The notes under the pieces are model-generated. The model did not search any database and was not told the origin of the DNA. It saw only the letters and a list, made by a program, of their open reading frames with translations. A stretch of 64,000 nt of DNA, taken from assembly GCA_020631975.1 (NCBI GenBank), contig JACKGO010000001.1, forward strand, positions 243,538 through 307,537. The letters are read 5' to 3'. Below are positions 1 through 64,000 of this stretch, one piece after another. Made by a program: the position numbers and the translations under genes. How positions within the stretch are numbered: position 1 is the first letter of the stretch; each line of letters begins with the position of its first letter. This DNA comes from Candidatus Nomurabacteria bacterium. GTDB taxonomy: Bacteria > Patescibacteriota > Saccharimonadia > Saccharimonadales > CAIOMD01.

Positions 1-51
1 TGTTATGCGGAGGTATAATTGCCTCTTTTTGCTTTGCCATCACTCTTAATT

Positions 52-1581
52 TTACTCTAATACTTCAGCCGAGCCAAAAACTCCGCGTATTTTACTTAAC
101 ATAGCATCTTTTTCTTCGCTGACTGATCTGTTAATAACAGTAGAGGCTATTCTTTGATCTGAGTCATTATCACATACAATTTCAAAATTGCCATACCCTA
201 GGCTGGCGAGCTTTTGGCTTATAATGTCTTTGTTTTTTGATTCATTGATTCTTTTTTTATGGAATGGAAAAGCAAAACTTAGACGTATTGTATTGTTATT
301 AGCTTTACTATAATCTACTTCAGCCATCCGTAAAACACTATAGAGTGTATTATGTGTCGTCCTAACGTCTTCTAATAATGAATGCCATCCTTCATCTGTC
401 AACTCTTTTGTATCTATTGATTGATGTTCTTTTGGCACGGCTATGTTCGTTTTTGGTGTAGCTACTTGTGAAGGGGGTAATTCTTTTACGGCACTACTCT
501 GTGATTTTTTAGAAGCGCGCTTGGTATCGTCATCTGCGTGTACTTTACGTACAGGTGCTGCACTTTGGTGAGCTGTTTTCTTAGGGCTTAAGGACAAATC
601 GGTTACTTTATGTGAGTTATCTGTCGGATGAATACTTTGTAGTAGCGCAACACGCAAACGAACATCCTCTTGATTGGAAAGTTCTACTTGCAGTAATCCT
701 TGGAGTAATTGGGTAATATACTCTAGTGGCATTGCTGTAGTGTTATTTTGTATTTGCTTTGTAAGTTCGTCAATGAGTGAACGAGACAGTGCAGCTGATG
801 ACACTGCGCTTACTTGAGCCTCGTGTAGGTGTTCGAGTACTAAGGCGGCATCTTGTGCACGCAAAGCACTAAGTATATCATGTACGATTTCATCACTTGG
901 AACACCAATATGTTGCCTGATGTCGTCTGCAGTAATAACGTCACCTATATGACGAGCGTGGTCTAATATACTTAGTGCGTCACGCAAACTGCCACCACTT
1001 GATTGTGCGATAACTGTTAGCGCACTAGGCTCTATGCCTATGGATTCTTTTGTACAAATATCAGCAAGGTGGTCTATCACTTCTTTTTGGGTGGCTAAGG
1101 TAAAATTGTATCGTTGCGTCCTTGATGTGATTGTTTCTGGCAGTTTATGACTTTCTGTAGTTGCAAGAATAAAAATTACGTGTGCGGGCGGCTCTTCTAG
1201 TGTTTTCAACAATGCATTAAAGGCAGGTGTTGTTAGCATGTGCACTTCATCAATAATATACACCTTATATGGCCCGACGATTGGCGCTATTCTTACTTTT
1301 TCACGTAGATCGCGAACCTGCTCTATTCCTCTATTACTCGCGGCATCAATTTCTATAATATCTACCGGTAGCTCTTCGTCATTATAAGGTACGTCATTGA
1401 TAGCGTAGGCGAATATCCTCGCAATACTCGTTTTTCCGACGCCTCTAGGCCCTGTAAATAAGTAGGCGTGACTCATTTGTTTACGTTTTAAAGAGTGCGA
1501 CAATGCAGTCACAACGCCTTTTTGGCCGACGATTTCATCAAATGACCTTGAACGGTACTTTCTATATAACGCTTGCGACAT
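52..1581 (-). CDS. dnaX: DNA polymerase III subunit gamma/tau
   Basis: N-terminal GPRGVGKTS Walker A, clamp-loader AAA+ core, and a long Lys/Ser/Pro-rich tau-like C-terminal region. Confidence 0.9.
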   Translation of the reverse strand: MSQALYRKYRSRSFDEIVGQKGVVTALSHSLKRKQMSHAYLFTGPRGVGKTSIARIFAYAINDVPYNDEELPVDIIEIDAASNRGIEQVRDLREKVRIAPIVGPYKVYIIDEVHMLTTPAFNALLKTLEEPPAHVIFILATTESHKLPETITSRTQRYNFTLATQKEVIDHLADICTKESIGIEPSALTVIAQSSGGSLRDALSILDHARHIGDVITADDIRQHIGVPSDEIVHDILSALRAQDAALVLEHLHEAQVSAVSSAALSRSLIDELTKQIQNNTTAMPLEYITQLLQGLLQVELSNQEDVRLRVALLQSIHPTDNSHKVTDLSLSPKKTAHQSAAPVRKVHADDDTKRASKKSQSSAVKELPPSQVATPKTNIAVPKEHQSIDTKELTDEGWHSLLEDVRTTHNTLYSVLRMAEVDYSKANNNTIRLSFAFPFHKKRINESKNKDIISQKLASLGYGNFEIVCDNDSDQRIASTVINRSVSEEKDAMLSKIRGVFGSAEVLE

Positions 1582-1639
1582 TCTTCCCCTCTTTTACCTA
1601 TAGTATACCGCTAAGGCACTTATTTGTCTGTTGTAGTTA

Positions 1640-2227
1640 CTACAGAATATCGTTGGCTTGAGCCGATTTGTAGCATGCACCACATAATGATTCGTATTCT
1701 ACATTATCTTGCCCATCTATAGCCACCTGAGAGCCTTCAAATACTAATTTTCCACCTATTTTTCTCCCATTAAATATTGCTTTTTGACCACACCGGCATA
1801 TCGTTTTTAGTTCTTGTAAATCATGGGCAATTTCTAATAAGCGGGTCGCTCCAGGAAACCCATGTGTCTGAAAATCTGTTCGTAAACCATAAGCAATCGT
1901 CGGGATATTATCTGTGATTGCGACATCAAACAGTTGGTCTACTTGCTGTGGTTGTAAAAATTGTGCTTCGTCTACCAGGACACAGGCCACTGAACCAAGG
2001 CTAAGATTACGTACATGGTGTGCGATATCCATATCAGGCGGTATTAGAAAGTCTACTTCTCTAGCCGTACCTATTCTAGACACAATCATACTATCACCTT
2101 TTGTATCAACGATAGGTTTTGTGACAATAACAGACATACCACGTTCTTCATAGTTATATGCAGTTTGCAATAGCGATGTAGACTTACCACTATTCATTGC
2201 ACTATACCGAAAATAGAGCTTTGCCAA
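1640..2227 (-). CDS. tdk: thymidine kinase
   Basis: MAKLYFRYSAMNSGKSTSLLQ P-loop and C-terminal CxxC...CxxC zinc ribbon typical of type II Tdk; 195 aa. Confidence 0.9.
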   Translation of the reverse strand: MAKLYFRYSAMNSGKSTSLLQTAYNYEERGMSVIVTKPIVDTKGDSMIVSRIGTAREVDFLIPPDMDIAHHVRNLSLGSVACVLVDEAQFLQPQQVDQLFDVAITDNIPTIAYGLRTDFQTHGFPGATRLLEIAHDLQELKTICRCGQKAIFNGRKIGGKLVFEGSQVAIDGQDNVEYESLCGACYKSAQANDIL

Positions 2228-2271
2228 TTGCTACTCCTTATTGATTGCACTATTACTGTGTTCTAGTATAT

Positions 2272-2296
2272 AAAAAAGACGACTAAATGTCGTCTT
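2272..2296 (-). terminator. intrinsic terminator after the 169-aa hypothetical gene
   Basis: Minus-strand hairpin AAGACGAC-ATTTA-GTCGTCTT followed by TTTTTT. Confidence 0.5.
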
Positions 2297-2317
2297 AATT
2301 ATACGTTGGCTAATAGT

Positions 2318-2827
2318 TTACAAGGCAGCTTCTATAGCAGCCCATTCAGCATCTGCGTCGTCTTCTGGAATATTAACACTTATCTGATCACCAGGTTTCG
2401 CCTTAAAGTAAGTCACACTGGCAAGTAGAACACGATACATTTTTTCGCCTACTTCTACAAAGTAGTGGCCTTCTTTTTGTATAAGCATACCTACTACTTG
2501 TTTACGTGGAATGGGCCCAATCTGCTTGTACATAAACGCACCATCATCACCAATGGTAAGCTTTAAGATATCACCTTGTACGAGTTTAGACTTACTAGCA
2601 TAATTGGCTGGCACAGGGTAGGTCTTGCCATCAGAACCAACCATGTTCTGACCATCAAACACACCTTCTAGTATTTTGCCACCTATATTTTCCTTGGCAT
2701 GAGCAGTCATTTCTGGGTCTTCACCCACTAAACTCACCAATAGTTCATGGGCAGCTTGTAAATTTGTTTCTGCTTCTCTGATTAGCGCTTTCAAGCGCTT
2801 TACTTGCTTCTCTGGTAAATCGGACAT
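2318..2827 (-). CDS. hypothetical protein (169 aa)
   Basis: Intact ORF with its own terminator; no recognisable motif. Confidence 0.45.
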   Translation of the reverse strand: MSDLPEKQVKRLKALIREAETNLQAAHELLVSLVGEDPEMTAHAKENIGGKILEGVFDGQNMVGSDGKTYPVPANYASKSKLVQGDILKLTIGDDGAFMYKQIGPIPRKQVVGMLIQKEGHYFVEVGEKMYRVLLASVTYFKAKPGDQISVNIPEDDADAEWAAIEAAL

Positions 2828-3000
2828 CGCAGCTTCTCCTTTTTCTGTTTTTCTACTAAAACACCTTTTAAAGTCCTTGTCATAACCGTAGCATATAATA
2901 CGATATTACGCAATTATTATGTACCTATTCTGTGGAAAACTAACATTTTTATATATTTATATACAGCTATTAATAGCGTTGTATATAAAGTAACAAAACA

Positions 3001-4233
3001 CTACCCCAGCAGTTGCTCTACCAATTCTTGATTTACGTTGATACCAGTTTTTAAATGAATAACAGTTTTACCATGTTGCCGCTGAGCATATTGATATGCA
3101 GCTACATCAGCGATCATGCTTGCTGGCTCTTGCAACCCAAAGAATGGGTCTACACTATGGTTGGCGTACACTTCCATTAAATTCATATAGATACTATCTA
3201 GATGTCTTTTATAGCCGTTCGCTAATTGGCTATTAGTCACTAGTACTGTATTAGAAACGTATGGTAGGGCCTGTAAGCCGTGGGCTCCTATTGTTCGCAC
3301 CGCAGCCCCATCTGCGAATGCATTCACATCTCCTGCGACCGGCACTGCTTTTAGTTGATTGTGCTTTTTAAAGTATTGCCAACTTTGCACGGCACTATCA
3401 GCGCCTTCTAGCTGTGCCAATACAACTTCTGGTCTTGCGTTAGCATCTGGGTAAATTGTACGGAGTGCTTTCATAATACCTGCCAGCAAGCCACCTCCTC
3501 CAACAGGTACTACCAATATTACTTCGCTTGGGTTTATCTGCTGTTTTTGCAGCTCACGAGCGACAGCATACCCAACCATACTTTGCCCACTTACAGTTAG
3601 GTCGTTATCGTACGGATGAATAAGTGTTGCACCTTTTAAATTATCTGTACGTTGGCAAGCCGCTTCATAGGCTTCGTCGTAAGTGTTGCCATGAACGACA
3701 ATACTTACATCATCACCACCAATATTTTTAATACCCTCTAATTTTACTGGTGCGACACTAGATGGAACATATATGTCAGCGTGTACACGCCGTCCATTTC
3801 TACCGCTAAAAGAATGTGCATCGAATAATTCATTCAGGCGCCGAACTCCCATTGCTACGCCCTGTGCATGGTTCCCAACGCTCGCCGTAACTACCCCATG
3901 CTCAAGGAGCTGATGATAATCTACCGATGCAATAGCATTCCATGCGCCACGAAATTTAAATGAACCTATGGGTGAATATGTAGCTAAGTCTAGTTGCATA
4001 AGCCGGTTGTTGCCAACATACTCTTGGCGATCTGTGAGTGGTGTAAGATTACCCATATGATCTTCAGGCAACAATAAGTCCATCCGAGCAGTCAGTGGTA
4101 ACCTATCATACACTGGAGTCACATAAGGTACATATTCTGCGCTTACATCATTCATAGTATGTTTAACAGACGTGAGGTCTAAGACCCCACTTCTAAATAA
4201 GCTGTGGTCATATTCTTTGGTTGCTGTTCTCAT
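3001..4233 (-). CDS. ilvA: threonine dehydratase (PLP-dependent, fold type II; catalytic domain only, N-terminal extension)
   Basis: PLP-lysine motif SFKFRGA, VVTASVGNHAQGVA, VPVGGGGLLAGI and FADGAAVRTIG all match the IlvA/TdcB family. No C-terminal ACT domain. Strong RBS AAGGAG before the ATG. Confidence 0.75.
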   Translation of the reverse strand: MRTATKEYDHSLFRSGVLDLTSVKHTMNDVSAEYVPYVTPVYDRLPLTARMDLLLPEDHMGNLTPLTDRQEYVGNNRLMQLDLATYSPIGSFKFRGAWNAIASVDYHQLLEHGVVTASVGNHAQGVAMGVRRLNELFDAHSFSGRNGRRVHADIYVPSSVAPVKLEGIKNIGGDDVSIVVHGNTYDEAYEAACQRTDNLKGATLIHPYDNDLTVSGQSMVGYAVARELQKQQINPSEVILVVPVGGGGLLAGIMKALRTIYPDANARPEVVLAQLEGADSAVQSWQYFKKHNQLKAVPVAGDVNAFADGAAVRTIGAHGLQALPYVSNTVLVTNSQLANGYKRHLDSIYMNLMEVYANHSVDPFFGLQEPASMIADVAAYQYAQRQHGKTVIHLKTGINVNQELVEQLLG

Positions 4234-4248
4234 AGTTACTCCTTATAT

Positions 4249-4280
4249 AAAAAATCCGCTCGGTAGTTGCCGAGCGGATG
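4249..4280 (-). terminator. attenuator terminator in the threonine dehydratase leader
   Basis: Minus-strand ATCCGCTCGG-CAACTA-CCGAGCGGAT followed by TTTTTTAT, ending 8 nt before the RBS. An upstream element CACCGAGCGG can pair with its 5' arm as an antiterminator. Confidence 0.5.
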
Positions 4281-4299
4281 TCTTTTTATTGTTGCACTA

Positions 4300-4371
4300 T
4301 TATTGCATCATTAAACAGACCGCTCGGTGCGGCATAATAATGATGGCAATAATTGCGCGTATAGCTTGCAT
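4300..4371 (-). CDS. Ile-rich leader peptide MQAIRAIIAIIIMPHRAVCLMMQ (23 aa)
   Basis: Six Ile codons (ATT/ATC) within eight codons. The Ile-codon segment is complementary to the segment spanning the leader stop codon (ATTATTGC-ATCATT / AATGATGCAATAAT). Confidence 0.45.
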   Translation of the reverse strand: MQAIRAIIAIIIMPHRAVCLMMQ

Positions 4372-4380
4372 ATACTTACG

Positions 4381-4410
4381 GTTATACGCCTTATAGCAGC
4401 ATGTTGTCAA
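4381..4410 (-). promoter_or_regulatory. sigma70-like promoter for the leader and threonine dehydratase transcript
   Basis: Minus-strand TTGACA, 18-nt spacer, TATAAC; a transcript starting here would begin a few nt before the leader-peptide ATG. Confidence 0.4.
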
Positions 4411-4411
4411 C

Positions 4412-4442
4412 TAAAAAACGCTCCGTACGTAACGGAGCGCTT
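4412..4442 (-). terminator. rplL intrinsic terminator
   Basis: Minus-strand GCGCTCCGT-TACGT-ACGGAGCG followed by TTTTTTAG, about 30 nt after the rplL stop. Confidence 0.6.
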
Positions 4443-4471
4443 AGTACACCGTAAGGTGCTTAGGTAGCTAC

Positions 4472-4882
4472 TTATGCTAATTCGACAGTTCCGCCAGCTT
4501 CTTCTAGAGCTTTTTTAGCGGCTTCTGCATCTTCTTTGTTAGCTTTTTCTAGCACTGGTTTTGGTGCACCATCTACAATAGCTTTTGATTCACCAAGGCC
4601 AAGCCCGGTAATTTCTTTGACTGCTTTGATAACAGCGACTTTCTGGCTACCAGCGTCTTTAAGAACAACATCAAATTCGCTCTTTTCATCAGCTGCTGGT
4701 GCACCACCGTCAGCTGCAGGCGCTGCAGCAACTGCAACGGCTGGTGCAGCTGCACTTACGTTCCAGTATTCTTCTAGAAACGTTACTAATTTGCTAATTT
4801 CTAGGGCACTTAATTTATCTAATTCTTTGACAATGCCTGCGAACTCTTTTGGCACTGTTACTTTGTTATCTGTCTCTGACAT
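4472..4882 (-). CDS. rplL: 50S ribosomal protein L7/L12
   Basis: Ala/Pro-rich hinge and C-terminal [45 protein letters not shown]. Confidence 0.95.
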
Positions 4883-4901
4883 CGTATTATCTCCTTGTTC
4901 C

Positions 4902-5432
4902 TTAATTTATTGATTCTGCTCGGGCTGTTAAGGCATATAAAATACCCCGTTGGCTCCCTTGTAATACACGTATAAACGATGTAAGCGGAGCTGCAATTGT
5001 ACCAACTAATTGACCACGTAATTGATCTTTGCTTGGTAAGTTCGCGAGTGCTTTTACGTCATCTGCGTGTAAAAATAAACCTTCTGGTGTAATTGCTCCT
5101 ACAAACTCTAAACTTGGGTTCGTTTTTGCAAAAACATGGAGGCTCTGGGCGGGCGCTACTTCGTCTTCACTATTAAATGCATACACTAACTGCTCTACGA
5201 GCAAACCAGTATCAACATCCTTTAGTGCGTCAGTTTGCATCAGTGCTTGGCGGACTAATCTATTTTTTACTACCTTAATGACCGTCTGTGACTGTGTTGC
5301 ACTTTTTCTGAGTGCCTGCATATCTTTCACTGACAGGCCTTTGTACTTAGCGACTACTGTTAGTTTAGACGTAGCGAGTAGTTCAGCCACGTCTGCAACC
5401 ACTTGATGCTTTTGTTCTTTACTTAAAGCCAT
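4902..5432 (-). CDS. rplJ: 50S ribosomal protein L10
   Basis: [19 protein letters not shown] start with an AAGGA RBS. The listed ORF starts 34 codons earlier but lacks an RBS. Confidence 0.9.
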
Positions 5433-5642
5433 GTATATCCTTATGTGGGTTATGTAATTATATCGACCAAAATTTATTACTGTGCATATGTGGTAAAAAT
5501 AAAAAATCTTTGGCCACACGTGCACCAAAGACAATAAAACAAATCTTTACCTCGGTGACATTCTTATATCTCTTTATAGAGACGTCACTGTCTTTGGTTA
5601 AAGGTAATTGTAACAGATATCATGCCTCGTGACAAGCAAATA

Positions 5643-5671
5643 TTGTTATTATTACTGTTTTATGATATAAT
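5643..5671 (+). promoter_or_regulatory. promoter of the GGDEF gene (near-leaderless)
   Basis: TTGTTA, 17-nt spacer, TATAAT, with the -10 ending 6 nt before the ATG and no RBS. Confidence 0.4.
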
Positions 5672-5677
5672 ATTATT

Positions 5678-6409
5678 ATGGAATTAGGTAAGGACAGCTG
5701 GATGGATATGGCGAATCGTCTACGTAATGGCGGTCCTAGCGCAGTATTAGCGAGATTCGCTCTTATGCTGGCGGGAAATGCTGCTTTGGCGGATCTTTTA
5801 GAACATGCAGCAAATTCAGATAAAGATAGCTTGACACATATACGTAATCGTGGAGCGCTTGAAGAAGATATAAAAGAGTTACTTTTGTCTCCAGAAAGTG
5901 GAGCGCTCATTGTAATAGACCTCGTTAACTTTGGGCAGGTAAATAACCAACGTGGCCAATCAGGTGGTGATAAGTTATTGCAAATTATAGCCGAGGGGCT
6001 CACGAGAGTCACAAGTAGGCGCCGCAACGATATAATATACACACAACACTCACGTACTGAACCGAGCCAACAAGACGAAGAAGGTTACCGTGTGGGTGGG
6101 GACGAATTTGTTGCACTATTAAAAAATGGTGATTCATTAAAAAATGCCGATATTGTTGCTATCACCCATACGAAACTTCGCCAAATACTAGAAGACCCCG
6201 CAGTCACCGAATTCCTTACTAGTGAAAATGACGATCCAGATAAAGTAATATCCTTATTTGGCATACGAGCAGGCGCGTGCATAATTGATGCGAATAAACA
6301 CGCGTCTTACGCTGATGTACAAAGTGACGCAGACCCTAAATTAGGTACCGTATGTGAATATCAGCTCCGACTCGTAGATGGTACATACGAGCTAGATTGT
6401 ACAATATAG
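5678..6409 (+). CDS. GGDEF-domain diguanylate cyclase (standalone, no sensor domain)
   Basis: DSLTHIRNR (DxLTGLxNR), IVIDLVNFGQVNNQRGQSGGDKLLQ and RVGGDEFVALL with an intact GGDEF motif. Confidence 0.75.
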   Translation: MELGKDSWMDMANRLRNGGPSAVLARFALMLAGNAALADLLEHAANSDKDSLTHIRNRGALEEDIKELLLSPESGALIVIDLVNFGQVNNQRGQSGGDKLLQIIAEGLTRVTSRRRNDIIYTQHSRTEPSQQDEEGYRVGGDEFVALLKNGDSLKNADIVAITHTKLRQILEDPAVTEFLTSENDDPDKVISLFGIRAGACIIDANKHASYADVQSDADPKLGTVCEYQLRLVDGTYELDCTI

Positions 6410-6562
6410 TTGCAAAAATAAACTAGCCAAGGCATACTATACGATATGCAACAAGTAATAACAGCAACGCGCAGTATGTATACACAGATTTTAGGTCTAG
6501 TGCTACTACGGTATGGTGCTGATTCTTTTGTTGCATAAAAACGAGCAAATACAAGAATACGG

Positions 6563-6590
6563 CACCGGGCAAGAAGCCCGGTTTTTTGTT
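6563..6590 (+). terminator. intrinsic terminator
   Basis: CACCGGGC-AAGAA-GCCCGGT followed by TTTTTTGTTTT. Confidence 0.55.
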
Positions 6591-6658
6591 TTACTGGCTC
6601 TGTTTACAGACAACCGTCTGTAGGCAGAGGCTCTCAAACAAATAGGGGTGATCAGTTC

Positions 6659-6877
6659 ATGGCTAAAAAGAAACTCGAAGGTAAGGCAAAGAAACAAATC
6701 GATGCTGCCTTACGACGACGTCACCAACAGCCTGCACTTGCTGCTAAACACTTGCGTGAAGTACTCGGATATATGTCACCAGACATTGTCTGGCAGCAAG
6801 TCGCAAGGACCAACCCAAGTGCAGTCAATGAACTCAAGGCGGTATTACGGACGCACCACATCGGCCGTCCCGCCTGA
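6659..6877 (+). CDS. hypothetical small basic protein (72 aa)
   Basis: ORF with a GGGGTGA RBS-like element 7 nt upstream; no similarity recognised. Confidence 0.3.
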   Translation: MAKKKLEGKAKKQIDAALRRRHQQPALAAKHLREVLGYMSPDIVWQQVARTNPSAVNELKAVLRTHHIGRPA

Positions 6878-7021
6878 GTCACCACATAAAAGTAGTGCAC
6901 CATCAACCGCACGCTTTTGCCATGCAGTACCCAGGGCGAAATGTACAACCATAGTAATCCTATTGTTGTACGGCATCAAACTACCACCAATTGTTTGATG
7001 CCCGCCCTGGGTCTGCAAACC

Positions 7022-9322
7022 CTACTTTTTGTCTAATACTTTCAACTTATATTGTGTATAGCGCTCTGCAGCAAGCCGGGTAAGTTCTGCGTCTTCGTCT
7101 TTATTTACAAAGCGCATTGCTTCTGACACCATCGGGTGTACTTCAGCAATTTTATCGTACATAATTTTTGCCAGTTTTCTATAACCTGGATGCCCTTGTG
7201 GGCTGGTACGCAGTTCTATAAAATGCATGGCTTCTCTGGCGTTCATGGTAGCCTTCCAACGCATTTTATGGCCAAATAACGTAGCATACTGTGATTCGGT
7301 GATTTTTTTGGCTGCTACCAAGTTACTATGTAGTTCTAGGCTTGTGTCAAATGAATCTAGGTAGGTTTCTGTCATGCCTGCCTTTTCTATAAGTTCGGGT
7401 ATATCATAGCCATACCGCGGAGTTAACGGTTGCCAGGCAAGATCACTTACCATCCTATGGCGCTGTAAATCTCTAAATATGCCGTAATCACATACGATAT
7501 CCCAACTATAAGTAATGCGTTCGAGCGCACGGCCAGGTTTGTGCCGGCGGTTAAGTCGCTCGCCAATATAACTACTAAATAGCTTAACCTTATGCTTGTA
7601 TGGTAGATCAGCAATTGCTGCATTGGCTTCTTGCTCGCTCATTGTAGTGTGTTCGTAGACCATGTGCGGTACGACGTCTAGTTCATTCTTAGGATAGTAA
7701 TGGGTGAGGGTTACTGCTGATTGATCTGAGCTGTAAGTTTCTGGTAAAAGTTTTTGAACAAGGGCATGCATTGCCTGTCTAGTGTCTGCCCGGTAGGCTA
7801 CAGTTGCGCCCCCACGCTCTGGCTTATCTGCCCGTTCTAAAAAGGCTGGTATGATTTTGCGGGCTTCTGTAAGCAATGCTTTACCGCATAAACGGGCTTC
7901 TTTTGAACCATCAGCCATCAGTCTCATTATGAGACTTTCTATTGCTTGGCCCGATGCGTATATTCCAACGGTACTTTTCGTAGCAACTGGCAGCATATAA
8001 CGGGCGGCGTCACAGGCTTGGGCACGAATAGCTGATCGCCATGCGCCATCACGCTCTTTTTGGGGGGTAGAGTCTGTTTTGTGCAAATAGTCAGTAATGC
8101 CCCGAACAGCCTTGGAGTAATTGTCAAATAATTGATCCATCGTTTTTATATATTGTTTTTTTGTAGCACTGCTGAGCGTTGTAGGCACGTAGTATTTATA
8201 ACGACCGCTCGCATCTTTTTGGTCATAATAGATATACCGAGTTGATTGCTCTAAATAAGAAGCTAAACGCCCCCATTCAATTTGCTTGGTAAGTAAATTA
8301 GATGCGTTTTCTACTACCATGTGTATACCTACAAGCTGCTGGACAGAATCGTCTCCGTACGCTGTAACGACTCGTTGTATTAAGCCTTCGTCTTTACCTG
8401 CTTTATCTACGAATTCATCTAGCAAGGTTACGCGCATGTCATCACCACGGCGGCTCAGGCGTGCCATCGCGGCAGCTACAGTTACTTGGTCTAGCGTGTC
8501 GTTAAACGCATATACGTTTGATTCGTTGTTAGTGACAATGCTAGATAATTTTTGGCGTCCTGCATCTGTAATTGTTATTGGGTTTGCTGTTGTATCTAAA
8601 TACGCTGCAGTTTGCGCATTAGGTTCATGACTACTTGGTGCACGTAAGATTGGTGGCGGGCTACTCATATGTACACTTGGTTGTGTTTTGGCTGGCTGTT
8701 TATTAAATAGTGCAGCGACATATTCCCATACATATCTAAATACTTTTTCAGACGATTCGTTTGCAAATACAACTGGGTAGCCTCTTTGTTTGGCTTCTAC
8801 TAGATAGCCTGCCCTTACTCTATCTAGAAAGCCAAGGTCTAGGTTGTCAAACCGTTCACCATGTTTGCGACGCTTCATGCGCTTACCTAGTTCATCAACA
8901 GGAGCATCAAGAATTACTGTAAGATCTGGTTCCATGTCTCCGACAGCAAAATTTATAATACTGGTTATCGTGTCATAGTCTGGCACATCACCCCGGCCGT
9001 AATATTGTATCGCTAACGTGGTGAGGTAGTTTCTGTCTACTAAACAAATAACACCTTGTTCGCGGGCTTGTTTAATAACTTCTAGCGACAACGCACGAGC
9101 TGCGTTATAAAGTAGCACCTCTGCTCTGGTATTAAGTGGATAGTTTGGATCTTGTGTAATCTGGCGAATAGCACGGGCTGATAAATGGCTTTGACTATCT
9201 GGTTCTCTGAACAAGCGGACTGCGTAACCATATTTTTGTAGCTGACGGGCGATTAGTTCTATTTGTGTAGTTTTACCAACTCCTTCTGGGCCTTCAAGAA
9301 CAATATAATAGCCTTTACTCAT
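7022..9322 (-). CDS. tmk-thyX: thymidylate kinase fused to tandem flavin-dependent thymidylate synthase (ThyX-ThyX)
   Basis: N-terminal GPEGVGKTTQ, FREPDS and VDRNYL are Tmk motifs. The C-terminal ~550 aa carry two ThyX-like repeats. The first has ARYMLP...SGQAIESLIMRLMAD and a degenerate WGRLASY in place of RHR. The second has QRHRMVSDL...Y, YATLFG and NAREAMHFIELR. Confidence 0.8.
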   Translation of the reverse strand: MSKGYYIVLEGPEGVGKTTQIELIARQLQKYGYAVRLFREPDSQSHLSARAIRQITQDPNYPLNTRAEVLLYNAARALSLEVIKQAREQGVICLVDRNYLTTLAIQYYGRGDVPDYDTITSIINFAVGDMEPDLTVILDAPVDELGKRMKRRKHGERFDNLDLGFLDRVRAGYLVEAKQRGYPVVFANESSEKVFRYVWEYVAALFNKQPAKTQPSVHMSSPPPILRAPSSHEPNAQTAAYLDTTANPITITDAGRQKLSSIVTNNESNVYAFNDTLDQVTVAAAMARLSRRGDDMRVTLLDEFVDKAGKDEGLIQRVVTAYGDDSVQQLVGIHMVVENASNLLTKQIEWGRLASYLEQSTRYIYYDQKDASGRYKYYVPTTLSSATKKQYIKTMDQLFDNYSKAVRGITDYLHKTDSTPQKERDGAWRSAIRAQACDAARYMLPVATKSTVGIYASGQAIESLIMRLMADGSKEARLCGKALLTEARKIIPAFLERADKPERGGATVAYRADTRQAMHALVQKLLPETYSSDQSAVTLTHYYPKNELDVVPHMVYEHTTMSEQEANAAIADLPYKHKVKLFSSYIGERLNRRHKPGRALERITYSWDIVCDYGIFRDLQRHRMVSDLAWQPLTPRYGYDIPELIEKAGMTETYLDSFDTSLELHSNLVAAKKITESQYATLFGHKMRWKATMNAREAMHFIELRTSPQGHPGYRKLAKIMYDKIAEVHPMVSEAMRFVNKDEDAELTRLAAERYTQYKLKVLDKK

Positions 9323-10028
9323 ACGGAACTCCTTCTATTCTTTTTGGGAGTGACCGCGAATCTTGCCATGCTTTTGGTAGCATCTGACTCGGTGCCCAGG
9401 TTTTAATAATTTTATTAATGTCGGTACCCTGCTGATATTTTCCGCTAAAGCCACCGTTACGGGCTTCGCCGTAACTACCATCTACTGGGCCCGTATCATG
9501 AAATATAATTTGCCCTATGCGTTCACCCACAGGTATAAGTACTGTTTCGTGTTTATTAAGGTTGTATATTTCTAGGGTTAACCGATTAATATAACCAGGG
9601 TCTATCCAGCCAGCGTCAAAGCATACCGCAATACCATTACGGCCCCAACTAGAGCGGCTTTTAAGCTCGCACGCCCCAGGCGGTTTAATACCAAAAAACT
9701 CATGACTATGGGCTAAAATACGCTCGCCTGGTTTTAATGCAATCACCGGATGTTCATCTGGAATGTTTTTTACTGGCAAAAAACCATTTAGGGTAGCCCA
9801 TTGAGCATGAGGCATGGCCTTGTAAGGCCCTGCAAAATAGCGTTCAACGTCTTCTCTATCAAATGGGTTATATATGGTTCTGGTGTATTGCAACTCAGTT
9901 TTGTAGTAGTGATAGCCAAGTGTGATATCTAGACTTGCTTCACTGACATGCTTTGGTTCGTACGGCGCACAAATAATGTGCCCTTGTTCTATGGCTGCTC
10001 GTATTTGCGTATTACTAAATACACTCAC
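9315..10028 (-). CDS. dcd: dCTP deaminase (possibly bifunctional dCTP deaminase/dUTPase)
   Basis: GWIDPGYINRLTLEIYN trimeric dUTPase-fold motif with a Dcd-like N-terminus. Overlaps the tmk-thyX start by 8 nt. Confidence 0.8.
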   Translation of the reverse strand: MSVFSNTQIRAAIEQGHIICAPYEPKHVSEASLDITLGYHYYKTELQYTRTIYNPFDREDVERYFAGPYKAMPHAQWATLNGFLPVKNIPDEHPVIALKPGERILAHSHEFFGIKPPGACELKSRSSWGRNGIAVCFDAGWIDPGYINRLTLEIYNLNKHETVLIPVGERIGQIIFHDTGPVDGSYGEARNGGFSGKYQQGTDINKIIKTWAPSQMLPKAWQDSRSLPKRIEGVPYE

Positions 10029-10162
10029 TTCATTACCTCGTCACATTATTTTTTGTTTCCCACCGCTTAGTGATTAGTATAGCAAATAGTTGCTAATATA
10101 CTACACACGCTTCTTTTTAAAAAGCGTGTGTATGCACTAATTTTTTATAAAGTGACGGCTAT

Positions 10163-11215
10163 TTAGATTTCTGCAGTATCTATTTTAACGCTTGGGCCCA
10201 TAGATGTCGTAATATATATACTCATCACGTAATTACCCTTTACCGTAGCTGGCTTTGCTGCTTTAATGCTAGCAAATACGGTTTTAGCGTTTGATACAAC
10301 TTTATCAACACCAAAGCTAACTTTACCTATACCAAGATGCACAATCCCGTTGCTGTCTACGCGATATTCTACTTTACCACCTTTGGCTTCTTTGACTGCT
10401 TTGGTAACATCTGCTGCTACAGTGCCACTTTTAGGGCTCGGCATTAAACCTTTTGGTCCTAAATTGCGCGCATATTTACCAAGTTTTGGCATTACGGCCG
10501 GTGTAGCAATTAATACATCAAAGTTAAATAATCCCTTATCTAATTGCTGCAAGAATTCTTCTGCACCAGCAATATCTGCACCTGCTGCTATGGCTTTTGC
10601 TACGTCGTCTGCTTCTGCAAAAACAGCTACTGTTACTTTTTTGCCTGTACCTTCTGGTAGAACAATACTCGCCCTAATATTCTGATCTGCATGTCGTGGG
10701 TCAACCCCAAGTCGTACATGCAACTCTACGGTAGCATCAAACGCAGTAGTGCTTGTAGCTAGCGCTACCTTGGCAGCATCTTGCAAGCTGTAGAGTTTTG
10801 TTTTATCGATAGATTCAATTGCTTTACGGTACTTTTTACCTTTACGCTCAACAAGACTTCTCGTAACTACTTTCTTTTTTACAGGTGTAGTTTCTTCTTC
10901 AGACGCATGGGCTTTTCTTTCTTCTTTCGCTGCTTTTTCTTCTTGCTCTTTTAAGCCTTTGGCGCTTCGCTTACCAGCCTTAGCTGTTTTAACATCTTCT
11001 TTTGCGAGTTCTGCCTCTGCTTCTACAATAACTTCTGCAATTTTTTCGGTTTCTACCAATTCTTCAATTTTCTTGGTAGATTCTTTTGCTGCCTTTGCCT
11101 CTGCAATGGCTTGTTCTATTTGCACAATAGTATTTTTTGCAGTAACACTTAGTTTAAGCTTTTTGGCTTCTGCAAGTAATGCTTCTTTTTTAGATGGTTT
11201 TTTGGCTTCTGCCAT
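10163..11215 (-). CDS. rplA: 50S ribosomal protein L1 with a 110-aa Lys/Ala/Glu-rich N-terminal extension
   Basis: The L1 core begins at ERKGKKYRKAIESIDKTKLYSLQDA. No ATG, GTG or TTG lies near the core start, so the extension is in frame from the distal ATG. Confidence 0.85.
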   Translation of the reverse strand: MAEAKKPSKKEALLAEAKKLKLSVTAKNTIVQIEQAIAEAKAAKESTKKIEELVETEKIAEVIVEAEAELAKEDVKTAKAGKRSAKGLKEQEEKAAKEERKAHASEEETTPVKKKVVTRSLVERKGKKYRKAIESIDKTKLYSLQDAAKVALATSTTAFDATVELHVRLGVDPRHADQNIRASIVLPEGTGKKVTVAVFAEADDVAKAIAAGADIAGAEEFLQQLDKGLFNFDVLIATPAVMPKLGKYARNLGPKGLMPSPKSGTVAADVTKAVKEAKGGKVEYRVDSNGIVHLGIGKVSFGVDKVVSNAKTVFASIKAAKPATVKGNYVMSIYITTSMGPSVKIDTAEI

Positions 11216-11276
11216 AATTATTCTCCTTTGTGGTACAAACGGCTCTATTGCCTCCCACGATTAATATTCCTAGTAA

Positions 11277-11738
11277 CTATCGATGCAAAGGCGCAACACC
11301 AAGCCTGCCAATATTCTTAGCACTTTTTTCGTAAGCTTTATGCAATTGCGCTTGGTAGTAGGCTTCTACTATTTCTTCATATGTCAACGACATAAATTGC
11401 CCATAAGTAGGTTCTGGCTGGATTGCTAAGTAATATTCAATCGCCTGCGCTCTACGTAGAAATTCTGTTTTTTTGCTTTTATCTAATTCGTATGTAGCAA
11501 AACCTATTGCAGTTTGCCGATAGTCTTCTAGTATTTTCTTGTGGTCGATGTCGGGTTGAGCGATTTCTGGTGTGTTAACAACTGTTGTGTCACGCTGCTG
11601 TGGAACATGTTTTGTTAAATTATCTATATCAGTAGGATTTTCTTTCTCTACTCCATCATCGAAGGTGCTAGTATTACTACCATGAAAATGATTGCCTGTA
11701 TATGCTGGGTAGCCTGGTTCTCCTGGTGCGGTTGTCAT
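11277..11738 (-). CDS. hypothetical protein inserted between rplK and rplA (153 aa)
   Basis: Intact ORF abutting the rplK stop; Pro/Gly/Thr-rich N-terminal half and a helical C-terminal half. Confidence 0.5.
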   Translation of the reverse strand: MTTAPGEPGYPAYTGNHFHGSNTSTFDDGVEKENPTDIDNLTKHVPQQRDTTVVNTPEIAQPDIDHKKILEDYRQTAIGFATYELDKSKKTEFLRRAQAIEYYLAIQPEPTYGQFMSLTYEEIVEAYYQAQLHKAYEKSAKNIGRLGVAPLHR

Positions 11739-11739
11739 A

Positions 11740-12168
11740 TTAACCTTCTATCTCCACACCCATGCTGCGTGCTGTACCAGCGACAATTTTTTTAACGGCT
11801 GGTATGTCTGTCGTGTTCATGTCGCCTGCTTTGGCTTCGGCAATTTCAGTTAAAGCTGCATCGCTAAGCTTTTTGCTGACTTTTTCTGTATTGGGGCGGC
11901 CAGAACCTTTTTGAATACCCAACTTAGCACGAATAAGGTCGTCTGTTGGAGTGCCCACGATGCGCCATTCCATAGTGCGGTCATCGTAAATAGTAATATG
12001 CACGGTAAGCATTTGCCCCATGCGGTCTTTCGTTTGTTCGTTAAACGGGTTAATAAAATCCATCATATTAACACCGTGTTGGCCCAGGCTACTACCTACT
12101 GGTGGTGCTGCACTTGCTTGGCCACCTTTAATTTTCATTTTTAAATTGGTTTTTACGGCTTTTGCCAT
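11740..12168 (-). CDS. rplK: 50S ribosomal protein L11
   Basis: MAKAVKTNLKMKIKGGQASAAPPVGSSLGQHGVNMMDFIN. Confidence 0.95.
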   Translation of the reverse strand: MAKAVKTNLKMKIKGGQASAAPPVGSSLGQHGVNMMDFINPFNEQTKDRMGQMLTVHITIYDDRTMEWRIVGTPTDDLIRAKLGIQKGSGRPNTEKVSKKLSDAALTEIAEAKAGDMNTTDIPAVKKIVAGTARSMGVEIEG

Positions 12169-12434
12169 ATAGTAAACTCCTTTATAACGAGTTTTCTGCT
12201 GCGTAGTGCGTAAGCGTACTAACTCTCCTTCTTAATATTAGAAGTGCGTAACCGATATATCGTAACAGTTTTAATCTGTTTTGTCTAGGGTAGTTTCATA
12301 CTCACACGCTATAGTACCCATTACCGCAACCTTAGCAAAGTCTTTGTCTGAACGTGCAAGCTCGTTTGCCCAGTTTGCCCATACGTTTATGTCATTAAAT
12401 GGGTCTGTATTTTCGTGTAATACAACCATAATTT

Positions 12435-12980
12435 TTAGACTTTTTTGACCTGGAGGCTGTCTAGTTCTACTGGTGTTTCGCGACCAAACATATTTACAAG
12501 TACCTTAATTTTACCTTTTTGAGTATCTATTTCGCTAATACTACCGTCAAAGCCTTTAAATGGCCCATCAACAATGTTTACTACTTCGCCAACAGAGTAA
12601 TCTATGCGGTGCTTTGGCTGGTCTACACCCATACGTTTTTTAATCTTATCCATTTCGTCTTCGCTCACTGGTGTCGGTTCGGTACCACTGCCGACAAAAC
12701 CAGTCACGTTTGGCGTATTACGCACAACGTACCATGCATCATCAGACAACTTCATTTCTACAAGCACATAGCCCTGAAAAATGCGTTTTTCTACAACTTT
12801 ACGCTTGCCGTTTTTAATTTCTATTTGCTTCTCTTTAGGCACTAATACTTGGAATATCTTATCGGCCATTTCTAGCGTTTCTGCACGCTGCCGAATACTA
12901 ACGGCAACCTTTTCTTCGTAGCCACTGTATGTATGAATCGCATACCACTGGCGACTAGAATCGTACCTATTTTTACTCAT
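12435..12980 (-). CDS. nusG: transcription antiterminator NusG
   Basis: WYAIHTYSGYEEKV NGN domain and C-terminal KOW (VGEVVNIVDGPFKGFDGSISEID). Confidence 0.9.
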   Translation of the reverse strand: MSKNRYDSSRQWYAIHTYSGYEEKVAVSIRQRAETLEMADKIFQVLVPKEKQIEIKNGKRKVVEKRIFQGYVLVEMKLSDDAWYVVRNTPNVTGFVGSGTEPTPVSEDEMDKIKKRMGVDQPKHRIDYSVGEVVNIVDGPFKGFDGSISEIDTQKGKIKVLVNMFGRETPVELDSLQVKKV

Positions 12981-13387
12981 CGTAAAATTATCTCCTTTAC
13001 TACTTTGCTAAATACCAGATCAAGCACTTGCACAAATATGGCAAACACAATCGCAAATGCTATAACTGCCCCTGTTTTACTGGCTGCTTCTCGCTTTGTT
13101 GGCCAAGTAACTTGTTTAAGCTCTCTCCACGATTCTGTAATAAACTTCGGTATAAATCGTACACGCTTCCCTAGTACCCGACCCACTTTGTTATCGGGTG
13201 TTTTAATCGGATGATATTCTTTTGCACCAATACGACGCAATTTGCTCAAAGGGCGATGAATCGTTGCCTTAACCTTTGCAGATTTTTTAGGCTTACTTTT
13301 TTTAATTGATCCCTTTTCTGCCCGCTCACGTACCGTTTCTGGCATTTTTTTCTTACGTGGCGCCTTAGCTTGCTTTTCGGTTGCCAT
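12977..13387 (-). CDS. secE: preprotein translocase SecE with a basic N-terminal extension
   Basis: C-terminal ELKQVTWPTKREAASKTGAVIAFAIVFAIFVQVLD. Confidence 0.8.
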   Translation of the reverse strand: MATEKQAKAPRKKKMPETVRERAEKGSIKKSKPKKSAKVKATIHRPLSKLRRIGAKEYHPIKTPDNKVGRVLGKRVRFIPKFITESWRELKQVTWPTKREAASKTGAVIAFAIVFAIFVQVLDLVFSKVVKEIILR

Positions 13388-13409
13388 TAAGTCTCGCTCC
13401 AGTCCTATT

Positions 13410-13439
13410 AAAAAAGCCTAAAGTACAATAACTTTAGGT
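13410..13439 (-). terminator. intrinsic terminator upstream of secE (read-through insulator)
   Basis: Minus-strand GCCTAAAGT-TATTGTA-CTTTAGGC followed by TTTTTTAA. Confidence 0.4.
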
Positions 13440-13506
13440 CGTCACTGTCAATATAGCACGTTTGTATCACTCAAGTCAAAGCATAAATCGTGCTAAGCTA
13501 TAGTAT

Positions 13507-15009
13507 ATGCTTGTGCTTGTTTCAACTGCATTTCTTGTTACGAGTATTGTTTTTGAGGCTCTATCATTTTTAAGAGTTGTGCAACAGACGCGTTCTAAAC
13601 ATACATTGCATATACTGGCGGTAGCTACCAATGCGATATCAATAGTATTTATGTTTTTTGTAACGTGGCAATTTGCATTTTTATTGTTGTTTGTATCTTT
13701 GTATCGCTTTATAAATATAGCTAAAAATATTACCGGGCGCTTACCAGAACTGCATTTACGTTCGGTTACCTGGCAATCTTTTGTTGTTTTGGCTACTTTG
13801 CAGCTACTAGTGCTGTGTGGGATATACGTACAACAACTCAATCTTATGCAGGTTAGTGTGCAAGACATAAGTATTGGGGTGGCAATGCTTTCTTTACTAA
13901 GCGCAGTCGTTATATTGTATGCATCGGTAGCTAACATATTACGTAGTAAACCAGTAGCCACTCGTGTGCTGGCAGATTCAGACTTACCTACACTTACTGT
14001 TGCTATTGCAGCCAGAAACGAAACACCAATGTTGGTAGACTGCTTAAATTCTGTTGTTGCAAGCGACTACCCAAAACTAGAAGTACTTGTATTTGACGAT
14101 AATTCTCAGGATACAACAGCAGATATTATTAAGTCATTTGCACAAAATGGTGTACGTTTTATTGGGTGGGAGCATACTCCAGGTGATTGGTTATCTAAAA
14201 ACAGAGCGTATCAAACGCTCCTAGAACACGCGTCTGGCGATTATGTATTTTTTATGGGTGTAGACGTCCGTCTAGAAACGTCATCACTACGTAAAATTAC
14301 AGAACAAATACTTGCAAGAAATGTCTCTATGATTGGTTTAGTGCCTAAAAGAGTAAAAAGCGGGCTGCTTGCTATATCTATACAACCCATGCGCTATTGG
14401 TGGGAAATTGCCCTACCTAATAGATATAAAAAAAGACCCCCAGTTCTTAGTACTGCGTGGATAGCACATCGTGCAGCGCTTATGCAGCTAGGGGGCTTTT
14501 TGTCATATAAACGTAGTATTATTCCAGAAGAGCACCTAGCGCGAAAATTTTTTAAGCAGTCATCGTATGCGTTTGTAAGAACGTCACCCACATTGCAGCT
14601 AACGACTCAAAAAAACTTTATGAGCCAATGGGACACCCAAGTGCGCACTCGCTACCCACACGCTCATCGTCGGCCAGAAACAGTGCTCATGCAAACTCTA
14701 CTACTGCTACTTATTACATGGCCATTTATAGCGTTGCTGTTATGTGTTGTGGCACAGGCTGACCAACTACTCTTACTCCTCATTAGTGCGAGCATTGTCT
14801 TACTTATTACTTCGCATGTTTGTATAAATAGCATTACTAACCCAGTTGCTAACTGGTTTGCACTTATTAACTTTCCTATAGCGATTAGCCTAGATATACT
14901 CGCGCTGCACGTTTCTATGTTCCGCTACGAATTTGCAAAAGTTATCTGGAAGGGGAGAGACGTCGCTCCCAAAAAGCTCGTTGTATATACTGAACTACCT
15001 GCCCTTTAA
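13507..15009 (+). CDS. membrane-embedded family 2 glycosyltransferase
   Basis: Four N-terminal and several C-terminal predicted TM helices flank a GT2 core (LTVAIAARNE, VFDDNSQD, FMGVDVRL, QPMRYWW). Confidence 0.7.
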   Translation: MLVLVSTAFLVTSIVFEALSFLRVVQQTRSKHTLHILAVATNAISIVFMFFVTWQFAFLLLFVSLYRFINIAKNITGRLPELHLRSVTWQSFVVLATLQLLVLCGIYVQQLNLMQVSVQDISIGVAMLSLLSAVVILYASVANILRSKPVATRVLADSDLPTLTVAIAARNETPMLVDCLNSVVASDYPKLEVLVFDDNSQDTTADIIKSFAQNGVRFIGWEHTPGDWLSKNRAYQTLLEHASGDYVFFMGVDVRLETSSLRKITEQILARNVSMIGLVPKRVKSGLLAISIQPMRYWWEIALPNRYKKRPPVLSTAWIAHRAALMQLGGFLSYKRSIIPEEHLARKFFKQSSYAFVRTSPTLQLTTQKNFMSQWDTQVRTRYPHAHRRPETVLMQTLLLLLITWPFIALLLCVVAQADQLLLLLISASIVLLITSHVCINSITNPVANWFALINFPIAISLDILALHVSMFRYEFAKVIWKGRDVAPKKLVVYTELPAL

Positions 15010-16125
15010 TTAGTCTAAATTAGGAAAATATACAGAAAAAGTAGAGCCTTCGTTAACTTCGCTTTGTAAATCTACTTCTGCATGAATAAGCCGTGCTAGC
15101 TTCATGGTTACATAAAGCCCTAGCCCTGTTCCGCTACTTTGGCGTGTACGATAATCTTCGCTTCTAAAAAACTTATCAAATACTTTTTGTTTATCTGTCT
15201 TACTAATTCCAATGCCCGTATCTGTTACGTCAAAACGTACTCCACCGGTTTTTTTATGTGCGCTAATTTCTATAGACCCTGCTTGCGTGTATTTTATTGC
15301 GTTGGTAACAAAATTTTGCAAAATTTCTTTAACATAAAGCTTGCTTGAACGTAACAATTCTAAATGCGGGTCGGCTTTTATGGTTAGTTTTAAACCTTTT
15401 TCTTCTGCCTGGCGTTGGTATGCTTGCTTTAAGTCCTGTAAAACGTCATGTGCATTGATAGCTTCTATTTCTGTGGTGAGTTTGCCGCGCTCGGCGCGAG
15501 ACAATGTCGCAAGATCATTTATCATACCACTCAAGAAAATTATTTGGTCATACGCTGCTTTTAAGGACGTGCTTACAGAATCAGGAACATTACTAGCGCG
15601 ATCAACAGAAAACTGCGCATTGCTTATATTGCCCTCTGCTATCGCTATTGGCGTACGAAGTTCATGACTCACAACAGAAATAAATTCGTCACGTTCTTCT
15701 TCTAGACTTTTTTCTCTGGTGATATCGCGCATTAGTATTACATGGCCACGCTGGCCTCTGATTGCATACCCTAAATGCACTGGTGCAATACTTAAATATA
15801 AATTAATAGTTTCGCCGTTAGGGTACTTTAGGCGGACATCACGCGTTGTAAATTGCGTTCTGGTTCGATCTATCAACTGCTCTACATCAATAATCTGATT
15901 ATTTTTATCTAATAAATGCAATAATGCACGAATTCTTTTACCATTCAGACCTTTGTTAACATCAAGAATGTTCAGTGCCGCACCATTATATATAACCACC
16001 TTCTGGAGCTCATCTACTGCAATTACCGCATCTGCCATGCTGTTTATAAGCGCAGTTAGCCGTTCGTGTTCGAGCGCAGCGGTAGAAGTGTTGGTAGATT
16101 GGTTCTTTTTTGGTGTTGTGCTCAT
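15010..16125 (-). CDS. cytoplasmic PAS-domain sensor histidine kinase
   Basis: H-box SHELRTPIAIAEG and HATPase_c GTGLGLYVTMKLARLIHAEV; no TM segment and no adjacent response regulator. Confidence 0.8.
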   Translation of the reverse strand: MSTTPKKNQSTNTSTAALEHERLTALINSMADAVIAVDELQKVVIYNGAALNILDVNKGLNGKRIRALLHLLDKNNQIIDVEQLIDRTRTQFTTRDVRLKYPNGETINLYLSIAPVHLGYAIRGQRGHVILMRDITREKSLEEERDEFISVVSHELRTPIAIAEGNISNAQFSVDRASNVPDSVSTSLKAAYDQIIFLSGMINDLATLSRAERGKLTTEIEAINAHDVLQDLKQAYQRQAEEKGLKLTIKADPHLELLRSSKLYVKEILQNFVTNAIKYTQAGSIEISAHKKTGGVRFDVTDTGIGISKTDKQKVFDKFFRSEDYRTRQSSGTGLGLYVTMKLARLIHAEVDLQSEVNEGSTFSVYFPNLD

Positions 16126-16148
16126 GCTTAATTGTAATTATACCCTAC

Positions 16149-16862
16149 TTATACATAGAAGGCGTGAACACCTGGCTGTAAGGCTTTTAATTGCTTTCGT
16201 AGCAATATATAGTCTGGCGTGGTACTGGCTACTTCGTCCCAAAATTGCGTACTATGGTTCATGTGCTTGGTGTGTGATAATTCATGCATAATAATGTAAT
16301 CTATGATTTCCCATGGCAACATTAATATATAGCAATTAAATGTAAGTTCTTTTTTGTTAGAACACGATCCCCAGCGTGATCTGAGTGGTTTGCAATGAAC
16401 GCTCTTGTACGAATAGCCAAACTGACGAGCTAAAAAATCTACTCTGTCTGGAATAATCTCTTTGGCTTGTTTATTTAATGCCCTTTTCATCGCTTTTTTA
16501 GTAGCTATTACGTATGCGTCTGTTTGGTTTTGCACGTCTTGTAGCGGTGCATATACATATAAGGTACCTGCCTTGAGCCGCGTGCGAATGGTATCTGAAT
16601 CAACTATTTGCAGTGTCAATCGCTTGCCAATAGCCATTCCGTTCGTAATAGTAATTGGTGCTATTTTGTTACGTTGCTTTACCAACCAAGCAGCGTGCGA
16701 TTTAACAAAGTATACCCCAGCGCTATATGGTAAATAGTACGGTTGCGATACACGCACCTCGCCACTAGAATGTATACGCATAGAAATACGTTTGACACCC
16801 CGTTTTTTTGTTATACGAACGTGTCCAATATCAGCGATATATTCGCTTTTTGTTGTTGCCAT
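16149..16862 (-). CDS. YgjP/DUF45-like zinc metallohydrolase
   Basis: IIMHELSHTKHMNHSTQFW (HExxH...H). Confidence 0.55.
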   Translation of the reverse strand: MATTKSEYIADIGHVRITKKRGVKRISMRIHSSGEVRVSQPYYLPYSAGVYFVKSHAAWLVKQRNKIAPITITNGMAIGKRLTLQIVDSDTIRTRLKAGTLYVYAPLQDVQNQTDAYVIATKKAMKRALNKQAKEIIPDRVDFLARQFGYSYKSVHCKPLRSRWGSCSNKKELTFNCYILMLPWEIIDYIIMHELSHTKHMNHSTQFWDEVASTTPDYILLRKQLKALQPGVHAFYV

Positions 16863-16865
16863 ACT

Positions 16866-17531
16866 TTATTGAATAGATATGTTGCGCCGCGAATAATCTA
16901 CTCTGCCAGCTTGTGCTTGCGCTTTAGACACCAGATTAACTAGTTCTGGTTTGGCAACTTTAAACGCTGCATCGTCACTTTCTGCAACGCCTAGCTCAAG
17001 CAGTTTTCTAACAATAATTGATTTATGGTTAGGGAATAGATGCTTGCCACTTACTACCACGTAATCTTCGTTGCGTGGGTTTTGCATTATGTGTACATAC
17101 TGCTTAAACTGATCAGGACTTAGTACAGATGCATACTTGTCTTCTGCTTTACGTTTATCACGGTTTTTACTGCGTGCCCACGCTGTTTCAATATCAACTT
17201 GTAGCCAAATCATTAGATCTTTTGCATGGTTTTTCTTGGCCAGTTCACGGAGTTCTTTTCTGTCTGCAAATCTACTAACAGACATATCGTAAATTACACT
17301 TTTACCAGCCTTTAAAAATTCTTCTGTCATGTAATTCATCAACTGGCCAATAATCTGAATTTCGGTTTTATCATGACGTGGGTCTTCAAATAGTTCATAG
17401 CGCAAGCGGTCGCTGCTAACTACAACTATGTCTAGCTCGTTGCTTAGATTATGGCTCAACAAAGACTTACCAGAACCTGGTATGCCATACAAATAAATTA
17501 GTACTGGGCGCTTTAATTTCGTTTTTGACAT
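16866..17531 (-). CDS. P-loop kinase/ATPase (AAA_33 / zeta-toxin-like fold)
   Basis: LYGIPGSGKSLLS Walker A near the N-terminus; 221 aa. Confidence 0.5.
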   Translation of the reverse strand: MSKTKLKRPVLIYLYGIPGSGKSLLSHNLSNELDIVVVSSDRLRYELFEDPRHDKTEIQIIGQLMNYMTEEFLKAGKSVIYDMSVSRFADRKELRELAKKNHAKDLMIWLQVDIETAWARSKNRDKRKAEDKYASVLSPDQFKQYVHIMQNPRNEDYVVVSGKHLFPNHKSIIVRKLLELGVAESDDAAFKVAKPELVNLVSKAQAQAGRVDYSRRNISIQ

Positions 17532-17619
17532 CCATTATACGATACCATATTTTAGCCAATTGTTGTAGATGTCGTCTAGAGTAGCGTGCTATAATATGCT
17601 AGCGTAAATTATTCGCATT

Positions 17620-17696
17620 TAGGGGAGTAGCTCAGTTGGTAGAGCACTGGTCTCCAAAACCAGTGGCCGCAGGTTCGAGCCCTGTCTCCCCTGCCA
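17620..17696 (+). tRNA. tRNA-Trp (CCA)
   Basis: Cloverleaf with acceptor AGGGGAG/CTCCCCT, anticodon loop CTCCAAA, T-loop TTCGAGC and an encoded CCA. An extended -10 TGcTATAAT lies 27 nt upstream. Confidence 0.9.
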
Positions 17697-17766
17697 CGTT
17701 TTTATATTATCGCTATTTATGATGCTTTTTCTGGGTATTTTTTTACTACCAGATGCTGTAATGTAA

Positions 17767-18549
17767 TTACCGGCCACCTATTATTTTTTGATTTTTAATA
17801 TCATCTACTTTATGTACAGCTTCTGCTACTGCTTCTGGTGTAGTTTCTTGTGTTTCTATATGGTAGGCGTTACGGAAAGACAAACTGCCCAGTGATTGCA
17901 AAACATTAGTTATTTGCTGTGCTTTGGTAGACTCTACGCCACGTAAGCATAATATTCTGTAGACATTACTTGCAGTCATGCTGCCGGTAAACTCTTTTTC
18001 TACAACTGCGCCACGTGGAAATATACCATAAAAAGCATCTTCTGTTTCTGGTATGCTGCTATGATTTTGGCGTCACATAGCAGTGTGGCTAGTAGCAAAT
18101 ATGTGGGTGCCGGCATCGTAAGACGTTTCTATAACGTTTCTTAAAAAGCTTCTATAGCGGGCAGATTTTGCGTTAGATATTTTTTTACGGCGCCCGCCAG
18201 TATATACAACATAATCTGCATTATCTAGAACAAGCGCTCCATTTTCTTTAGCTTGTGCTAGTTGTGTAACTAATTTTTGAGTTTCTGATCTGCCTTTTTC
18301 GCTAGAACCATTAATATGGCAAATAATCTGTAAGCAGTCTTTACCAAAGCGCAGGCTATCTTGCAACACATCTTCTGCTATATGGCTCTTACCAGCACCT
18401 GGTTCACCTGATAGTAGTAATCCCGTTTCTTCTAGCGCACTTACATAGTCTGTTCTATCATCAAACCACGGCACGTATTGTGCATCGCAATCATTTTGGC
18501 CTTGGCCATACAATAAGCCATAACCATTAAGTTTATTACTATATATCAT
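17767..18549 (-). pseudogene. KaiC/RecA-superfamily ATPase interrupted by an in-frame TGA
   Basis: Walker A LLSGEPGAGKSH and Walker B ALVLDNADYV lie in a 158-codon ORF ending at TGA (18073-18075). The same frame continues without a stop for 31 codons into the 70-codon ORF 17767..17979, giving 261 codons in total. Confidence 0.45.
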
Positions 18550-18670
18550 AGACGGTTTAATACTTGCGCAATTGGTAAATTGCTAGTGTTTAATTTACTT
18601 AAATATTACTATATATTATAACATATTAAAAAGTAGCCTAGGTATACGTTCTATGTGTACTTAACGTTTT

Positions 18671-19171
18671 TTACTTATTTGCATTACGCGCAATAGGTGT
18701 GTTTGTACGGATATAGTGGCAGGTGTAGCCACCTGGATTTTTTTGTAAATAGTCTTGGTGGTAATCTTCTGCGCTATAAAATTTAGTTAGTGGCTCAAGC
18801 TTGGTAACAACTTTATTTTTATATAGACCCGACGCATTAACAGCATCTATAACTTTTTTTGCAACAACAAGTTGTTGGCCATTTTTGTAAAAAATGGCCG
18901 AGCGGTAAGAACTACCAATATCGTTTCCTTGGCGGTCTTTAGTTGTTGGGTCATGAATTCTAAAAAAGAAGTCAAGCAAATTTTCGTAGCTAGTAATTTT
19001 AGGGTCATAAATAATCTGTATGGCTTCGGCGTGGCCAGGGTGATATTGGTACGTAGGGTTTGCGTTTTCGCCACCTGTGTAACCAACTTCTGTATGAGTG
19101 ACGCCTATCTGCTCCCTAAAAAGCTCTTGCATTCCCCAAAAACATCCCCCTGCTAAAACTATAGTTTCCAT
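18671..19171 (-). CDS. msrA: peptide methionine sulfoxide reductase MsrA
   Basis: GGCFWG active-site motif. Confidence 0.9.
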   Translation of the reverse strand: METIVLAGGCFWGMQELFREQIGVTHTEVGYTGGENANPTYQYHPGHAEAIQIIYDPKITSYENLLDFFFRIHDPTTKDRQGNDIGSSYRSAIFYKNGQQLVVAKKVIDAVNASGLYKNKVVTKLEPLTKFYSAEDYHQDYLQKNPGGYTCHYIRTNTPIARNANK

Positions 19172-19392
19172 ACATTAAGTATCTCATAAATAATAATGTG
19201 TGTAGCATGGACGTATATTTGATTTGTTGTTTGTTTGCATATTTTAATACATTGAAAGATATTTATTCACTCATTTGTTTGTGAGACCCCACATTTATAC
19301 AAGACGGGCTGGACCCGGCAGATTGTGGGTAGAGCTTATTGTTATACAGTTTTATATACTTTATGTGGTGTGTGTTTACGTTTGTAATGTAT

Positions 19393-19440
19393 AAAAATGC
19401 CTCGGTATGGTTACACACCGAGGCATTTGCAATTTTTATA
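19393..19440 (-). terminator. bidirectional intrinsic terminator after the LAYTG protein gene
   Basis: GCCTCGGT-loop-ACCGAGGC flanked by an A-tract and a T-tract. Confidence 0.5.
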
Positions 19441-19448
19441 TAAGGTTA

Positions 19449-20780
19449 TTAATTTTTGTAGCTTTTAGCACCTACTAAGATTGATGCAGATGATACGACT
19501 GCTAGGACAATAAGTACAGCTATGTACACTGCTATGCTAGAGCCTGTGTAGGCAAGCTTTGCACCTGTAGCAACGGTTGGTACAGAAGCGACAGTTACTG
19601 CTGGGCTTTCTGGTGTTGGATTAGGTGTAGCTTGCGCAAGCGGAGCCCACTGCTCAATACCAACTCGGTCGGTAACTTTAGCAAAAAGTTTTGTAGTTAA
19701 GTTAAATGTTGCAGTATATAGTGGAGTGACATTATTCTTTTTAAAGGATTTACTTTCGTTCTGTTGACCATAAACCGTACCAATTAGTGAGCTGTTATCT
19801 GGTGAAAAATAGGCTGGAATAAACATCTCATCTTTTAGTTCGCTCAGTGGAGTAGCACTTCCATCAACTGTACTAATAAGGTAGAATTTGCAGTGGTTAT
19901 ACGAGCTAGATTCTCGATTTGCAAGCATTCCGTAAGCTGATAAACAGTCGAGCGAAGATGTTACGTCAGCAACAAGTACTGACTTGTTGTCTGGGGAAAC
20001 ATCTAGAAAGTATTCAGACATATTTTTAGTTGTAGTCAATTGCTGACTAGTCGTTTCGCCAGGTAATATGTACCAAATATCAGTATTGAACCATGTAGTT
20101 TTACTGTAATAGATTGTGCCGTTATCTGCATAACCTGCGTTTATATATACATCGCTAGATGGTCCAACAATTGTTGTTGGTGTACCAGATTCATTGTCTA
20201 TAGCAACTATAGCTGCTTTAGGATTATCTATTTGGTAGCTGTACTGCGTAGCTAACACTGTTTCGCCGTCTGGTGAATAAGATAAGTTATTGACCCAGCT
20301 TTTTGATGGGAACCATTTCGTTCCATTAACTAAACTATCTAAATTAGTTAGTAAGTCTTGTCCCTCAACTACGTTGCCGTCTCCATCGGTTGTAACCTTA
20401 TTGACTACAGCGCAAGTTTTTTCATATTTTGCACAATCGGTTGTAGATTCCACTCCGTAAGCGATATCGTAATTACCTTCGGCTGTTGGTGGTGAAATAC
20501 CAGCTGCAGTGATTGTATCATCTTCTGTTGCAGCTACTTGCTCGTTGGTACCATCTGGCCCAGTTGTAATGACCTGACTGACGGTTTCTTCTTGAAGTAT
20601 AACTCCTCTATCCTCGGGATTAACGCTGTTTTCATTTTCTGTTGGTACTTGATTGTCTATATAGACAATCGGTCCATTTTCTCCATCTATGGCAGCTGCT
20701 GCAGATGGCGAATACGCCAAAAACCCCACGGCACAAGCTGCTGTTGCAAAGAATGGAATAATAAACATCCCTTTTCTCAT
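19449..20780 (-). CDS. sortase-anchored surface protein with PD40/TolB-like beta-propeller repeats
   Basis: N-terminal signal peptide (MRKGMFIIPFFATAACAVG), repeated SPDG/SPDN blades, and a C-terminal LAYTG followed by a hydrophobic helix and a KSYKN tail. Confidence 0.65.
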   Translation of the reverse strand: MRKGMFIIPFFATAACAVGFLAYSPSAAAAIDGENGPIVYIDNQVPTENENSVNPEDRGVILQEETVSQVITTGPDGTNEQVAATEDDTITAAGISPPTAEGNYDIAYGVESTTDCAKYEKTCAVVNKVTTDGDGNVVEGQDLLTNLDSLVNGTKWFPSKSWVNNLSYSPDGETVLATQYSYQIDNPKAAIVAIDNESGTPTTIVGPSSDVYINAGYADNGTIYYSKTTWFNTDIWYILPGETTSQQLTTTKNMSEYFLDVSPDNKSVLVADVTSSLDCLSAYGMLANRESSSYNHCKFYLISTVDGSATPLSELKDEMFIPAYFSPDNSSLIGTVYGQQNESKSFKKNNVTPLYTATFNLTTKLFAKVTDRVGIEQWAPLAQATPNPTPESPAVTVASVPTVATGAKLAYTGSSIAVYIAVLIVLAVVSSASILVGAKSYKN

Positions 20781-20943
20781 CACGAGCTCCTTGTTTAATA
20801 ATTTTAGTCTATGCCTATAGATAGTACTTGTCAAATATTTTGTTTTGTTGTATGGCTATAGTTCTTATGCTTCTTGTAACCTGTTAATACTAGCCAGATT
20901 TGACTGCTATTATTTATGACAGATTGTTATACAATACAGCTAT

Positions 20944-21537
20944 ATGAAATCTCCTAAACGAGTGACCAATAAACGTGCACTAGCAGGTATTGCATTGGGC
21001 TTAGTGTGCACTGTTTTCGCACTATACATAAGCATTTTACTCCTTTCACCACGGTTACCGTCTATTCCTTATGTATCTGCTTCACCAATTGACCTAAACA
21101 CGAAAGATGACGAAAACGATAATAGAAATCGGATACAAATAGAAAAAATTGGTGTAGAAGTACCGTTTTACACAGGTAACGAAGACGTCTTAGAACTAGG
21201 CGCATGGCACAGACAACCAGAAAACGGCAACCCTGCACAGGGTGGAAATTTTGTATTGGCTGCTCATAGGTTTGAAATGGGTAATACACCTGGCCAAACA
21301 AGAACAAAATCGCCATTTTATAGAATTGACACTTTAGAATTAGGTAACAACGTAAGAATTTTTTACGAAGGCCAGTGGTATGATTACACAGTGAGTAAAA
21401 AATACGAGGTACCAGATAACGCTCTTTATATTGAAAGCACAAGCGTAGAACCAAAACTAACGCTCTATAGCTGTTCAATGAGAGGACCGGCCGCCGGCCG
21501 TTATGTTATAGAAGCCTCACCCAATACAACACGCTAA
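20944..21537 (+). CDS. sortase (class E-like, LAxTG-specific)
   Basis: N-terminal TM anchor, catalytic His in VLAAHR, and the TLYSCS (TLxTC) cysteine motif. Confidence 0.8.
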   Translation: MKSPKRVTNKRALAGIALGLVCTVFALYISILLLSPRLPSIPYVSASPIDLNTKDDENDNRNRIQIEKIGVEVPFYTGNEDVLELGAWHRQPENGNPAQGGNFVLAAHRFEMGNTPGQTRTKSPFYRIDTLELGNNVRIFYEGQWYDYTVSKKYEVPDNALYIESTSVEPKLTLYSCSMRGPAAGRYVIEASPNTTR

Positions 21538-21609
21538 TGTTTTTTGTAAGTTTGACGTAATGGAGTATGCTAGTAAGTAGACATACATTAAAACCAAAAC
21601 ATACAAAAA

Positions 21610-22575
21610 ATGCTATACGGAAACGAAATACGTCGTCACTATTATTTGCCTAAAACGGTTATTGTGGCTCCACGCAGATCTGCCAGGCCAACTTCTTTCA
21701 CAGAAAGCATTACTGTGGCGAACCAAGCTGCGTGTGTACTGTGTAATAGCCACGAAGAGTGTATGTACAGTGTGCAGTCTAGCGATGGGTGGGTAATAAA
21801 ATCGGTACGTAACCCATATGGTGCCCTGACAGAGCATCAAAAGCACGCTTATGGATACCAAGAAGTAATTATTGAATCCCCAGCCCACATCACTAATTTT
21901 AGCGACCATTCAGTATACACCATAAAAATGCTGTTAGACACCTATGCGCATCGTTCTGATGCTCTTAAAAAACGACCCCACATTCGCTATGTATCGGTAT
22001 TTAAAAACAATGGCCCGCATGCTGGTGCAACACTGCAACATAGCCATAGCCAAGTGTTTGGCTTTCCATTTGTACCAGAAAAAGTGCTTACAGAAGTCGA
22101 AGCACTTGCCCATTACAAGCAAAAGCATGGCAACTGTGCAATATGCGATGTTATTCGAACCGAGCTTACGGACAATGTGCGGGTTGCTTACGAGCTAGAC
22201 CATGCTATTGCGCTATGTCCGTTTGCTTCAGAATACCCATATGAGCTGCTGATTATCCCTAAAAAACATTCTAGCAGTTTGTCAAAACTACACGATGATA
22301 CTAAATATGACATGGCTACGCTGCTAAAAATGTCTATACATATGCTAGACATGCAAAAACTCGATTATAACTATTACATTAATGACATGCATCACGCTGG
22401 CACTCATACCTACATACGTATAACGCCACGCATTGGCGCACCAAAAGTGTTTGGAGGATTAGAAATGGCGACAGATATTACCGTGAATTCTGTACCCCCA
22501 GAGCGTGCGGCTAAGGAGTACCGCCAGCACGTTGGTTCCCTGTTGCCTGCTCAACACTATGCCATTGCAAAATAA
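21610..22575 (+). CDS. GalT-like hexose-1-phosphate nucleotidyltransferase / NDP-sugar phosphorylase (HIT superfamily)
   Basis: N-terminal CVLCNSHEEC zinc knuckle and HSHSQ (HxHxQ) active-site motif; 321 aa. Confidence 0.6.
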   Translation: MLYGNEIRRHYYLPKTVIVAPRRSARPTSFTESITVANQAACVLCNSHEECMYSVQSSDGWVIKSVRNPYGALTEHQKHAYGYQEVIIESPAHITNFSDHSVYTIKMLLDTYAHRSDALKKRPHIRYVSVFKNNGPHAGATLQHSHSQVFGFPFVPEKVLTEVEALAHYKQKHGNCAICDVIRTELTDNVRVAYELDHAIALCPFASEYPYELLIIPKKHSSSLSKLHDDTKYDMATLLKMSIHMLDMQKLDYNYYINDMHHAGTHTYIRITPRIGAPKVFGGLEMATDITVNSVPPERAAKEYRQHVGSLLPAQHYAIAK

Positions 22576-23230
22576 TATCGTTTAGAAGCTGCAACGTCTG
22601 TTGCTTATCTGGCAGCGTGTTATCTTCGTAGTAGTGATTAATATCAAAAAGGTTTTCTTTGGCAGACAAGCATATAAGATCATCTGCCAGCACATGCATT
22701 TTATCTACCGCATCTACAGATGCTACAGGTGTAGCCATAACGAGTTTTTTATAGTGAATTGCCTTTAAAAAGTCATACACCATATCAAAACTGGTACCAC
22801 TAAGGGCTCCATCTGTGACGGCTATGACAACCCTGTTTCTAAAATAACTTGGTGATATTTCACCACCTTGCCCCAACACCACATGCATATTACGTATAGA
22901 TTCACGCTTTGCTTGCTCTATATGGTTACGGTATTCAGACTCAAATTCTTCTATTTCACCAGTAGAAAACGAGTTGTTATGTATAAATCCACCTTGTTCG
23001 TTAATAATACCGACCATTGTCCGGCCATCTGGTAAATAAATATCTTTTGTTAAAAGCATGGCAATGAGACTATGGAGGTTTCTGGCGAGTTCTGCTCCAA
23101 CCAATACTGCCCCTGGTGAAAGTGCTAAAACTATAGTGTCTTCATACCGATATTTTTGGGCATACTGTGCAATAATGGCCCCTGCCTGAGCGCGCGATTG
23201 AAAGTAATTATAGCTTGGGTTTTGCTGCAT
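22511..23230 (-). CDS. phosphoribosyltransferase-domain protein
   Basis: PRPP-binding-like VVIAVTDGALSGTS; convergent 65-nt overlap with the GalT-like gene. Confidence 0.5.
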   Translation of the reverse strand: MQQNPSYNYFQSRAQAGAIIAQYAQKYRYEDTIVLALSPGAVLVGAELARNLHSLIAMLLTKDIYLPDGRTMVGIINEQGGFIHNNSFSTGEIEEFESEYRNHIEQAKRESIRNMHVVLGQGGEISPSYFRNRVVIAVTDGALSGTSFDMVYDFLKAIHYKKLVMATPVASVDAVDKMHVLADDLICLSAKENLFDINHYYEDNTLPDKQQTLQLLNDIILQWHSVEQATGNQRAGGTP

Positions 23231-23319
23231 ATTAAGTGTTTAAATTATAGCAGTAATATTTTAAGTTTATATAATTACAATTACGCAACAATTTATAGAC
23301 TTTTTCACATCATTTATGG

Positions 23320-23348
23320 TTGTTTTTACGCTGTAAGAGTACTATACT
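23320..23348 (+). promoter_or_regulatory. promoter of the GT4-GH57-GH15 operon
   Basis: TTGTTT, 17-nt spacer, TATACT, 40 nt before the GT4 start. Confidence 0.35.
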
Positions 23349-23387
23349 AAAAGCATAAACATAACAAAAGGTTAAAATACCAAAAAT

Positions 23388-24599
23388 ATGAAGGTACTTA
23401 TGCTTGGGTGGGAACTGCCACCGCATAATAGCGGAGGGCTTGGTGTCGCGTGTTATCATATGTGCAAAGCACTGTCTCATAAAGGGGTAGATATTGAATT
23501 TATCGTGCCGTACACTGCCCCGCACGATGATATACATTTTATGAAGGTAACCCCGGCTACGCCTTTTAATGTCAAGGAAATCCAAAAAGGTGGCATGGCC
23601 TATGACAGTTTTAGCTATATTTATAACGATAAATCTATAGAGCATATTTCTATCCATGAGCAAACAGAACGTTACGTCAAATCTGTCGAGGGTATTACTA
23701 CATTAGGTGAATTTGACATTATTCATGCGCATGATTGGCTTACTTTTCGGGCTGCGCTCCGTGCTAAAGAAATAAGTGGCAAGCCGCTAATCACTCATGT
23801 ACACGCGACCGAGTTTGACCGCGCTGGTGGTAAATCAGGCAATCCGCTTGTACATGAAATAGAATACATGGGGCTTATGTTGGCAGATAAAATCATTGCC
23901 GTCAGCCAACATACAAAAAATGTAATTACCAAAGAATACGACATTCCACAAGACAAAATAGATGTTGTACATAACAGTATAGACACTGCTATATACCAAG
24001 ACCTAGACCCCCATAACGCCTACCGTTATTTAGAAAAAATGAAGTCCCATGGCTACAGGGTAGTGGCGAATGTTGGCAGACTTACCGTACAGAAAGGTTT
24101 ATATAACCTACTGCTCGCAGCCAAAGATGTCGTTTCGCGCTCACCTAAGACCATTTTTTTGATTGTTGGGTCTGGTGAACAGTATCAAGAATTATTACAG
24201 CTTTCGGCCGATTTAGGCATTGCTAAAAACGTCGTGTTTACTGATTTTCAAAGAGGTAAAAATTTACGTGACGCTTTTGCAATTGCCGATTTATTTGTAA
24301 TGCCAAGTGTTTCTGAGCCATTTGGACTCACACCACTAGAAGCAATAGGCTATGGGACGCCCGCACTTGTTAGCAAGCAAAGTGGTGTTGCCGAGGTTAT
24401 TACCAACTGCTTAAAAGTAGATTTTTGGGATGTCCAAGAAATGGCCAACCAAATACACGCCGTTGTATCACACGATAGTTTACGTGACGAACTTCACACC
24501 CAAAGTTTTGCAGAATTCATTAAGCTATCGTGGGACGCTACAGCACATAAGCTTGTAGGCGCATATACGCAGCACGTTCAACTTGTGGGGGCTAAGTAA
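23388..24599 (+). CDS. GT4 retaining glycosyltransferase (alpha-glucan / glycogen-synthase-like)
   Basis: MKVLMLGWELPPHNSGGLG N-terminus and C-terminal EPFGLTPLEAIGYG (EX7E). Confidence 0.75.
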   Translation: MKVLMLGWELPPHNSGGLGVACYHMCKALSHKGVDIEFIVPYTAPHDDIHFMKVTPATPFNVKEIQKGGMAYDSFSYIYNDKSIEHISIHEQTERYVKSVEGITTLGEFDIIHAHDWLTFRAALRAKEISGKPLITHVHATEFDRAGGKSGNPLVHEIEYMGLMLADKIIAVSQHTKNVITKEYDIPQDKIDVVHNSIDTAIYQDLDPHNAYRYLEKMKSHGYRVVANVGRLTVQKGLYNLLLAAKDVVSRSPKTIFLIVGSGEQYQELLQLSADLGIAKNVVFTDFQRGKNLRDAFAIADLFVMPSVSEPFGLTPLEAIGYGTPALVSKQSGVAEVITNCLKVDFWDVQEMANQIHAVVSHDSLRDELHTQSFAEFIKLSWDATAHKLVGAYTQHVQLVGAK

Positions 24600-25813
24600 T
24601 GAAGCAAGCTATTAGCCTTTACTTACACGTTCATCAGCCCTACCGTATTAGACATTACACTATATTTGATGCCGGAAGCGACCATCAATACTTTAATGAC
24701 GCAAGCCCGCACGCACTAACCAACAACCGGTTTATTGTTGAAAAAGTGGCCGAAAAATCATACCGACCAATGAACGCGGTGCTCAAAGAATTATTAGACA
24801 CAATAGAAGACTTTAAATTTAGTTTGTCTATACCTGGTATGCTCATTGATCAACTGGCCGAGTGGGCTCCAGACGTACTATATTCTTTCCAGGAACTCGT
24901 AAAAAGTGGCCGAGTAGAAATTGTGGCAGAAACCTACCACCACAGTTTGGCCTTCTTTTATTCGCGTGCAGAATTTGAAGCCCAAGTACTTATGCACCGC
25001 CAAAAAGTCCAAGAAGTGTTTGGTGTAACCCCTACGGCATTCCGAAACACCGAACTTAGTTACAATAACGATTTAGCTTATTGGGCAGATAAAGCGGGTT
25101 ATAAAGCCATAATTACAGAAGGTTGGGACCCTATTTTAGGATGGCGTAGCCCTAATTTTGTGTACCGTCCAGCTTACACAGAAAATATTAAATTACTACT
25201 TAAGAATTATAAGCTAAGTGACGATATTGCGTTTCGGTTTGGTAACCAAGAATGGGAAGAATGGCCCCTCAGTGCCGAAAAGTATGTATCGTGGCTTGGT
25301 GCAGCGATGGATAATGCCCAAGTATTTAATTTGTTTATGGATTATGAAACGTTTGGCGAGCACCAATGGGCGAGCACAGGTATATTTGATTTTATGAAAG
25401 CCATGCCACATATATGGAAAAATAGCCGTGATGATCGCACGTTTATGACTATTAGCGAATCTGTCTATAGCTTTGAAGCCAACGATTATGTTGATATACC
25501 GCAAACAATTACATGGGCCGACACTGAACGAGATTTAACTGCATGGCTTGGTAATAGTATGCAGCACGAAGCAATACATGCCATATATCAGCTCGAAGAT
25601 AAAGTACTACGTTGTGGTGACGCCGATATCGTGGCAGACTGGCGTAAACTACAAACCAGTGATCATTTTTACTATATGTGTACCAAATGGTTTAAAGACG
25701 GTGATGTACACGCATATTTTAGCCCTTATACCAGCCCGTACGAAGCGTTTACGAACTTTATGAATGCGTGGCACGACTTGCAGTTCCGCCTTGCAGAGAA
25801 AGGGTTTGTTTAA
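24599..25813 (+). CDS. glycoside hydrolase family 57 (alpha-amylase / glucanotransferase-like)
   Basis: N-terminal LYLHVHQPYR GH57 signature; start overlaps the GT4 stop. Confidence 0.8.
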   Translation: MKQAISLYLHVHQPYRIRHYTIFDAGSDHQYFNDASPHALTNNRFIVEKVAEKSYRPMNAVLKELLDTIEDFKFSLSIPGMLIDQLAEWAPDVLYSFQELVKSGRVEIVAETYHHSLAFFYSRAEFEAQVLMHRQKVQEVFGVTPTAFRNTELSYNNDLAYWADKAGYKAIITEGWDPILGWRSPNFVYRPAYTENIKLLLKNYKLSDDIAFRFGNQEWEEWPLSAEKYVSWLGAAMDNAQVFNLFMDYETFGEHQWASTGIFDFMKAMPHIWKNSRDDRTFMTISESVYSFEANDYVDIPQTITWADTERDLTAWLGNSMQHEAIHAIYQLEDKVLRCGDADIVADWRKLQTSDHFYYMCTKWFKDGDVHAYFSPYTSPYEAFTNFMNAWHDLQFRLAEKGFV

Positions 25814-25830
25814 GCGTGGCTAGACCAGTC

Positions 25831-27750
25831 ATGCTGAGTAATGGCCAGCTAATGGTTGGCTTGAATGAAGCCGGCTTAGTCCATGATTTTTATTACCCAT
25901 ATGTGGGGTTAGATAATCTTACAACCGCCAGAAGTGTGCACCATAAAATTGGTGTATGGGTAGATGGTACGTTTTCTTGGGTAGATGATGATTCCTGGCA
26001 GGTAGATATTCAGCTAGAAACAGATGCGCTTATTGGTAGAGTAGAACTATCACATGAAAGTCTTGGCATAAAAATCAGCACAAAAGATTTTGTAGACACG
26101 CAAACAAACGCCTTTATACGACGCATATCAGTAACCAATGAAAGTAATACTCGCAGAGATATTCGTCTGTTTATGCATCAGGTTTTTGAAATATCTAAAT
26201 CTGGCCGTGCCGACACAGCTTTTTATGAACCTGACGGTAATTACATTTTAGATTATAAAGGCCGTTGTGCCTTGCTTATATGTGGGCAAACAAAAGACGG
26301 TCACTCTCTAGACCAATTTGCTGTTGGTAATTACGGCATAGAAGGCAAAGCTGGTACTTTTATTGATGCAGCTGATGGTGAATTGTCTGGCAACGCCGTA
26401 GAACATGGTGGCGTAGATTCTGTCATACGGTTTTCTATACCGCTAGATCCACATACAACGGCTGAAGTTGACTATTGGATTATTGCGAGTAGCTCACAGT
26501 ATGAGTCACAAGCTATCCACGCAGATTTTTTGCGACACGGTATAGATAAGCGTGAACAGATTGCCCGAAATACATGGGCAAAGTGGTTAAAACAGGGTGA
26601 CAGCGCACTAGAAACAATTGCGCCTGAGTATCAAGATCATGTAAAAAAATCATTGCTTGTCATTAAAGCACATATAGACAAACGAGGTGGTATTTTAGCG
26701 AGTGGTGATAGTAGCATATTTAATTATGGCCGAGATTACTACTGTTATGTATGGCCCCGCGACGGGGCATATGCTATATGGCCACTTATAAGAATGGGTT
26801 ATTACAAAGAAGCGATTAAATTCTTTGAATTCTGTCGTGATACGATGCATAAAGACGGCTATTTGCTCCATAAGTATCAGCCAGATAGAGCAATTGGGAG
26901 TACCTGGCACCCACTGGTGCACAATAGTCGTTCGGAGCTGGCAATACAAGAAGACGAAACTGCAATAATCCTTATAATGTTGGGTGAATATTATGATTAT
27001 AGTAAGGATGCCGAATTTACCGAATCGCTGTATGCCACATTAATCCAGCCGGCTGCAATGTTTATTAGTAAATTCATAGAAGAAGACACAAACTTGCCGC
27101 ATGCGAGCTACGATTTATGGGAAGAGAAATTTTTAACAACAACCTATACCACTGCTACTGTTATACGCGCATTACGGCGAGCAAGTAGCTTTGCTGACCA
27201 GTTTGGATACCCAGACGACGCCGTTCAGTGGATGCAGGTTGCAGATAGTATAGAATCATCACTCCCCTTGCTGTACGACCCTGATAGGCAAGCGTATCGT
27301 AAAGGACTTCTGCGCCTGCCAGATGGTAATCTACAGTTTGATAACACGTTGGATATGTCCACGTTATACGGACTTACCATGTTTACAAAAGTAAAATTAA
27401 ACGATCCAACAGTTGTTCACACGGTAGAAGCTATAGAAAGTAACCTCGTTAACAAAACTATCGGTGGAGTCGTGCGATACGAAAACGATAACTACATGAA
27501 AACATCAGAAGATGCGCAACCGAATCCATGGTTTGTGTGCACATTATGGCTTGCGCAGTATTATGTACAGAGGCAACAGCCAGATAAAGCCAAAGAACTC
27601 ATAGATTGGTCACTGTCACATAGCCTAGATAGTGGCATACTAAGTGAACAAGTACACCCAGAAACCGGCTATGCGGTGGGCGTTGCTCCGTTAGTATGGA
27701 GCCACACTGAACTTATTAATACGATTCTTGATATTAGCGGAACACAGTAA
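25831..27750 (+). CDS. glycoside hydrolase family 15 (glucoamylase / glucodextranase / trehalase-like)
   Basis: LSNGQLMVGLNEAG N-domain and YVWPRDGAYAI (WxRD) in an (alpha/alpha)6 catalytic domain. Start placed at the ATG after the GH57 stop; the listed ORF starts 21 codons earlier and overlaps GH57. Confidence 0.75.
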   Translation: MLSNGQLMVGLNEAGLVHDFYYPYVGLDNLTTARSVHHKIGVWVDGTFSWVDDDSWQVDIQLETDALIGRVELSHESLGIKISTKDFVDTQTNAFIRRISVTNESNTRRDIRLFMHQVFEISKSGRADTAFYEPDGNYILDYKGRCALLICGQTKDGHSLDQFAVGNYGIEGKAGTFIDAADGELSGNAVEHGGVDSVIRFSIPLDPHTTAEVDYWIIASSSQYESQAIHADFLRHGIDKREQIARNTWAKWLKQGDSALETIAPEYQDHVKKSLLVIKAHIDKRGGILASGDSSIFNYGRDYYCYVWPRDGAYAIWPLIRMGYYKEAIKFFEFCRDTMHKDGYLLHKYQPDRAIGSTWHPLVHNSRSELAIQEDETAIILIMLGEYYDYSKDAEFTESLYATLIQPAAMFISKFIEEDTNLPHASYDLWEEKFLTTTYTTATVIRALRRASSFADQFGYPDDAVQWMQVADSIESSLPLLYDPDRQAYRKGLLRLPDGNLQFDNTLDMSTLYGLTMFTKVKLNDPTVVHTVEAIESNLVNKTIGGVVRYENDNYMKTSEDAQPNPWFVCTLWLAQYYVQRQQPDKAKELIDWSLSHSLDSGILSEQVHPETGYAVGVAPLVWSHTELINTILDISGTQ

Positions 27751-27801
27751 ATATCCGCTACACGATAACGTAGCGGATGCTATAACTGCTACGACTTTAG
27801 G

Positions 27802-28008
27802 CTATTTCTTTCGTGGTTTGACTACGTTACGGCCTAGGTTCTTGGTCGTTTCTACATAGACGGTGTGACGCCGTACTACAGGATTGTACTTGCGCAGACG
27901 CAGTTTGTCTGGGCTATTTTGAGTGTTCTTACGGGTATAGTAATGCCGATGTCCCGTTTCTTCACACACTAATCCAATTGTTTTACGCTTGGTTGATTTT
28001 TTTGCCAT
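27802..28008 (-). CDS. rpmG: 50S ribosomal protein L33 with a basic C-terminal tail
   Basis: [37 protein letters not shown]. Confidence 0.8.
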
Positions 28009-28083
28009 AATTAATTAGCCTCTACATACTTTCAACTTATTATTTTACTGCAAATACCCTTTAAAAGCAATAGTTGGTTCAGC

Positions 28084-28269
28084 TCATTGCGCTTTTGGCA
28101 TAATGAATAAACATAATATATATGCAAGTACAATGGTACCACCAGATAATACACCAAGTACGACAGTAGCCACTCTAACGACAGTAGCATCTATATTAAA
28201 GTATTCGGCTATGCCTCCACATATACCAAACAATACTGAATTTGTGCGTGAACGATATAACTTTTTCAT
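28084..28269 (-). CDS. PspC-domain small membrane protein
   Basis: RSRTNSVLFGICGGIAEYFNIDATVVRV followed by a TM helix. Confidence 0.6.
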   Translation of the reverse strand: MKKLYRSRTNSVLFGICGGIAEYFNIDATVVRVATVVLGVLSGGTIVLAYILCLFIMPKAQ

Positions 28270-28274
28270 ATTTA

Positions 28275-28349
<75 letters not shown>

Positions 28350-28505
28350 ATCATACGCTGTGCTGCCCATCATTTCTTGCAGCAACCCTAGGTTGTGCCT
28401 ATTATCTAATAGATAGTCAGCATCAATATTGCCAAGGGGATTATGCTCTAAGCCATGTGTTGACTGAGTTTCTGCAAAACGATGTGGATCATAATTACTC
28501 ATATA

Positions 28506-28591
28506 TGTGGTGCAGGGTGTAGGATTCGAACCTACGAAGGCATAAGCCAACAGATTTACAGTCTGTCGTGTTTGACCGCTTCACTAACCCT
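28506..28591 (-). tRNA. tRNA-Tyr (GTA)
   Basis: Anticodon loop CTGTAAA; long variable arm; T-loop TTCGAAT; CCA encoded. Confidence 0.85.
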
Positions 28592-28728
28592 GCATAAAGA
28601 GTATGTAGCTTGAGGTCAAGTACTACATACTCCAATTGTATTGTTAAAACACTTCCCTGACTACCCTCACGGCAAGTCAAAGGGTTTAGGCGCTCTCGCA
28701 CTGCGCCCAAGAATAACCAATGTTATTC

Positions 28729-28804
28729 TGGAGCCGACAGAGGGATTCGAACCCACGACCCGCTGTTTACAAAACAGCCGCTCTGGCCACTGAGCTATGT
28801 CGGC
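28729..28804 (-). tRNA. tRNA-Thr (TGT)
   Basis: Anticodon loop TTTGTAA; T-loop TTCGAAT; CCA encoded. Confidence 0.85.
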
Positions 28805-28863
28805 ACTAATAGATACAATTAGCCAATGAGTATCGTATCAAACATAGGCGCTATCTGCAACTG

Positions 28864-29520
28864 TTAAACGACAACTCTCTTGGGTCGGTTGATTGCACGC
28901 GGGCGACCGGCTTTTTTTGTTTCTTTACGTTTAAGTTTTTTCTTTAATGCTGCAAGCTTTTCATCCTCACCGTGGATTTCGTAGGCTTTAGCTAACAACA
29001 CATAGGTTTCTCTGGCTGGCTCTAGTTCTACTGCACGCTCTAGCTCTTGTAGCATTTTTTTATCATTACCCAACTTTTCTTGGACTTTAGCATACGCAAT
29101 ATGACGCGCTGCGAGCTCTTCTTCCATGTCGAGTGCTTCTTCAAAAGCAATAGACGCCTTGGTATAATTACCGGTTTCGTAATAAATAAGCCCCAAATTA
29201 TGCAAACTAGAAGCACTTTTTTCTATAGACGAGGCGATTTCAAAACAATCTATAGCGTCGTCGTACTCTTTTTGTTTTGCATACAAAATTCCTAGGCGAT
29301 TATACGCTGCAGCGTTTTTTTCATCTATCTTTAGTATTGTAAGTAAGGCTTTTTCTGCTCGCAATAATTTATTTTCGCGCATACCCTGATGAGCGATTTC
29401 CCAAAGCTTGCCTAACTTTGCACCTACTTTTTCTGGTATATCTTCAATTTCGTCAGTACGAACATACGCAGTCCGTATAAGCAACGCAGCAATAACCACC
29501 AAAACTAATATAGATGTCAT
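28864..29520 (-). CDS. membrane-anchored TPR-repeat protein
   Basis: N-terminal TM helix, then repeated TPR-like A/Y/G patterns (AYNRLGILYAKQKEYDDAI). Confidence 0.6.
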   Translation of the reverse strand: MTSILVLVVIAALLIRTAYVRTDEIEDIPEKVGAKLGKLWEIAHQGMRENKLLRAEKALLTILKIDEKNAAAYNRLGILYAKQKEYDDAIDCFEIASSIEKSASSLHNLGLIYYETGNYTKASIAFEEALDMEEELAARHIAYAKVQEKLGNDKKMLQELERAVELEPARETYVLLAKAYEIHGEDEKLAALKKKLKRKETKKAGRPRAINRPKRVVV

Positions 29521-29529
29521 TGCATTCTA

Positions 29530-30366
29530 TTATAACACTAAAAATAGCCGATCAAGCACAAGCTTTGCCGAAATATTACGTTGTATCTGTGTATTAGCTG
29601 ATTCTATAGCGTCTAACCTATTGAGCCACTGGGTATATGAGCGTCCTGCTGTCACTGCGTGGGTTAATGCAGCATTGCAGGTTAAAAACAAAGCATCTAG
29701 CAGCGTAGCTAGGCTCGTAGCATCTTTGCTGAGTGTATCTACTTTCGCCAATCTATCAATGAACGGTTCACTGAGAATTTCTTTGGCTTGTTCAATATTT
29801 TGTAATATATCACTCGATTGGTCATTATTACGTAGTGCATATAGAAGCCCAATCCTGCCATCTGCGATTGCTATATACTTATTTGCGTCTGCGCTAGTCA
29901 TGTTTGATACAAATGCTTGCTCTTGTGCATGTGTCGGTGGTACATAACGAATTTTTAATAAACGTGAGCGAACTGTCACAAGTAAACCATGCAGCCTACT
30001 AGATGTAAGTATAAAAAGAACGTTTTCTGGTGGTTCTTCAAGGAGTTTTAAAAAATTGTTTTGGGCTTCTATGGTTAATATGTCTGCGTCTGGAATAATA
30101 ATGATTCTATACGCAGCACTTTTCGTTCTTAAAAGTACTTTTAGCTGCTTGATTTGGTCTATACCAATTGTTTTTTTATCTTCTAAGGGGTGTATGTACA
30201 TGATGGTTGAGTGTGTGCGTGAATTTTTTATACCCAAAGCTAAATACGCTGCGAGGGTTTTTTTACCAGAAGATTGTTTGCCATATATTAATACAGCATG
30301 CGGCGGATGGGCAATATACGCATCTATATGCCGTTTCACTATTGGGTTTATAACAAGATCACTCAT
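29530..30366 (-). CDS. holB: DNA polymerase III delta-prime subunit
   Basis: IYGKQSSGKKTLA P-loop-like motif and SRLHGLLVTVRSR sensor motif. Confidence 0.75.
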   Translation of the reverse strand: MSDLVINPIVKRHIDAYIAHPPHAVLIYGKQSSGKKTLAAYLALGIKNSRTHSTIMYIHPLEDKKTIGIDQIKQLKVLLRTKSAAYRIIIIPDADILTIEAQNNFLKLLEEPPENVLFILTSSRLHGLLVTVRSRLLKIRYVPPTHAQEQAFVSNMTSADANKYIAIADGRIGLLYALRNNDQSSDILQNIEQAKEILSEPFIDRLAKVDTLSKDATSLATLLDALFLTCNAALTHAVTAGRSYTQWLNRLDAIESANTQIQRNISAKLVLDRLFLVL

Positions 30367-31217
30367 AGTTTAGTACTAAATACTGGTGGAACTGGTGCAG
30401 TAAAAACTGTACGTTCACCACCAGGTAATGTTATTTCTAAGCTTGCTGCGTGCAAATACAGCCTGTCTGCAGGTTCGCCGCCGTACAATCCATCACCTAC
30501 TATGGGGTGTTTTATGTATTGTAAGTGCACTCGTAGCTGATGGGTGCGCCCCGTTAATGGGTGCAATTGTAAGGTGCTATACGTTTCGCCACTCTTCACT
30601 ACTTTGTATTCTGTTTTTGCTTCTTTTCCTGATGGGTCAGGCCGAAACGTTTTAGGGTTTTTGGGGTTTCGCGCTAATGGTACATCTATAATACCAGCTT
30701 CTGGTTCTACATCTTTTTGTACAATCGCTATGTACGTTTTATAGACATTACGCGATGAAAACTGTTTTTGCATAAAGGCGACGGTTTCTGAATTTTTGGC
30801 ACACACCATGACACCACTCGTTGCTCTATCTAACCGATGCACAATGCCAGCGCGTTCACCATATAGGCCCGATACCCTGTCACGTACAAAACTTGCCACC
30901 GATGCTTCATCCCAGTAACGGCCCCGTGCATGACTTATTATGCCTGCTGGCTTATTAATAACAATAACGTTAGCATCTTCATACACTATAGGAAGTTCAA
31001 TGACATCGGCTTTTTTGAGAATTTCCGATACATCTGCATCAATTGCAACGCCAGGTTGAATCCTGTCACCTGCCTTTATAGTAACGTCTGACTTTGTAAT
31101 TTGTTCCATATCAAATAATTTAGCCAATGCTGCTCTTGAGTATTCAGGATAAGCACTCGCCAATAAGACATCAGCTCTTTGAGCGGTATTTAGATCGTTT
31201 ATAATGGTTTTCTTCAT
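30363..31217 (-). CDS. RluA-family pseudouridine synthase
   Basis: S4-like N-terminus and catalytic HRLDRATSGVMVCAKN. Confidence 0.85.
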   Translation of the reverse strand: MKKTIINDLNTAQRADVLLASAYPEYSRAALAKLFDMEQITKSDVTIKAGDRIQPGVAIDADVSEILKKADVIELPIVYEDANVIVINKPAGIISHARGRYWDEASVASFVRDRVSGLYGERAGIVHRLDRATSGVMVCAKNSETVAFMQKQFSSRNVYKTYIAIVQKDVEPEAGIIDVPLARNPKNPKTFRPDPSGKEAKTEYKVVKSGETYSTLQLHPLTGRTHQLRVHLQYIKHPIVGDGLYGGEPADRLYLHAASLEITLPGGERTVFTAPVPPVFSTKL

Positions 31218-31224
31218 ACAATCG

Positions 31225-32259
31225 TTAACGCGGTCTTAAGCCAACAGCCTGCTGTACTTTTAGCAAAGTTTGGTCAGCGATCTGCCTGGCAATTGCTTCG
31301 CTAGTGGTTAGCTTTTCTTGTAATTGACTATCGTTGGTAGCTTCGTATTCAGATTGTAAATTAGCCAGAGTATTTTTAGTAGATTCTGCTACGGCAGCCT
31401 TTAAATCGCCGTATCTTTCTATACCAACCCACTTTGCGTTTATACTTTCTTGTGGTTCACCAGATAGTAATGCCAACATTTGCAGCAAATTAGTAACACC
31501 AGGCTGGTTTTGCCAATCAAAATTTACCTTCCCAACACTATCGGTTGTGGCGCCCATAACCTTTTTGGCAGCTTCGTCTGGGTTATCGCTTAACAAAATT
31601 GTACCAGCTGGGTCATCAATGCTTTTACTCATTTTGGCTTCTGGATTACGTAGACTACGCACTCGTGGTGCGGCATCACGGTCAATAAATTGCGATTGAG
31701 CTTTCACGTCTGCAGGAACAATAAATATATCACCAAATTTGTTATTAAATCTTTGGGCAATATCACGGGCCAATTCTAGATGTTGCCTTTGATCTTCGCC
31801 GACTGGTACCCACTTCGCTCTGTACAATAAAATATCGGCGGCCATTAATATTGGGTAATTAAACAAACCAACGCTTACCCTATCGGCGCCTATTTTTTGT
31901 GACTTATCTTTGAATTCCACCATTCTGCTAGCCTCACCAAAGCCGGTAAAACAACTTAATATCCAGGCAAGCTCGCTGTGGGCCGCTATATAGCTTTGGC
32001 GGTAAATAATTACATCTTGGTGATCTATTGGTAAACCGGCGGCAACAAACAGCCTTAGGTTGCGCATTGTCTGGGCGTATAGTTTACTGTGGTCAATTGG
32101 GGTGGTAAACGAATGTAAGTCAGGTACGAACATATTTACCTGGTATTCATCAGCATGTTGCTTTGCCATATCAACTATTGGCAAAAATGCACCAAGATAG
32201 TTACCCAGTGTTACTTCATCATTACTTCTAATGCCTGTTAAAATAGTCTCTTTTGCCAT
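31225..32259 (-). CDS. trpS: tryptophanyl-tRNA synthetase
   Basis: Class I motifs: TLGNYLGA (HIGH region) and KMSKS. Confidence 0.9.
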   Translation of the reverse strand: MAKETILTGIRSNDEVTLGNYLGAFLPIVDMAKQHADEYQVNMFVPDLHSFTTPIDHSKLYAQTMRNLRLFVAAGLPIDHQDVIIYRQSYIAAHSELAWILSCFTGFGEASRMVEFKDKSQKIGADRVSVGLFNYPILMAADILLYRAKWVPVGEDQRQHLELARDIAQRFNNKFGDIFIVPADVKAQSQFIDRDAAPRVRSLRNPEAKMSKSIDDPAGTILLSDNPDEAAKKVMGATTDSVGKVNFDWQNQPGVTNLLQMLALLSGEPQESINAKWVGIERYGDLKAAVAESTKNTLANLQSEYEATNDSQLQEKLTTSEAIARQIADQTLLKVQQAVGLRPR

Positions 32260-32291
32260 TATCTTTTAAGTATACCTTATATCTGTCGTAT

Positions 32292-32378
32292 TGGTGCGGA
32301 TGAGAGGACTTGAACCTCCACGATATTGCTACCACTAGTCTCTGAAACTAGCGCGTCTACCAGTTCCGCCACATCCGC
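32292..32378 (-). tRNA. tRNA-Leu (CAG)
   Basis: Anticodon loop TTCAGAG; long variable arm; T-loop TTCAAGT; CCA encoded. Confidence 0.85.
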
Positions 32379-32502
32379 CTATGTTTGGTTATAATACTAA
32401 TTATAGATTACTTGCTGGTGATACGCGATAGTATTATGCCTCATACTAGCTACGTACAAATGTTTTTATGTGTAAACTATGGTTACTAGTATATTAGTCG
32501 CT

Positions 32503-32541
32503 TTAAAAAGAGGCCCGACTCTACGCGTGGAGTGTCGGGCC
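32503..32541 (-). terminator. intrinsic terminator closing the ORF-free region downstream of rpsI
   Basis: Minus-strand GGCCCGAC-14-nt loop-GTCGGGCC followed by TCTTTTTAAA. Confidence 0.5.
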
Positions 32542-33017
32542 GGTTCTGTTCATTGCTTGGCGTCTTCGCGCGCGATGATGACCCCCAAGGCTTGTTATTG
32601 CCCCTGGTAGCATCTCTAGGCCTCGCGCGGGCCGGCATGTTTACTTTGTATGCTTGTCCGGGTTTACTGCCCGTTCAGTGCTTTACTACATAGCAGCCTA
32701 GTTTAGCTTTCCGACTAAGAAACCAAGTATAAAAGTTAGGAAAACCAGTCCTATTATGAGAGCATAAGGGCTTCCCATTTTACTACCTTTCTACTCTAGA
32801 GTACTTGTGCGATTGATTGGCTACAACGTACCCAACCTATCGCACAAGTACTATCATAAAAGATAGCCATTGCAATAAATTTTTACTACCAAAGAACAGA
32901 CCTGGCAATGCCAGTAACGTTATTATACCAATTATTTAGTATTTCGTCAATTTTTATACTACTAATAATTGTCTTTGGTTAGACATTGAAGTTGTTTACA
33001 GTGTAGAGATATTCGTT

Positions 33018-33416
33018 TTACCGTTTGGTAAATTGACGCTGTTTACGTGCACCTTTAAGACCGAACTTCTTGCGCTCTTTTTCACGCGAATCGCGTGATA
33101 GTTGATCGGCTCGCTTGAGGGTACTCTTAAAATCTTCATTTACAAGGACTAAGCTTTTTGCAATACCAAGGCGGATTGCATCTGCTTGGCCAGCTAAACC
33201 ACCACCTGCTACCACAACACTTACGTCGAATTGCTTTTCTTTATCTAATAAAGAAAATGGTTGGTTTAGTTCGTCTAATAAATATTCACTTCCATCAAAA
33301 TACTCTGCAGCTGGTTTGCTATTAATAGTTATGTGTCCACTGCCACCACTTAAGCGAACACGTGCCGTAGCACTTTTCCGTCTGCCAAGAGCATAAAAGT
33401 AATCTTGTCTTGCCAT
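33018..33416 (-). CDS. rpsI: 30S ribosomal protein S9
   Basis: GRRKSATARVRL...KKFGLKGARKQRQFTKR. Confidence 0.95.
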   Translation of the reverse strand: MARQDYFYALGRRKSATARVRLSGGSGHITINSKPAAEYFDGSEYLLDELNQPFSLLDKEKQFDVSVVVAGGGLAGQADAIRLGIAKSLVLVNEDFKSTLKRADQLSRDSREKERKKFGLKGARKQRQFTKR

Positions 33417-33847
33417 TACAATACACTCACTTTCTTTGGTTGCTGGGCGGCATGATTGTGCTCATTACCAGCATATACTTTAAGCCGTTTAAGACGCTCT
33501 GTGATGAGCTTATTTTTCGGTAACATACCACGTACTGCAGCGACAATAACTGCCGTAGAATCTTTATCGATTTGCTCTTGTAAGGTAGTTGTCTTTAAGC
33601 TACCTGGGTATTGACTATGCCTGTAGTATTTTTTATCTTGCAATTTATTGCCTGTTACGACGAGTTTATCTGCATTAATGACGATAACGTGGTCGCCACA
33701 ATCGATGTGTTGGGTAAACATTGGTTTCTTTTTACCAATTAGGTGTTGAGCTATTTCTGTCGCTACCCGCCCCAATGGAGCTTCTGATGCATCAACCAAG
33801 AACCATGTTCGTGTCACTTCTGATGGCTTAGCGCTATAGGTTTTCAT
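33416..33847 (-). CDS. rplM: 50S ribosomal protein L13
   Basis: TRTWFLVDASEAPLGRVATEIA. Confidence 0.95.
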   Translation of the reverse strand: MKTYSAKPSEVTRTWFLVDASEAPLGRVATEIAQHLIGKKKPMFTQHIDCGDHVIVINADKLVVTGNKLQDKKYYRHSQYPGSLKTTTLQEQIDKDSTAVIVAAVRGMLPKNKLITERLKRLKVYAGNEHNHAAQQPKKVSVL

Positions 33848-34383
33848 TATCTGTCCCCCTTAGTAACACCTTTAGCCCGCGTTGCGGTTTTGTTCGTGTG
33901 GGTTGCTACGCGTTTTTTAGGTGCTGATGGTACAACAGTAGACGCTTTCTTTGGTGCTACACTGGCTTTGGTTAGGCTGGTTGCTTTCTTGGTTGTGGGT
34001 TTAGCATCATCCTTGGCTGTAGAAATATCATCTACAAATGATACTGTTGCCATTTGTGCATTATCGCCACGACGATTATCTTTCTTGTTGATCCGCAAAT
34101 GTCCAGAGCTGCGTGCAGTAAGTTTGGGTGCAATTTCATCTACCAGTTTATGGGCACTTTCTATGGTTGCTACTTTTGAAATCACTTGGCGGCGATTGTG
34201 TAAATCGCCCTTTTTCGCCTTTGTGATGAGTTTTTCAAAGTATGGTACCAGTTCTTTTGCTTTTGGCGTGGTAGTTGTAATGGCACCGTGATCTATCAAA
34301 TTAGAAGCTAAGCCCTTAATGAGCGCTCGCCTTTGATCGCGTTCGCGGCTAAATTTACGACCTTTGTATCCGTGTCTGTGCAT
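33847..34383 (-). CDS. rplQ: 50S ribosomal protein L17 with a Lys/Thr/Ala-rich C-terminal extension
   Basis: MHRHGYKGRKFSRERDQRRALIKGLASNLI. Confidence 0.9.
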   Translation of the reverse strand: MHRHGYKGRKFSRERDQRRALIKGLASNLIDHGAITTTTPKAKELVPYFEKLITKAKKGDLHNRRQVISKVATIESAHKLVDEIAPKLTARSSGHLRINKKDNRRGDNAQMATVSFVDDISTAKDDAKPTTKKATSLTKASVAPKKASTVVPSAPKKRVATHTNKTATRAKGVTKGDR

Positions 34384-34386
34384 TGC

Positions 34387-35328
34387 CTATAACTCCAGTT
34401 CTGCCAACTTGTCCTTGACTTCATCAAGTGCTTTTTGCCCAAAGCCCTTTAGGTCACGAAGTTCTGCGTCGCTTAAAGAAAATAAATCTTTAAGTGTATG
34501 AATGTCGTTATTGATGAGTGCATTTGTGGTGCGGGCAGTTAGATTTAAATCTTCTATAGACACTAGTAGTTCTGATGGTTCATCTTCGATGTCTGCATTA
34601 AAGCTTGGTGCAACCGTCTTACTGGCTGGCACAGCTTCTACTCGTGTAGAACCAGCGAGCGCAGTATATTGATTAACAAGAATTGCAGCTGCTTCTTCAA
34701 AGGCATCTTTAGGAGTAATGGTGCCGTCAGTGTCTATGGTTATGATGAGTTTATCAAGATCGGTTATTTGGCCAACACGCGTGTCCTCTACTTTGTATCG
34801 TACACGAAGTACTGGGCTAAAAATTGCGTCTATAGCAATCATATCGCTTGGTTTACGGCTAGCACCTTCTTCAACCGTGCGGTAACCACGACCTGTCTCT
34901 ACAATAACGTCTAGTATAAATGGTGCTTTATCTGTATCTACCGTTGCGATTACATGCTGTGCATTAACAACTTCTACATCTGCGTTTGCTTGTAATTCTC
35001 CGGCAGTAATAACGCCTTTGCCTTTATGTTCAAGGCGTAGCATCTGTGGTTCGTCTGAGAATACACGGAATCGTATTCCCTTGAGGTTGAGCATAATCGC
35101 TACAACGTCTTCTTTTACGCCTTCTACGGTCGTAAATTCGTGTGTAACACCTTCAATTTTAAAGGCAGTGATAGCTGCCCCTGAAACGCTCGAGAGCAGC
35201 ACGCGGCGCATACTGTTGCCGAGTGTCATGCCATAACCAGTGTGCAAAGGTTCTATAACGAACGTTGCACTAGTTGGGCTGTGCTCATCGATGTTAGCCA
35301 ATGATGGTGTGTGAATAACTTTAGACAT
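34387..35328 (-). CDS. rpoA: DNA-directed RNA polymerase alpha subunit
   Basis: Canonical N-terminal and C-terminal domains; sits in the rpsD-rpoA-rplQ position. Confidence 0.9.
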   Translation of the reverse strand: MSKVIHTPSLANIDEHSPTSATFVIEPLHTGYGMTLGNSMRRVLLSSVSGAAITAFKIEGVTHEFTTVEGVKEDVVAIMLNLKGIRFRVFSDEPQMLRLEHKGKGVITAGELQANADVEVVNAQHVIATVDTDKAPFILDVIVETGRGYRTVEEGASRKPSDMIAIDAIFSPVLRVRYKVEDTRVGQITDLDKLIITIDTDGTITPKDAFEEAAAILVNQYTALAGSTRVEAVPASKTVAPSFNADIEDEPSELLVSIEDLNLTARTTNALINNDIHTLKDLFSLSDAELRDLKGFGQKALDEVKDKLAELEL

Positions 35329-35345
35329 ACCTTGTTGTCCTCTCC

Positions 35346-35963
35346 TTATCGTGAGTAATACTCAACTATTAATTGCTCATTAATTTCTGGCTCAGCTTCT
35401 TCGCGGGGAGGAAGACCAGTTACGGTTACAGTAAGTTTCTTGCGATCAACTTTGATCCAACTCACCACGACGTCATTTTGACTTGTAATGTCATCCAGGT
35501 GCTTGAAATATTCAGTTGACGTACTTTTGGGACGCACGGTGAGTACGTCACCGCTTTTAAGACGAATAGATGGAATGTCTACCCTGCGGCCATTTAGCAT
35601 AAAGTGCCCGTGGCTCACAAGTTGTCTGGCAGCTCTACGGCTATTTGCAAAGCCTGCCCGATAGACAACGTTATCTGCACGCTGTTCTAAAAATTGTAGT
35701 AACACTGTACCACTCTGGCCGGTTTTACGGCTAGCTTCGCGCATTAGATTTGAAAATTGTCGTTCCAATAACCCGTAGAGACGCTTTACTTTTTGCTTTT
35801 CGCGCAGTTGTAGTGCGTATTGACTTGGGTTAGAACGCCGGTTAGTGCGACCGTGTTGACCAGGAATCGTACTTCGCTTGACCATGTGCTTTACCGCTTT
35901 TGGGTGGAGTGCGTAGCCTTCACGACGACTCATTTTTGTGATTGATTGAGTATCTCTTGCCAT
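35346..35963 (-). CDS. rpsD: 30S ribosomal protein S4
   Basis: S4 domain [27 protein letters not shown]. Confidence 0.95.
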   Translation of the reverse strand: [205 protein letters not shown]

Positions 35964-35971
35964 AATTACAC

Positions 35972-36367
35972 CTATACTCTCCTGGCCTTACGTGGACGAC
36001 AACCGCCATGTGGAACACCTGTTACATCTACGATGGTTTCTACTGCAACATCATTTGCAGATAAAGCACGCACCGCGGCATCACGTCCTTGTCCTATGCC
36101 TTTTACATATACATCAGCTTTGCCTAAACCATGAAGCTGCTTTGCAGCGACAATCGCTTTTTCTGCTGCTACTTGTGCAGCATAGGCAGTGCCTTTTTTA
36201 CTTCCTCTAAAACCACAAGCTCCTGCGCTTGCAGCCGTTAACAAACCGCCCTTAGAATCTGTGACAGATACAATAGTATTATTAAACGTCGCACTGATAT
36301 GCACTTGACCGTGCGGGATGCTTCGTTTGCCCTTCTTCTTCTTGGCAGCAGTCGATAATTCAGCCAT
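35972..36367 (-). CDS. rpsK: 30S ribosomal protein S11
   Basis: GQVHISATFNNTIVSVTD. Confidence 0.95.
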   Translation of the reverse strand: MAELSTAAKKKKGKRSIPHGQVHISATFNNTIVSVTDSKGGLLTAASAGACGFRGSKKGTAYAAQVAAEKAIVAAKQLHGLGKADVYVKGIGQGRDAAVRALSANDVAVETIVDVTGVPHGGCRPRKARRV

Positions 36368-36388
36368 ATATATTAACTCCTACGTATA

Positions 36389-36775
36389 TTACGTTTTAGA
36401 TGCTACCTTTTTTGCAGTACCACCGACAGTAGTCTTTTTACCACGACGAGTACGTGCATTTGTTTTAGTGCGTTGCCCACGACTAGGGAGATTAGCACTA
36501 TGGCGTAAGCCACGGTATGATTTAATCTCTTTTAATCGTTTGATATTAGAAACAACTGTACGTTGCAACTCACCTTCAACAAGGTAGCTTTCGTTAATAA
36601 CATCTTGAATTCGTGTCGTCTCAGCGTCTGTTAAATTTTTGACGCGAGTCGTTGTATCGACCTTGGCTTTTGCAAGGATATCTTGCGCTGACTTAGGTCC
36701 AATTCCGTGGACATACGTCAATGCAACTCCTATTTGCTTTTCAGTTGGAATAGTTACACCACTTAATCGTGCCAT
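36389..36775 (-). CDS. rpsM: 30S ribosomal protein S13
   Basis: MARLSGVTIPTEKQIGVALTYVHGIG. Confidence 0.95.
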   Translation of the reverse strand: MARLSGVTIPTEKQIGVALTYVHGIGPKSAQDILAKAKVDTTTRVKNLTDAETTRIQDVINESYLVEGELQRTVVSNIKRLKEIKSYRGLRHSANLPSRGQRTKTNARTRRGKKTTVGGTAKKVASKT

Positions 36776-36778
36776 AGA

Positions 36779-36895
36779 CTACCCTTGCCTCTGCTTGTGC
36801 TTTGGCTTGTTTTTATTGATAACATACAGGCGGCCTTTACGACGTACCAAAATGTCATCGGGACTGATTTTCTTTACACTTGCACGCACTTTCAT
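36779..36895 (-). CDS. rpmJ: 50S ribosomal protein L36
   Basis: 38-aa [41 protein letters not shown] with an AAGGAG RBS. Not in the ORF track because it is shorter than 60 aa. Confidence 0.85.
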
Positions 36896-36944
36896 GCGGA
36901 TCATCACTCCTTAATGCTGTGGTGACACACTGCTTAGTTTAATA

Positions 36945-37166
36945 TTACGATAAGCGATAGGTTATCCGACCCTTAGAGAGATCGTAAGGAGTCAATTCTA
37001 CCTTAACGCTGTCACCGGGTACAAGGCGAATATAATTCTTCCTCATTTTCCCGGCCAAATTAGCTATAATCTGATGGCCGTTTTCGAGCTCTACTCTAAA
37101 TTGAGTGCCTGGGAGGGCCTCAATTATTTTGCCTGTGAGTTCGATTACTTCTTTTGTGCTTGCCAT
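36945..37166 (-). CDS. infA: translation initiation factor IF-1
   Basis: S1-like [41 protein letters not shown]. Confidence 0.95.
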
Positions 37167-37221
37167 AAGTTACAACAGTAGTCTAGTTTACTACACTTAT
37201 CCACTGTTTGTAAAGAGAAAA

Positions 37222-38700
37222 TTACAACTTCTTTTTACGTTTAAGCGAAAATCGTTTTTTACCACCAGTTTTTTGGCCATCTTGGCTAATATCTATCGTG
37301 TAATCGTCGTAGGTTACCATCAGGGCGCGTGATTCTATTTGGCGGAGCGTTTCTAGTGCAACTGATACCAAGATGAGGATACTCGTACCACCAATTGCAA
37401 TTTGATCTGTACCTAGTATAGCTTGTCCAAAAATTGGCATAATTGCTAAGAACCCAAGTGCTAATGCTCCATACAGGGTAAGCTTGTTAACGGTACCCAT
37501 AAGATATTTTTCTGTTTGCGCCCCTGGGCGTACACCATCAATAAAGCCACCTTGTTTTTGGAGATTTTCTGATATTTCTTTGGCGTTAAACACGACAGAT
37601 GTATAAAAGAATGTAAACATAAACACCAGCAAGAAATAAGCTATTGGGTATAGCCACGCTATCCAGCCTCCGCTAGACAAACTCGCTGCAGTAGGCACCT
37701 GGAACCAGGTAACAAGATTCTCGCCTAATTGCTGCATGGCGCCAGTAGCGTTTTGGCTTAGCAGTCTACCGACGAATTCTGGTAGAGCCAAAAATGCGAG
37801 AGCAAAGATTATAGGGATAACACCTGCAGTAATAAGGCGTAGTGGTAACGTCGTTGTTACACCGCCGTACACACGGTTGCCTTGTAAGCGTTTCGCGTAA
37901 TTTACGGTAATGCGCCGTTGAGCTTCGTTTAGATAGACAACAAATACAGTCACGAGAACGGTAACCACTACAATTCCCAGCGTCACCCACAGTGCGGCAC
38001 TATTTATTGGAAAATCAAATTTACCAAATATCGCAAAACTAGCGCCATCTTGTATGACGGAACCCAGCAAGTTACCAATAATACCAGGTAAGGATGCAAG
38101 AATACCCACGGTAATTACTAGTGAAATACCGTTACCTATACCTTGTTCAGTAATTTGTTCACCAAGGAACATAAGGAGCATTGCCGAAGCTGTTAGTACT
38201 GTTACCATAAGTACCCACTGGCTAAGGCTGGCTTGTGAAACAAGATCGCCCAAACCACCAAAGCTGGCTGCTGTTTGTCGTACCAAAAATATTGTTCCTA
38301 TAGATTGTACAATCGCCAGTGGTAATGTAAGTAAGCGTGTCCATTGCTGTATTTTCTTTCGGCCGTATTCTCCTTCTTTATTGAGCGCTTCCATTTTTGG
38401 AATCGCCTTAGTAAGAAGTTGCGTAATAATACTCGCGTTAATGTATGGGCCCAGCCCAACGAGCATGATAGAAAAGTTAGCCAGTGCGCCACCGCTAAGA
38501 ATATTTAAAAAGCCAAGCAGTTGCGAACCTGACGTTTGGCTGAAAGCACTTTCTAATACTTGTTTTAATGTAGCGGGCTCTGCAAGTGGTATAGGAATTT
38601 GTGCCAAAAACCTAAATATAATAAGAACACCAAGCACTGCAAGAATACGCTTGCGCATATCTGGACTACCAAATGATTTGAAAATTATTCGCCAATTCAT
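37222..38700 (-). CDS. secY: preprotein translocase SecY
   Basis: 10-TM SecY architecture; position after rplO in the spc operon. Confidence 0.95.
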   Translation of the reverse strand: MNWRIIFKSFGSPDMRKRILAVLGVLIIFRFLAQIPIPLAEPATLKQVLESAFSQTSGSQLLGFLNILSGGALANFSIMLVGLGPYINASIITQLLTKAIPKMEALNKEGEYGRKKIQQWTRLLTLPLAIVQSIGTIFLVRQTAASFGGLGDLVSQASLSQWVLMVTVLTASAMLLMFLGEQITEQGIGNGISLVITVGILASLPGIIGNLLGSVIQDGASFAIFGKFDFPINSAALWVTLGIVVVTVLVTVFVVYLNEAQRRITVNYAKRLQGNRVYGGVTTTLPLRLITAGVIPIIFALAFLALPEFVGRLLSQNATGAMQQLGENLVTWFQVPTAASLSSGGWIAWLYPIAYFLLVFMFTFFYTSVVFNAKEISENLQKQGGFIDGVRPGAQTEKYLMGTVNKLTLYGALALGFLAIMPIFGQAILGTDQIAIGGTSILILVSVALETLRQIESRALMVTYDDYTIDISQDGQKTGGKKRFSLKRKKKL

Positions 38701-38789
38701 CAGAAAATACTTTTTAAGACACCTCTCTATATTTGGTTTTCATTATCACGTAGTATTGTAACATAATAATTTAACGTATACTTAAAAAT

Positions 38790-38966
38790 ATGACCAAGCT
38801 ATATATTTACGGCGGTATCACCATTGGCAGTATATTAGGGGCATACCTTCCGGTAGTGTTGTTTGGGAGTGATCCACTTGGGTTTATTAGCATTATGGGT
38901 GGGTTTGTGGGGTCTTTATTAGGGCTATGGGCAGGCTATACATTTATGAAAGCTTTAGATGAATGA
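38790..38966 (+). CDS. hypothetical 58-aa two-TM membrane protein
   Basis: MTKLYIYGGITIGSILGAYLPVVLF...; stop overlaps the start of the TrmH-like gene. Below the ORF-track size cut-off. Confidence 0.3.
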   Translation: MTKLYIYGGITIGSILGAYLPVVLFGSDPLGFISIMGGFVGSLLGLWAGYTFMKALDE

Positions 38967-39529
38967 TGAATGATAATATAGATCCGCAGTTAGCGCAAAA
39001 TGGTGATCCGCGAAATGTACAAGATACATATAAAAACTGGAAACTAGAAGCCATTAAAAATGACTTACAAGCCAAGGCTTTTGGTGTGCATGTGGCAATA
39101 GAAAATTACCAACACGATTATAACATTGGTACAATTGTTCGCAGTGCTAATGCTTTTAATGTAGCTGGTGTACATATTATTGGCAAACGACATTGGAATC
39201 GGCGGGGCGCTATGGCTACAGAAAAATACTTACAGCTATACCACCACCCAACAGTTGTAGATTTTATTAACTGGGTAGCGCCAACGACATTAGTCATTAT
39301 TGGCATTGATAATATTGCTAATAGCATACCGCTACATCAAGCAAATATTCCAGAAAATGCCATATTAGTGTTTGGTCAAGAAGGTCCTGGTTTATCGGTA
39401 GAAATGCAATCTTATTGCAAACGTATTATTGCGATAGAACAGTTTGGTTCAACGCGCTCAATTAACGTTGGCGTGGCGGCGGGTATAGTGTTGTATGAGT
39501 GGGTACGGCGCCACCATATTACGATGTAG
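38963..39529 (+). CDS. SpoU/TrmH-family RNA 2'-O-methyltransferase (SPOUT)
   Basis: NIGTIVRSANAFNV, VFGQEGPGLS and STRSINVGVAAGIVLYE motifs. Confidence 0.75.
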   Translation: MMNDNIDPQLAQNGDPRNVQDTYKNWKLEAIKNDLQAKAFGVHVAIENYQHDYNIGTIVRSANAFNVAGVHIIGKRHWNRRGAMATEKYLQLYHHPTVVDFINWVAPTTLVIIGIDNIANSIPLHQANIPENAILVFGQEGPGLSVEMQSYCKRIIAIEQFGSTRSINVGVAAGIVLYEWVRRHHITM

Positions 39530-40115
39530 TGCTGGTACTTTTTTGTTTTGCCTGTATATTGGCGGCGGTCAACCCAACTGCATATAATGCATAAAGCGCA
39601 ATAATTAATCCAACGACAATGGCTATCTTATTAATGGCTTCGCTTAAACTTGCAGTTGCCCCAGAAACAAATAAGCCAATTATTGGCGCCACTATAGAAG
39701 TACCACACGAAACACATCCTACGCTCAACATTGCGATTATACTTGCGATGCCCGTACCACCAACTGCCTTTTTGTCCACGCTTTGGTTGTTGCGAACCGT
39801 AAATAGCAGCACACTTATAACGACTCCCTGCGTAATAGCGAGAGATACAACAGCAAATGCCTGCCACAAGGGTAGACTAGAAAGATAACTGACAATAATA
39901 CTGCTAAATATATCCATCTTTTCTATGATGTTTAGACTGCGAGCCGTGAAAAAATACCAAAATAGCGAAGCATTGAGAAGCCAATACAGTAACTGAATAA
40001 ATAGCAGCGCGACTATAGCTGCGAAGAGTAAATACTTTGGGCTCTTCAGCACATTGCTGCTGGCTTTTAATGACAATTGAGCCTTAGTTTTGAGTAGTTG
40101 TAGACGTTGTATCAT
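39519..40115 (-). CDS. polytopic membrane protein with a single CxxC (candidate DsbB/VKOR-like partner of DsbA)
   Basis: 5-6 predicted TM helices; only two cysteines, in GCVSCG at a helix boundary; adjacent to the DsbA-like gene. Confidence 0.4.
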   Translation of the reverse strand: MIQRLQLLKTKAQLSLKASSNVLKSPKYLLFAAIVALLFIQLLYWLLNASLFWYFFTARSLNIIEKMDIFSSIIVSYLSSLPLWQAFAVVSLAITQGVVISVLLFTVRNNQSVDKKAVGGTGIASIIAMLSVGCVSCGTSIVAPIIGLFVSGATASLSEAINKIAIVVGLIIALYALYAVGLTAANIQAKQKSTSTTS

Positions 40116-40119
40116 GCTG

Positions 40120-40776
40120 TTATAACTTAGTGCTAATTGCAGCGTCTAATATTTCAAAGCTGGGTACACCCTTGATGGGAGTGTCATTAACAACAAAATA
40201 CGGTGTACCTTGAACACCATTGTTCTGCGCGTCTTGCGTTATCGCCATAACAGTAGCCTTTTCAACCCTGTTATCTATACAACTATTAAAACTATCTGTG
40301 TCTACTTGAGCGAGTTGGCCGAGTTGCTTTACCCCTGCTTCACTATAAAGTGGTACCCGAGATGGATCTACACCTTTACTAAAGTAGTCTTCCCAGACAG
40401 CTTGATATGCCACATCGTGATACTCCCAAAATTTGTCTTGTTTGGCTGCGCAAAAAGCACCTTCAGCTGCCAACTGAGAACCCGGAGCAATAAATGCCAT
40501 TGGCACAAACGTGTAGTATACGTTACCTGTCGTAACGTACTTTTCTATTATTTTTGGCACTATCCCCAGACTTACTTGCGAACAAGATGGGCACAGAAAA
40601 TCTGAATATTGGGTCACTTTAACAGGTGCATCTAGATTGCCTTGGGTGAATTGTGACAAATCACGATTATTCATCTGATCAGCTTCTAGGCTGTTGCTAC
40701 TAGAGATATTCAGAACATATAGAAATACCCCGCCTACAATAATTGCCATAAATACGTATACAAAATTATTTTTCAC
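40120..40776 (-). CDS. membrane-anchored DsbA-family thiol:disulfide oxidoreductase
   Basis: N-terminal TM helix and thioredoxin fold with the FLCPSC active site. Confidence 0.75.
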   Translation of the reverse strand: MKNNFVYVFMAIIVGGVFLYVLNISSSNSLEADQMNNRDLSQFTQGNLDAPVKVTQYSDFLCPSCSQVSLGIVPKIIEKYVTTGNVYYTFVPMAFIAPGSQLAAEGAFCAAKQDKFWEYHDVAYQAVWEDYFSKGVDPSRVPLYSEAGVKQLGQLAQVDTDSFNSCIDNRVEKATVMAITQDAQNNGVQGTPYFVVNDTPIKGVPSFEILDAAISTKL

Positions 40777-40795
40777 TAAGACTACTCCTTGATAT

Positions 40796-40877
40796 GGTAA
40801 GTATAACCTTATTGTAAATTATTTACAATAATAATTTCTAGTGGTAAGCATAACCTTATTGTTGTGGTATTTACATT
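40796..40877. repeat. tandem 35-bp imperfect direct repeat with a palindromic core in a divergent promoter region
   Basis: TGGTAAGTATAACCTTATTGTAAATTATTTACAAT (40796-40830) and TGGTAAGCATAACCTTATTGTTGTGGTATTTACATT (40843-40877). Copy 1 contains the perfect palindrome TTGTAAAT-T-ATTTACAA. Confidence 0.5.
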
Positions 40878-41003
40878 CTTTGTATACATACACATTTTTG
40901 GGTGTATATTGAAAGTAACAGTGTGAGAGCTGTCGGTAAACAAAAGAAAGTTTTGACATAACAATATGTATATAAAAATATTCAAAACAGAAAGCGACAA
41001 GGC

Positions 41004-41207
41004 GTGGCGAATAGCACGCTAGACCTAGAACACGCACCGGCACATTATGAGCCACAATATGGCTCTGCATCACTCCCCTACTCCTACTGCGAAACATCGT
41101 TGTCATATGAAAATATTGATTTAGGCAACCCAGAATTACCTATTTACCAAAATAAATCTGAAATAATATCTACTGTTTTATCAAATGATGTAACAATTTC
41201 GATCTGA
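41004..41207 (+). CDS. N-terminal fragment of the HrpA-like helicase (frame 0)
   Basis: Ends ...NPELPIYQNKSEIISTVLSNDVTISI*, the LPI...I..N.V.I segment that normally precedes motif I in DEAH helicases. Confidence 0.5.
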   Translation: MANSTLDLEHAPAHYEPQYGSASLPYSYCETSLSYENIDLGNPELPIYQNKSEIISTVLSNDVTISI

Positions 41208-41235
41208 AACAGGAAGCGGCAAGTCTACTCAAGTT

Positions 41236-43722
41236 GTGCAATATATGCTTGAAGCTGGATTTTCTAAAGTTATCATAACCCAACCTCGTATCGTGGCGGC
41301 GCGAACTCTTAAAGATCGTATTAGCCAGGAATTATCCTGGAAGATTGATGGTCTGCCAGACGATTACGTTGGTTACCGTACAGCCAACGAAGGCGATAGC
41401 ACGCATGAAAGTGTAGCAGAAATTGTCACAGACGGCCTCGAAGTACGGCGGTTATTAAGTAGCGGCGGGCTGGGACAGGACACGATTCTTATTGTAGACG
41501 AAGTACACGAGGCAAATGCTAACATTACAATGCTCTTGGCACTCATAAAACGTATGGGTATACGAGCAGTCATTATGAGCGCTACATTTAATACAGAAGG
41601 CACCGCCGAATACCTTTGCGACGAGCAAGGAAATCCTGCACCTATCATCGATATTGAAGGTAGAACATATGAAGTAGAAGAACGCCAAGGTGAGTCATTA
41701 GTAGATGAGGCCGTACGTTACGCAAAAGAAGAAAAAAACATCCTCATTTTTGTACCAGGTAAACCTGATATTACTCGAGTTACAGGACTAATACGTACGA
41801 AACTTAAACAAGATATCGTAATTATACCGCTCCATGGCGAACAATCTGCAACAGAACAAATGGCTGCGTTTGGGCATTACGAAAGGGGTAAAATTATCAT
41901 AGCTACAGATATAGCAAAAACTAGTATCACTATTGATGATATTGATGTTGTTATAGACTGCGGTTGGGAACGAGGTAGCGATACCCGCCAAGACGTACCG
42001 TTGCTCGATATCCGTCCTGCCTGTATAGCTACGAAGGATCAACGGAAAGGTCGTGTTGGGCGAGTAAAACCAGGTATATATGTACAAGCACCGCTCCCTG
42101 GTTACCCAGAACTACCACCAGCCAGTGAACTATCAGATTACGATACACCAGAAATACTTAAAAATAGGTTAGATTCGTTAATGCTCCGTACACTTGGCAA
42201 CGCTGCTTTTACTTTAGATGAGCTCGATCTTATATGCGAGCCAGAAGAGCAATTAAAGCAGTATGCAAAACAACGCTTGCAGCGATTAGGTGCGGTGGCG
42301 GTAACTGGAGACGTGACACAAACTGGTATAGAAATGGCAAAGCTACCGCTTGATGCTCATTACGCACGGATGGTTGTTGAATCTCTTAAGTATGGCAAAG
42401 AGTTGCAGGTTATGATGTTAGCCGCTGTTGCAGCACACGCGAACACTACTATCACCCATACTTCTGCCGATGCTAACCTTACATATGGCAAATTAACAGA
42501 CGAACAGAACTCAGAAATTTTAATGATGCTTGATGTCTTTATTGCTGCACAAACCATGAACCAAGATGAATTAGAAACGTTTGGTATCGTAGAAAAAAAG
42601 TACCTTAATGCGAAGAAATCATTTGAATCTTTATTATCACGATTAAATCTAGAAGATGTAGCATTAACAGCGCCGACAGTAGAGCAAGAAGAGCAGTTAC
42701 TGCGTTGTATTATTAGTGGTGCCGATGAACTATATGTACCGATAAATCGTTTTAAGCACCTAGATCCCCGGGGTTATATGCGTAATATCAGTAAGAATAG
42801 CCCGCTCCGTGGTAGTAAAGTAACTGTTGTCGGGAACCCTTTTGATATTGCTAATGTTAGTAGTAACGGCAAAAGCTATAAATCACTTATTAAAGGAGCT
42901 ACCCGTGTCACGACTCAGCAATTACTAGATGTAGCCCCCCACCGTTGTACTTTTGAACCAGCCGAATACGTGCTTCGATACGATGGCGTGGTGCTGGCCA
43001 AAAAAGAAGTGTACTTTGATGATTTAACTACAAGAGATTTTATTACAGAGCCAGCTGAGCCAAGTAGTGACCTTATTGAATCGGTCGTGTTGTCTATATT
43101 ATATGGCAAGCTACCAAACCTAAATCTACCGCGCTGCGAGTCATTGCGTCAGACGATAGAAGCCGTCCATGATCTTGAAGCAAGAACGACTAATAATTTA
43201 GACCTAACCACTCTATTAGACGGCTTAGTTGAACAACTTATGGCAGGTATCCCTAGCAGCGCAACAACACTACAAGAATTTGATGCTCACATACCTTATA
43301 TTACAATTGGAGATTTAGTAGATACACAGGTGATACAAGATATCATAGAGTCTACACCAGACTATTTTGAATTAGACGGAGAAAAAATTGCGATACATTA
43401 TAAAAAAGGCCGAGCTTATATTACGTTGCCTTCTCATATACCGTTAGATATGGTGCTCAGTGCATCAGATATAGAAGAATCAAATCTATATGTTCGGTAT
43501 CGTAATGACGGAAGAAAATATCGAACAGTCAGTGAATTACAAAAGCGACTACGTCGTAGCCCAAGAGAAAAAAGACGACATGCGTCAAGGCCGACAGATG
43601 AAACACGACAGCATGATATATCTCGTGCGGAAACGTACGTGCACATACGGCCAAAAAAACAAGCAACTACCGTGCCTAAAAAGGATAAGCGGAATTACCC
43701 GAGAAAAGCTGTATATCAATAA
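41236..43722 (+). CDS. HrpA/HrpB-like DEAH-box ATP-dependent RNA helicase (main body; N-terminus disrupted by a frameshift)
   Basis: DEVHEANANI (motif II), SAT, HA2-like and OB-like regions, and a Lys/Arg-rich C-terminal tail. Motif I ETGSGKSTQ lies in this frame immediately upstream but behind a TAA at 41191. Confidence 0.8.
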   Translation: MQYMLEAGFSKVIITQPRIVAARTLKDRISQELSWKIDGLPDDYVGYRTANEGDSTHESVAEIVTDGLEVRRLLSSGGLGQDTILIVDEVHEANANITMLLALIKRMGIRAVIMSATFNTEGTAEYLCDEQGNPAPIIDIEGRTYEVEERQGESLVDEAVRYAKEEKNILIFVPGKPDITRVTGLIRTKLKQDIVIIPLHGEQSATEQMAAFGHYERGKIIIATDIAKTSITIDDIDVVIDCGWERGSDTRQDVPLLDIRPACIATKDQRKGRVGRVKPGIYVQAPLPGYPELPPASELSDYDTPEILKNRLDSLMLRTLGNAAFTLDELDLICEPEEQLKQYAKQRLQRLGAVAVTGDVTQTGIEMAKLPLDAHYARMVVESLKYGKELQVMMLAAVAAHANTTITHTSADANLTYGKLTDEQNSEILMMLDVFIAAQTMNQDELETFGIVEKKYLNAKKSFESLLSRLNLEDVALTAPTVEQEEQLLRCIISGADELYVPINRFKHLDPRGYMRNISKNSPLRGSKVTVVGNPFDIANVSSNGKSYKSLIKGATRVTTQQLLDVAPHRCTFEPAEYVLRYDGVVLAKKEVYFDDLTTRDFITEPAEPSSDLIESVVLSILYGKLPNLNLPRCESLRQTIEAVHDLEARTTNNLDLTTLLDGLVEQLMAGIPSSATTLQEFDAHIPYITIGDLVDTQVIQDIIESTPDYFELDGEKIAIHYKKGRAYITLPSHIPLDMVLSASDIEESNLYVRYRNDGRKYRTVSELQKRLRRSPREKRRHASRPTDETRQHDISRAETYVHIRPKKQATTVPKKDKRNYPRKAVYQ

Positions 43723-43778
43723 TAAGCTAAAAATCTGAGTATGTTTTACATATTCTAGACACCACAACTAGTGGTCTA

Positions 43779-44411
43779 CTAAAGTTCGTCTAGCTGTGCT
43801 GAAAAATCGGTAACCTGCTGATCGATATATTGCTGGCGCTCGCCTTCTTCTATTTGCATAAAACTTAAAGCAGCGGCAACTGTAGCCAACTCTGCGTGAG
43901 TCAATGATACATCAATAGAACCTATAAAAGCTTCTACCAGTGCGGCGATTGCAGGACGTTCTTGTAAATATTTTTCCGCGTCATAATGCATGTTGTTATA
44001 GTACGTTTCGTCAGAAGATTGGTAATGATATGGCTCATAACTACTTAAAATGCCTGCAGGCGAAGCAACCCTCGCAGTTGTATAGGCAAAGTGTACTCCT
44101 TCTGCTATGGCTTGGTTCGCGGTAGCTGACATGTCTTCGTCGTACCCAGCAGACAGTGATACATTTCCGATTATAGTCATCGTTTCTGGGTGTGTTTGTT
44201 TGGTATCTGTATCCACAAAGCTCATGCGTTGTTCATAAATATCTGCAAGGGCTTCTGCTACGATACTAAAGTCTTGCTTGATGAGATGCTCGAGCTGTCT
44301 ATCTAACGGAAGCACTTCATGTTTGTTGGAGTTGAAATGGTCTTTCATATGGTTACACTTGGGTGTTGCAACTATGCAGCCACTATACCATATGTTTATG
44401 TGATTTGACAC
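43779..44411 (-). CDS. hypothetical protein (210 aa)
   Basis: Intact ORF; no recognisable motif. Confidence 0.4.
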   Translation of the reverse strand: MSNHINIWYSGCIVATPKCNHMKDHFNSNKHEVLPLDRQLEHLIKQDFSIVAEALADIYEQRMSFVDTDTKQTHPETMTIIGNVSLSAGYDEDMSATANQAIAEGVHFAYTTARVASPAGILSSYEPYHYQSSDETYYNNMHYDAEKYLQERPAIAALVEAFIGSIDVSLTHAELATVAAALSFMQIEEGERQQYIDQQVTDFSAQLDEL

Positions 44412-44466
44412 TCAGTACAGTCATAGCACTACATACGCAAAATAAATACCTATGAAAATAAATACA

Positions 44467-45447
44467 TTATATTACACGGCTATATTCTTGTGGTTTAAGG
44501 TAATCTACAGGAGCTTGTATATTTGGTTTTTCGCTATGTACCGAGTAGTGTATGCTCGTCGTTGTGTCGCCCTGTTCGTATTCTAGCTTAAATATTGTGT
44601 TGGTGGTCGTATCTACCCACGCAGAGAATGTATCTGCGAAAGCCGTTTGTGCATCATAATTATTTGCAATACTATACTGATTGGCAACGGCTGAGTTGAT
44701 ACCAACAAGATCGTCTGTATTGGCGCGAATGTCATACTGCACACTATTTTGATTGCTGTTTTTACTCACCCGCGTAGACATTATGTTGTATGTATTTTTA
44801 TTCTTGGCTGCATCATGAATCATTTGCTTAGCATGACCAGTAATATTTCCTATAATAAGCTCGCCTAAAACAGTATTAACGTTACCAACGATACCAAATA
44901 CATCAGCAGAGTTATTGTTATTAGTAGTAGGATCAAATTGCAGCCATGTATTTAAATATGCAGGTTTTTCTGTAGTGAGTTCTTCTGGTGCAGTGAATGC
45001 AATATATTTTATGTAACACTCCACTTCAGATACACATAAAAAATCACTTTTTAGTTTTATGGTACGGCCGATTACGCCTACATCCATATCAAAAGTACCT
45101 TTAGATTTAGGCGTGGCAGGGTCACTAAAATCACTCCGCATAGTAATTGTACCCTTTGGTCCAAGTCCATCCGCATTAGCGCCAAACCTATAAACTTGCT
45201 CAAGGTAATCAACAGATGCTAACGAAATTACAGCTGATTGCCAGCTCTTAATTGTTTTGGTTGATCGTAACACATATAGCCAATAGCCTGCTGCACCAGC
45301 GAGTATCAACGCAGCAATAATACTTGGTATATAAAGTCGTTTACGAAAGCGGTGCTTGCGAATTGTGCTATGTGCTGATTGCGCCAGAATTCCATATCGT
45401 GTTTTTGTTTTTTGGGGTTTCATAAGGGTTCTTGTATCATCTTGCAT
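44467..45447 (-). CDS. hypothetical membrane-anchored extracytoplasmic protein (326 aa)
   Basis: Basic N-terminus, one TM helix (IIAALILAGAAGYWLYVL), Asn/Thr-rich ectodomain. Confidence 0.4.
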   Translation of the reverse strand: MQDDTRTLMKPQKTKTRYGILAQSAHSTIRKHRFRKRLYIPSIIAALILAGAAGYWLYVLRSTKTIKSWQSAVISLASVDYLEQVYRFGANADGLGPKGTITMRSDFSDPATPKSKGTFDMDVGVIGRTIKLKSDFLCVSEVECYIKYIAFTAPEELTTEKPAYLNTWLQFDPTTNNNNSADVFGIVGNVNTVLGELIIGNITGHAKQMIHDAAKNKNTYNIMSTRVSKNSNQNSVQYDIRANTDDLVGINSAVANQYSIANNYDAQTAFADTFSAWVDTTTNTIFKLEYEQGDTTTSIHYSVHSEKPNIQAPVDYLKPQEYSRVI

Positions 45448-45547
45448 TATTGTAGTGTAGCACCTGAGCTTATACTATAGATTATTTATTAAAAAACACC
45501 CCTACGTATGTATGGGTGTTTTTTTAATATAAAGCAACGCTGATGGT

Positions 45548-46012
45548 TTAGCTTTTGGTCTTTTTAGACTCACGCATCGGCCGGCCAACGACTTTAAAAC
45601 TACCACCGGCTTTTTCAATTGCCGCAATAGCTGAGTTCGAAGCAGCTTGTAAGTGCACGTCTACGCTTTTTGTAAGCTCACCTTTAGTAACGAGCTTTAC
45701 TTTCACATATGGACTCGATACCAGACCAGCTGCAAATAAGGTATAGTTATTGATTTCTCCCTTTAGGGTGTCGAGTTGACCTGTATAGACGTTTTCGGCT
45801 TTCATGCGATGACTCGTAAACCCACGAAGTTTTGGAATTCTCATCATTAAAGGTGTTTGACCACCTTCAAAACCTGGTCGTCGCTTACCGCCTGTTCGTG
45901 AACTCTGACCTTTTGTGCCCCGTCCTGCTGTCTTTCCTTGCCCAGCAGAAATACCACGTCCAACTCGCTTGGCTGTTTTACGCTTTTCTACTGATAATTC
46001 ATGATACTGCAT
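45548..46012 (-). CDS. rplO: 50S ribosomal protein L15
   Basis: KRVGRGISAGQGKTAGRGTKGQ. Confidence 0.95.
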   Translation of the reverse strand: MQYHELSVEKRKTAKRVGRGISAGQGKTAGRGTKGQSSRTGGKRRPGFEGGQTPLMMRIPKLRGFTSHRMKAENVYTGQLDTLKGEINNYTLFAAGLVSSPYVKVKLVTKGELTKSVDVHLQAASNSAIAAIEKAGGSFKVVGRPMRESKKTKS

Positions 46013-46021
46013 AGTATTCTC

Positions 46022-46558
46022 CTACTTTCCTGCTTTTGGCTTTTTTGCCACAGGCTGGACAACCCATTCACTGCTTGGTGAAATAGATTGTAAGGCGGCA
46101 ATTGTTGCATAAGCGGAATTGATTTTATTTGACGATCCAAGCGACTTAGACAAAGCATTGCTATAGCCTGCTATCTCTAAGACAGTACGTACTACACCAC
46201 CTGCAATAAGTCCGGTACCTGGGCTGGCTGGCTTAACAAATATATTTGCGCCAGCAACCTTTGCCTGTGCTTCGTGTGGTAATGTGCCATTAAATATCGG
46301 CACCGTAACGAGTCGTTTCTTAGCCATGTCGACCGCTTTTGAAACAGCTGCTTGTACATCTGCTCCCTTTGCTATACCTATGCCTACTTGTCCCTTTTTA
46401 TCACCAATGACAACGAGTGCTCGAAAACGAAATCGTCTTCCGCCTTTAACGACTCGAGCAACGCGGTCAATACTTACTACACGCTCTTCAAATTGCTTTT
46501 CTTCTTGTTCTCTTGGTCCACGTGTGTCTCTGCGTGGTTTTGTTGCTGTATTATTCAT
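46022..46558 (-). CDS. rpsE: 30S ribosomal protein S5
   Basis: RVARVVKGGRRFRFRALVVIGDKKGQVGIGIAKGADV; only 9 nt separate it from rplO, so there is no rpmD. Confidence 0.95.
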   Translation of the reverse strand: MNNTATKPRRDTRGPREQEEKQFEERVVSIDRVARVVKGGRRFRFRALVVIGDKKGQVGIGIAKGADVQAAVSKAVDMAKKRLVTVPIFNGTLPHEAQAKVAGANIFVKPASPGTGLIAGGVVRTVLEIAGYSNALSKSLGSSNKINSAYATIAALQSISPSSEWVVQPVAKKPKAGK

Positions 46559-46560
46559 AA

Positions 46561-46914
46561 TTAAAACTCCAACCCTTCTGCACGTACAGCATCCGCGAGG
46601 GCTTTAATACGTCCATGATATTGTTTGCCGTTTCTGTCAAAAGCAAGTTTCGTAATTTTAGCCTTTTTGGCTGCTTTTCCAATAGTTGTTCCTATGTATA
46701 CTGCTTTGTCAGTCATGGTTCCTTTTTGGGTTGTCCCTACTGTAGTTGCTGCGACGAGCGTTTTTTGTGCGTCATCGTCTATAATTTGAGCACTAACATG
46801 AGTATTACTTATTGTTACCGTTAAGCGCGGACGGTCTGCGGTACCGTGGACAACTGATCGTACACGAGCTTTACGTAACGCAAGGTTTTTAGACTTTTGA
46901 ATAGTATGAGTCAT
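46561..46914 (-). CDS. rplR: 50S ribosomal protein L18
   Basis: Operon position and KLAFDRNGKQYHGRIKALADAVRAEGLEF. Confidence 0.95.
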   Translation of the reverse strand: MTHTIQKSKNLALRKARVRSVVHGTADRPRLTVTISNTHVSAQIIDDDAQKTLVAATTVGTTQKGTMTDKAVYIGTTIGKAAKKAKITKLAFDRNGKQYHGRIKALADAVRAEGLEF

Positions 46915-46916
46915 AA

Positions 46917-47453
46917 TTAGTCCTTTCCTGACTTTCCGCTCTTACGTAAAATGCGTTCATCACTATATTTAATGCCTTTGCCCTTGTATGGTTCTGGCTT
47001 TTTAAACGCTCTAATTTCTGCTGCGGCTTGGCCTACTTGCTGCTTGCTAATGCCGCTTACCGTAATAGTATTTTGTTCCACAGCTAACTGGACACCTTGT
47101 GGTGCTGTATAGTATATATCGTGGCTAAATCCGAGTTGCATTTTTAATTTAGCGCCTTCCATGTTCGCACGATAACCAACGCCATTTATTTCTAGCTTTT
47201 TACTAAAACCTTGTGTAACGCCAACAACCATATTGTGTATTAATGACCGCATAAGGCCATGACGAGCCCTATTCTCTGCTAAATCATTTTCGCGCTTCAC
47301 TAATATTTCGCCATTATTTTGTTCTACTGATATACCAGGGACTGTAAACTGAGATAACGTGCCTTTTGGTCCATTGACCGTAATGGCAGCATCGTCGACA
47401 GTGATTGTCACACCGCTGGGTATTTGTATGGGTAGTTTTCCTACTCGACTCAT
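46917..47453 (-). CDS. rplF: 50S ribosomal protein L6
   Basis: MSRVGKLPIQIPSGVTITV. Confidence 0.95.
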   Translation of the reverse strand: MSRVGKLPIQIPSGVTITVDDAAITVNGPKGTLSQFTVPGISVEQNNGEILVKRENDLAENRARHGLMRSLIHNMVVGVTQGFSKKLEINGVGYRANMEGAKLKMQLGFSHDIYYTAPQGVQLAVEQNTITVSGISKQQVGQAAAEIRAFKKPEPYKGKGIKYSDERILRKSGKSGKD

Positions 47454-47468
47454 ATCGCCTCCGATTAA

Positions 47469-47864
47469 TTAATATACTCTACAGATTAATTCGCCACCTA
47501 AGCCAGCTTTTTTTGCTTCTATACCTGTCATAATACCTTTGCTCGTTGATACCACGACGATACCACGACCATATTTAACCTTAGGAATTTCTGAAACAGA
47601 TGAATAGACACGACGGCCAGGTTTACTTATTCGCTCAATTGCCGTAATGCGTGAATTAGTATTTGGTTCGTTTATTTGCACCACGATATGTTTTTCTATA
47701 CCTTCACCAATGATTTCGTAGCTAGAAATGAAGTTACTTTGCTTAAGAACATCAAGAACCGTAACTTTAACCTTGCTAAAAGGAACGAGAATTTGATGTT
47801 TGTTAACTGCTACTGCGTTCCGAATACGTGTAAGCATATCTGCGATTGGGTCTGTTGATACCAT
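47469..47864 (-). CDS. rpsH: 30S ribosomal protein S8
   Basis: DPIADMLTRIRNA. Confidence 0.95.
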   Translation of the reverse strand: MVSTDPIADMLTRIRNAVAVNKHQILVPFSKVKVTVLDVLKQSNFISSYEIIGEGIEKHIVVQINEPNTNSRITAIERISKPGRRVYSSVSEIPKVKYGRGIVVVSTSKGIMTGIEAKKAGLGGELICRVY

Positions 47865-47881
47865 TTATTCTTCTCCTTTCC

Positions 47882-48151
47882 TTACCAGCTTGATTTAGTT
47901 ACACCTGGGATTTCTCCCTTGCTTGCGTGCTCTCTAAAACTTAATCTAGATAAGCCAAATTGGCGCATATAGGCACGAGGACGACCGGTCTCGCTACAGC
48001 GATTCTTAAGGCGTGTTGGACTACTGTTTCGTGGTAATCTATGGAGTCCTTCGTAATCACCTAGTTTCTTAAGCTCAGCTCGTTTTGCAGCGTATTTAGC
48101 ATGCATTGCCTGTCGTTTTTGATCACGTAAAACAATTGATTTCTTTGCCAT
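47882..48151 (-). CDS. rpsN: 30S ribosomal protein S14 (long form)
   Basis: [14 protein letters not shown]...[18 protein letters not shown]. Confidence 0.95.
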
Positions 48152-48153
48152 AT

Positions 48154-48732
48154 TTACGCTTTCCTTTCTTTCTCGAACGGCATGCCGAATTTAGCGAGCA
48201 ATGCCTTACTTTGATTTACAGATGTTACATTACTAAAGACAAAATTGATTTGTAGTCCATGTATGGTCGTTGTTTCTTCGAAATTTAATTCTGGAAAGAC
48301 CGATTGATCTTTTATACCGAGGCTGTAATTTCCTGTTTTATCAAATGCTCCTGCAGAAACACCATGAAAGTCCCGTAACCGTGGTAACACAATATTGACA
48401 ACACGATCAAGAAACTCATACATCATTTCGCCGCGTAACGTGACTTTTAGTCCTATTTTGTTACCTTCGCGTAGCTTAAAGCTAGCGATACTCTTTTTAG
48501 CAGTTGTTTGAATAGGTTTTTGTCCGGTAATGCGGATAAGTGTGTTGGTTGCTACTTCCATCAGCTTTTTATCATCTTTAGCGCGACCCAAGCCGACATT
48601 TACAACAATTTTTTCTAGCTTAGGAACCTGATTTATATTAGATAAACCAAGTTCTGTACGTAGTTCTGCACGGTATGTCGTATTATATTGGACCTTTAGA
48701 CGTGCGTTGGTAGGTTGTTTTGTCTTAACCAT
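48154..48732 (-). CDS. rplE: 50S ribosomal protein L5
   Basis: Operon position and PRLRDFHGV motif. Confidence 0.95.
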
Positions 48733-49061
48733 TACTTCACCTCCTTCTTGGATGAGGCATATATGCGGGTTTTCTTGCCTGATTTATCAAAGCTATAGGC
48801 AATTCGTGAAGCTTTTTTGGTTGTTGGATCTTGAATACCAACCTTGGATACGTCTATTGCCTTTGTGAGCTCTATGATACCGCCTTGAGGGTATTTATTG
48901 TTCGGTTTAACATGTTTCTTTACAATATTGATGCCCTCTACAGTAACTTTATTCTCTGCTGGGTGAGTTGCAAGTACCTTACCAGTTTGCCCTTTGTATT
49001 TGCCTGAGCGCACAACGACTGTGTCGCCTTTTTTTAATCTGATTTTATAGAGTTGTGTCAT
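48732..49061 (-). CDS. rplX: 50S ribosomal protein L24
   Basis: KOW motif IRLKKGDTVVVRSGKYKGQTGKV. Confidence 0.95.
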   Translation of the reverse strand: MTQLYKIRLKKGDTVVVRSGKYKGQTGKVLATHPAENKVTVEGINIVKKHVKPNNKYPQGGIIELTKAIDVSKVGIQDPTTKKASRIAYSFDKSGKKTRIYASSKKEVK

Positions 49062-49429
49062 TAGAGGACCTCCGGTGCAAGACTGATAATTTTCGCATAG
49101 CCTTGTTCACGTAATTCGCGTGGAACTGGCCCGAATATGCGTGTTGCTTTGGGTTGCTTATCGTCATCAATAATAACAGCTGCATTATCATCAAAGCGGA
49201 TGGTTGAACCATCGGCGCGTCGTATGACATTGGTTGTACGTACAATAACAGCCCGGACGACACTTTTTTTCTTTACATTTCCGTTTGGTGCTGCTTGTTT
49301 GACTGTTGCTACTATTACGTCGCCAACTCGGGCGTAGCGTCGTCTGGTACCACCCAGAACACGGATGCACAAAATTTCTTTTGCACCACTATTGTCGCAG
49401 ACACCAAGGCGTGATTCTTGCTGAATCAT
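49061..49429 (-). CDS. rplN: 50S ribosomal protein L14
   Basis: Start at the internal [18 protein letters not shown] just after the rpsQ stop. The listed ORF begins 25 codons earlier and overlaps rpsQ. Confidence 0.9.
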
Positions 49430-49431
49430 AA

Positions 49432-49710
49432 CTACGCTTCCTCCTGAACTTCTGGTTCGATATGCTTTGTTTGTGCAGTTTCTAGAACACTCACCAGAGT
49501 CCATCGCTTACGCTTAGAAATAGGACGATGCTCAGTGATAGAAACAAGGTCGCCTTCTTTTGCTTGGTTATCTTCATCGTGTGCCATAAACTTAGTCGTC
49601 ACAGAATACTGCTTTTTATAGATTGGATGTGTCTTGCGTGTTACGACACTCACGACAATTGTTTTGTCGGTTTTGTCGGAACTAACACGACCTGTAATTG
49701 TGTGAGCCAT
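49432..49710 (-). CDS. rpsQ: 30S ribosomal protein S17
   Basis: [27 protein letters not shown]. Confidence 0.95.
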
Positions 49711-49971
49711 TTACTTAACCTCCCTTGCGGTGTTTCGCGCAGTCAATGCACGTGCCAGCTCTTTGCGGCGGTCGCCATAAGCGTGTACATTTTGTACTTC
49801 ACCCATAACAGTGCCACGTTTAAGTGTTACAAGATCTTCACGAAGCGCTTCAATCGCTTTTGACAGCTCTGCTTCACTCATTTTTTTAAAATCTACCTTT
49901 TTGAGAGTATCTTTCGTGTCTTTCTTGGCTGCTTTTGATGGTACTTTTTTTGTAGCTTTCTTGTCTGCCAT
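49711..49971 (-). CDS. rpmC: 50S ribosomal protein L29 with a Lys-rich N-terminal extension
   Basis: L29 core MSEAELSKAIEALREDLVTLKR...ARALTARNTARE. Start at MADKK avoids overlap with rplP; the alternative upstream ATG at 49992 overlaps it. Confidence 0.85.
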   Translation of the reverse strand: MADKKATKKVPSKAAKKDTKDTLKKVDFKKMSEAELSKAIEALREDLVTLKRGTVMGEVQNVHAYGDRRKELARALTARNTAREVK

Positions 49972-49975
49972 ACGA

Positions 49976-50392
49976 TTAAGACTCCTCTCCACGTATTATA
50001 AATTTGGTCTTGACAGGAAGTTTGTGAGCCGCTAAACGCATAGCTTCACGTGCTGTCTCTTCTGTTACGCCTTGCATTTCAAATAAAACTGTACCGGGCT
50101 TAACTTTAGCTGCAAAAAATTCTGGTGAACCTTTACCGCTACCCATTTTTACGTCTTGCGGTTTACGTGTAACGGGTGTTTGTGGGAATATACGTATCCA
50201 AATTTTTCCACCACGTTTGATATAACGGGTCATCGCTTGACGAGCAGATTCAATTTGTCGGCTGGTAATTCGATCATGACCTAAAGATTGAATCGCATAG
50301 TCACCGTGGGCAATATAATTACCTCTTGTCGCATGACCGCGTATTTTGCCCTTAAATTCTTTGCGGTGCTTCATTTTCTTAGGAAGTAACAT
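49976..50392 (-). CDS. rplP: 50S ribosomal protein L16
   Basis: [19 protein letters not shown]. Confidence 0.95.
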
Positions 50393-51021
50393 TACTTGGC
50401 CTCCCCTTTATATATCCACACCTTAACGCCAATAATTCCAGCCGGTGTATGTGCTCGTTCATATCCATAGTCGATGTCTGCGCGTAGTGTGTGAAGTGGC
50501 ACACTGCCGTTAATAAGTTTTTCACGGCGTGACATTTCTGCACCATTAAGACGACCAGCTACTTCAATACGCACGCCTTTCGCCCCTGCTCGCATAGTGG
50601 CAGCTGCAGAGCTTTTCATAGCTCGCCGAAAAGCAATTCGTCGCTCGAGCTGATTCGCAATGTTTTCTGCGACTAATTTAGCGTAAAGTTCGGGTTTTTT
50701 AAGTTCTTCTATATTTACTCGCACTGTCGTGCCAAATATGCGTTCAAATTCGGCCTTGAGTTCTTGTGCACCTGCACCTCCGCGGCCAATAACAACACCA
50801 GCTTTTGCTGTTTGAATAGTAACAGTAACGAGATTAGGTGAGCGCTCTATATCTACCGTGTTAATAGCGCTACGATTAGTAAACTTTTTTGCTACATATC
50901 TGCGCACTGCAAGATCTTGTGCAAGATAATGAGCATATTCGCGTTTTGGTGCGAACCATTTACTACGCCAGTTTTTATTGACCTGAAGGCGCATACTAAT
51001 TGGATTAACTTTTTGGCCCAT
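50392..51021 (-). CDS. rpsC: 30S ribosomal protein S3
   Basis: [24 protein letters not shown] and a KH domain. Confidence 0.95.
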
Positions 51022-51407
51022 TACTTAGCCTCCTTTTTGGTAGCTGGCTTGGCAGCTGTCTTTTTTGCAACTCGCTCATCACCAGTTACGACAACACGAA
51101 TATGACTCGTTCGACGCTGGAATGGTAAAGCCCGTCCCCTTGCTGCAGGTCGATATCGTTTTAGGCGTGGTCCTGGCGATACGCTAATCTCTACTATTTT
51201 AAGAGTATCGGGTTTAAGATTATGATTATGTTCTGCGTTAGCTTTAGCACTTGCTACGGCTTTATATACCGGATCGGCTGAACGGCGAGGAGTATGGTCC
51301 AAAATAACCATCGCATCTGCAACTGTGCGACCGCGTACTAAAGCGGCTACAACTCCGACTTTGCGGGGACTCATACGAACACCTTTTGCGACTGCTTGTA
51401 CATTCAT
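51021..51407 (-). CDS. rplV: 50S ribosomal protein L22 with a Lys-rich C-terminal extension
   Basis: Start at internal MNVQAVAKGVRMSPRKV after the rpsS stop; the listed ORF begins 21 codons earlier and overlaps rpsS. Confidence 0.9.
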   Translation of the reverse strand: MNVQAVAKGVRMSPRKVGVVAALVRGRTVADAMVILDHTPRRSADPVYKAVASAKANAEHNHNLKPDTLKIVEISVSPGPRLKRYRPAARGRALPFQRRTSHIRVVVTGDERVAKKTAAKPATKKEAK

Positions 51408-51417
51408 AGTGATACTC

Positions 51418-51687
51418 CTACTTCTTTGCCAATTTACCGCCATGGCTGCGGAACTTACGAGTTGGGGCAAATTCGCCTAGCTTATGTCCAACCATATTTT
51501 CTGTTATGAATACAGGTACATGCACTCGACCGTTGTGTACTGCAATTGTTTTACCGACAAAGTCTGGTGAAACTGTCGAAGATCTAGCCCACGTTTTAAT
51601 AATGGTGCGATCTTCTGAGCCTAAAGCCGCCACTTTCTTAGCAAGCTTAGGATCTACAAATGGTCCTTTCTTTAATGAACGACTCAT
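51418..51687 (-). CDS. rpsS: 30S ribosomal protein S19
   Basis: [19 protein letters not shown]...[23 protein letters not shown]. Confidence 0.95.
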
Positions 51688-51690
51688 TGA

Positions 51691-52530
51691 CTAACCTCTC
51701 CTCTTCGCCTGATGACGACTTTTAACTATAAATGAATTAGATGCTTTACGGCTACGGGTTTTAAAACCAAGAGTTTTTTGACCCCATGGTGTTCGTGGGG
51801 CTTTGCCCATACGATGACGCCCACCATCACCACCACCGTGAGGGTGATCTACAGCATTCATTACAACACCGCGAACACTAGGGCGAATGCCCTTGCGACG
51901 ATTGCGCCCAGCTTTACCGATTTTGACATTTTGATGCTGTACATTACCAACATTGCCGATATGTGCACTGCAATTAATATGTATTTTACGGACTTCACCA
52001 CTTGGAAGTTTTACTTGGGCGTATTCACCTTCTTTTGCAAGCAGCTGAGCACCATTACCGGCGCTACGAACAAGTTGTGCTCCACGGCCAACTTGCAATT
52101 CTATTGCATAGATCGTGCTACCTGTAGGAATACTCTTCAGTGGTAATCTGTTAGCGGTAGCTACAGCGGCATCTTCATCAGAAACAACTGTGTCACCCTT
52201 TTTAAGTCCTTGAGCAGCAATAATGTAGTGGTATGATCCTTTGTGGTCTTTTAAGCGAGCTATCCGGGCACTACGGTTTGGGTCGTATTCTATTTCTTCA
52301 ACAGTGGCCTTTGTGCCAACAGGGAGATTAAAGTTTATATGACGGTAGTAACGGCGAACTCCTCCACCACGATGCCGTGTAGTAATACGACCTTGGTTAT
52401 TGCGTCCAACCGACCCTTTTTGTATTGTAAGTAAACTCTTTACAGGCTTTTTTGTCGTAATTTCATCGAAATCCTGGGTAGTCATGCCTCTTTGGCCAGG
52501 AGTATTTGGCTTCAGTACTTTTATGGCCAT
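51691..52530 (-). CDS. rplB: 50S ribosomal protein L2
   Basis: Operon position and the C-terminal DHPHGGGDGG segment. Confidence 0.95.
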   Translation of the reverse strand: MAIKVLKPNTPGQRGMTTQDFDEITTKKPVKSLLTIQKGSVGRNNQGRITTRHRGGGVRRYYRHINFNLPVGTKATVEEIEYDPNRSARIARLKDHKGSYHYIIAAQGLKKGDTVVSDEDAAVATANRLPLKSIPTGSTIYAIELQVGRGAQLVRSAGNGAQLLAKEGEYAQVKLPSGEVRKIHINCSAHIGNVGNVQHQNVKIGKAGRNRRKGIRPSVRGVVMNAVDHPHGGGDGGRHRMGKAPRTPWGQKTLGFKTRSRKASNSFIVKSRHQAKRRG

Positions 52531-52838
52531 TAGTTTTTCTCCTCTTCCTGGGCGGCAAACACAGGAATGGTTTGACCGTCTTTTATTCGTACATATGCTT
52601 TCTTCGTATCTGAACGTGTGCCAACTATAGTACGGCCGCCTTTGCGGTAACTTTTCTTAGTCTTACCAGAAATACGTGCTATGTTAACATCTATCACATC
52701 AACGCTATATTCGGTTTCAATTGCACGTTTTACTGCTATTTTGTTAGCACCTAGAGGTACAACAAAAACATAGGTATTGAGCGCACTAGCTTGTCCGTAT
52801 GCTTTTTCGCTGACACGTGGAGTAATAACTAAATTCAT
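52530..52838 (-). CDS. rplW: 50S ribosomal protein L23
   Basis: Operon position between rplD and rplB and KKAYVRI motif. Confidence 0.95.
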   Translation of the reverse strand: MNLVITPRVSEKAYGQASALNTYVFVVPLGANKIAVKRAIETEYSVDVIDVNIARISGKTKKSYRKGGRTIVGTRSDTKKAYVRIKDGQTIPVFAAQEEEKN

Positions 52839-53476
52839 TATTTGGTACCTCCTAGACGTTGATCTATCACAGCAAGTGCAGCTTTAGTCATAACAATATT
52901 CCGTGCATCTAGGACATCTACAACTGATAGATTACTTGCCTTGACAAGTGAAATGGTATTGATGTTAGCGCACGCCTGAATTGTCTTTGGTGTGGCAGAC
53001 TCTATAACAACGAGCGCTTGGGCAGATGCACCGAGTTTATCTAATAACGTGGCTGCGTCTTTGGTTTTTCCGCTCTTGACAACAAAGTCTTCAATAACGC
53101 ACACCGGTTTATTTTTCACTGCGAGGCTCAGTGCTTGTCGCAAAGATAATTTGCGTGCACTGGCATTTAGCTTCATGGTGTAGTTTTCTTTGCCACTAGG
53201 GCCAAAGGTAATTCCACCGCCACGCCAAATAGGGTTTCGTATTGAACCGGTTCTGGCGTTGCCTGTTCCTTTTTGAGCCCATGGCTTCTTACCACCACCG
53301 CTTACTTCGCCCTTTTTAAGTGTCTTGGCAAGATTCAAGCGCCCATTCGCCTTATACGTAATATACGCTTGCTTAAGCAATTCGTGGTTAGCGACTTCTA
53401 TCGCAAATATATCCTTATTGAGCTTTACAGCAGTCGTTGACTTGGTGCCGCTCGCACTATATGAAGATACGGCCAT
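52838..53476 (-). CDS. rplD: 50S ribosomal protein L4
   Basis: Operon position and the GGGKKPWAQKGTGNARTGSIRNPIWRGGG segment. Confidence 0.95.
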   Translation of the reverse strand: MAVSSYSASGTKSTTAVKLNKDIFAIEVANHELLKQAYITYKANGRLNLAKTLKKGEVSGGGKKPWAQKGTGNARTGSIRNPIWRGGGITFGPSGKENYTMKLNASARKLSLRQALSLAVKNKPVCVIEDFVVKSGKTKDAATLLDKLGASAQALVVIESATPKTIQACANINTISLVKASNLSVVDVLDARNIVMTKAALAVIDQRLGGTK

Positions 53477-54114
53477 TAGTTTGCTCCTTTCAGGATAACA
53501 ATACCCTTACGTGGCCCTGGGACCGCACCAACAATGCCAATAACATTGTGTTCGGTATCTACAAGAGCAACATGTAAGTTACGAACTGTAACTTGTTCGT
53601 GGCCCATTTGGCCAGCCATTCGTTTCCCTTTAAAAATTTTCTGAGGATACATAGATCCTATAGATCCTGGGCGACGATAACTTTGTCCACCGTGGGTTTT
53701 ACGCCCACGTTTAAAATTATGTCGTTTAATAGTGCCAGCAAAACCTTTGCCTTTACTGGTACCAGTTGCATGAACTGTGTCACCAACAGTAAATGCATCT
53801 GCACTGATTTTTGATCCTACGGTAATATCATCACTTATTTCGTCTATGCGAAATTCACGCACTACCTTAGGGGTGATGCCCGATTGCTTAAAATGACCGG
53901 CTTGGGCTTTGCCGATCTTCTTGGCTTCTTCAAAGCCGAGCTGCACTGCAGTATAACCGTCGGTTTCTGCGGTTTTGACCTGTGTCACCACACAGGGACT
54001 AGCGGAAAGCAAGGTAACTGGTGTTAATGCACCATTGTCAGCAATGATACTCGTCATGCCAACTTTCCTTGTAATGAGTGCTTTCATAGTACTCCTTAAA
54101 TTATTTACGCTCAC
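53476..54114 (-). CDS. rplC: 50S ribosomal protein L3
   Basis: Operon position and the TSKGKGFAGTIKRHNFKRG segment. Confidence 0.95.
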   Translation of the reverse strand: MSVNNLRSTMKALITRKVGMTSIIADNGALTPVTLLSASPCVVTQVKTAETDGYTAVQLGFEEAKKIGKAQAGHFKQSGITPKVVREFRIDEISDDITVGSKISADAFTVGDTVHATGTSKGKGFAGTIKRHNFKRGRKTHGGQSYRRPGSIGSMYPQKIFKGKRMAGQMGHEQVTVRNLHVALVDTEHNVIGIVGAVPGPRKGIVILKGAN

Positions 54115-54332
54115 CTCAATAGCACACTACCGTGTATAGGGCATAAAAATGCTTGGTAGTATTGGTAGTTTTGAGGCAAATAGTGCGCTCAACTTACCAT
54201 TTCACCAAGGAGCTGTTTTTATATACCATCAAATTCTATCAAATTATTACAGATAAGTCAAAGGGTTATTTATAAAACAAATATATATTACCAAATGGTT
54301 ACACGGACGTGCATGAGCATGTGCATGGCTAC

Positions 54333-55922
54333 TTATGTCAAACAGGCACGTATAAAACCCAAAAATAACGGATGGGGTTTAAGCGGACGACTATTGAACT
54401 CTGGGTGGTATTGTGTAGCAACGTAATATGGATGATTAGATGCTTCTATAACTTCTGTTAGACCAGTATCGGGGTTTTTACCCACAATATGTACACCCTG
54501 TTGTTCTAAACTTGCTTGATAGAGAGGGTTAAACTCATAGCGGTGACGGTGTCGCTCTAGGATTGAAGACTTATTGTATAGCTTGTAGACAGTACTGTCT
54601 TTGGTAAGGTTACATGTGTAATTGCCTAACCTCATAGTCCCGCCCATACCGCTGAGTGTTTTTTGCGATTCTAGTAAATCTATTACTGGATGCTCTGTAT
54701 CGCTGTCAAACTCGGTTGAATTTGCTGTGGGCGTGCCACTAAGACGTACTGCTCCTATACAGGCAACTTGCATTCCTAGACATAGCCCTAAATATGGCAG
54801 TTTGTTTTGAAGGGCATATTGAGCAGCTATAATTTTTCCTTCGATACCCCGTGACCCAAAACCACCAGGTACAACCACGCCATTCATGCCGTCAAGTAAT
54901 TTGGCAATGTTGTTTTTTGTTATTTTTTCTGCATCTATCCATGTAATAGATACTTGGTGGCTACTGTTCCAGGCAGCACTTTTTAACGCCTCTACAACAC
55001 TTGTATATGTATCTGTATGGTCAAGATATTTGGCAACTATTGCCACCGACACTTTTGGCGCTTTCTTATCTTTTATATGATTAACCAGCTTCGCCCAATC
55101 GTCAAGATTAGTTGTCGCTTTTGGCAAACCTAAATGTTGACAGACAATATCACCGACACCTCGTTTTTCTAATATAAGGGGTACTTCATATATGGTATCT
55201 ACTGTTGGCATAGGGACTACTTTATCAATCGCGATATCACTAAATAAACTTAACTTTTTTAGGGCACTTTGTGGAACATCATGGTCTGCGCGGGCTACGA
55301 GTAAATCACAATGTATACCAGCTTCTCTTAAGTCACGGACCGCATTTTGAGCTGGCTTACTTTTTACTTCTTGACTCGCGGCTATAAATGGTAAATATAC
55401 TACATGTACATACATGCAATTTTCAGGTCCAATACGTGTGCGCATTTGACGTATCGCTTCAATAAAAGCTGTACTTTCGTAATCGCCAACAGTACCACCT
55501 ACTTCAACAATATGAACGTCGTAGCCTTTGCCGGCAGCAATTATCGCTTCTTGCATGGCATTTGTAACGTGGGGAATAATCTGTACAGTCTTGCCTAAGT
55601 ACTTGCCTGCTCGTTCGTCCTCGATTACCTGGCGGTAAATCCGACCACTCATCGTTGAGCTTCTTTGAGTAAGCTCAATATTTAGAAAACGCTCATAGTG
55701 GCCTAGGTCGAGATCAGTTTCTGCACCATCTTTCGTAACAAATACTTCACCATGTTCTGCGGGGTTGAGTGTACCGGCGTCTACATTAAAATAGGGGTCG
55801 CATTTTTGGATACTCACACGTAAACCACGACTTTTTAATACTGCTCCGATACTTGCGGCTGTAACTCCTTTGCCTACGCCACTTAGCACACCACCAGTAA
55901 CAAAAATATATCTCGTTGCCAT
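54333..55922 (-). CDS. pyrG: CTP synthase
   Basis: MATRYIFVTGGVLSGVGKG synthetase domain and a C-terminal GATase (GLCLGMQ). Confidence 0.9.
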   Translation of the reverse strand: MATRYIFVTGGVLSGVGKGVTAASIGAVLKSRGLRVSIQKCDPYFNVDAGTLNPAEHGEVFVTKDGAETDLDLGHYERFLNIELTQRSSTMSGRIYRQVIEDERAGKYLGKTVQIIPHVTNAMQEAIIAAGKGYDVHIVEVGGTVGDYESTAFIEAIRQMRTRIGPENCMYVHVVYLPFIAASQEVKSKPAQNAVRDLREAGIHCDLLVARADHDVPQSALKKLSLFSDIAIDKVVPMPTVDTIYEVPLILEKRGVGDIVCQHLGLPKATTNLDDWAKLVNHIKDKKAPKVSVAIVAKYLDHTDTYTSVVEALKSAAWNSSHQVSITWIDAEKITKNNIAKLLDGMNGVVVPGGFGSRGIEGKIIAAQYALQNKLPYLGLCLGMQVACIGAVRLSGTPTANSTEFDSDTEHPVIDLLESQKTLSGMGGTMRLGNYTCNLTKDSTVYKLYNKSSILERHRHRYEFNPLYQASLEQQGVHIVGKNPDTGLTEVIEASNHPYYVATQYHPEFNSRPLKPHPLFLGFIRACLT

Positions 55923-56021
55923 AAGAACACTCCTCGTATCAAACTTTTTTATTCACACATATATGTTTTTTCAGGGGTTTTCTTTAATTATGATACCACC
56001 AGCAAAAAAAGCAAGTATTTT

Positions 56022-56294
56022 TTAGCTGCCCACTGTAAGTACGAAGCCTATTGGTGCAATAAAGCTAAGCACTGTCGCTATGAGTAAGACAGCAATTTCT
56101 ATTTTTCTATCTATCTGAAAATTATCATGGCTGGCAAATACAATGCCTATGACTAAGCCAACAGGAATAGAAATCCCGTTACTGCCACCGACTTGTATCC
56201 AAAGGCAGCCAAGTAAAAAGTATAGAACCAGTTTTAAAAAATATACGCTATCTGGTTCAATAGGTGTTTTTTGCTTATTTTTAGTTTTGGCCAT
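56022..56294 (-). CDS. hypothetical small membrane protein (90 aa, 3 TM)
   Basis: Hydrophobic helices only. Confidence 0.35.
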   Translation of the reverse strand: MAKTKNKQKTPIEPDSVYFLKLVLYFLLGCLWIQVGGSNGISIPVGLVIGIVFASHDNFQIDRKIEIAVLLIATVLSFIAPIGFVLTVGS

Positions 56295-56327
56295 TGCCTA
56301 GTAATTATATCATAGAGTGGTGGCGTA

Positions 56328-57491
56328 TTAGGTTTTTTGCAGGCGTTTTTTGTAGCTACTAGCAGCAATACTGTAGCGTTCGGTTGCGATACGTACTACG
56401 AGGCCTGTTCCAAATATCGTTGCCACAACAAATGCAATTATGTTAACAACCGGTATTACATACAGCAGAAGTAGCAGCACAGCTCCCACAAGTGATCGTA
56501 TTGGATGACTGCGATAAGGAAAGAATAAACTACCTAAAAAGTGGGCGACAAACGGAGAGCTTAACAGTAACACTGCTCCAAATAAAAACCCTACGATGAA
56601 AGCGAGCGGGATACCAACAATACTTGTAAGGAGTAGTGCAATGCCTAGAGGTGTAACAACAATTGTCATAACACCTGCTAAAGCGCTTATCCATGGTTGT
56701 TTTTTTGCATACACAACACTGTCTTCAAGAGATTTTGGGAACAAGAATGCGACCCCAAGAGCCGTAATAATGAGCGATATAAACCATGCTATATACAACA
56801 AAGCTGCTAAGAATACGGTACCAGTAGCGAGACTACTTAAATACGTTGGTGCATTGGTAGCTATTTGATTAATTTGACCACTAACAGTACCTGCTGGTAC
56901 TTCTAGTGCCTGTGGCGAAGAATATGTTATCGTACCCAATTGTGCAGAATCAGTTATCGTCATAGTCCTATGGTATGAATAGACATCCCGATCGATAGTG
57001 CCAGATATATTGACTGTTTTTGCGCGAATCGTCACATCACGACCAACAGTACCACTTAGCTGTAGTGTGTTGGCGACAACAGTTGCATCACCCGCTATGG
57101 CAGCGTCTTTGTTTATGCGTATGTCTGAACCAATTAAGGTAGCATTGCCTGCAACAGTGCCATCAAGCACAATGTTTTGTGCAATAATGCGAGCATTATT
57201 ATTGATAGTACCTTTAAGAGTTACCGTATTACCCAAGCACATCACATCACCATTCACTACTGCATCAATAATTGCGTTGTCGGCTACGCAATAAAGATCG
57301 CCATTCACCAAATCGTTCATAACTAAACGTTGATTTACGCGATATATTGTCTTGTCATAAATATTTGTAGTAGGCTGAGAAAACTGTTTTGGTTCGTCTG
57401 CAAAAACTGTGTGGTTTATAGATGTATAGGCCATAAAACTCATGACTAACAACCCTATACTTGCAAGTATTATTGAAGTACGCTTATTCAT
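56328..57491 (-). CDS. bactofilin-like beta-helical repeat domain fused to a polytopic membrane domain
   Basis: Signal/anchor, then about 150 aa of repeating G-D/N-x-hydrophobic turns (VVNGDVMCLGNTVTLKGTINNNARIIAQNIVLDGTVAGNATLIGSDIRINKDAAIAGDATVV), then five or more TM helices. Confidence 0.4.
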   Translation of the reverse strand: MNKRTSIILASIGLLVMSFMAYTSINHTVFADEPKQFSQPTTNIYDKTIYRVNQRLVMNDLVNGDLYCVADNAIIDAVVNGDVMCLGNTVTLKGTINNNARIIAQNIVLDGTVAGNATLIGSDIRINKDAAIAGDATVVANTLQLSGTVGRDVTIRAKTVNISGTIDRDVYSYHRTMTITDSAQLGTITYSSPQALEVPAGTVSGQINQIATNAPTYLSSLATGTVFLAALLYIAWFISLIITALGVAFLFPKSLEDSVVYAKKQPWISALAGVMTIVVTPLGIALLLTSIVGIPLAFIVGFLFGAVLLLSSPFVAHFLGSLFFPYRSHPIRSLVGAVLLLLLYVIPVVNIIAFVVATIFGTGLVVRIATERYSIAASSYKKRLQKT

Positions 57492-57551
57492 ACATATTAA
57501 ACTCCCTACTATGTGTAGTATACCACCATATTTGAGGTGTTTTATTAGTCT

Positions 57552-58757
57552 TTATTTACGTAGCGGTAGATCTAGAAGCTTACATACGGCTACGTCAAAC
57601 GCTGCTTGCTTAAGTGTTGTGTTGGTGAGCTTCGCATAATCTAAGACATCTACTGTGGCTTGTGTCATCGTAGCGTCTAGCTTTGTATTAACATCTTCAT
57701 GGGTCCAACGTTTCTTTTGCATGTTTTGTAACCACTCATAGTAGCTTACTACCACCCCTCCAGCGTTTGCGAGTATATCAGGTACGACTTCAGTTCCTTG
57801 GTGGAAAAGTATATCTGTAGCTTTATCTGTAACGGGACCATTGGCTAATTCTATGATAAACCGAGCTCTAACAACTGATGCGTTGGCTGGGGTGATAACG
57901 TTTCCTAAAGCCGCCAAAACAAGCATCGTGTACTCTCCACGTATTAGCTGGTTACTGCTAAGTTCTACAGTATTTGGAAAACCTGCTATCTTTTGGTTGT
58001 GTTTTTTGTATGCAACTAAGGATTGTGCATCAATATCTTTGCTAGAAATCGCTGTTTTTGAGTCAGATGCAGCTTGTAGTTGCCAGCGAGGTTGCAGGGT
58101 GCTTGCTTCTGTGGCAAAAAAACTTCCGACATTGCCGAGACCTTGCAGACCATAGCTCACATCTGTAATATTATTAGATTGCATAATTGTTTGAGCCACA
58201 ATAAACCCGCCTCTACCGGTAGCAGCTTCTCTGCCATTGCTCCCACCCTTTTTTAGTGACTTTCCCGTAAAACTAGCTCCTGAAGTGTCACCAGTTATTT
58301 TGTGATATTCATCTGTCATCCAGTCAATAATTTGTGAATTAGTTTGTACATCTGGTGCAGGTATGTCTTGTTGCGGGCCAATATACGGGCTAAGATACGC
58401 TACGTATTTTCGGGATAGTTCTTCTAGTTCATGTGCGGTAAGTTGTTTTGGGTCCACAGCTATGCCGCCCTTACCACCCCCGAGCGGTAAGTCTAATAAT
58501 GCTGTCTTAAGACTCATTAAGATACTAAGTGCTACTACTTCGCTGCGGGTAACGTCTGGGTGAAAACGTATTCCACCTTTATAAGGACCCCTATCATTAT
58601 TGTGCTGTGACCTATAGGCTTGAAAACACTTACCATTGTTGAGCGTGATGGTAAATTCATGAACCTTATTGGGAGTCAGTAGTTTGTTTAGTTGTTGGTC
58701 GCTTAGACCTAAACGTTTTGCTGATTCTTGTAAAAAATATGTTACCGTTGTGTGCAT
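57552..58757 (-). CDS. gdh: Glu/Leu/Phe/Val-family dehydrogenase (glutamate dehydrogenase)
   Basis: KGGIRFHPDVTRSEV...LPLGGGKGG catalytic lysine region. Confidence 0.9.
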   Translation of the reverse strand: MHTTVTYFLQESAKRLGLSDQQLNKLLTPNKVHEFTITLNNGKCFQAYRSQHNNDRGPYKGGIRFHPDVTRSEVVALSILMSLKTALLDLPLGGGKGGIAVDPKQLTAHELEELSRKYVAYLSPYIGPQQDIPAPDVQTNSQIIDWMTDEYHKITGDTSGASFTGKSLKKGGSNGREAATGRGGFIVAQTIMQSNNITDVSYGLQGLGNVGSFFATEASTLQPRWQLQAASDSKTAISSKDIDAQSLVAYKKHNQKIAGFPNTVELSSNQLIRGEYTMLVLAALGNVITPANASVVRARFIIELANGPVTDKATDILFHQGTEVVPDILANAGGVVVSYYEWLQNMQKKRWTHEDVNTKLDATMTQATVDVLDYAKLTNTTLKQAAFDVAVCKLLDLPLRK

Positions 58758-58826
58758 TACGACTTACTATACTACATTTATTTGAAGTCTTTTTCGCATT
58801 GTGAAGATACTGATATACTTATTGGT

Positions 58827-59090
58827 ATGCAAAAACGTATAATTATTGATGTTAGAGAACCATTTGAATTTGCTTCAGGCCATGTGCCAGATGCCATTAA
58901 CATACCACCAAGAGAATTAATGGATGGTTCACCCAAACTTGCCAGTATACCCAAAGATACTGAGCTCATATTGTATTGTCGGTCTGGGAGTCGGTCGCGT
59001 ACAGCTGCTATGATATTAACCCAACAAGGTTACACGAATATCATTAACGGTATTAACCAAGACTATGTTACTACCCATTACGTATCATAA
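58827..59090 (+). CDS. single-domain rhodanese sulfurtransferase
   Basis: Active-site loop CRSGSRS. Start placed at the internal ATG that clears the convergent gdh end. Confidence 0.7.
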   Translation: MQKRIIIDVREPFEFASGHVPDAINIPPRELMDGSPKLASIPKDTELILYCRSGSRSRTAAMILTQQGYTNIINGINQDYVTTHYVS

Positions 59091-59216
59091 GAAACCTTAT
59101 GATGTACACACTGCTAATGTTCTAGTAGGTAGAACACCTTTAAATCACTACGCATAAACAGCTCATTTAAAAGCAAGTCACCGGCTCGTAGCTTGTAACA
59201 CTGCTTTAGATAAGCG

Positions 59217-60263
59217 TTAATGGATAGTTGTTTGATGTGCGACGAGGCGTCCCAATACTTGGGCAGATGCAACGGTGTTGGCATGACCACTCAACCCAGT
59301 GTCTAATACTGTGGTAGGTACCGATAGACGTGTTAGGGCATCACGATATTTATTGGCGGCGTTTGTATTATCTACAGTGTCATCCCCACCTGAAGGTGCA
59401 CAATATATAAATTTCGTGTTCCCAGGTGACACAATATTGCGGAGCGACTGCCATTGTTCTTCTACGTTAAAAGCACTGATAATTTTAATCTGTGATAAAG
59501 CTAACTCTGGTGAACAATCATTCATTGTTTGCTTTATACTATCGCGTACGTGCTGCACCCACTGCGCATTGTCCTGAATATTTAAAAATCTCTGAACGTC
59601 ACCGTCGCCGTCTAGTAAACTATAGATAAATTTGGGTGGTATAACAGGCATGTGATCAGTATATTTACCTAAGTCTGATACAAGCTGTGCCAAATCACCA
59701 TCAATAGCGTCTCTTACGTCTGCAGGCGATGAATATGCAGCAAGATAATTAATCTTAGGCAATGATGTTGGCTTGGCACCAGCTCGTAAAGTAGTCAGCG
59801 CCATAAGGGCGGTTGGTAGCCCCATGCTAACACCAACGATATTCAACGTACTCATGTGGCGTGCTTGTACATATTTTTCTATGCAAGCACCCAGTTCTTC
59901 TATGGTAAATCCTTGGTTAGGATACATAATAGACGCCACGGCCTGACGCTGACCAATAGCGGAAAATAATTCTTGGGCAGCATTCACACTATACTTTTGA
60001 CCAAAGCCTCCAAATACAAGCCACTCTTCACCACCTTTTGCTAAAGTCTCAGAACCTTCTGACGGAATAATCATAAAGTCGTCGTCCGGCCATCGTTCGT
60101 GAATAGCAATGCTATCTATCCGTTGTACATAGGGACCCACGACTGCTACACCTACAGCAGTGTACGCTAAACGTTTGAGGAGATCGCGTCGTGACAAACC
60201 TGGCTGACGATCATATAAAGGCTGCTCAGGTTTTTCGGCTGGCTTTTTTAATCTTTTAAACAT
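59217..60263 (-). CDS. Tat-signal alpha/beta-hydrolase-fold protein
   Basis: SRRDLLKRLAYTAVGVAVVG twin-arginine signal and a GVSMG nucleophile elbow (GxSxG). Confidence 0.4.
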   Translation of the reverse strand: MFKRLKKPAEKPEQPLYDRQPGLSRRDLLKRLAYTAVGVAVVGPYVQRIDSIAIHERWPDDDFMIIPSEGSETLAKGGEEWLVFGGFGQKYSVNAAQELFSAIGQRQAVASIMYPNQGFTIEELGACIEKYVQARHMSTLNIVGVSMGLPTALMALTTLRAGAKPTSLPKINYLAAYSSPADVRDAIDGDLAQLVSDLGKYTDHMPVIPPKFIYSLLDGDGDVQRFLNIQDNAQWVQHVRDSIKQTMNDCSPELALSQIKIISAFNVEEQWQSLRNIVSPGNTKFIYCAPSGGDDTVDNTNAANKYRDALTRLSVPTTVLDTGLSGHANTVASAQVLGRLVAHQTTIH

Positions 60264-60383
60264 ACATAAAAAAGTATACACTGTTGAAAACAACCTTGGT
60301 AGCATAAGCATTTCAAATGTATTTTGTAATAAAAATGCCGTAAACTTTTGTCTACGGCATTTGTATCTTAATACTCAGCGAAA

Positions 60384-60698
60384 TTACATTTTAATTTCGG
60401 CGTCACACCCTGCTGGTAAACTTAGATTCATTAATGAATCAATGGTTTTCGGTGTCGGGTTGGTAATATCGATAAGTCGTTTATGAACGCGCATCTCAAA
60501 TTGTTCGCGCCCTTTTTTGTAAACATGAGGACTTTTCACTACAGTATACACCGTCTTTCGTGTCGGCAATGGTATGGGGCCGGCTATGGTAGCACCGGTA
60601 CGAAGTGCTGTTTCTACTATTTGCTTAGCGGATTGATCAATGACTTTATGATCATACGCCTTGAGTCGTATGCGAATACGCTGTTGAGTTTCTGCCAT
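60384..60698 (-). CDS. rpsJ: 30S ribosomal protein S10
   Basis: [30 protein letters not shown]. Confidence 0.9.
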
Positions 60699-60824
60699 GA
60701 ATAATACCCTGTCTTTCTATGCGTAGTGTAACATCTTTGGCAAGCTATGAAAGAGCACGCACTAAGACTTTTAGTCACTACAATTAATGTACTAATATAT
60801 CATAACACAATTGCTTGTATTATC

Positions 60825-60854
60825 AAAAAAAGCCTCTTGCGAGGCTTTTCTTGT
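60825..60854 (-). terminator. tuf intrinsic terminator (bidirectional hairpin)
   Basis: Minus-strand GCCTC-GCAA-GAGGC followed by TTTTTTTGAT. Confidence 0.6.
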
Positions 60855-60877
60855 TGCACTAAGATATGTACAAATTA

Positions 60878-62059
60878 CTATTTGTTGATTTTGGTTACAA
60901 CACCAGCACCAACCGTGCGACCACCTTCGCGGATTGCAAAGCGTAAACCCTGCTCCATCGCAATAGGTGCAAGAAGCGTAACTTTAAAGGTTACTGTATC
61001 ACCTGGCATGACCATTTCTTTGTCAGCTGGCAATTCTACTTCGCCTGTTACGTCCGTTGTTCTAAAGTAAAACTGTGGCTTGTAGCCTTTAAAGAACGGC
61101 GTGTGTCGGCCACCTTCTTCTTTTGTAAGAATATAAACCTCTGCATCGAATTCGGTGTGAGGTGTAATAGAACCTGGTTTACACAGCACTTGACCGCGCT
61201 CGATGTCATCACGCTCGATACCACGGAGCAAAATTCCAGCGTTATCACCAGCTTGGCCTTGGTTAAGGCTCTTCTTAAACATCTCTATACCAGTTACAAC
61301 ACTCTTTTGAGTTGGTTTAACACCAACAATTTCTACTTCGTCATTAACTTTTACAATACCTTGTTCGATACGGCCGGTAGCCACGGTACCACGACCTTTG
61401 ATTGAAAAGACGTCTTCTATAGCCATCATGAACGGCTTGTCAAGGTCACGAGCTGGCTCTGGAATGTAATCATCCATAGCTGCAATCAGTTCCATGACGG
61501 CATCTTCATTCGCTGCATCGCCTTCGATAGCCTTGGTTGCTGAACCTTTGATAATCGGAGCATCTTCATCAAAATCATATTTAGCGAGTAGCTCGCGAAC
61601 ATCCATTTCTACAAGCTCTACGAGTTCTGGATCTGCAAGGTCCATTTTATTGAGAAACACGAGAATCTTAGGCACTCCCACTTGCTTAGCAAGAAGAACG
61701 TGTTCACGGGTTTGAGGCATAGGGCCATCAGCCGCAGACACTACCAAAATAGCTCCGTCAATTTGAGCTGCACCAGTAATCATGTTTTTAACATAGTCGG
61801 CGTGACCAGGCATGTCTACGTGAGCATAGTGACGCTTTTCGCTCTCATATTCTTGGTGAGAGGTAGCAATGGTAATACCACGCTGCTTCTCTTCTGGTGC
61901 GTTATCAATTTGATCATAATTTACTGCTTTATTAACATCGCTTGGCAAGCGCTTTGCGAGTGTCATAGTGATAGCAGCGGTTAGTGAAGTTTTTCCGTGG
62001 TCAACGTGACCCATGGTACCAACATTCACGTGTGGCTTGCTTCTGTCAAAATCTGCCAT
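60878..62059 (-). CDS. tuf: elongation factor Tu
   Basis: [19 protein letters not shown] and NKMD GTPase motifs; 393 aa. Confidence 0.95.
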
Positions 62060-62225
62060 TCATTTCTCCTTTAAGAGTGATTAATTTATATACATTTTTT
62101 GCGCCATAAAGAGGCAACGCCTCACGCAATAACCCTACTAGTGTACCGAAAACACAGCCTCGTTGTAAAGGTGTTTTTTTATTTTATGATTGTGCTTTTA
62201 CGCAATCTTACGCCTACGTAATATT

Positions 62226-62489
62226 TTAGCTAGATTTGCCCCGTGGAACGCCTGCTCTATGAGCTACTGCACCCAACGAACGTAACGCTTTGCCTTGAAG
62301 GTTCATCGCTTCTAGAACTGTTTTGGCAGCCAAAACACCCGTAGCGTAGCCGATACGCTCTGACCATGAGTCCATTGCTTTAACATCTAACGCTAACAGC
62401 CGGGTGTGCGGACCATCATATTCATCAATGAATGTGAATTTGCTATCCATCTGGCAATTAACAAGTTGATTACTTGCCTGCTTTTGCAA
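62226..62489 (-). CDS. hypothetical small protein between fusA and tuf
   Basis: 87-codon ORF whose first ATG overlaps the fusA 3' end by 20 nt. An internal ATG at 62450 gives a non-overlapping 74-aa protein. Confidence 0.3.
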
Positions 62490-64000
62490 TTATAGCTTCA
62501 GTGACGTGGTTTGGTACATCAGCATAATGGTCAAGTTCCATGCTTGAGCTAGCACGACCTTTTGTCATAGACCTTAGATTTGTCGTGTAACCAAACATTT
62601 CCCCAAGGGGGACAAATGAAGTTATTTCTTTTATTCCAGCTTGCAAATCCTCCATAGATTCTATTCGGCCACGCTTTGCGTTAAGATCACCAATAACATC
62701 ACCCATATATTCTTCTGGGACCACCACAACAACTTTCATAATAGGCTCGAGCAACACTGGTTTCGCAAGCTTTACCCCGTCTTGCAGCGCCATTGAACCT
62801 GCAATCTTAAAGGCCATCTCACTTGAGTCAACATCGTGATAGCTCCCATAGTAGAGTTCTGCCTTTAGGTCTACAACAGGATACCCTGCAAGAACTCCAT
62901 TAGCCATAGCTTCGATAATACCGGCCTTAACAGCAGGGATGTATTCGCTTGGCACAACCCCACCCTTGATACTATTAATGAACTCAAAGCCTTTGCCAGC
63001 TTCGTTCTGGCTGAGACGTAACCATACGTCACCGTACTGCCCACGTCCGCCACTTTGACGAATGAATTTACCCTGTATTTCAACCCCGTCTTTACGTATT
63101 GTTTCACGATAGGCTACTTGTGGCGCACCAATATTCGCTTCTACACTGAATTCTCGTTTCATGCGATCTACAATGATTTCTAAATGCAGTTCGCCCATAC
63201 CACTTATAATTGTTTGGCCGGTTTCGTGGTCTACTTTAATTCTAAAAGTTGGATCTTCTTCAGCGAGTCGTTGCAAGGCAAGACTCATTTTTTCTTGGTC
63301 TGCCTTGGTAGCTGGTTCAATAGCGATACTGACAGGAGGCTCTGGGAAGGTAATGCTTTCCAGCACTATAGGATGTGCTGGGTCACATAATGTATTACCA
63401 GTTGTGGTGCCTTTTAAGCCAACAATAGCGGCAATATCACCTGCATATACAACAGAGACGTCTTCGCGCTTATCTGCTTGCATACGGACAATACGGCCAA
63501 TTCTTTCTTTGTTACCTGTGGAACTATTAAAAACATAACTACCTGACTCTATTTTGCCCGAATACACCCTGAAGTATGCGAGTTTTCCTACAAAAGGATC
63601 TGTCGCAATTTTGAATGCCAATGCAGAAAAAGGTTCGCTTTCTAATGGTTTACGTTCAATTTCTTCGTCATTTTTTGGATTTGTACCCCACGTTGAACCA
63701 CGTTCTTCTGGGCTTGGTAGAAAATCAGTAACGAGATCTAGCACTTTTTCTACAATGACACCACGGCCATCGCCGCCAGTAACGGCAAAAAAGTTTCCAC
63801 TTAGTGTCGCTGTGCGAATAGACTGTTTAATATCGGCTTCTGTTAAACCTTCTTCGCCGACTTCGAGGTATTTTTCTAGCATCGGTTCATCTTCAGCGAC
63901 AGCGTTTTCAATTAATAAGCTGCGATATTTAGCAACTTTTTCTTGCATGTCAGCTGGTATGTCTGACTCAACGAGTTCGTGATCGGTAAATGCTTTATAG
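62470..64000 (-). CDS. fusA: elongation factor G (5' end beyond the window)
   Basis: Domains II-V of EF-G ([35 protein letters not shown]). The frame is open to the window edge. Confidence 0.9.

Follow-up and report, generated by a model that had tools for sequence, protein, structure and literature searches.

A probable isoleucine-codon leader-peptide attenuator in front of an IlvA-like gene in Candidatus Saccharibacteria

CPR/Patescibacteria, Saccharibacteria among them, are regarded as minimal in biosynthesis, and very little is known about their gene regulation. Here we ask how the gene for a threonine dehydratase-like PLP enzyme, located directly behind the rplJ-rplL operon of such a bacterium, may be controlled, and which physiological signal its leader would report. 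The locus was analyzed in a 64-kb window, by which we mean the whole stretch of DNA studied (64,000 nucleotides). An earlier note on this DNA had assigned it to a CPR-like genome, and the organism is indeed a Candidatus Saccharibacteria MAG. The same note had proposed an Ile-codon leader-peptide attenuator in front of an ilvA-like gene; this proposal is now supported by a conserved layout, by alternative folds and by the leaders of seven out of seven orthologous loci. From its sequence, the element is very likely a ribosome-mediated leader-peptide transcription attenuator, which would report the supply of charged tRNA-Ile. Transcription start, ribosome stalling, termination efficiency, the substrate of the enzyme and the physiological role of the cassette are what we infer in the following. 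Read on the minus strand, positions 4442-4231 begin with the rplL terminator, followed by a promoter-like site and a 23-codon ORF; a second, strong terminator then precedes the Shine-Dalgarno (SD) sequence of the PLP enzyme. Up to and including the leader ORF, the features are as follows.

4882-4472, minus strand: rplL (Pfam L7/L12)
4416-4442, minus strand: intrinsic terminator of the rplJ-rplL operon, with an 11-bp stem and a U tract
4405-4410, minus strand: -35-like hexamer TTGACA, from sequence reading
4381-4386, minus strand: -10-like hexamer TATAAC, placed after an 18-nt spacer and ending 9 nt before the leader ATG
4371 (ATG) to 4300 (TAA), minus strand: leader ORF MQAIRAIIAIIIMPHRAVCLMMQ, 23 codons plus stop, from sequence reading and an ORF scan
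4336-4362, minus strand: predicted regulatory Ile codons 4, 7, 8, 10, 11 and 12 (ATA ATT ATT ATC ATT ATT)

Seven distinct orthologous loci (that in the window and six others) keep this layout, with enzymes that are merely 40-56% identical. A hairpin equivalent to the rplL terminator is found 3' of rplL in all of them, and in the window this terminator separates the leader promoter from transcription coming from upstream. Right behind it, the near-consensus promoter reported previously (TTGACA, 18-nt spacer, TATAAC) is present on the minus strand. TTGACA or TTGACG is located at the same place in all six loci with upstream sequence for the -35 element. In five of the seven loci, the -10 hexamer does not end in the usual T; the predicted -10 is absent from our promoter-scan list because the scan demands a T at this last position. 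The leader ATG follows the -10 hexamer at a distance of 7-9 nt in each of the seven loci, none of which has an SD sequence ahead of it. Given the short spacing between -10 and ATG, the mRNA probably starts with the leader ORF (leaderless) or has a 5'UTR of no more than 4 nt.

The leader ORF contains six Ile codons in nine consecutive codons (codons 4-12) and five in six (codons 7-12). The 23-codon, Ile-rich ORF of the earlier note thus stands, while its count of six Ile codons in eight has to be corrected to six in nine. Ile accounts for 7.1% of residues in the long ORFs of the window, and no other ORF in the 64 kb that starts with ATG and spans 8-45 codons has at least five Ile in eight codons. 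The absence of an Ile-rich ORF from orthologous loci had been named beforehand as evidence against attenuation; we find it in every one of the seven intact orthologues whose upstream region can be read. These ORFs comprise 21-23 codons, differ by indels solely in multiples of three, and share the peptide consensus ..II.III(I)P(H/Q)RA.(C/S)L.. as well as a conserved position of the stop codon. In all seven loci, 4-7 Ile codons are located immediately 5' of CCGCA-CGAGCGG, and at two codons before the last codon of the Ile run every leader has Ile. ATT and ATC are exchanged at three codon columns where the residue stays Ile, and these exchanges co-vary with their pairing partners in the hairpin P1 described below. 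We thus find a short ORF enriched in codons for the presumed regulating amino acid, and we predict that it is translated. The mean column identity of the alignment of the seven leaders is 75%.

We searched for additional members of this family. Scanning genome contigs with the enzyme protein returned distant IlvA-type loci alone (at most 39% identity, none of this clade) and no orthologous leaders. Scanning metagenomes for ATTATNCCGCANCGAGCGG, a motif of the leader, yielded 71 stretches, including one additional true leader (L114), which is identical to that of the window; we discarded the remaining stretches as chance matches. A profile search of proteins with a profile of the clade added no new members. 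Two apparent counter-examples that lack a leader were rejected: P0010 (contig L161) is chimeric or lies in an unrelated GC-rich context, and P0008 (contig L162) is a truncated, decayed copy without the catalytic Lys.

We next describe the RNA elements between the Ile codons and the regulated gene.

4294-4358, minus strand: P1, predicted anti-antiterminator or pause hairpin, a 19-bp helix between the Ile-codon strand (4358-4338) and the strand with the stop codon (4313-4294)
4333-4319, minus strand: CCGC:GCGG mini-hairpin capping P1 in the predicted fold
4320-4327, minus strand: region 2, CCGAGCGG (codons His-Arg-Ala-Val), the antiterminator 5' strand and an exact copy of the terminator 3'-arm core
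4254-4279, minus strand: terminator hairpin ATCCGCTCGG-caacta-CCGAGCGGAT, GC-rich, 10 bp with a 6-nt loop, -18.6 kcal/mol
4277-4270, minus strand: region 3, the terminator 5' arm CCGCTCGG, also an antiterminator strand and thus shared by both folds
4249-4253, minus strand: terminator U tract (UUUUUU including the last stem U), from sequence reading
4239-4244, minus strand: SD sequence AAGGAG of the regulated gene, from sequence reading

The window leader folds with an energy of -51.6 kcal/mol (z = -6.1), which none of 200 shuffled sequences reaches, and its minimum free energy (MFE) structure consists of P1 plus the terminator. The same architecture is the MFE structure in each of the seven leaders. 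P1 alone contributes -29.2 kcal/mol in the window leader (z = -5.3); its z-scores range from -1.7 to -5.4 over the seven leaders and are at or below -3.1 in six of them, and it contains compensatory pairs at alignment columns 30-63 and 33-60. On a MAFFT alignment not fitted to the structure, 93% of cells are paired in this OFF structure and six pairs are changed on both sides. None of 500 shuffles matches the observed percentage of pairing, the number of pairs changed on both sides or the covariation score, and slid registers are paired to only 34-51%. The terminator is conserved in all seven loci with compensatory changes at its stem ends, and its tail is U-rich in six of the seven orthologues, the tract being poor in L159. 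The orthologue P0006 (contig L160; 43% identical) has a different terminator 3' arm, which reads AGCGGACGG. The strong terminator and U tract described earlier in front of the ribosome binding site are confirmed, except that the stem ends 9 nt rather than 8 nt before the SD sequence. With just 9 nt left between stem and SD, the gene appears to have no promoter of its own, and the terminator must therefore be conditional. An intrinsic terminator is thus predicted between leader ORF and regulated gene, with no promoter in between.

The alternative structure is an antiterminator formed by CCGAGCGG (4327-4320) and CCGCUCGG (4277-4270). All seven leaders contain CG[AG]GCGG, and the terminator 3' arm repeats the leader CGAGCGG. 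Over the seven leaders, 98% of cells are paired in the antiterminator compared with 25-39% in slid registers. Its support consists of invariance and a single compensatory event; 71 of 500 shuffles reach its covariation score. In the compensatory event, locus L086 alters three partners jointly, with UCGAGCGG in the leader, CCGCUCGA in the 5' arm and again UCGAGCGG in the 3' arm. A second antiterminator helix, UGUUU:AAACA, looks compensatory by eye, yet shuffled A-rich sequence does at least as well in six of seven leaders, and we have rejected it. The earlier note had made its case depend on a thermodynamically competitive antiterminator, and this is what we find: across the seven leaders the antiterminator amounts to -18 to -24 kcal/mol versus -15 to -21 kcal/mol for the terminator. 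With a ribosome masking the Ile codons and the transcript ending before the second copy of CCGAGCGG (region 4), the antiterminator becomes the MFE structure in seven of seven leaders. The alternative pairings suggested previously, of the Ile codons with the stop segment and of a downstream element with the terminator arm, are thus recovered by folding as P1 plus terminator versus antiterminator. In our models, terminator and antiterminator exclude each other, the antiterminator is predicted to form upon stalling at the regulatory codons, and a 1:2 anti-antiterminator hairpin includes these codons.

These predictions can be combined into the following mechanism. The promoter just past the rplL terminator would start an mRNA at or near the AUG of the 23-codon leader, presumably in leaderless form. 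When Ile is plentiful, the ribosome would reach the leader stop codon and depart; the Ile-codon strand and the stop-codon strand could then form P1 with its CCGC:GCGG cap, locking region 2 away. Region 3 would pair with region 4, and the resulting hairpin and U tract would end transcription 9 nt before the SD sequence. The same OFF state is expected if the leader is not translated at all. When charged tRNA-Ile is scarce, a ribosome stalled on Ile codons 7-12 would cover the P1 5' strand and the CCGC. The free region 2 may then pair with region 3 as soon as this has been made, no terminator would form, and RNA polymerase would enter the gene. With a ribosome parked at the leader stop, region 2 is uncovered in five of seven leaders and the equilibrium fold stays antiterminator. 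The OFF state would therefore hinge on kinetics, that is on ribosome release and refolding of P1 before region 3 emerges. In the trp leader, region 2 is masked by a ribosome that has reached the stop codon; among the seven Saccharibacteria leaders this would be so in only two.

We compared the element to other ribosome-mediated attenuators. It shares the 1:2/2:3/3:4 pairing, the run of cognate codons and the intrinsic terminator with the ilvGMEDA (ilvL), thr, leu, his and trp leaders of E. coli. The enterobacterial leaders come from another phylum and have an SD sequence, which the Saccharibacteria leader lacks. Closer in this respect is the ilvBNC attenuator of Corynebacterium glutamicum (IlvL, MTIIRLVVVTARRLP), a ribosome-mediated attenuator of genes for branched-chain amino-acid enzymes with a leader peptide that has no ribosome binding site and with three hairpins acting as anti-antiterminator, antiterminator and terminator (PMC11857589). 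Its transcripts start about at the start codon, as we would expect here from the -10 spacing. The C. glutamicum leader is 292 nt long compared with ~140 nt here, the two sequences are dissimilar, and its regulatory codons are a mixture of Ile, Val and Leu, whereas ours encode Ile only. It controls AHAS and IlvC in an organism with a complete pathway, in contrast to the one IlvA-like gene of a reduced genome. The Saccharibacteria element would be a new member of the known ribosome-mediated class. A literature search found no paper describing attenuation in Saccharibacteria or other CPR bacteria, in which such an element is apparently unreported.

What would this control be for? The regulated gene encodes an enzyme with the following location.

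3001-4233 (ATG 4233), minus strand: 410-aa fold-type II PLP enzyme (PF00291), threonine/serine ammonia-lyase-like, catalytic domain only

The protein is a member of the fold-type II PLP enzymes, in the threonine dehydratase/serine racemase branch. PF00291 (PALP, 110.5 bits versus a cutoff of 35 bits) is its sole Pfam domain, and the catalytic domain covers residues 63-403 of 410. K93, S118-x-G120-N121-H122 and G245-L249 are invariant in an alignment of 24 sequences, and the gene is under clear purifying selection. A structural model (pLDDT 83.6, residues 1-36 at low confidence) returned threonine deaminases as its top PDB fold matches. The enzyme most resembles IlvA catalytic domains. These provide its best sequence and fold matches (PDB 1tdj, 8y1j and 8zkv; NF006390 and TIGR01124), with which it shares the catalytic Lys (SFKFRGA), S-x-G-N-H and GGGGL motifs. 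It differs from IlvA in being ~30% identical, in having an N-terminal extension of ~60 residues and two clade-specific insertions, and in lacking PF00585. The ACT-like PF00585 regulatory domain is absent from the enzyme, none of the seven aligned clade members has a C-terminal domain, and the earlier description of an ilvA-like enzyme without ACT domain is thus accurate. As the enzyme has no allosteric Ile/Val-binding domain, any Ile feedback would have to act on expression, and Ile control may, as the earlier note suggested, have passed entirely to the RNA level. A racemase or epimerase function is disfavored: Ser-84 of human serine racemase is the presumed re-face catalytic residue, and the clade has Val or Ala at the position that a comparison by hand matches to it, in an alignment that itself contains no serine racemase.

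It is possible, and in our view a serious if not the favored option, that the attenuator is real and the enzyme a catabolic Ser/Thr dehydratase whose products, pyruvate or 2-oxobutanoate, serve as a source of carbon and energy. The Ile codons would then stand in for a general shortage of amino acids or host supply in an auxotrophic cell rather than provide feedback on an Ile pathway. The missing allosteric domain fits such an enzyme, as TdcB (PDB 2gn0; NF006389) also consists of the catalytic domain only. As fold matches to our model, TdcB structures come close to the IlvA catalytic domains (E = 5e-22 versus 2e-24). In sequence, however, the enzyme is nearer to IlvA: it scores 146 bits with NF006390 (cutoff 421) and 127.5 bits with TIGR01124 (cutoff 411) compared with 92.3 bits for the TdcB model NF006389 (cutoff 453), none of the three cutoffs being reached, and a PDB sequence search gives E values of 1e-26 to 2e-21 for biosynthetic IlvA versus 1.6e-14 for TdcB. 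The nearest outgroup proteins, moreover, all have the IlvA regulatory domain. The genomic context speaks for catabolism: the 64-kb window contains neither ilv genes (ilvBNCDE included) nor leu genes. An ELFV dehydrogenase at 57552-58757 scores as glutamate dehydrogenase and not as Leu/Val dehydrogenase. Against catabolism, the regulatory codons exclusively specify Ile, the very amino acid with which the pathway begun by IlvA-type enzymes ends. The tdc operons respond to anaerobiosis and catabolite signals and are not known to be under Ile-codon attenuation. A 2026 preprint on Ca. Lutisaccharimonas, a wastewater Saccharimonadia lineage, labels such genes tdcB/K01754, reads them as catabolic and lists tdcB among enriched genes; it describes amino-acid pathways as incomplete and nowhere mentions ilv genes or isoleucine. 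If our attenuator reading is right, expression of these 'tdcB' genes appears linked to isoleucine supply and would not simply reflect catabolism.

Very improbable, in our judgment, is a leader RNA that acts as a ligand-, tRNA- or protein-binding switch (a riboswitch, a T-box-like element or an attenuator controlled by an RNA-binding protein) and whose ORF is not translated. Three hairpins by themselves would equally fit factor-dependent attenuation, and the antiterminator shows little covariation. Translation is favored, on the other hand, by the fixed distance of the ATG from the -10 hexamer, the 3-nt-only indels, the position of the stop codon and the synonymous Ile exchanges, and ~140 nt are too short for a T-box. 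We scanned the entire window against Rfam at gathering thresholds, which returned tRNAs only, and positions 2800-5200 at E <= 10, where no T-box or riboswitch was matched. In the latter scan, the Thr leader (RF00506, 21.6 bits versus a gathering threshold of 55) and Leu leader (RF00512, 21.0 versus 50) models align weakly and at full length to this very interval. At scores so far under gathering, we have rejected membership in a known RNA family, be it T-box or riboswitch. Still harder to maintain is that the sORF yields a small hydrophobic peptide with a function of its own (membrane or toxin-like) and is followed by a constitutive terminator, the resemblance to an attenuator being incidental. 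The peptide is indeed hydrophobic, with a C-terminal P-H-R-A-x-C-L conserved as amino acids, but the hydrophobic stretch spans only ~8-10, almost purely Ile residues with no Leu/Val/Phe/Ala mix; in seven of seven leaders the PHRA codons copy the terminator 3' arm exactly, and the two change together in L086; in the loci read, the sORF is never seen without the PLP gene; and a constitutive terminator would silence a promoterless gene that is under purifying selection.

Returning to the attenuator, a conserved leader peptide of this kind would imply that transcription and translation are functionally coupled, that intrinsic terminators operate and that the charging of tRNA-Ile is sensed directly. 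With a length of ~140 nt, the leader would also be a small cis-regulatory element amenable to testing in a lineage for which genetic tools hardly exist. A broader reading, unlikely on present evidence and offered tentatively, is an Ile-auxotrophic epibiont that is without the remainder of the branched-chain pathway and carries a mobile cassette, composed of a leaderless Ile attenuator and a domain-stripped threonine deaminase, that would be switched on when tRNA-Ile is empty. The 2-oxobutanoate may then be completed by the host and returned, or the attenuator may be a starvation sensor for Ser/Thr catabolism. In either version, a CPR bacterium would use translation-coupled RNA sensing as a gauge of host supply.

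Some close relatives have the cassette, others lack it, and in one it has decayed. This patchy distribution amounts to a natural experiment on the amino-acid functions that epibionts retain. Six close relatives keep the synteny of rplL with the gene for a hypothetical 169-aa protein (hyp169) without the PLP gene, and no leader remnant was present in the two of these loci that we read. The 169-aa downstream gene was rejected as a functional partner, since the same synteny is found in relatives that lack the PLP gene. Carriers of the cassette include the 409-kb contig with MCB9817157.1 and the contig bearing P0004.

We compared the minus strand between rplL and the gene for a pyridoxal phosphate (PLP)-dependent threonine/serine ammonia-lyase-like enzyme with the Ile-codon attenuator proposed for it. 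The leader, promoter, hairpin and Shine-Dalgarno (SD) sequence described in the earlier note are all present on this strand, arranged as follows.

5534-4902, minus: rplJ, upstream of rplL
4882-4472, minus: rplL (Pfam L7/L12)
4442-4416, minus: rplL terminator, 3' of rplL
4410-4405, minus: -35-like TTGACA, read in the sequence; 18-nt spacer to the -10
4386-4381, minus: -10-like TATAAC; the leader ATG follows nine nt further on
4371 (ATG) to 4302-4300 (stop), minus: leader ORF of 23 codons, MQAIRAIIAIIIMPHRAVCLMMQ
4279-4254, minus: terminator hairpin ATCCGCTCGG-CAACTA-CCGAGCGGAT plus U tract
4244-4239, minus: SD AAGGAG, before the PLP gene
4233 (ATG) to 3001, minus: PLP gene, 410 aa

Two details required correction: the Ile codons number six in nine, or five in six, rather than six in eight, and the gap from the hairpin to the SD is nine nt rather than eight. 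Among ATG-started ORFs of 8-45 codons, the leader is the only one in the 64-kb window with at least five Ile in eight codons; Ile makes up 7.1% of residues in the window's long ORFs. The 143-nt leader folds into two elements (minimum free energy -51.6 kcal/mol, z = -6.1), a long hairpin between the Ile codons and the stop-codon region and, 3' of it, the terminator; none of 200 shuffles was as good. The nine-nt gap leaves the PLP gene without a promoter of its own. The terminator must thus be conditional, as a constitutive one would shut off a gene on which purifying selection clearly acts.

Orthologue contigs (40-56% protein identity) all carry rplJ-rplL, about 230 nt and then the PLP gene, and the same device, including the Ile-rich ORF, is found in every one that has upstream sequence to read. 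Six orthologous leader peptides (MSFVSMIISIIIIPQRADCLVKQ, MSYVRIIMSIIIPHRADCLVMP, MNKLMQNIAIIIPHRAGSLTLQ, MQTVCMIIAIIIIPHRAECLI, MSYVSIIISIIIIPHRADCLTMQ and MQTLRMIIAIIIIPHRAECLI) bring the comparison to seven distinct leaders, with a mean column identity of 75%. They share a TTGAC[AG] element, a 17-18-nt spacer and a TA-rich -10, with the leader ATG 7-9 nt further on and no SD, so that the leader ORF is probably leaderless or nearly so. The ORFs are 66-72 nt long and differ by multiples of three; the Ile-codon run ends directly 5' of CCGCA-CG[AG]GCGG, and a CCGCUCG(G)-loop-C(C)G[AG]GCGG terminator with a U tract lies just 5' of the SD. The final T of a -10 hexamer is usually invariant. It is missing from the -10-like hexamers (TATAAC, TATATC, TATACC, TATAAG, TATATA) at 4381-4386 and in five relatives (L081, L084, L087, L159 and L163), all of which have a conserved GCG just 5' of the hexamer; either this lineage recognizes its promoters in another way or the true -10 needs a different definition. 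A further contig (L160:1-40) begins 18 nt before the gene for a 43% identical orthologue (P0006), and its terminator tail has a different 3' arm, AGCGGACGG plus U6.

Folded singly, all seven leaders give the same terminator and the same upstream hairpin, P1, which pairs Ile codons with the stop region and is capped by CCGC:GCGG (P1 z-scores -1.7 to -5.4). We tested covariation on a MAFFT alignment that had not been fitted to any structure. In the consensus OFF structure (P1 plus terminator) 93% of cells are paired, compared with 34-51% in slid registers, and six pairs have changed on both sides; its percentage paired, its count of such pairs and its covariation score were matched by none of 500 shuffles. 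Several of the compensatory changes swap ATT and ATC within Ile codons, leaving the residue unchanged, and are answered in the 3' strand of P1, indicating that coding and pairing are both maintained. The antiterminator pairs the leader segment CCGAGCGG (4327-4320, region 2) with the terminator 5' arm CCGCUCGG (4277-4270, region 3). Here 98% of cells are paired, compared with 25-39% in slid registers, and the helix is almost invariant: compensation is seen only once, in L086, with joint changes of the leader, the 5' arm and the 3' arm (U/A/U), and 71 of 500 shuffles attain its covariation score. Its support thus comes from conservation and not from covariation statistics. Another helix, rich in A and U, seems to extend it but did no better than chance and was not relied on.

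The isolated antiterminator (-18 to -24 kcal/mol) is thermodynamically competitive with the terminator (-15 to -21 kcal/mol). We modeled a stalled ribosome by making nucleotides unavailable up to 12 nt past the A-site Ile codon and cutting the transcript before the terminator 3' arm (region 4). The masked transcript folds into the antiterminator in seven of seven leaders, for stalls at all Ile codons except the last one or two; without a ribosome, the window leader forms P1 and region 3 stays free. A ribosome on the leader stop codon masks region 2, as in trp, only in the two shorter ORFs. In the other five, where 17 nt lie between region 2 and the stop, region 2 is uncovered and the equilibrium fold remains the antiterminator. 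When Ile is sufficient, termination would therefore have to proceed through ribosome release and fast refolding of P1 or of the CCGC:GCGG mini-hairpin, before region 3 emerges 22-33 nt later. Taken together, an attenuation mechanism very probably operates at this locus.

In its predicted working, the device resembles the classical ilv, thr, leu and trp leaders; the nearest analogue is the Corynebacterium glutamicum ilvBNC attenuator, which starts transcription one nt from the leader start codon, has no ribosome binding site and forms three hairpins (anti-antiterminator, antiterminator and terminator; PMC11857589). The leader falls outside all Rfam families: the Thr_leader and Leu_leader models span its entire interval but score 21-22 bits where their thresholds are 50-55. 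In our literature search, neither this element nor any leader-peptide attenuation was found described for Saccharibacteria or Patescibacteria. A well-known kind of regulator would here stand in a lineage where it was not expected, in front of an orphan enzyme stripped of its regulatory domain.

That enzyme has a single PALP domain (PF00291) and, as previously claimed, no ACT-type regulatory domain (PF00585) in Pfam. Exact-sequence look-up returned identical proteins annotated "pyridoxal-phosphate dependent enzyme" (HPD98867.1, MCA9345017.1, MCB9817157.1); these and proteins identical to its neighbours come from Candidatus Saccharibacteria/Saccharimonadales MAGs. It lies below the NCBIfam equivalog cutoffs of both IlvA, the top models (146 bits, far under the cutoff of 421), and TdcB (92 bits). 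IlvA-type deaminases come first in a PDB sequence search (E 1e-26 to 2e-21), ahead of TdcB (1.6e-14) and serine racemases, and IlvA catalytic domains are the closest folds to its AlphaFold model (pLDDT 83.6; E 2e-24), with TdcB near (5e-22). In an alignment with IlvA, SFKFRGA (containing the catalytic Lys), S-x-G-N-H and GGGGL are invariant; the clade adds an N-terminal extension of about 60 aa and two insertions, and its proteins stop right after the catalytic domain. The clade is very small, with nine of 5.8 billion clusters at 90% identity, beyond which E leaps from 1e-91 to 1e-44 and the next matches are ordinary two-domain IlvA proteins. By sequence, the enzyme is predicted to act like IlvA catalytic domains and to descend from their neighbourhood.

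The Ile-only codon run and the IlvA affinity argue for a role in Ile supply, in which RNA-level feedback would replace the lost allosteric domain. On the other side, no ilv or leu genes are found within the 64-kb window, and in a 2026 preprint on Saccharimonadia from wastewater, tdcB/K01754 is one of the genes enriched in the genus Ca. Lutisaccharimonas and is read as catabolic; the preprint describes amino-acid pathways as incomplete and is silent on isoleucine and ilv genes (bioRxiv 10.64898/2026.09.16.751625). Given the attenuator, we consider a biosynthetic role and a starvation or catabolic role roughly equally probable. A 401-aa protein of the Glu/Leu/Phe/Val dehydrogenase family (57552-58757, minus) was considered as a Leu/Val/Ile dehydrogenase linking 2-oxo acids to branched-chain amino acids; it looks like a glutamate dehydrogenase, its best models being archaeal and halobacterial ones (345 compared with 620 bits, well under cutoffs).

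Promoter, leader and PLP gene behave as one accessory presence/absence cassette. Six contigs of close relatives (L164-L169) read rplJ-rplL-hyp169-dnaX and lack the PLP gene; their hyp169 shares a 90%-identity cluster with the 169-aa gene downstream of the PLP gene in the window, and rplL leads straight into the upstream region of hyp169. No leader remnant was found between rplL and hyp169 in L164 (3771-4001) or L168. The cassette (compare window 2828-4415) either entered the site between the rplL terminator and the upstream region of hyp169 or was cleanly deleted from it. The PLP gene seems to be undergoing loss in some lineages: a decayed copy (P0008, L162:373-1242) keeps only residues 175-409 at 57% identity, with 51 unrelated residues in place of the N-terminal half, which bears the catalytic Lys, and a different ORF upstream; in a 617-kb Saccharimonadales contig the gene annotation is split into fragments of 157 and 196 aa.

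Elsewhere the window encodes ribosomal operons, enzymes for the salvage and synthesis of nucleotides, and glycogen-type enzymes, as is typical of Candidatus Saccharibacteria. A GGDEF-domain (diguanylate cyclase-like) gene (5678-6409, plus) adjoins rplJ on the opposite strand, an unexpected signalling capacity in a reduced genome; in L086, too, rplJ has a GGDEF gene beside it. A 766-aa protein (7022-9322, minus) fuses thymidylate kinase (residues 9-195) to ThyX, the latter matched in two stretches (best 278-492); relatives carry a 596-aa form matching the kinase family only. Ribosomal protein L1 (10163-11215, minus; L1 domain at residues 152-341 of 350) is extended at its N terminus by about 150 aa that match no Pfam family, and SecE (12977-13387) has some 80 extra N-terminal residues. 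A glycogen/alpha-glucan cluster (23388-27750, plus) with GT4/GT5 glycogen-synthase-like, GH57 and GH15 genes matches the storage-polymer metabolism of wastewater Saccharimonadia (Ca. Lutisaccharimonas; bioRxiv 10.64898/2026.09.16.751625).

Follow-up and report, generated by a model that had tools for sequence, protein, structure and literature searches.

Attachment to other bacteria is the way of life of Saccharibacteria, and roles have been assigned to few of the proteins on their surface. A 64-kb stretch of DNA from a genome of this phylum (CPR/Patescibacteria), referred to as the window, contains a sortase gene next to a gene for a putative surface protein. This configuration raises the question of whether the enzyme anchors the product of its neighbor to the cell wall and what the anchored protein would do there.

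Gene organization of the locus

The ORF list of the window contains both genes at this place. The sortase gene (20944..21537, plus strand) encodes a protein of 197 amino acids, which is labeled as sortase at NCBI (MCA9344996.1). The neighboring gene (19449..20780, minus strand, stop codon at 19449-19451) encodes the cargo, a 443-amino-acid precursor of a predicted cell-wall-anchored propeller, listed at NCBI as hypothetical protein KC871_00045. The mechanically derived ORF of the cargo is longer (19449-20834, minus strand, 461 amino acids) and starts from TTG. This start was rejected because ATG 20780 is found in all homologues and in public gene calls, which give an identical product of 443 amino acids. 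An AAGGAG sequence (20787-20792, minus strand) lies 6 nt upstream of this ATG, while the TTG at 20834 coincides with the beginning of TTGACA, a −35-like hexamer. Judged from these sequence features, the true start of the cargo is ATG 20780.

The two genes are orientated divergently and separated by an intergenic region of 163 nt (20781..20943). This region contains a promoter-like sequence on the minus strand (TTGACA-17-TAGACT, 20834 to 20806) and another on the plus strand (TTAATA-18-TATTAT, 20884-20913). Since the number of sites in promoter and terminator scans was not above the shuffled expectation, these sequences are regarded only as consistent with divergent transcription.

The 197-amino-acid protein is a membrane-anchored sortase

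The smaller protein is a true membrane-anchored sortase. It matches PF04203 (MEROPS C60) with 63.2 bits (cut-off 26.6) over residues 64-193, and the best 50 Foldseek matches of its AlphaFold2 model (pLDDT 85.9) are all sortases, class C structures among them. A hydrophobic N-terminal sequence (residues 10-37; 20971..21054, plus strand) is predicted to form the membrane anchor helix and is followed in the model by a low-confidence stretch and the catalytic domain. The catalytic residues His108 in LAAHRF (21265..21267), Cys177 in TLYSC (21472..21474), and Arg186 in GRYVIEA (21499..21501, all on the plus strand) are invariant in 59 homologues. They align with the histidine of AGHR, the cysteine of TIVTC, and the arginine of DRYIVKA in the class D structure 4d70. 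The membrane anchor, the catalytic histidine, and the cysteine motif reported in the initial annotation were thus recovered, together with a complete His/Cys/Arg triad.

Export signal, propeller, and sorting signal of the cargo

The cargo begins with a Sec signal peptide, continues with an all-beta core and a linker containing Pro and Thr, and ends with the pentapeptide LAYTG, a hydrophobic segment, and a KSYKN tail. The Sec-type signal peptide was read from the translation and covers residues 1-29 (20694..20780, minus strand), with MRKG at its beginning, a hydrophobic core, and A27-A28-A29 at its end. The predicted cleavage site of signal peptidase I follows Ala29. A27, A29, G33, and G36 are nearly invariant among 33 cargo homologues. 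The hydrophobic core contains a cysteine, but since this residue is absent in several orthologues, the signal peptide was not read as that of a lipoprotein.

The core (residues ~33-380; 19641..20684, minus strand) is predicted to fold into a beta-propeller of about six TolB/PD40-type blades, the blade number being derived from the strand count of the model. The AlphaFold2 model is all-beta with about 25 strands and is confident, the pLDDT of ten-residue blocks being mostly between 86 and 97 for residues 80-280. In the Foldseek search, TolB structures occupied the top 14 ranks (E down to 4e-11, TM 0.46-0.51, identity 12-15%), followed by propellers of S9 peptidases. PD40-like motifs are located at SYSPDGETVLAT, LDVSPDNKSVLVAD, and YFSPDNSSLIGT, and the core motifs LNAGYADNG, DVSPD, and FSPD are well conserved in the homologue alignment. 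When 1.8 billion sequences were searched with the cargo family profile, multi-repeat proteins were retrieved (E 1e-12 to 1e-5), nine of the ten tested exceeding the Pfam PD40 cut-off; against PDB sequences, the same profile gave nothing significant. The direct search was negative: the window cargo has no PD40 (PF07676) match in Pfam at E <= 1, and only 8 of 33 family members match it, weakly (best E 7.2e-5). A weak match to an N-terminal Dpp5 region was obtained in the NCBIfam/Pfam search. Because neither PD40 nor an LPXTG anchor is matched by the cargo in Pfam/NCBIfam, the propeller was established via structure prediction and profile search, which agree with the secreted TolB/PD40-type propeller proposed at the outset.

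A Pro/Thr/Ala/Val-rich linker (residues 381-408, PLAQATPNPTPESPAVTVASVPTVATGAK; 19557..19640, minus strand) follows the propeller. It has low pLDDT, is without secondary structure, and is present in all cargo homologues with a variable sequence; it presumably spans the wall. The adjoining pentapeptide LAYTG (residues 409-413; 19542..19556, minus strand) is predicted to be cut by a sortase between Thr412 and Gly413. The remaining residues 414-443 (SSIAVYIAVLIVLAVVSSASILVGA-KSYKN; 19452..19541, minus strand) comprise a hydrophobic retention segment with a 25-residue uncharged run and a short basic tail, and AlphaFold2 predicts a helix at residues 416-442.

All 33 representatives of the cargo family share the layout of pentapeptide, hydrophobic segment, and basic tail, and none of them deviates at L, T, or G of the pentapeptide. 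At position 2, 16 representatives have Pro, 7 have Ala, and the other 10 have one of the residues Q, V, E, T, and S. Judged from this alignment, the family-wide signal is LxxTG and not LAxTG. The initial annotation had correctly recognized LAYTG, the hydrophobic helix, and the KSYKN tail, a signal that is conserved in the orthologues, but its definition of the signal as LAxTG was too narrow. Within the 90% cluster, 13 members extend to the C-terminus, and every one of them has LAYTG itself. The window cargo matches neither PF00746 (Pfam) nor TIGR01167 (NCBIfam) at E <= 1, whereas PF00746, the LPXTG anchor, matches 15 of the 33 homologues (best E 1.3e-5).

Conservation of the gene pair

The cargo adjoins a sortase gene in 12 distinct lineages, in which all other neighbors differ. 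The arrangement is divergent in 11 of them and tandem in one, and in ten of the 12 the cargo shares 41-59% identity with that of the window. Because the pairing recurs in lineages with otherwise different neighbors, sortase and cargo are functionally linked. The retention of the pair during the turnover of its flanks suggests selection for co-regulation of the sortase with the cargo. Thus, the divergent pair of the initial annotation proved to be a conserved one. Three distant members of the cargo family have no sortase nearby, so adjacency is not obligatory. Within the window, a six-frame scan yielded a single credible sorting signal, and the ORF carrying it and one sortase are the only genes of their kind. 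The cargo represents an unnamed family that occurs only in the Saccharibacteria phylum and comprises about 35 clusters at 50% identity; a pattern-based search for the locus recovered it in 4 of 185,579 GTDB species genomes and at 5 metagenome loci. The literature on sortases and LPXTG proteins in Saccharibacteria/Patescibacteria offered general mentions only and nothing on the cargo family.

Taken together, the locus probably encodes a sortase and the neighboring cargo that it anchors to the wall. The 443-amino-acid precursor would be exported by the Sec system, losing its signal peptide after Ala29, and would be retained in the membrane by the C-terminal hydrophobic segment and the Lys-containing tail. 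Cys177 of the membrane-anchored sortase would then cut LAYTG between Thr412 and Gly413, forming a thioacyl intermediate, which an amino group of a peptidoglycan precursor would resolve. The expected end product is a TolB/PD40-type propeller of about six blades (residues ~30-412), linked covalently to the wall by a stalk of about 28 residues that is rich in Pro and Thr.

The sortase might instead be the small housekeeping enzyme of Saccharibacteria, serving all L-x-x-T-G proteins, with the propeller as one of several substrates and perhaps the most abundant client. We give this explanation slightly less than an even chance. With 260 matches at E <= 0.001, the sortase family by far outnumbers the cargo family (approximately 35 representatives), the distant cargo members stand without an adjacent sortase, and a related sortase in genome L013 has no propeller neighbor, while a 76-amino-acid LASTG protein is encoded 1.7 kb away from it. 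Against this stands the pairing kept in 12 lineages despite the complete turnover of flanking genes. The housekeeping role is compatible with the anchoring of the cargo by its neighbor and differs from it only in the exclusivity of the pairing.

Possible roles of the putatively anchored propeller

The most likely function of the propeller is ligand binding. Structurally, the cargo is matched best by the six-bladed propeller TolB, and it also contains blade motifs of the SPDG/SPDN type. Unlike TolB and the S9 peptidases, the cargo possesses neither the TolB N-terminal domain nor a peptidase domain. Moreover, it is predicted to be anchored by its sorting signal to the wall of a cell that we take to be monoderm, whereas TolB is free in the Gram-negative periplasm. 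A precedent for propellers as host-binding modules in the phylum is PilX2 of Nanosynbacter lyticus TM7x, a surface-exposed, propeller-bearing minor pilin whose deletion lowers host binding (PMC11623550). No homology to the cargo is implied; PilX2 carries a seven-bladed propeller of the RCC1 type on a type IV pilin and is not anchored by a sortase. A surface component of the host cell is one candidate ligand of the cargo among several, and the host attachment or nutrient capture suggested in the initial annotation would be putative roles.

Alternatively, the cargo could be an envelope-maintenance factor and not a host adhesin: it could bind the peptidoglycan or another envelope partner of its own cell, or capture peptides in the manner of an S9-peptidase propeller, and thereby serve wall integrity or nutrient uptake. 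This role seems rather unlikely, even if several observations point to it. The best folds are TolB and then the S9-peptidase propellers, there is the weak match to the N-terminal Dpp5 region, and the core motifs mentioned above are conserved and not hypervariable, as an arms-race adhesin would be expected to be. In addition, the cultured Southlakia epibionticum possesses a small sortase of 199 amino acids (SEML1_0711) with the same domain layout, which is non-essential and dispensable in co-culture, where insertions in it rise in abundance; if this enzyme is orthologous to that of the window, an essential contribution to host attachment would become less likely. However, the patchy distribution of the family, with about 35 clusters and 4 of 185,579 GTDB species genomes, fits a niche-specific factor better than a function in the core envelope machinery. 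The identity to TolB is as low as 12-15%, and neither a TolB N-terminal domain nor Pal and Tol partners are evident.

Class of the sortase and position 2 of the signal

The sortase had been described as class E-like. It reaches 30.3 bits on the class E model NF033747 (cut-off 160), aligned over residues 58-158 only, which is no better than its scores on the class D models NF033746 and NF058671 (36.0 and 36.5 bits, cut-offs 165 and 140) or on the class C model (26 bits, cut-off 160; all NCBIfam). Eight related Saccharibacteria sortases likewise score 37-49 bits on the class E model. The 50 best fold matches contain no entry recognized as class E (5cuw, 5utt, 5go5), and 5cuw obtains 30.6 bits with the sortase family profile, below class D and class A structures. 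In class E enzymes, an Ala in the second place of the signal is proposed to be recognized by a conserved tyrosine in the beta3/beta4 loop, and the beta6/beta7 loop contains an insertion of approximately 21 residues (PMC5148588). The tyrosine of the GHY motif (5utt) aligns to Arg90/Gln91 of the window sortase in a weak alignment (E 0.28), Arg90 being invariant in the sortase family. The 21-residue insertion was not found in the model, where the beta6/beta7 loop between strands 144-156 and 171-177 comprises about 16 residues (PDNALYIESTSVEPK). The sortase is not a class E enzyme.

The closest known enzymes belong to class D, namely SrtD of Clostridium perfringens (4d70) and SrtD of Bacillus anthracis (2ln7). 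The former is the best PDB match of the sortase by both sequence and fold (51.5 bits with the family profile; Foldseek TM 0.68, rmsd 3.0, 25% identity). Both the window sortase and the class D sortases are small, have one N-terminal anchor, and share the aligned triad. Class D enzymes sit beside their few substrates, and their signal LPNTA is resembled by the LPNTG of orthologues of the cargo. Nevertheless, the window sortase scores far below the class D cut-offs (approximately 36 bits versus 140-165), the substrates of its family end in TG, not TA, without a fixed Pro at position 2, and it comes from a CPR episymbiont and not from a spore-forming Firmicute. Similarities to the actinobacterial class E enzymes, SrtE1 of Streptomyces coelicolor (5cuw) and SrtA of Actinomyces oris (5utt), include the LAYTG of the window cargo and the name "class E sortase" in some NCBI records of related Saccharibacteria enzymes. 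In vitro, SrtE1 cuts LPETG as well as LAETG (PMC5148588), a tolerance at position 2 that resembles what the window family appears to need. Apart from the missing tyrosine and insertion, a difference from class E lies in the orthologous substrates, most of which carry LPxTG. A quite improbable extension of these comparisons would be that Saccharibacteria possess a separate class of small sortases, equally far from C, D, and E, with a relaxed or co-evolving position 2 (P, A, Q, V, E, T, S), and that the enzyme is dedicated here to a lineage-specific wall-anchored propeller recognizing the bacterial host of the episymbiont. No column of the sortase alignment stood out as tracking Ala or Pro at position 2; this comparison drew on no more than three LA-type pairs, including a very divergent one, and had no statistical power.

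According to PMC5148588, signals with Ala at position 2 are left uncut by class A, B, and D sortases lacking the tyrosine of class E. Because this tyrosine is also absent in the window sortase, efficient cleavage of LAYTG is not assured. LAYTG might thus be a decayed signal, with the propeller unprocessed and either held in the membrane by its C-terminal helix or released. Such a reading would accord with the Pro found at position 2 in the closest relatives of the cargo (69-72% identity) in place of Ala, and with the failure of PF00746 and TIGR01167 to detect the signal. We consider it very unlikely, since L, T, and G have been preserved along with the hydrophobic segment and the basic tail, no allele of the species cluster deviates from LAYTG, a sequence found in three clusters of low mutual identity, Ala occupies position 2 in 7 of 33 representatives, and the neighboring sortase gene is intact with a conserved triad. 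A pilus-type polymerizing sortase joining propeller subunits into a fiber, as class C enzymes do with pilins, is hardly credible: pilus loci likewise place a sortase beside a single substrate gene, and class C structures occur among the fold matches, but the cargo is a closed propeller, unlike the Ig-like/CnaB pilins, the class C model yields 26 bits against a cut-off of 160, a separate helical lid segment is not evident in the sortase model, and no YPKN-type pilin motif was seen on reading the cargo sequence. The anchoring of the propeller by its neighboring sortase is the preferred explanation.

Significance

The frequent occurrence of sortases in CPR genomes has been reported before (PMC6744442), and the anchoring mechanism considered here is a textbook one. 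The present result thus contributes an annotation and a lead for further work rather than any new principle. The locus offers a concrete, probably covalently anchored surface protein of Saccharibacteria together with its likely anchoring enzyme, and the cargo family is testable in genetically tractable strains. Its natural series of signals (LPxTG, LAxTG, LQxTG, LExTG, and others) could show how specificity for position 2 evolves outside the six described sortase classes.

Gene pair and genomic neighborhood

The window belongs to the genome of an uncultured Candidatus Saccharibacteria bacterium, and both open reading frames named in the initial annotation, a divergent sortase and surface protein pair, are present in it. 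The surface protein (hereafter the cargo) is 100% identical to the NCBI entry "hypothetical protein KC871_00045", whose locus lies on JAGQMV010000001.1 (GCA_020428475.1). The mechanically called open reading frame covers 19449–20834 on the minus strand (461 amino acids from a TTG). The gene start was assigned to the ATG at 20780 (19449–20780, minus strand, 443 amino acids), because all public gene calls and all homologues start with MRKG or MKKG and because AAGGAG is located 6 nt upstream of this ATG. The TTG was discarded, since a promoter-like site (TTGACA-17-TAGACT) begins at position 20834. After a spacer of 163 nt, the sortase gene (20944–21537, plus strand) encodes 197 amino acids. In contrast to the strong AAGGAG of the cargo gene, no recognizable Shine–Dalgarno sequence was found for the sortase gene (20915–20946). 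TACAAT is located at 20930–20935, 9 to 14 nt upstream of the sortase ATG, and on these two grounds the sortase mRNA may have little or no leader.

A GalT/HIT-like nucleotidyl transferase gene (21610–22575) lies beside the sortase gene, convergent to and overlapping by 65 nt with a weakly phosphoribosyltransferase-like open reading frame (22511–23230, under the Pfam cut-off). These two are followed by a glucan cluster (GT5/GT4 glycogen synthase-like, GH57 plus polysaccharide deacetylase, and GH15 glucoamylase-like), the whole region covering 21610–27750; the Pfam labels were taken from the identical locus. Five tRNA genes (Trp, Thr-GGT, Tyr, Thr-TGT, and Leu-CAG; 17621–17696, 28275–28804, 32292–32378) were detected, and no further Rfam family reached the gathering score within the window. 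Among the related loci (L numbers), L028 has a cargo gene that is followed, after approximately 500 nt, by a heliorhodopsin gene (PF18761; 2762–3556, minus strand). At L006, genes for cytochrome bd oxidase subunits I and II (2473–4328) immediately precede the sortase gene, which is unexpected because the phylum Saccharibacteria is usually described as fermentative.

Identity and class of the sortase

The sortase passes Pfam PF04203 (63.2 bits, cut-off 26.6). Across 59 aligned homologues, His108, Cys177, and Arg186 do not vary, and in PDB entry 4d70 they line up with residues of the AGHR, TC, and DRY motifs. The AlphaFold2 model (pLDDT 85.9) comprises an N-terminal helix (residues 10–37) and a beta domain, and its best 50 Foldseek matches are all sortases.

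By curated models, the enzyme is a member of no defined class, and its class is not assignable. The NCBIfam scores were 36 (class D), 30 (class E), and 26 bits (class C) with cut-offs of 140–165; eight other Saccharibacteria sortases reached 25–53 bits on the same models, also far below the cut-offs. In a search of the PDB with the sortase family profile, the class D enzymes 4d70 (51.5 bits) and 2ln7 (45.9 bits) came first, followed by class A enzymes; the class E enzyme SrtE1 (5cuw) scored 30.6 bits. 4d70 was also the first fold match (TM 0.68, rmsd 3.0, 25% identity). The enzyme is thus closest to class D in sequence and fold, yet far below the class D cut-off. The hallmarks of class E are a conserved tyrosine in the β3/β4 loop and an insertion of approximately 21 residues in the β6/β7 loop (Kattke et al., PMC5148588). 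Neither was found in the window sortase: the GHY tyrosine of 5utt falls on Arg90/Gln91 in a weak alignment, and the β6/β7 loop has about 16 residues. No entry recognized as class E occurred among the best 50 fold matches. With both hallmarks absent and 30 bits on the class E model, the class E-like label of the initial annotation was dropped. Some NCBI records call related enzymes "class E sortase", a label to which the tested models give no support.

Architecture and predicted fold of the cargo

The cargo comprises a Sec-type signal peptide (residues 1–29, with a nearly invariant A27-x-A29), an all-beta core, a Pro/Thr-rich linker (residues 381–408), LAYTG (residues 409–413), and 25 uncharged residues before the terminal KSYKN. 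Because Pfam detected nothing in this protein, including PD40 at E ≤ 1, the propeller assignment relies on other evidence. The AlphaFold2 model (18 homologues; pTM 0.72; pLDDT in 10-residue blocks mostly 86–97 for residues 80–280) contains approximately 25 strands, read as six four-stranded blades and a closing strand. In the Foldseek search, the first 14 matches were TolB structures (E down to 4 ∙ 10−11; TM 0.46–0.51 for the best superpositions; 10–15% identity), followed by S9 peptidase propellers. When 1.84 billion representatives were searched exhaustively with the family profile, approximately 35 full-length relatives were retrieved; all further matches were at the level of blades, in large repeat proteins, of which 9 of 10 tested pass the PD40 cut-off. 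Among 33 family representatives, eight matched PD40 weakly and 15 matched the LPXTG anchor PF00746. By predicted fold and remote homology rather than by a direct Pfam match, the cargo is a PD40/TolB-type propeller; the earlier description stands, for a divergent and unnamed family. All members with a source name are from Saccharibacteria or Patescibacteria.

Two cysteine pairs are conserved (C115/C122 and C279/C297, window numbering), so that the cargo may need disulfide formation. At L009, which represents the LPNTG lineage nearest to the window at 56% identity, genes for a thioredoxin and a DsbD-like membrane protein (6498–7726) follow the cargo gene. The homologues P0016 and P0170 carry an insertion of approximately 190 residues between blades (columns ~225–400 of the family alignment), which looks like a domain placed in a propeller loop; P0016 has a precomputed Pfam match to PF13313.

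Sorting signal and linkage of sortase and cargo

The three-part C-terminal signal is conserved in position in all 33 representatives, with L, T, and G invariant, so the refutation proposed in the initial annotation, a signal lacking conservation in orthologues, was not borne out. LAxTG, proposed initially, does not hold as the family signal, since the second residue of the pentapeptide (position 2) is P in 16 representatives, A in 7, Q in 4, V and E in 2 each, and T and S in 1 each. The closest relatives of the window cargo (69–72% identity) carry LPNTG. The LAYTG of the window cargo is no error, because all 13 members of its 90% cluster that reach the C-terminus carry it across several alleles; it also occurs in two more clusters that share little identity with the window cargo. 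The spread at position 2 suggests relaxed specificity or co-evolution; among three LA-type pairs, no sortase residue covarying with Ala was found.

The window contains a single sortase, a single propeller, and only one credible sorting signal. Sortase and cargo genes adjoin in 12 distinct lineages (window/L001–3, L004/5, L006/7, L008/L016, L009/10/14, L011, L015, L017, L019, L020/21, L022, and L028), divergently in 11 and in tandem in L017, whose sortase is more divergent. The other neighboring genes are unrelated between lineages. The locus works like a sortase with a neighboring substrate. Identity to the window cargo was 41–59% in ten lineages compared; the paired divergent sortases were 52–70% identical to the window sortase and the tandem one 39%. 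These values indicate that the cargo diverged somewhat more than the enzyme in nine divergent pairs. The pairing characterizes one sub-clade of the cargo family, since no sortase was found in the surrounding DNA examined for the distant homologues P0194 (LEDTG), P0181 (LQSTG), and P0176 (LAYTG). At L013, a 76-amino acid protein (4115–4345, minus strand) ends with LASTG, a hydrophobic segment, and RRSKQSN, approximately 1.7 kb from the sortase gene (6001–6600), with tatA and tatC in between; it matches NF058583 ("LAXTG motif-containing small protein") weakly (21.6 bits, cut-off 65).

Discussion

The textbook sortase pathway is the best-supported reading of the locus. The parts and their conservation were observed; all chemical steps we infer from established sortase knowledge. 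The cargo would be exported by Sec and lose its signal peptide, with the C-terminal helix and basic tail retaining it. Cys177 would attack the Thr412–Gly413 bond and the cargo would be passed to a peptidoglycan precursor amine, displaying the propeller on a short stalk. According to Kattke et al. (PMC5148588), Ala at position 2 is not accepted by enzymes of classes A, B, and D, and its handling by an enzyme without the class E tyrosine is uncertain.

Host attachment, as suggested initially, is plausible in view of TM7x, in which host binding involves a different propeller carried by a type IV pilin (PMC11623550). Two observations point away from a fast-evolving indispensable adhesin, the second of them if the sortases compared are orthologous. 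The blade motifs are well conserved, and the Tn-seq tables published by Wang et al. (2023, PMC10633639) class the Southlakia epibionticum "class E sortase" SEML1_0711 (199 amino acids), which matches the window enzyme in domain layout (Pfam sortase 64–191), as NE/GA/GA and show its insertion reads increasing from 2664 to 10626. The second sortase of this organism, SEML1_0327 (448 amino acids, GD/ES/ES), is read as essential and lies between a PEGA-domain protein, also read as essential, and a PKD-domain protein whose structural neighbors are LPXTG-anchored proteins (PMC10633639); SEML1_0326–0329 represents a second sortase–cargo neighborhood in the phylum. The patchy distribution of the cargo family (approximately 35 clusters at 50% identity; only four loci recovered in a pattern-based search of 185,579 GTDB species genomes) argues against a core envelope function.

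The wide occurrence of sortases in CPR genomes has been described before (PMC6744442), and literature searches returned no paper on this cargo family. The most worthwhile parts of the locus are the variable position 2 of the sorting signal and the unclassified sortase clade.

What the first reader, a model, noticed from the sequence alone, without database searches (positions are those of the whole stretch)
21610..27750. Alpha-glucan/trehalose-type cluster headed by a GalT-like HIT nucleotidyltransferase instead of GlgC
The gene run is: a GalT-family enzyme (CxxC zinc knuckle, HSHSQ), a phosphoribosyltransferase-fold protein, a GT4 retaining glycosyltransferase (EX7E), GH57 (HQP signature) and GH15 (WxRD). 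There is no glgC, glgB or glgP in the window. A GalT-like NDP-glucose phosphorylase running in reverse could supply the nucleotide-sugar donor for the GT4. GH57 and GH15 would then remodel or degrade the glucan, or the unit could make and hydrolyse trehalose as a TreT-like GT4 plus a GH15 trehalase would. The PRTase-fold protein is an unexplained member. This could be an uncharacterised storage or compatible-solute pathway in a reduced genome.
Basis: inference. Interest (0 to 1): 0.55.

Follow-up and report, generated by a model that had tools for sequence, protein, structure and literature searches.

The report
Saccharibacterial glycogen operon with NDP-glucose phosphorylase
A tiny-genome Saccharibacterium carries an archaeal-style three-gene glycogen operon, and next to it a lineage-specific enzyme resembling the plant ADP-glucose phosphorylase, an enzyme family that sits beside glycogen synthase genes in many phyla but whose role there has never been tested.

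Summary
All five genes and all the quoted motifs are present at the stated coordinates. No glgC, glgB or glgP lies in the window.

The locus is not one operon. GT4, GH57 and GH15 form a tightly coupled unit. That trio is conserved at the same genomic position in many Saccharibacteria that lack the GalT-like gene. The PRTase-like gene is on the opposite strand. It is a widespread Saccharibacterial neighbour of the trio and probably a bystander.

The GalT-like gene is found only in a small sub-lineage. By sequence and by predicted fold it is closest to Arabidopsis At5g18200, an ADP-glucose phosphorylase. It is not closest to classical GalT or to Ap4A phosphorylases.

In 27 of 76 distant loci, bacterial and archaeal, its relatives lie directly beside GlgA-type synthase or GH57 genes. 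These neighbours are almost always co-directional. The link to alpha-glucan metabolism is therefore real.

Supply of the donor by the reverse reaction is thermodynamically doubtful and remains untested. The trehalose reading is poorly supported.

A comparable operon was already noted in candidate phylum WWE3 in 2013.

Verdict: a modest new variant of a known kind, with an uncharacterised enzyme worth assaying.

The parts
21610..22575 (+). GalT-like HIT nucleotidyltransferase, 321 aa. Predicted NDP-glucose:phosphate nucleotidyltransferase of the At5g18200 (ADP-glucose phosphorylase) type.
   Evidence: Pfam GalP_UDP_transf N and C domains, HIT, DUF4931_N and DUF4921. It scores below the GalT equivalog cut-offs. 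Best PDB sequence hit is 1z84/2h39, E 1.7e-37, full length. The AF2 model has pLDDT 84.6. Foldseek ranks At5g18200 first (E 1e-26, TM 0.80-0.85), then GalTs, with Ap4A phosphorylases at TM 0.43. H144, H146 and Q148 are invariant in all 19 homologues; C42, C45 and H93 are additionally invariant in the 8-sequence subset.
22511..23230 (-). PRTase-fold protein of the TT1426 type, 239 aa. It converges on the GalT-like gene and overlaps it by 65 bp. Probably a syntenic bystander.
   Evidence: Pfam Pribosyltran scores 20.9, below the 26.3 cut-off. Its only PDB relative is 1wd5 (TT1426), E 2.5e-10. The PRPP-loop motif is degenerate: VIAVTDGALSGT. More than 100 homologue clusters at 55-84% identity occur in Saccharibacteria. 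It is present near the trio in L095 and L096, which lack the GalT-like gene; there it is 227-228 aa and lacks the overlapping tail.
23231..23387 (.). AT-rich divergent intergenic region. Likely promoter region of the GT4-GH57-GH15 operon.
   Evidence: Read directly from the sequence. The consensus scan gives no strong + strand site, so this assignment is an inference.
23388..24599 (+). GT4 retaining glycosyltransferase, 403 aa (alternative start at 23400 gives 399 aa). Predicted alpha-1,4-glucan (glycogen) synthase.
   Evidence: Pfam Glycos_transf_1 (101 bits), Glyco_transf_4, and Glyco_transf_5 starch-synthase N domain at 62 bits against a cut-off of 22.7. NCBIfam best hits are glgA_Coryne and MshA at about 121 bits, both below cut-off. 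PDB best hits are GlgM 6tvp, MshA, BshA and P. abyssi GlgA. GGLG and E-x7-E motifs are present. JGI names its homologues 'glycogen synthase'.
24599..25813 (+). Short GH57 enzyme, 404 aa, translationally coupled to the GT4 by a TAATG overlap. Predicted glucan branching or trimming enzyme.
   Evidence: Pfam Glyco_hydro_57 at 225 bits. Putative nucleophile E152 aligns with E123 of T. litoralis 4-alpha-glucanotransferase. The DYETFGEH region is present. It is 46% identical to a 398-aa GH57 in the Methanolobus vulcani GalT-like/glycogen-synthase cluster.
25831..27750 (+). GH15 enzyme, 639 aa (the ORF opens at GTG 25768). Predicted intracellular glucoamylase or maltooligosaccharide glucohydrolase.
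   Evidence: Pfam Glyco_hydro_15. NCBIfam TIGR01577 oligosaccharide amylase matches at 281.6 bits over the full length, against 94 bits and a partial match for TreH2. WPRD, LWEE and SEQ motifs are present, and the N-terminus shows no obvious signal-peptide-like hydrophobic stretch (judged by eye from the first 40 residues; no predictor was run). The start at 25831 is the one used by public gene calls.
27753..27778 (.). 11-bp-stem hairpin between the convergent GH15 and rpmG genes. Likely bidirectional terminator.
   Evidence: Terminator-like scan.

Best explanation
The core of the locus is a cytoplasmic alpha-glucan (glycogen) operon of the archaeal kind, conserved across Saccharibacteria. It has three parts:
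- a GT4 synthase that elongates alpha-1,4 chains from an NDP-glucose;
- a short GH57 enzyme, translationally coupled to the synthase, that branches or trims the polymer;
- a GH15 glucoamylase-type enzyme that releases glucose from it.

In this sub-lineage a GalT-like HIT enzyme has been added beside the operon. It is most likely an NDP-glucose:phosphate nucleotidyltransferase, as Arabidopsis At5g18200 is. It would act through a covalent His146-NMP intermediate and interconvert NDP-glucose + Pi with Glc-1-P + NDP. This connects the synthase's donor pool to Glc-1-P without NTP or PPi.

At normal cellular Pi/Glc-1-P ratios the net flux should run towards phosphorolysis. The enzyme would then act as a Pi-responsive drain or recycler of the glycogen-synthase donor, not as the main supplier of that donor.

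The PRTase-like gene is a conserved neighbour with no demonstrable role in the pathway.

Shown here: gene content, family assignments, catalytic motifs, conservation of the trio, lineage-specific presence of the GalT-like gene, and the cross-phylum adjacency of GalT-like genes to GlgA and GH57 genes.

Inferred: substrates, direction of flux, the role of GH57, and the product being glycogen.
For: - Family assignments and motifs.
- Fold: At5g18200 is the top match, ahead of GalTs and far ahead of Ap4A phosphorylases.
- At5g18200 is 41-44% identical to bacterial homologues that sit next to GlgA genes.
- The family is large: 4837 50%-identity cluster representatives at E<=1e-3, and more than 591 loci in GTDB species genomes.
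- In 27 of 76 distant loci a GlgA-type GT or a GH57 gene is the immediate neighbour.
- 36 of 37 such neighbour pairs are co-directional, with a median gap of 46 bp.
- Other contexts are one Desulfobulbia clade with a housekeeping context, or are heterogeneous.
- The Methanolobus cluster reads Glycogen_syn, GalT-like, GT4, three unrelated genes, GH57, GH57, and its GH57 is 46% identical to the window's.
- The trio is conserved and coupled in L090, L095, L096 and L097.
- GT4 homologues at 65% identity or more are very numerous, whereas GalT-like homologues at 61% or more form only about 10 clusters.
- In Sulfolobus acidocaldarius the GH57 gene amyA, in an operon with glgA, is needed for glycogen accumulation, and the GH15 gene gaa is needed for its degradation (PMC8158581).
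Against: - No enzyme here has been assayed.
- The GT4 scores far below every curated NCBIfam cut-off and is equidistant from GlgM and MshA.
- The GH57 has no close characterised relative, so branching versus hydrolysis is open.
- In this window the GalT-like gene is not co-transcribed with the trio.
- In L092 the GalT-like/PRTase pair lies next to a transposase, with no GT4 on the contig. Adjacency within Saccharibacteria could therefore be partly accidental.
- The argument about direction rests on equilibrium constants recalled from McCoy et al. 2006 and from textbook phosphorylase data. The paper could not be retrieved here.
- The nucleotide specificity (ADP, UDP or GDP) is unknown.
Confidence: 0.55

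Rival explanations
1. The GalT-like enzyme runs in reverse (NDP + Glc-1-P gives NDP-glucose + Pi) and replaces GlgC or GalU as the sole supplier of donor for the GT4.
For: - No pyrophosphorylase lies in the window.
- In Planctomycetota and other phyla the gene order GlgA, GalT-like, GH57 mimics glgA-glgC-glgB.
- Only 1 of 76 loci has an NTP_transferase nearby.
- Kantor et al. 2013 read a comparable WWE3 operon as a route for glycogen synthesis.
- The At5g18200 reaction is reversible (own knowledge).
Against: - The overall reaction, Glc-1-P + glucan(n) giving glucan(n+1) + Pi, equals reversed glycogen phosphorylase. Its Keq is about 3.6, while cellular Pi/Glc-1-P is usually far above 100 (own knowledge). 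Net synthesis is therefore unfavourable.
- Most Saccharibacteria keep the same trio without the GalT-like gene.
- Some Saccharimonadia encode UGP2.
- L074 has a pyrophosphorylase-PGM fusion and a GalT-like gene in one cluster.
Confidence: 0.2
2. A two-step phosphorolysis shuttle. The synthase runs backwards (glucan + NDP gives NDP-glucose) and the GalT-like enzyme pulls the reaction by phosphorolysis. This yields Glc-1-P and saves one ATP per glucose. Functionally it would replace glycogen phosphorylase.
For: - The GalT-like gene is tightly coupled, sometimes overlapping, with GlgA genes specifically.
- No GlgP was seen beside any GalT-like gene.
- The net direction is thermodynamically favourable in vivo, and At5g18200 has a micromolar Km for ADP-glucose (own knowledge).
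- One GT4/GalT-like fusion protein exists, P0282.
Against: - Glycogen synthases are generally regarded as effectively irreversible.
- The GH15 in the operon already provides a degradative route.
- The TM7 genome RAAC3 has a phosphorylase-like gene.
- There is no experimental precedent.
Confidence: 0.1
3. A classical Leloir GalT, or an unrelated HIT enzyme, that merely happens to lie near the glucan operon in this lineage.
For: [quoted passage not shown]
- The gene is separated from the trio by an opposite-strand gene.
- Relatives at 41% identity in other CPR bacteria are not next to glucan genes.
- L092 shows the GalT-like/PRTase pair beside a transposase.
Against: - It scores below both GalT equivalog cut-offs.
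- It is closer to At5g18200 than to any GalT by sequence and by fold.
- No galK, galE or galM lies in the window.
- Adjacency to GlgA or GH57 genes in many phyla is far above chance.
Confidence: 0.1
4. A trehalose cycle: the GT4 is a TreT-like trehalose synthase and the GH15 is a trehalase.
For: - GH15 includes archaeal and mycobacterial trehalases, and the window's GH15 has partial TreH1/TreH2 hits.
- Kantor et al. report trehalose genes and an 'alpha,alpha-trehalase' in a TM7 genome.
Against: - The glucoamylase-type model TIGR01577 scores three times higher and covers the full length.
- The GT4 has a starch-synthase N-domain hit and a GGLG motif, and no trehalose-synthase family appears among its top 25 of 44 NCBIfam hits.
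- A GH57 enzyme translationally coupled between the two has no role in a trehalose cycle.
Confidence: 0.05

Closest known systems
Arabidopsis thaliana At5g18200 ADP-glucose phosphorylase (PDB 1z84, 2h39; McCoy et al. 2006)
   Same: - Two-HIT-domain class I GalT fold.
- HxHxQ motif with a nucleophilic His.
- CxxC/His zinc ligands.
- Full-length alignment and top Foldseek match.
- 33% identical to the window protein and 41-44% identical to GlgA-linked bacterial homologues.
   Different: - It is a plant protein without operon context, and its physiological role is unknown.
- The window protein's nucleotide and acceptor specificity are untested.
- The window protein sits on a divergent CPR/archaeal branch.
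Archaeal glycogen clusters, e.g. Sulfolobus acidocaldarius glgX-gaa-glgC / amyA-glgA (PMC8158581)
   Same: - A synthase paired with a GH57 'alpha-amylase' that is needed for glycogen accumulation.
- A GH15 glucoamylase used for degradation.
- The same three enzyme families as the window's operon.
   Different: - Sulfolobus has GlgC, GlgX and GlgP and has no GalT-like gene.
- Its synthase belongs to a different GT-B subfamily.
- Here the three genes form one co-directional operon.
Operon in candidate phylum WWE3 RAAC2 (Kantor et al. 2013, PMC3812714), and the Methanolobus vulcani cluster (L058)
   Same: - A predicted GalT next to glycogen synthase genes and GH57 enzymes.
- The Methanolobus GH57 is 46% identical to the window's.
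   Different: - Those clusters have two synthases and two GH57-type genes and no GH15.
- There the GalT-like gene is co-directional with the synthases. Here a convergent gene separates it from the trio.
Classical bacterial GlgC-GlgA-GlgB-GlgP-GlgX pathway
   Same: The overall logic is the same: make a donor, elongate, branch, degrade.
   Different: - No GlgC, GH13 GlgB, GlgP or GlgX lies in the window.
- The synthase is GT4 rather than GT5.
- GH57 and GH15 take the place of the GH13 enzymes.
Mycobacterial Rv3032 (GT4) / Rv3031 (GH57) pair of methylglucose lipopolysaccharide synthesis (recalled from memory, not tested here)
   Same: A GT4 alpha-1,4-glucosyltransferase sits next to a GH57 enzyme.
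   Different: - That system makes a small methylated, acylated glucan, and methyltransferase and acyltransferase genes are nearby.
- No such genes are present here.

Membership tests
Class I GalT-type HIT nucleotidyltransferases, ADP-glucose phosphorylase (At5g18200-like) subgroup | HxHxQ motif with a nucleophilic second histidine | tested here: met
   HSHSQ at 144-148. H144, H146 and Q148 are invariant in 19 homologues.
Class I GalT-type HIT nucleotidyltransferases, ADP-glucose phosphorylase (At5g18200-like) subgroup | Two tandem HIT-like half-domains in one chain of about 320-350 aa, with zinc ligands (CxxC, His, first motif His) | tested here: met
   Pfam N and C GalT domains. Full-length alignment to 1z84. 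C42, C45, H93 and H144 are conserved. AF2 model TM 0.80-0.85 to 2h39/1zwj.
Class I GalT-type HIT nucleotidyltransferases, ADP-glucose phosphorylase (At5g18200-like) subgroup | Closer to the ADP-glucose phosphorylase than to GalT or Ap4A phosphorylase | tested here: met
   phmmer scores: 132.6 bits (At5g18200), 87 (P. aerophilum GalT), 65 (E. coli GalT); no Ap4A phosphorylase hit. Foldseek E-values: 1e-26, 5e-22 and 2e-6 respectively.
Class I GalT-type HIT nucleotidyltransferases, ADP-glucose phosphorylase (At5g18200-like) subgroup | Catalyses NDP-glucose + Pi <-> Glc-1-P + NDP | not testable with these tools
   Requires an enzyme assay.
Leloir galactose-1-phosphate uridylyltransferase (GalT equivalogs) | Score above the curated equivalog cut-off | tested here: not met
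   TIGR00209 scores 92.2 against a cut-off of 102.1. PRK11720 scores 103.8 against 448. Only residues 76-247 are matched.
Glycogen / alpha-glucan synthase (GT-B, GlgA-like; KEGG K16150-type GT4) | GT-B retaining glycosyltransferase with a starch-synthase-type N domain, a GGL motif and E-x7-E | tested here: met
   PF08323 scores 62 bits against a cut-off of 22.7; PF00534 scores 101 bits. GGLG at residue 16 and E310-x7-E318.
Glycogen / alpha-glucan synthase (GT-B, GlgA-like; KEGG K16150-type GT4) | Score above a curated GlgA or GlgM family cut-off | tested here: not met
   TIGR02149 scores 121 against 302. TIGR02095 scores 82 against 328. MshA scores equally at 120.7.
Glycogen / alpha-glucan synthase (GT-B, GlgA-like; KEGG K16150-type GT4) | Makes alpha-1,4-glucan from ADP- or UDP-glucose | not testable with these tools
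   Requires an assay. Indirect support comes from the conserved operon with GH57 and GH15.
GH57 | GH57 catalytic domain with the conserved regions, a nucleophile Glu and an acid/base Asp | tested here: met
   PF03065 scores 225 bits. HQP, VEIV, NTE (E152, aligned to TLGT E123) and DYETFGEH are present.
GH57 glycogen branching enzymes | A protein of about 500-560 aa with the GBE C-terminal helical domain, and detectable similarity to solved GH57 GBEs | tested here: inconclusive
   The protein is 404 aa. No solved GH57 branching enzyme was matched at E<=1e-3; the only hit was 1k1w. Functional analogy rests on the Sulfolobus AmyA genetics.
GH15 glucoamylase-type (TIGR01577 oligosaccharide amylase) | Full-length match with catalytic Glu residues; score above cut-off | tested here: inconclusive
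   Scores 281.6 bits over positions 2-613 of 616, below the 820.7 cut-off. WPRD, LWEE and SEQ are present.
GH15 trehalases (TreH1/TreH2) | Score above the equivalog cut-off with a full-length match | tested here: not met
   Scores 94 and 88 bits against cut-offs of 1000 and 820. Only the C-terminal part is matched.
Type I phosphoribosyltransferases | Pfam PF00156 above cut-off and a PRPP loop with two acidic residues | tested here: not met
   Scores 20.9 against a cut-off of 26.3. The loop reads VTDG, with one acidic residue. The only relative of known structure is the uncharacterised TT1426.
Classical GlgC-dependent glycogen pathway | Glc-1-P adenylyltransferase (NTP_transferase) encoded with the synthase | tested here: not met
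   None in the window. Presence elsewhere in the genome was not testable.

The most novel reading that the evidence does not exclude
The At5g18200-type HIT enzyme and a GlgA/GT4 synthase together form an NTP-independent shuttle between Glc-1-P and alpha-glucan, in which the NDP acts catalytically. This would be a two-enzyme equivalent of glycogen phosphorylase. It would substitute for GlgC and/or GlgP in many bacterial and archaeal lineages, including this Saccharibacterium. It would also explain the unknown role of the plant ADP-glucose phosphorylase.
Probability: 0.2. Interest if true: 0.7.

Novelty: new variant of a known kind. Interest (0 to 1): 0.4.

Why it matters
- Genome annotation calls this protein a Leloir GalT or 'DUF4931'. 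That would wrongly predict galactose use in reduced genomes.
- Its gene neighbourhoods across phyla are the first systematic genomic evidence I could find that the ADP-glucose phosphorylase family belongs to glycogen/starch metabolism.
- If the enzyme controls or bypasses the ATP-consuming step of donor synthesis, or the phosphorylase step, that would change energy budgets assumed for storage-polymer metabolism in CPR bacteria, Planctomycetota, Nitrospira and methanogens.
- It would also give a testable hypothesis for the long-unexplained plant enzyme.
- For this locus alone the gain is modest. The trio is a conserved and already annotated Saccharibacterial feature.

Tried and rejected
Searches that led nowhere:
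- A genome-contig scan with the single protein found no relative.
- The 19-sequence alignment was too diverse to seed a scan. An 8-sequence alignment worked.
- Literature searches for DUF4921, and for GH57 + GT4 + glycogen + GalT, returned nothing.
- 'GalT-like' + glycogen, and glgA + galT, gave only irrelevant hits.
- McCoy et al. 2006 is not held. Its kinetic and equilibrium values are therefore quoted from memory.
- No supplements are held for the Saccharimonadia preprint.

Readings rejected:
- Ap4A phosphorylase identity.
- The PRTase-like gene as a pathway member. It is conserved near the trio without the GalT-like gene, and the 3' overlap looks like a by-product of the GalT-like insertion.
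- GlgP-sized neighbours of GalT-like genes. They turned out to be unrelated families.
- The trehalose cycle.

Not attempted:
- GH57 structure prediction, because no permitted homologue alignment was available.
- A whole-genome check for glgC, galU or glgP, because no tool reaches the rest of the genome.

Full report
**Observation.**
- 21610-22575 (+): GalT-type HIT protein with GalP_UDP_transf N and C domains, HIT, DUF4931_N and DUF4921.
- 22511-23230 (-): weak PRTase-fold protein, 20.9 bits against a cut-off of 26.3.
- 23388-24599 (+): GT4 that also hits the starch-synthase N domain PF08323.
- 24599-25813 (+): GH57, 225 bits.
- 25768/25831-27750 (+): GH15.

So are the expected catalytic residues of GH57 (E152, D248 region) and GH15 (LWEE, SEQ).

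None of 38 other window ORFs belongs to a pyrophosphorylase, GH13 or phosphorylase family (flanks). No NTP-transferase G-loop motif occurs in any frame. The organism is a Candidatus Saccharibacteria bacterium, according to the source name of the identical protein P0001.

**Anatomy.** The locus is not one operon.
- The PRTase-like gene is on the minus strand. It converges on the GalT-like gene with a 65-bp 3' overlap.
- An AT-rich 157-bp divergent spacer precedes the GT4.
- GT4 and GH57 overlap as TAATG. The GH15 ATG follows the GH57 stop by 18 bp. A strong hairpin closes the unit before the convergent rpmG.
- By eye, none of the three N-termini shows a signal-peptide-like hydrophobic stretch (no predictor was run), so the enzymes should act on an intracellular polymer.

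**Conservation within Saccharibacteria.**
- The same five genes occur in a species whose GalT-like protein is only 62% identical, with a different upstream context (L090).
- Three further Saccharibacteria (L095, L096, L097) have the GT4-GH57-GH15 trio at the same place, followed by rpmG, a TPR gene, holB, rluD and trpS. They have no GalT-like gene and no remnant of one.
- GT4 homologues at 65% identity or more are very numerous, and JGI often names them 'glycogen synthase'. GalT-like homologues at 61% or more form only about ten clusters, then identity drops to 42%.
- The PRTase-like protein is again widespread in the group. It lies two genes upstream of the trio in L095 and L096, where it is 227-228 aa. 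Its longer tail (239-280 aa) occurs only where the GalT-like gene converges on it. The overlap therefore looks like a by-product of the insertion.
- Its only relative of known structure is the uncharacterised TT1426. I treat it as a syntenic bystander.
- In L092 the GalT-like/PRTase pair is followed by a transposase, and no GT4 is on the contig.

**What the GalT-like protein is.**
- Its best solved relative by sequence is Arabidopsis At5g18200, the ADP-glucose phosphorylase: E 1.7e-37 over the full length. GalTs match only the core region, and Ap4A phosphorylases are not hit.
- It falls below both GalT equivalog cut-offs.
- An AF2 model (pLDDT 84.6) matches 2h39/1zwj best (E 1e-26, TM 0.80-0.85). 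GalTs follow (E about 1e-21), and yeast Apa2 and Rv2613c are far behind (TM 0.3-0.47).
- The nucleophile motif is invariant in all 19 homologues, and the zinc ligands C42, C45 and H93 are invariant in the 8-sequence subset.

**Association with glucan genes elsewhere.**
- The family is large: 4837 representatives at E<=1e-3 and more than 591 loci in GTDB species genomes.
- I labelled neighbours in the 80 best loci by iterative phmmer. In 27 of 76 loci a GlgA-type glycosyltransferase (20 loci) or a GH57 gene (11 loci) lies immediately next to the GalT-like gene.
- 36 of 37 such neighbours are co-directional, with a median gap of 46 bp.
- These loci come from Planctomycetota, Nitrospirae, Zixibacteria, Elusimicrobia, Desulfobaccales, Betaproteobacteria, Chitinophagales, Methanosarcinales and Bathyarchaeia.
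- About 25 of the remaining loci are one Desulfobulbia clade with a fixed housekeeping context. The rest are heterogeneous. No other recurrent theme appears.
- Typical orders are GlgA, GalT-like, GH57 (L009, L012, L013, L088) or GH57, GalT-like, GH57 (L001, L036, L051).
- Methanolobus vulcani has Glycogen_syn, GalT-like, GT4, then CorA, DUF432 and MscS, then GH57 and GH57. One of its GH57 genes is 46% identical to the window's. Its GalT-like protein is 32% identical and its GT4 26% identical.
- In a rough NJ tree the window protein groups with other CPR and with archaeal sequences. At5g18200 is 41-44% identical to bacterial members that sit next to GlgA genes.
- One representative, P0282, is a GT4/GalT-like fusion.

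**Literature.**
- Kantor et al. [quoted passage not shown] - In Sulfolobus acidocaldarius, GlgA and the GH57 AmyA (operon amyA-glgA) are needed for glycogen accumulation, and the GH15 Gaa is needed for its degradation (PMC8158581).
- A large 2024 review of prokaryotic alpha-glucan enzymes does not mention a GalT-type enzyme.
- I found no paper characterising a prokaryotic member of this family.

**Mechanism.** The best-supported reading is as follows.
- The trio is a glycogen-type storage operon of the archaeal kind: GT4 synthase, GH57 branching or trimming enzyme, and GH15 glucose-releasing enzyme.
- The GalT-like enzyme is an accessory NDP-glucose:phosphate nucleotidyltransferase acting through a His146-NMP intermediate. 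It couples the synthase's donor pool to Glc-1-P.

The direction of flux is the open point.
- From memory of McCoy et al. 2006 (not retrievable here), Keq favours ADP + Glc-1-P by 5- to 40-fold.
- The sum of the reversed reaction and the synthase reaction equals reversed glycogen phosphorylase, with Keq about 3.6. Cellular Pi/Glc-1-P is normally far higher than that.
- The co-occurrence of a pyrophosphorylase-LbH-PGM fusion with a GalT-like gene in one cluster (L074), and the many Saccharibacteria that keep the trio without the gene, also argue against simple replacement of GlgC.
- I therefore favour a phosphorolytic role, as a Pi-responsive drain or recycler of NDP-glucose.
- I keep two rivals alive: GlgC substitution, and a synthase-plus-phosphorylase shuttle that would release Glc-1-P from glucan.

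**The trehalose alternative.** This is weak.
- The GH15 matches the glucoamylase-type model three times better than the trehalase model, and over its full length.
- The GT4 carries glycogen-synthase features.
- A coupled GH57 has no place in a trehalose cycle.

**Limits.**
- No activity is shown.
- The GT4 is below all curated cut-offs and equidistant from GlgM and MshA.
- The short GH57 has no characterised close relative.
- The rest of the genome could not be searched for glgC, galU or glgP.
- The 76 loci are not phylogenetically independent, and neighbour labelling by phmmer is conservative.

**Verdict.**
The locus is an alpha-glucan unit, and the HIT enzyme is a sugar-nucleotide enzyme that is genuinely linked to glycogen genes.
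- The interpretation overstates three things: operon structure, replacement of GlgC, and the trehalose option.
- The locus is a modest new variant of a known kind.
- The more interesting product is the cross-phylum linkage of the ADP-glucose phosphorylase family to glycogen synthase and GH57 genes.

Noticed in passing
window 19449-21537: A sortase gene (20944-21537, +) lies next to a 461-aa protein with no Pfam hit (19449-20834, -). That protein ends in LAYTG, then a hydrophobic stretch, then a basic tail (KSYKN). It looks like a sortase substrate with a variant LPXTG signal.
   Followed up: partly
window 7022-9322 (-): A 766-aa fusion of thymidylate kinase (N-terminal) with ThyX, which shows two Thy1 stretches. 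It sits next to a dCTP deaminase-like gene, and a thymidine kinase gene (1640-2227) lies about 5 kb away in the same window.
   Followed up: no
window 10163-11215 (-): Ribosomal protein L1 is 350 aa. The L1 domain covers only residues 152-341, so there is an N-terminal extension of about 150 aa. L097 has a similar 340-aa L1.
   Followed up: no
L074 4194-~10500 (Chitinophagales MAG): The cluster reads GT4 (416 aa), an 822-aa fusion of NTP_transferase, LbH and PGM domain I, a GalT-like gene, and GlgA (484 aa). A sugar-1-P nucleotidyltransferase and the HIT enzyme therefore co-occur in one glucan cluster.
   Followed up: partly
P0282 (631 aa, representative library): A single polypeptide joins a GT4 C-terminal domain (residues 139-282) to a complete GalT-like domain (318-623). 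An internal Met precedes the second part. It may be a true fusion or two adjacent genes read as one.
   Followed up: partly
window 22511-22575; L090 5706-5788; L092 10819-10925: The 3' ends of the GalT-like and PRTase-like genes overlap convergently by 65-107 bp in every lineage that has both. PRTase-like proteins in genomes without the GalT-like gene are 227-228 aa and lack this tail.
   Followed up: yes
L059, L065, L081, L038, L043, L064, L018: In Desulfobaccales and Nitrospirae loci, the GalT-like/GlgA pair (or, in L064, the GalT-like gene alone) is followed by a large GAF/PAS histidine kinase. In a Zixibacteria locus (L018) it is followed by a GAF-GGDEF protein. This hints at signal-controlled expression.
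   Followed up: no
window 28103-28522 (+): This 139-aa ORF overlaps tRNA-Thr (28275-28349) and tRNA-Tyr (28508-28593) on the other strand. It is almost certainly not a gene.
   Followed up: no
L006-L008, L094 (other CPR contigs): GalT-like genes at 41% identity to the window's are not next to glucan genes. They are consistently followed by a small mechanosensitive-channel-like gene. L090 and the Methanolobus cluster also have MscS genes nearby.
   Followed up: no
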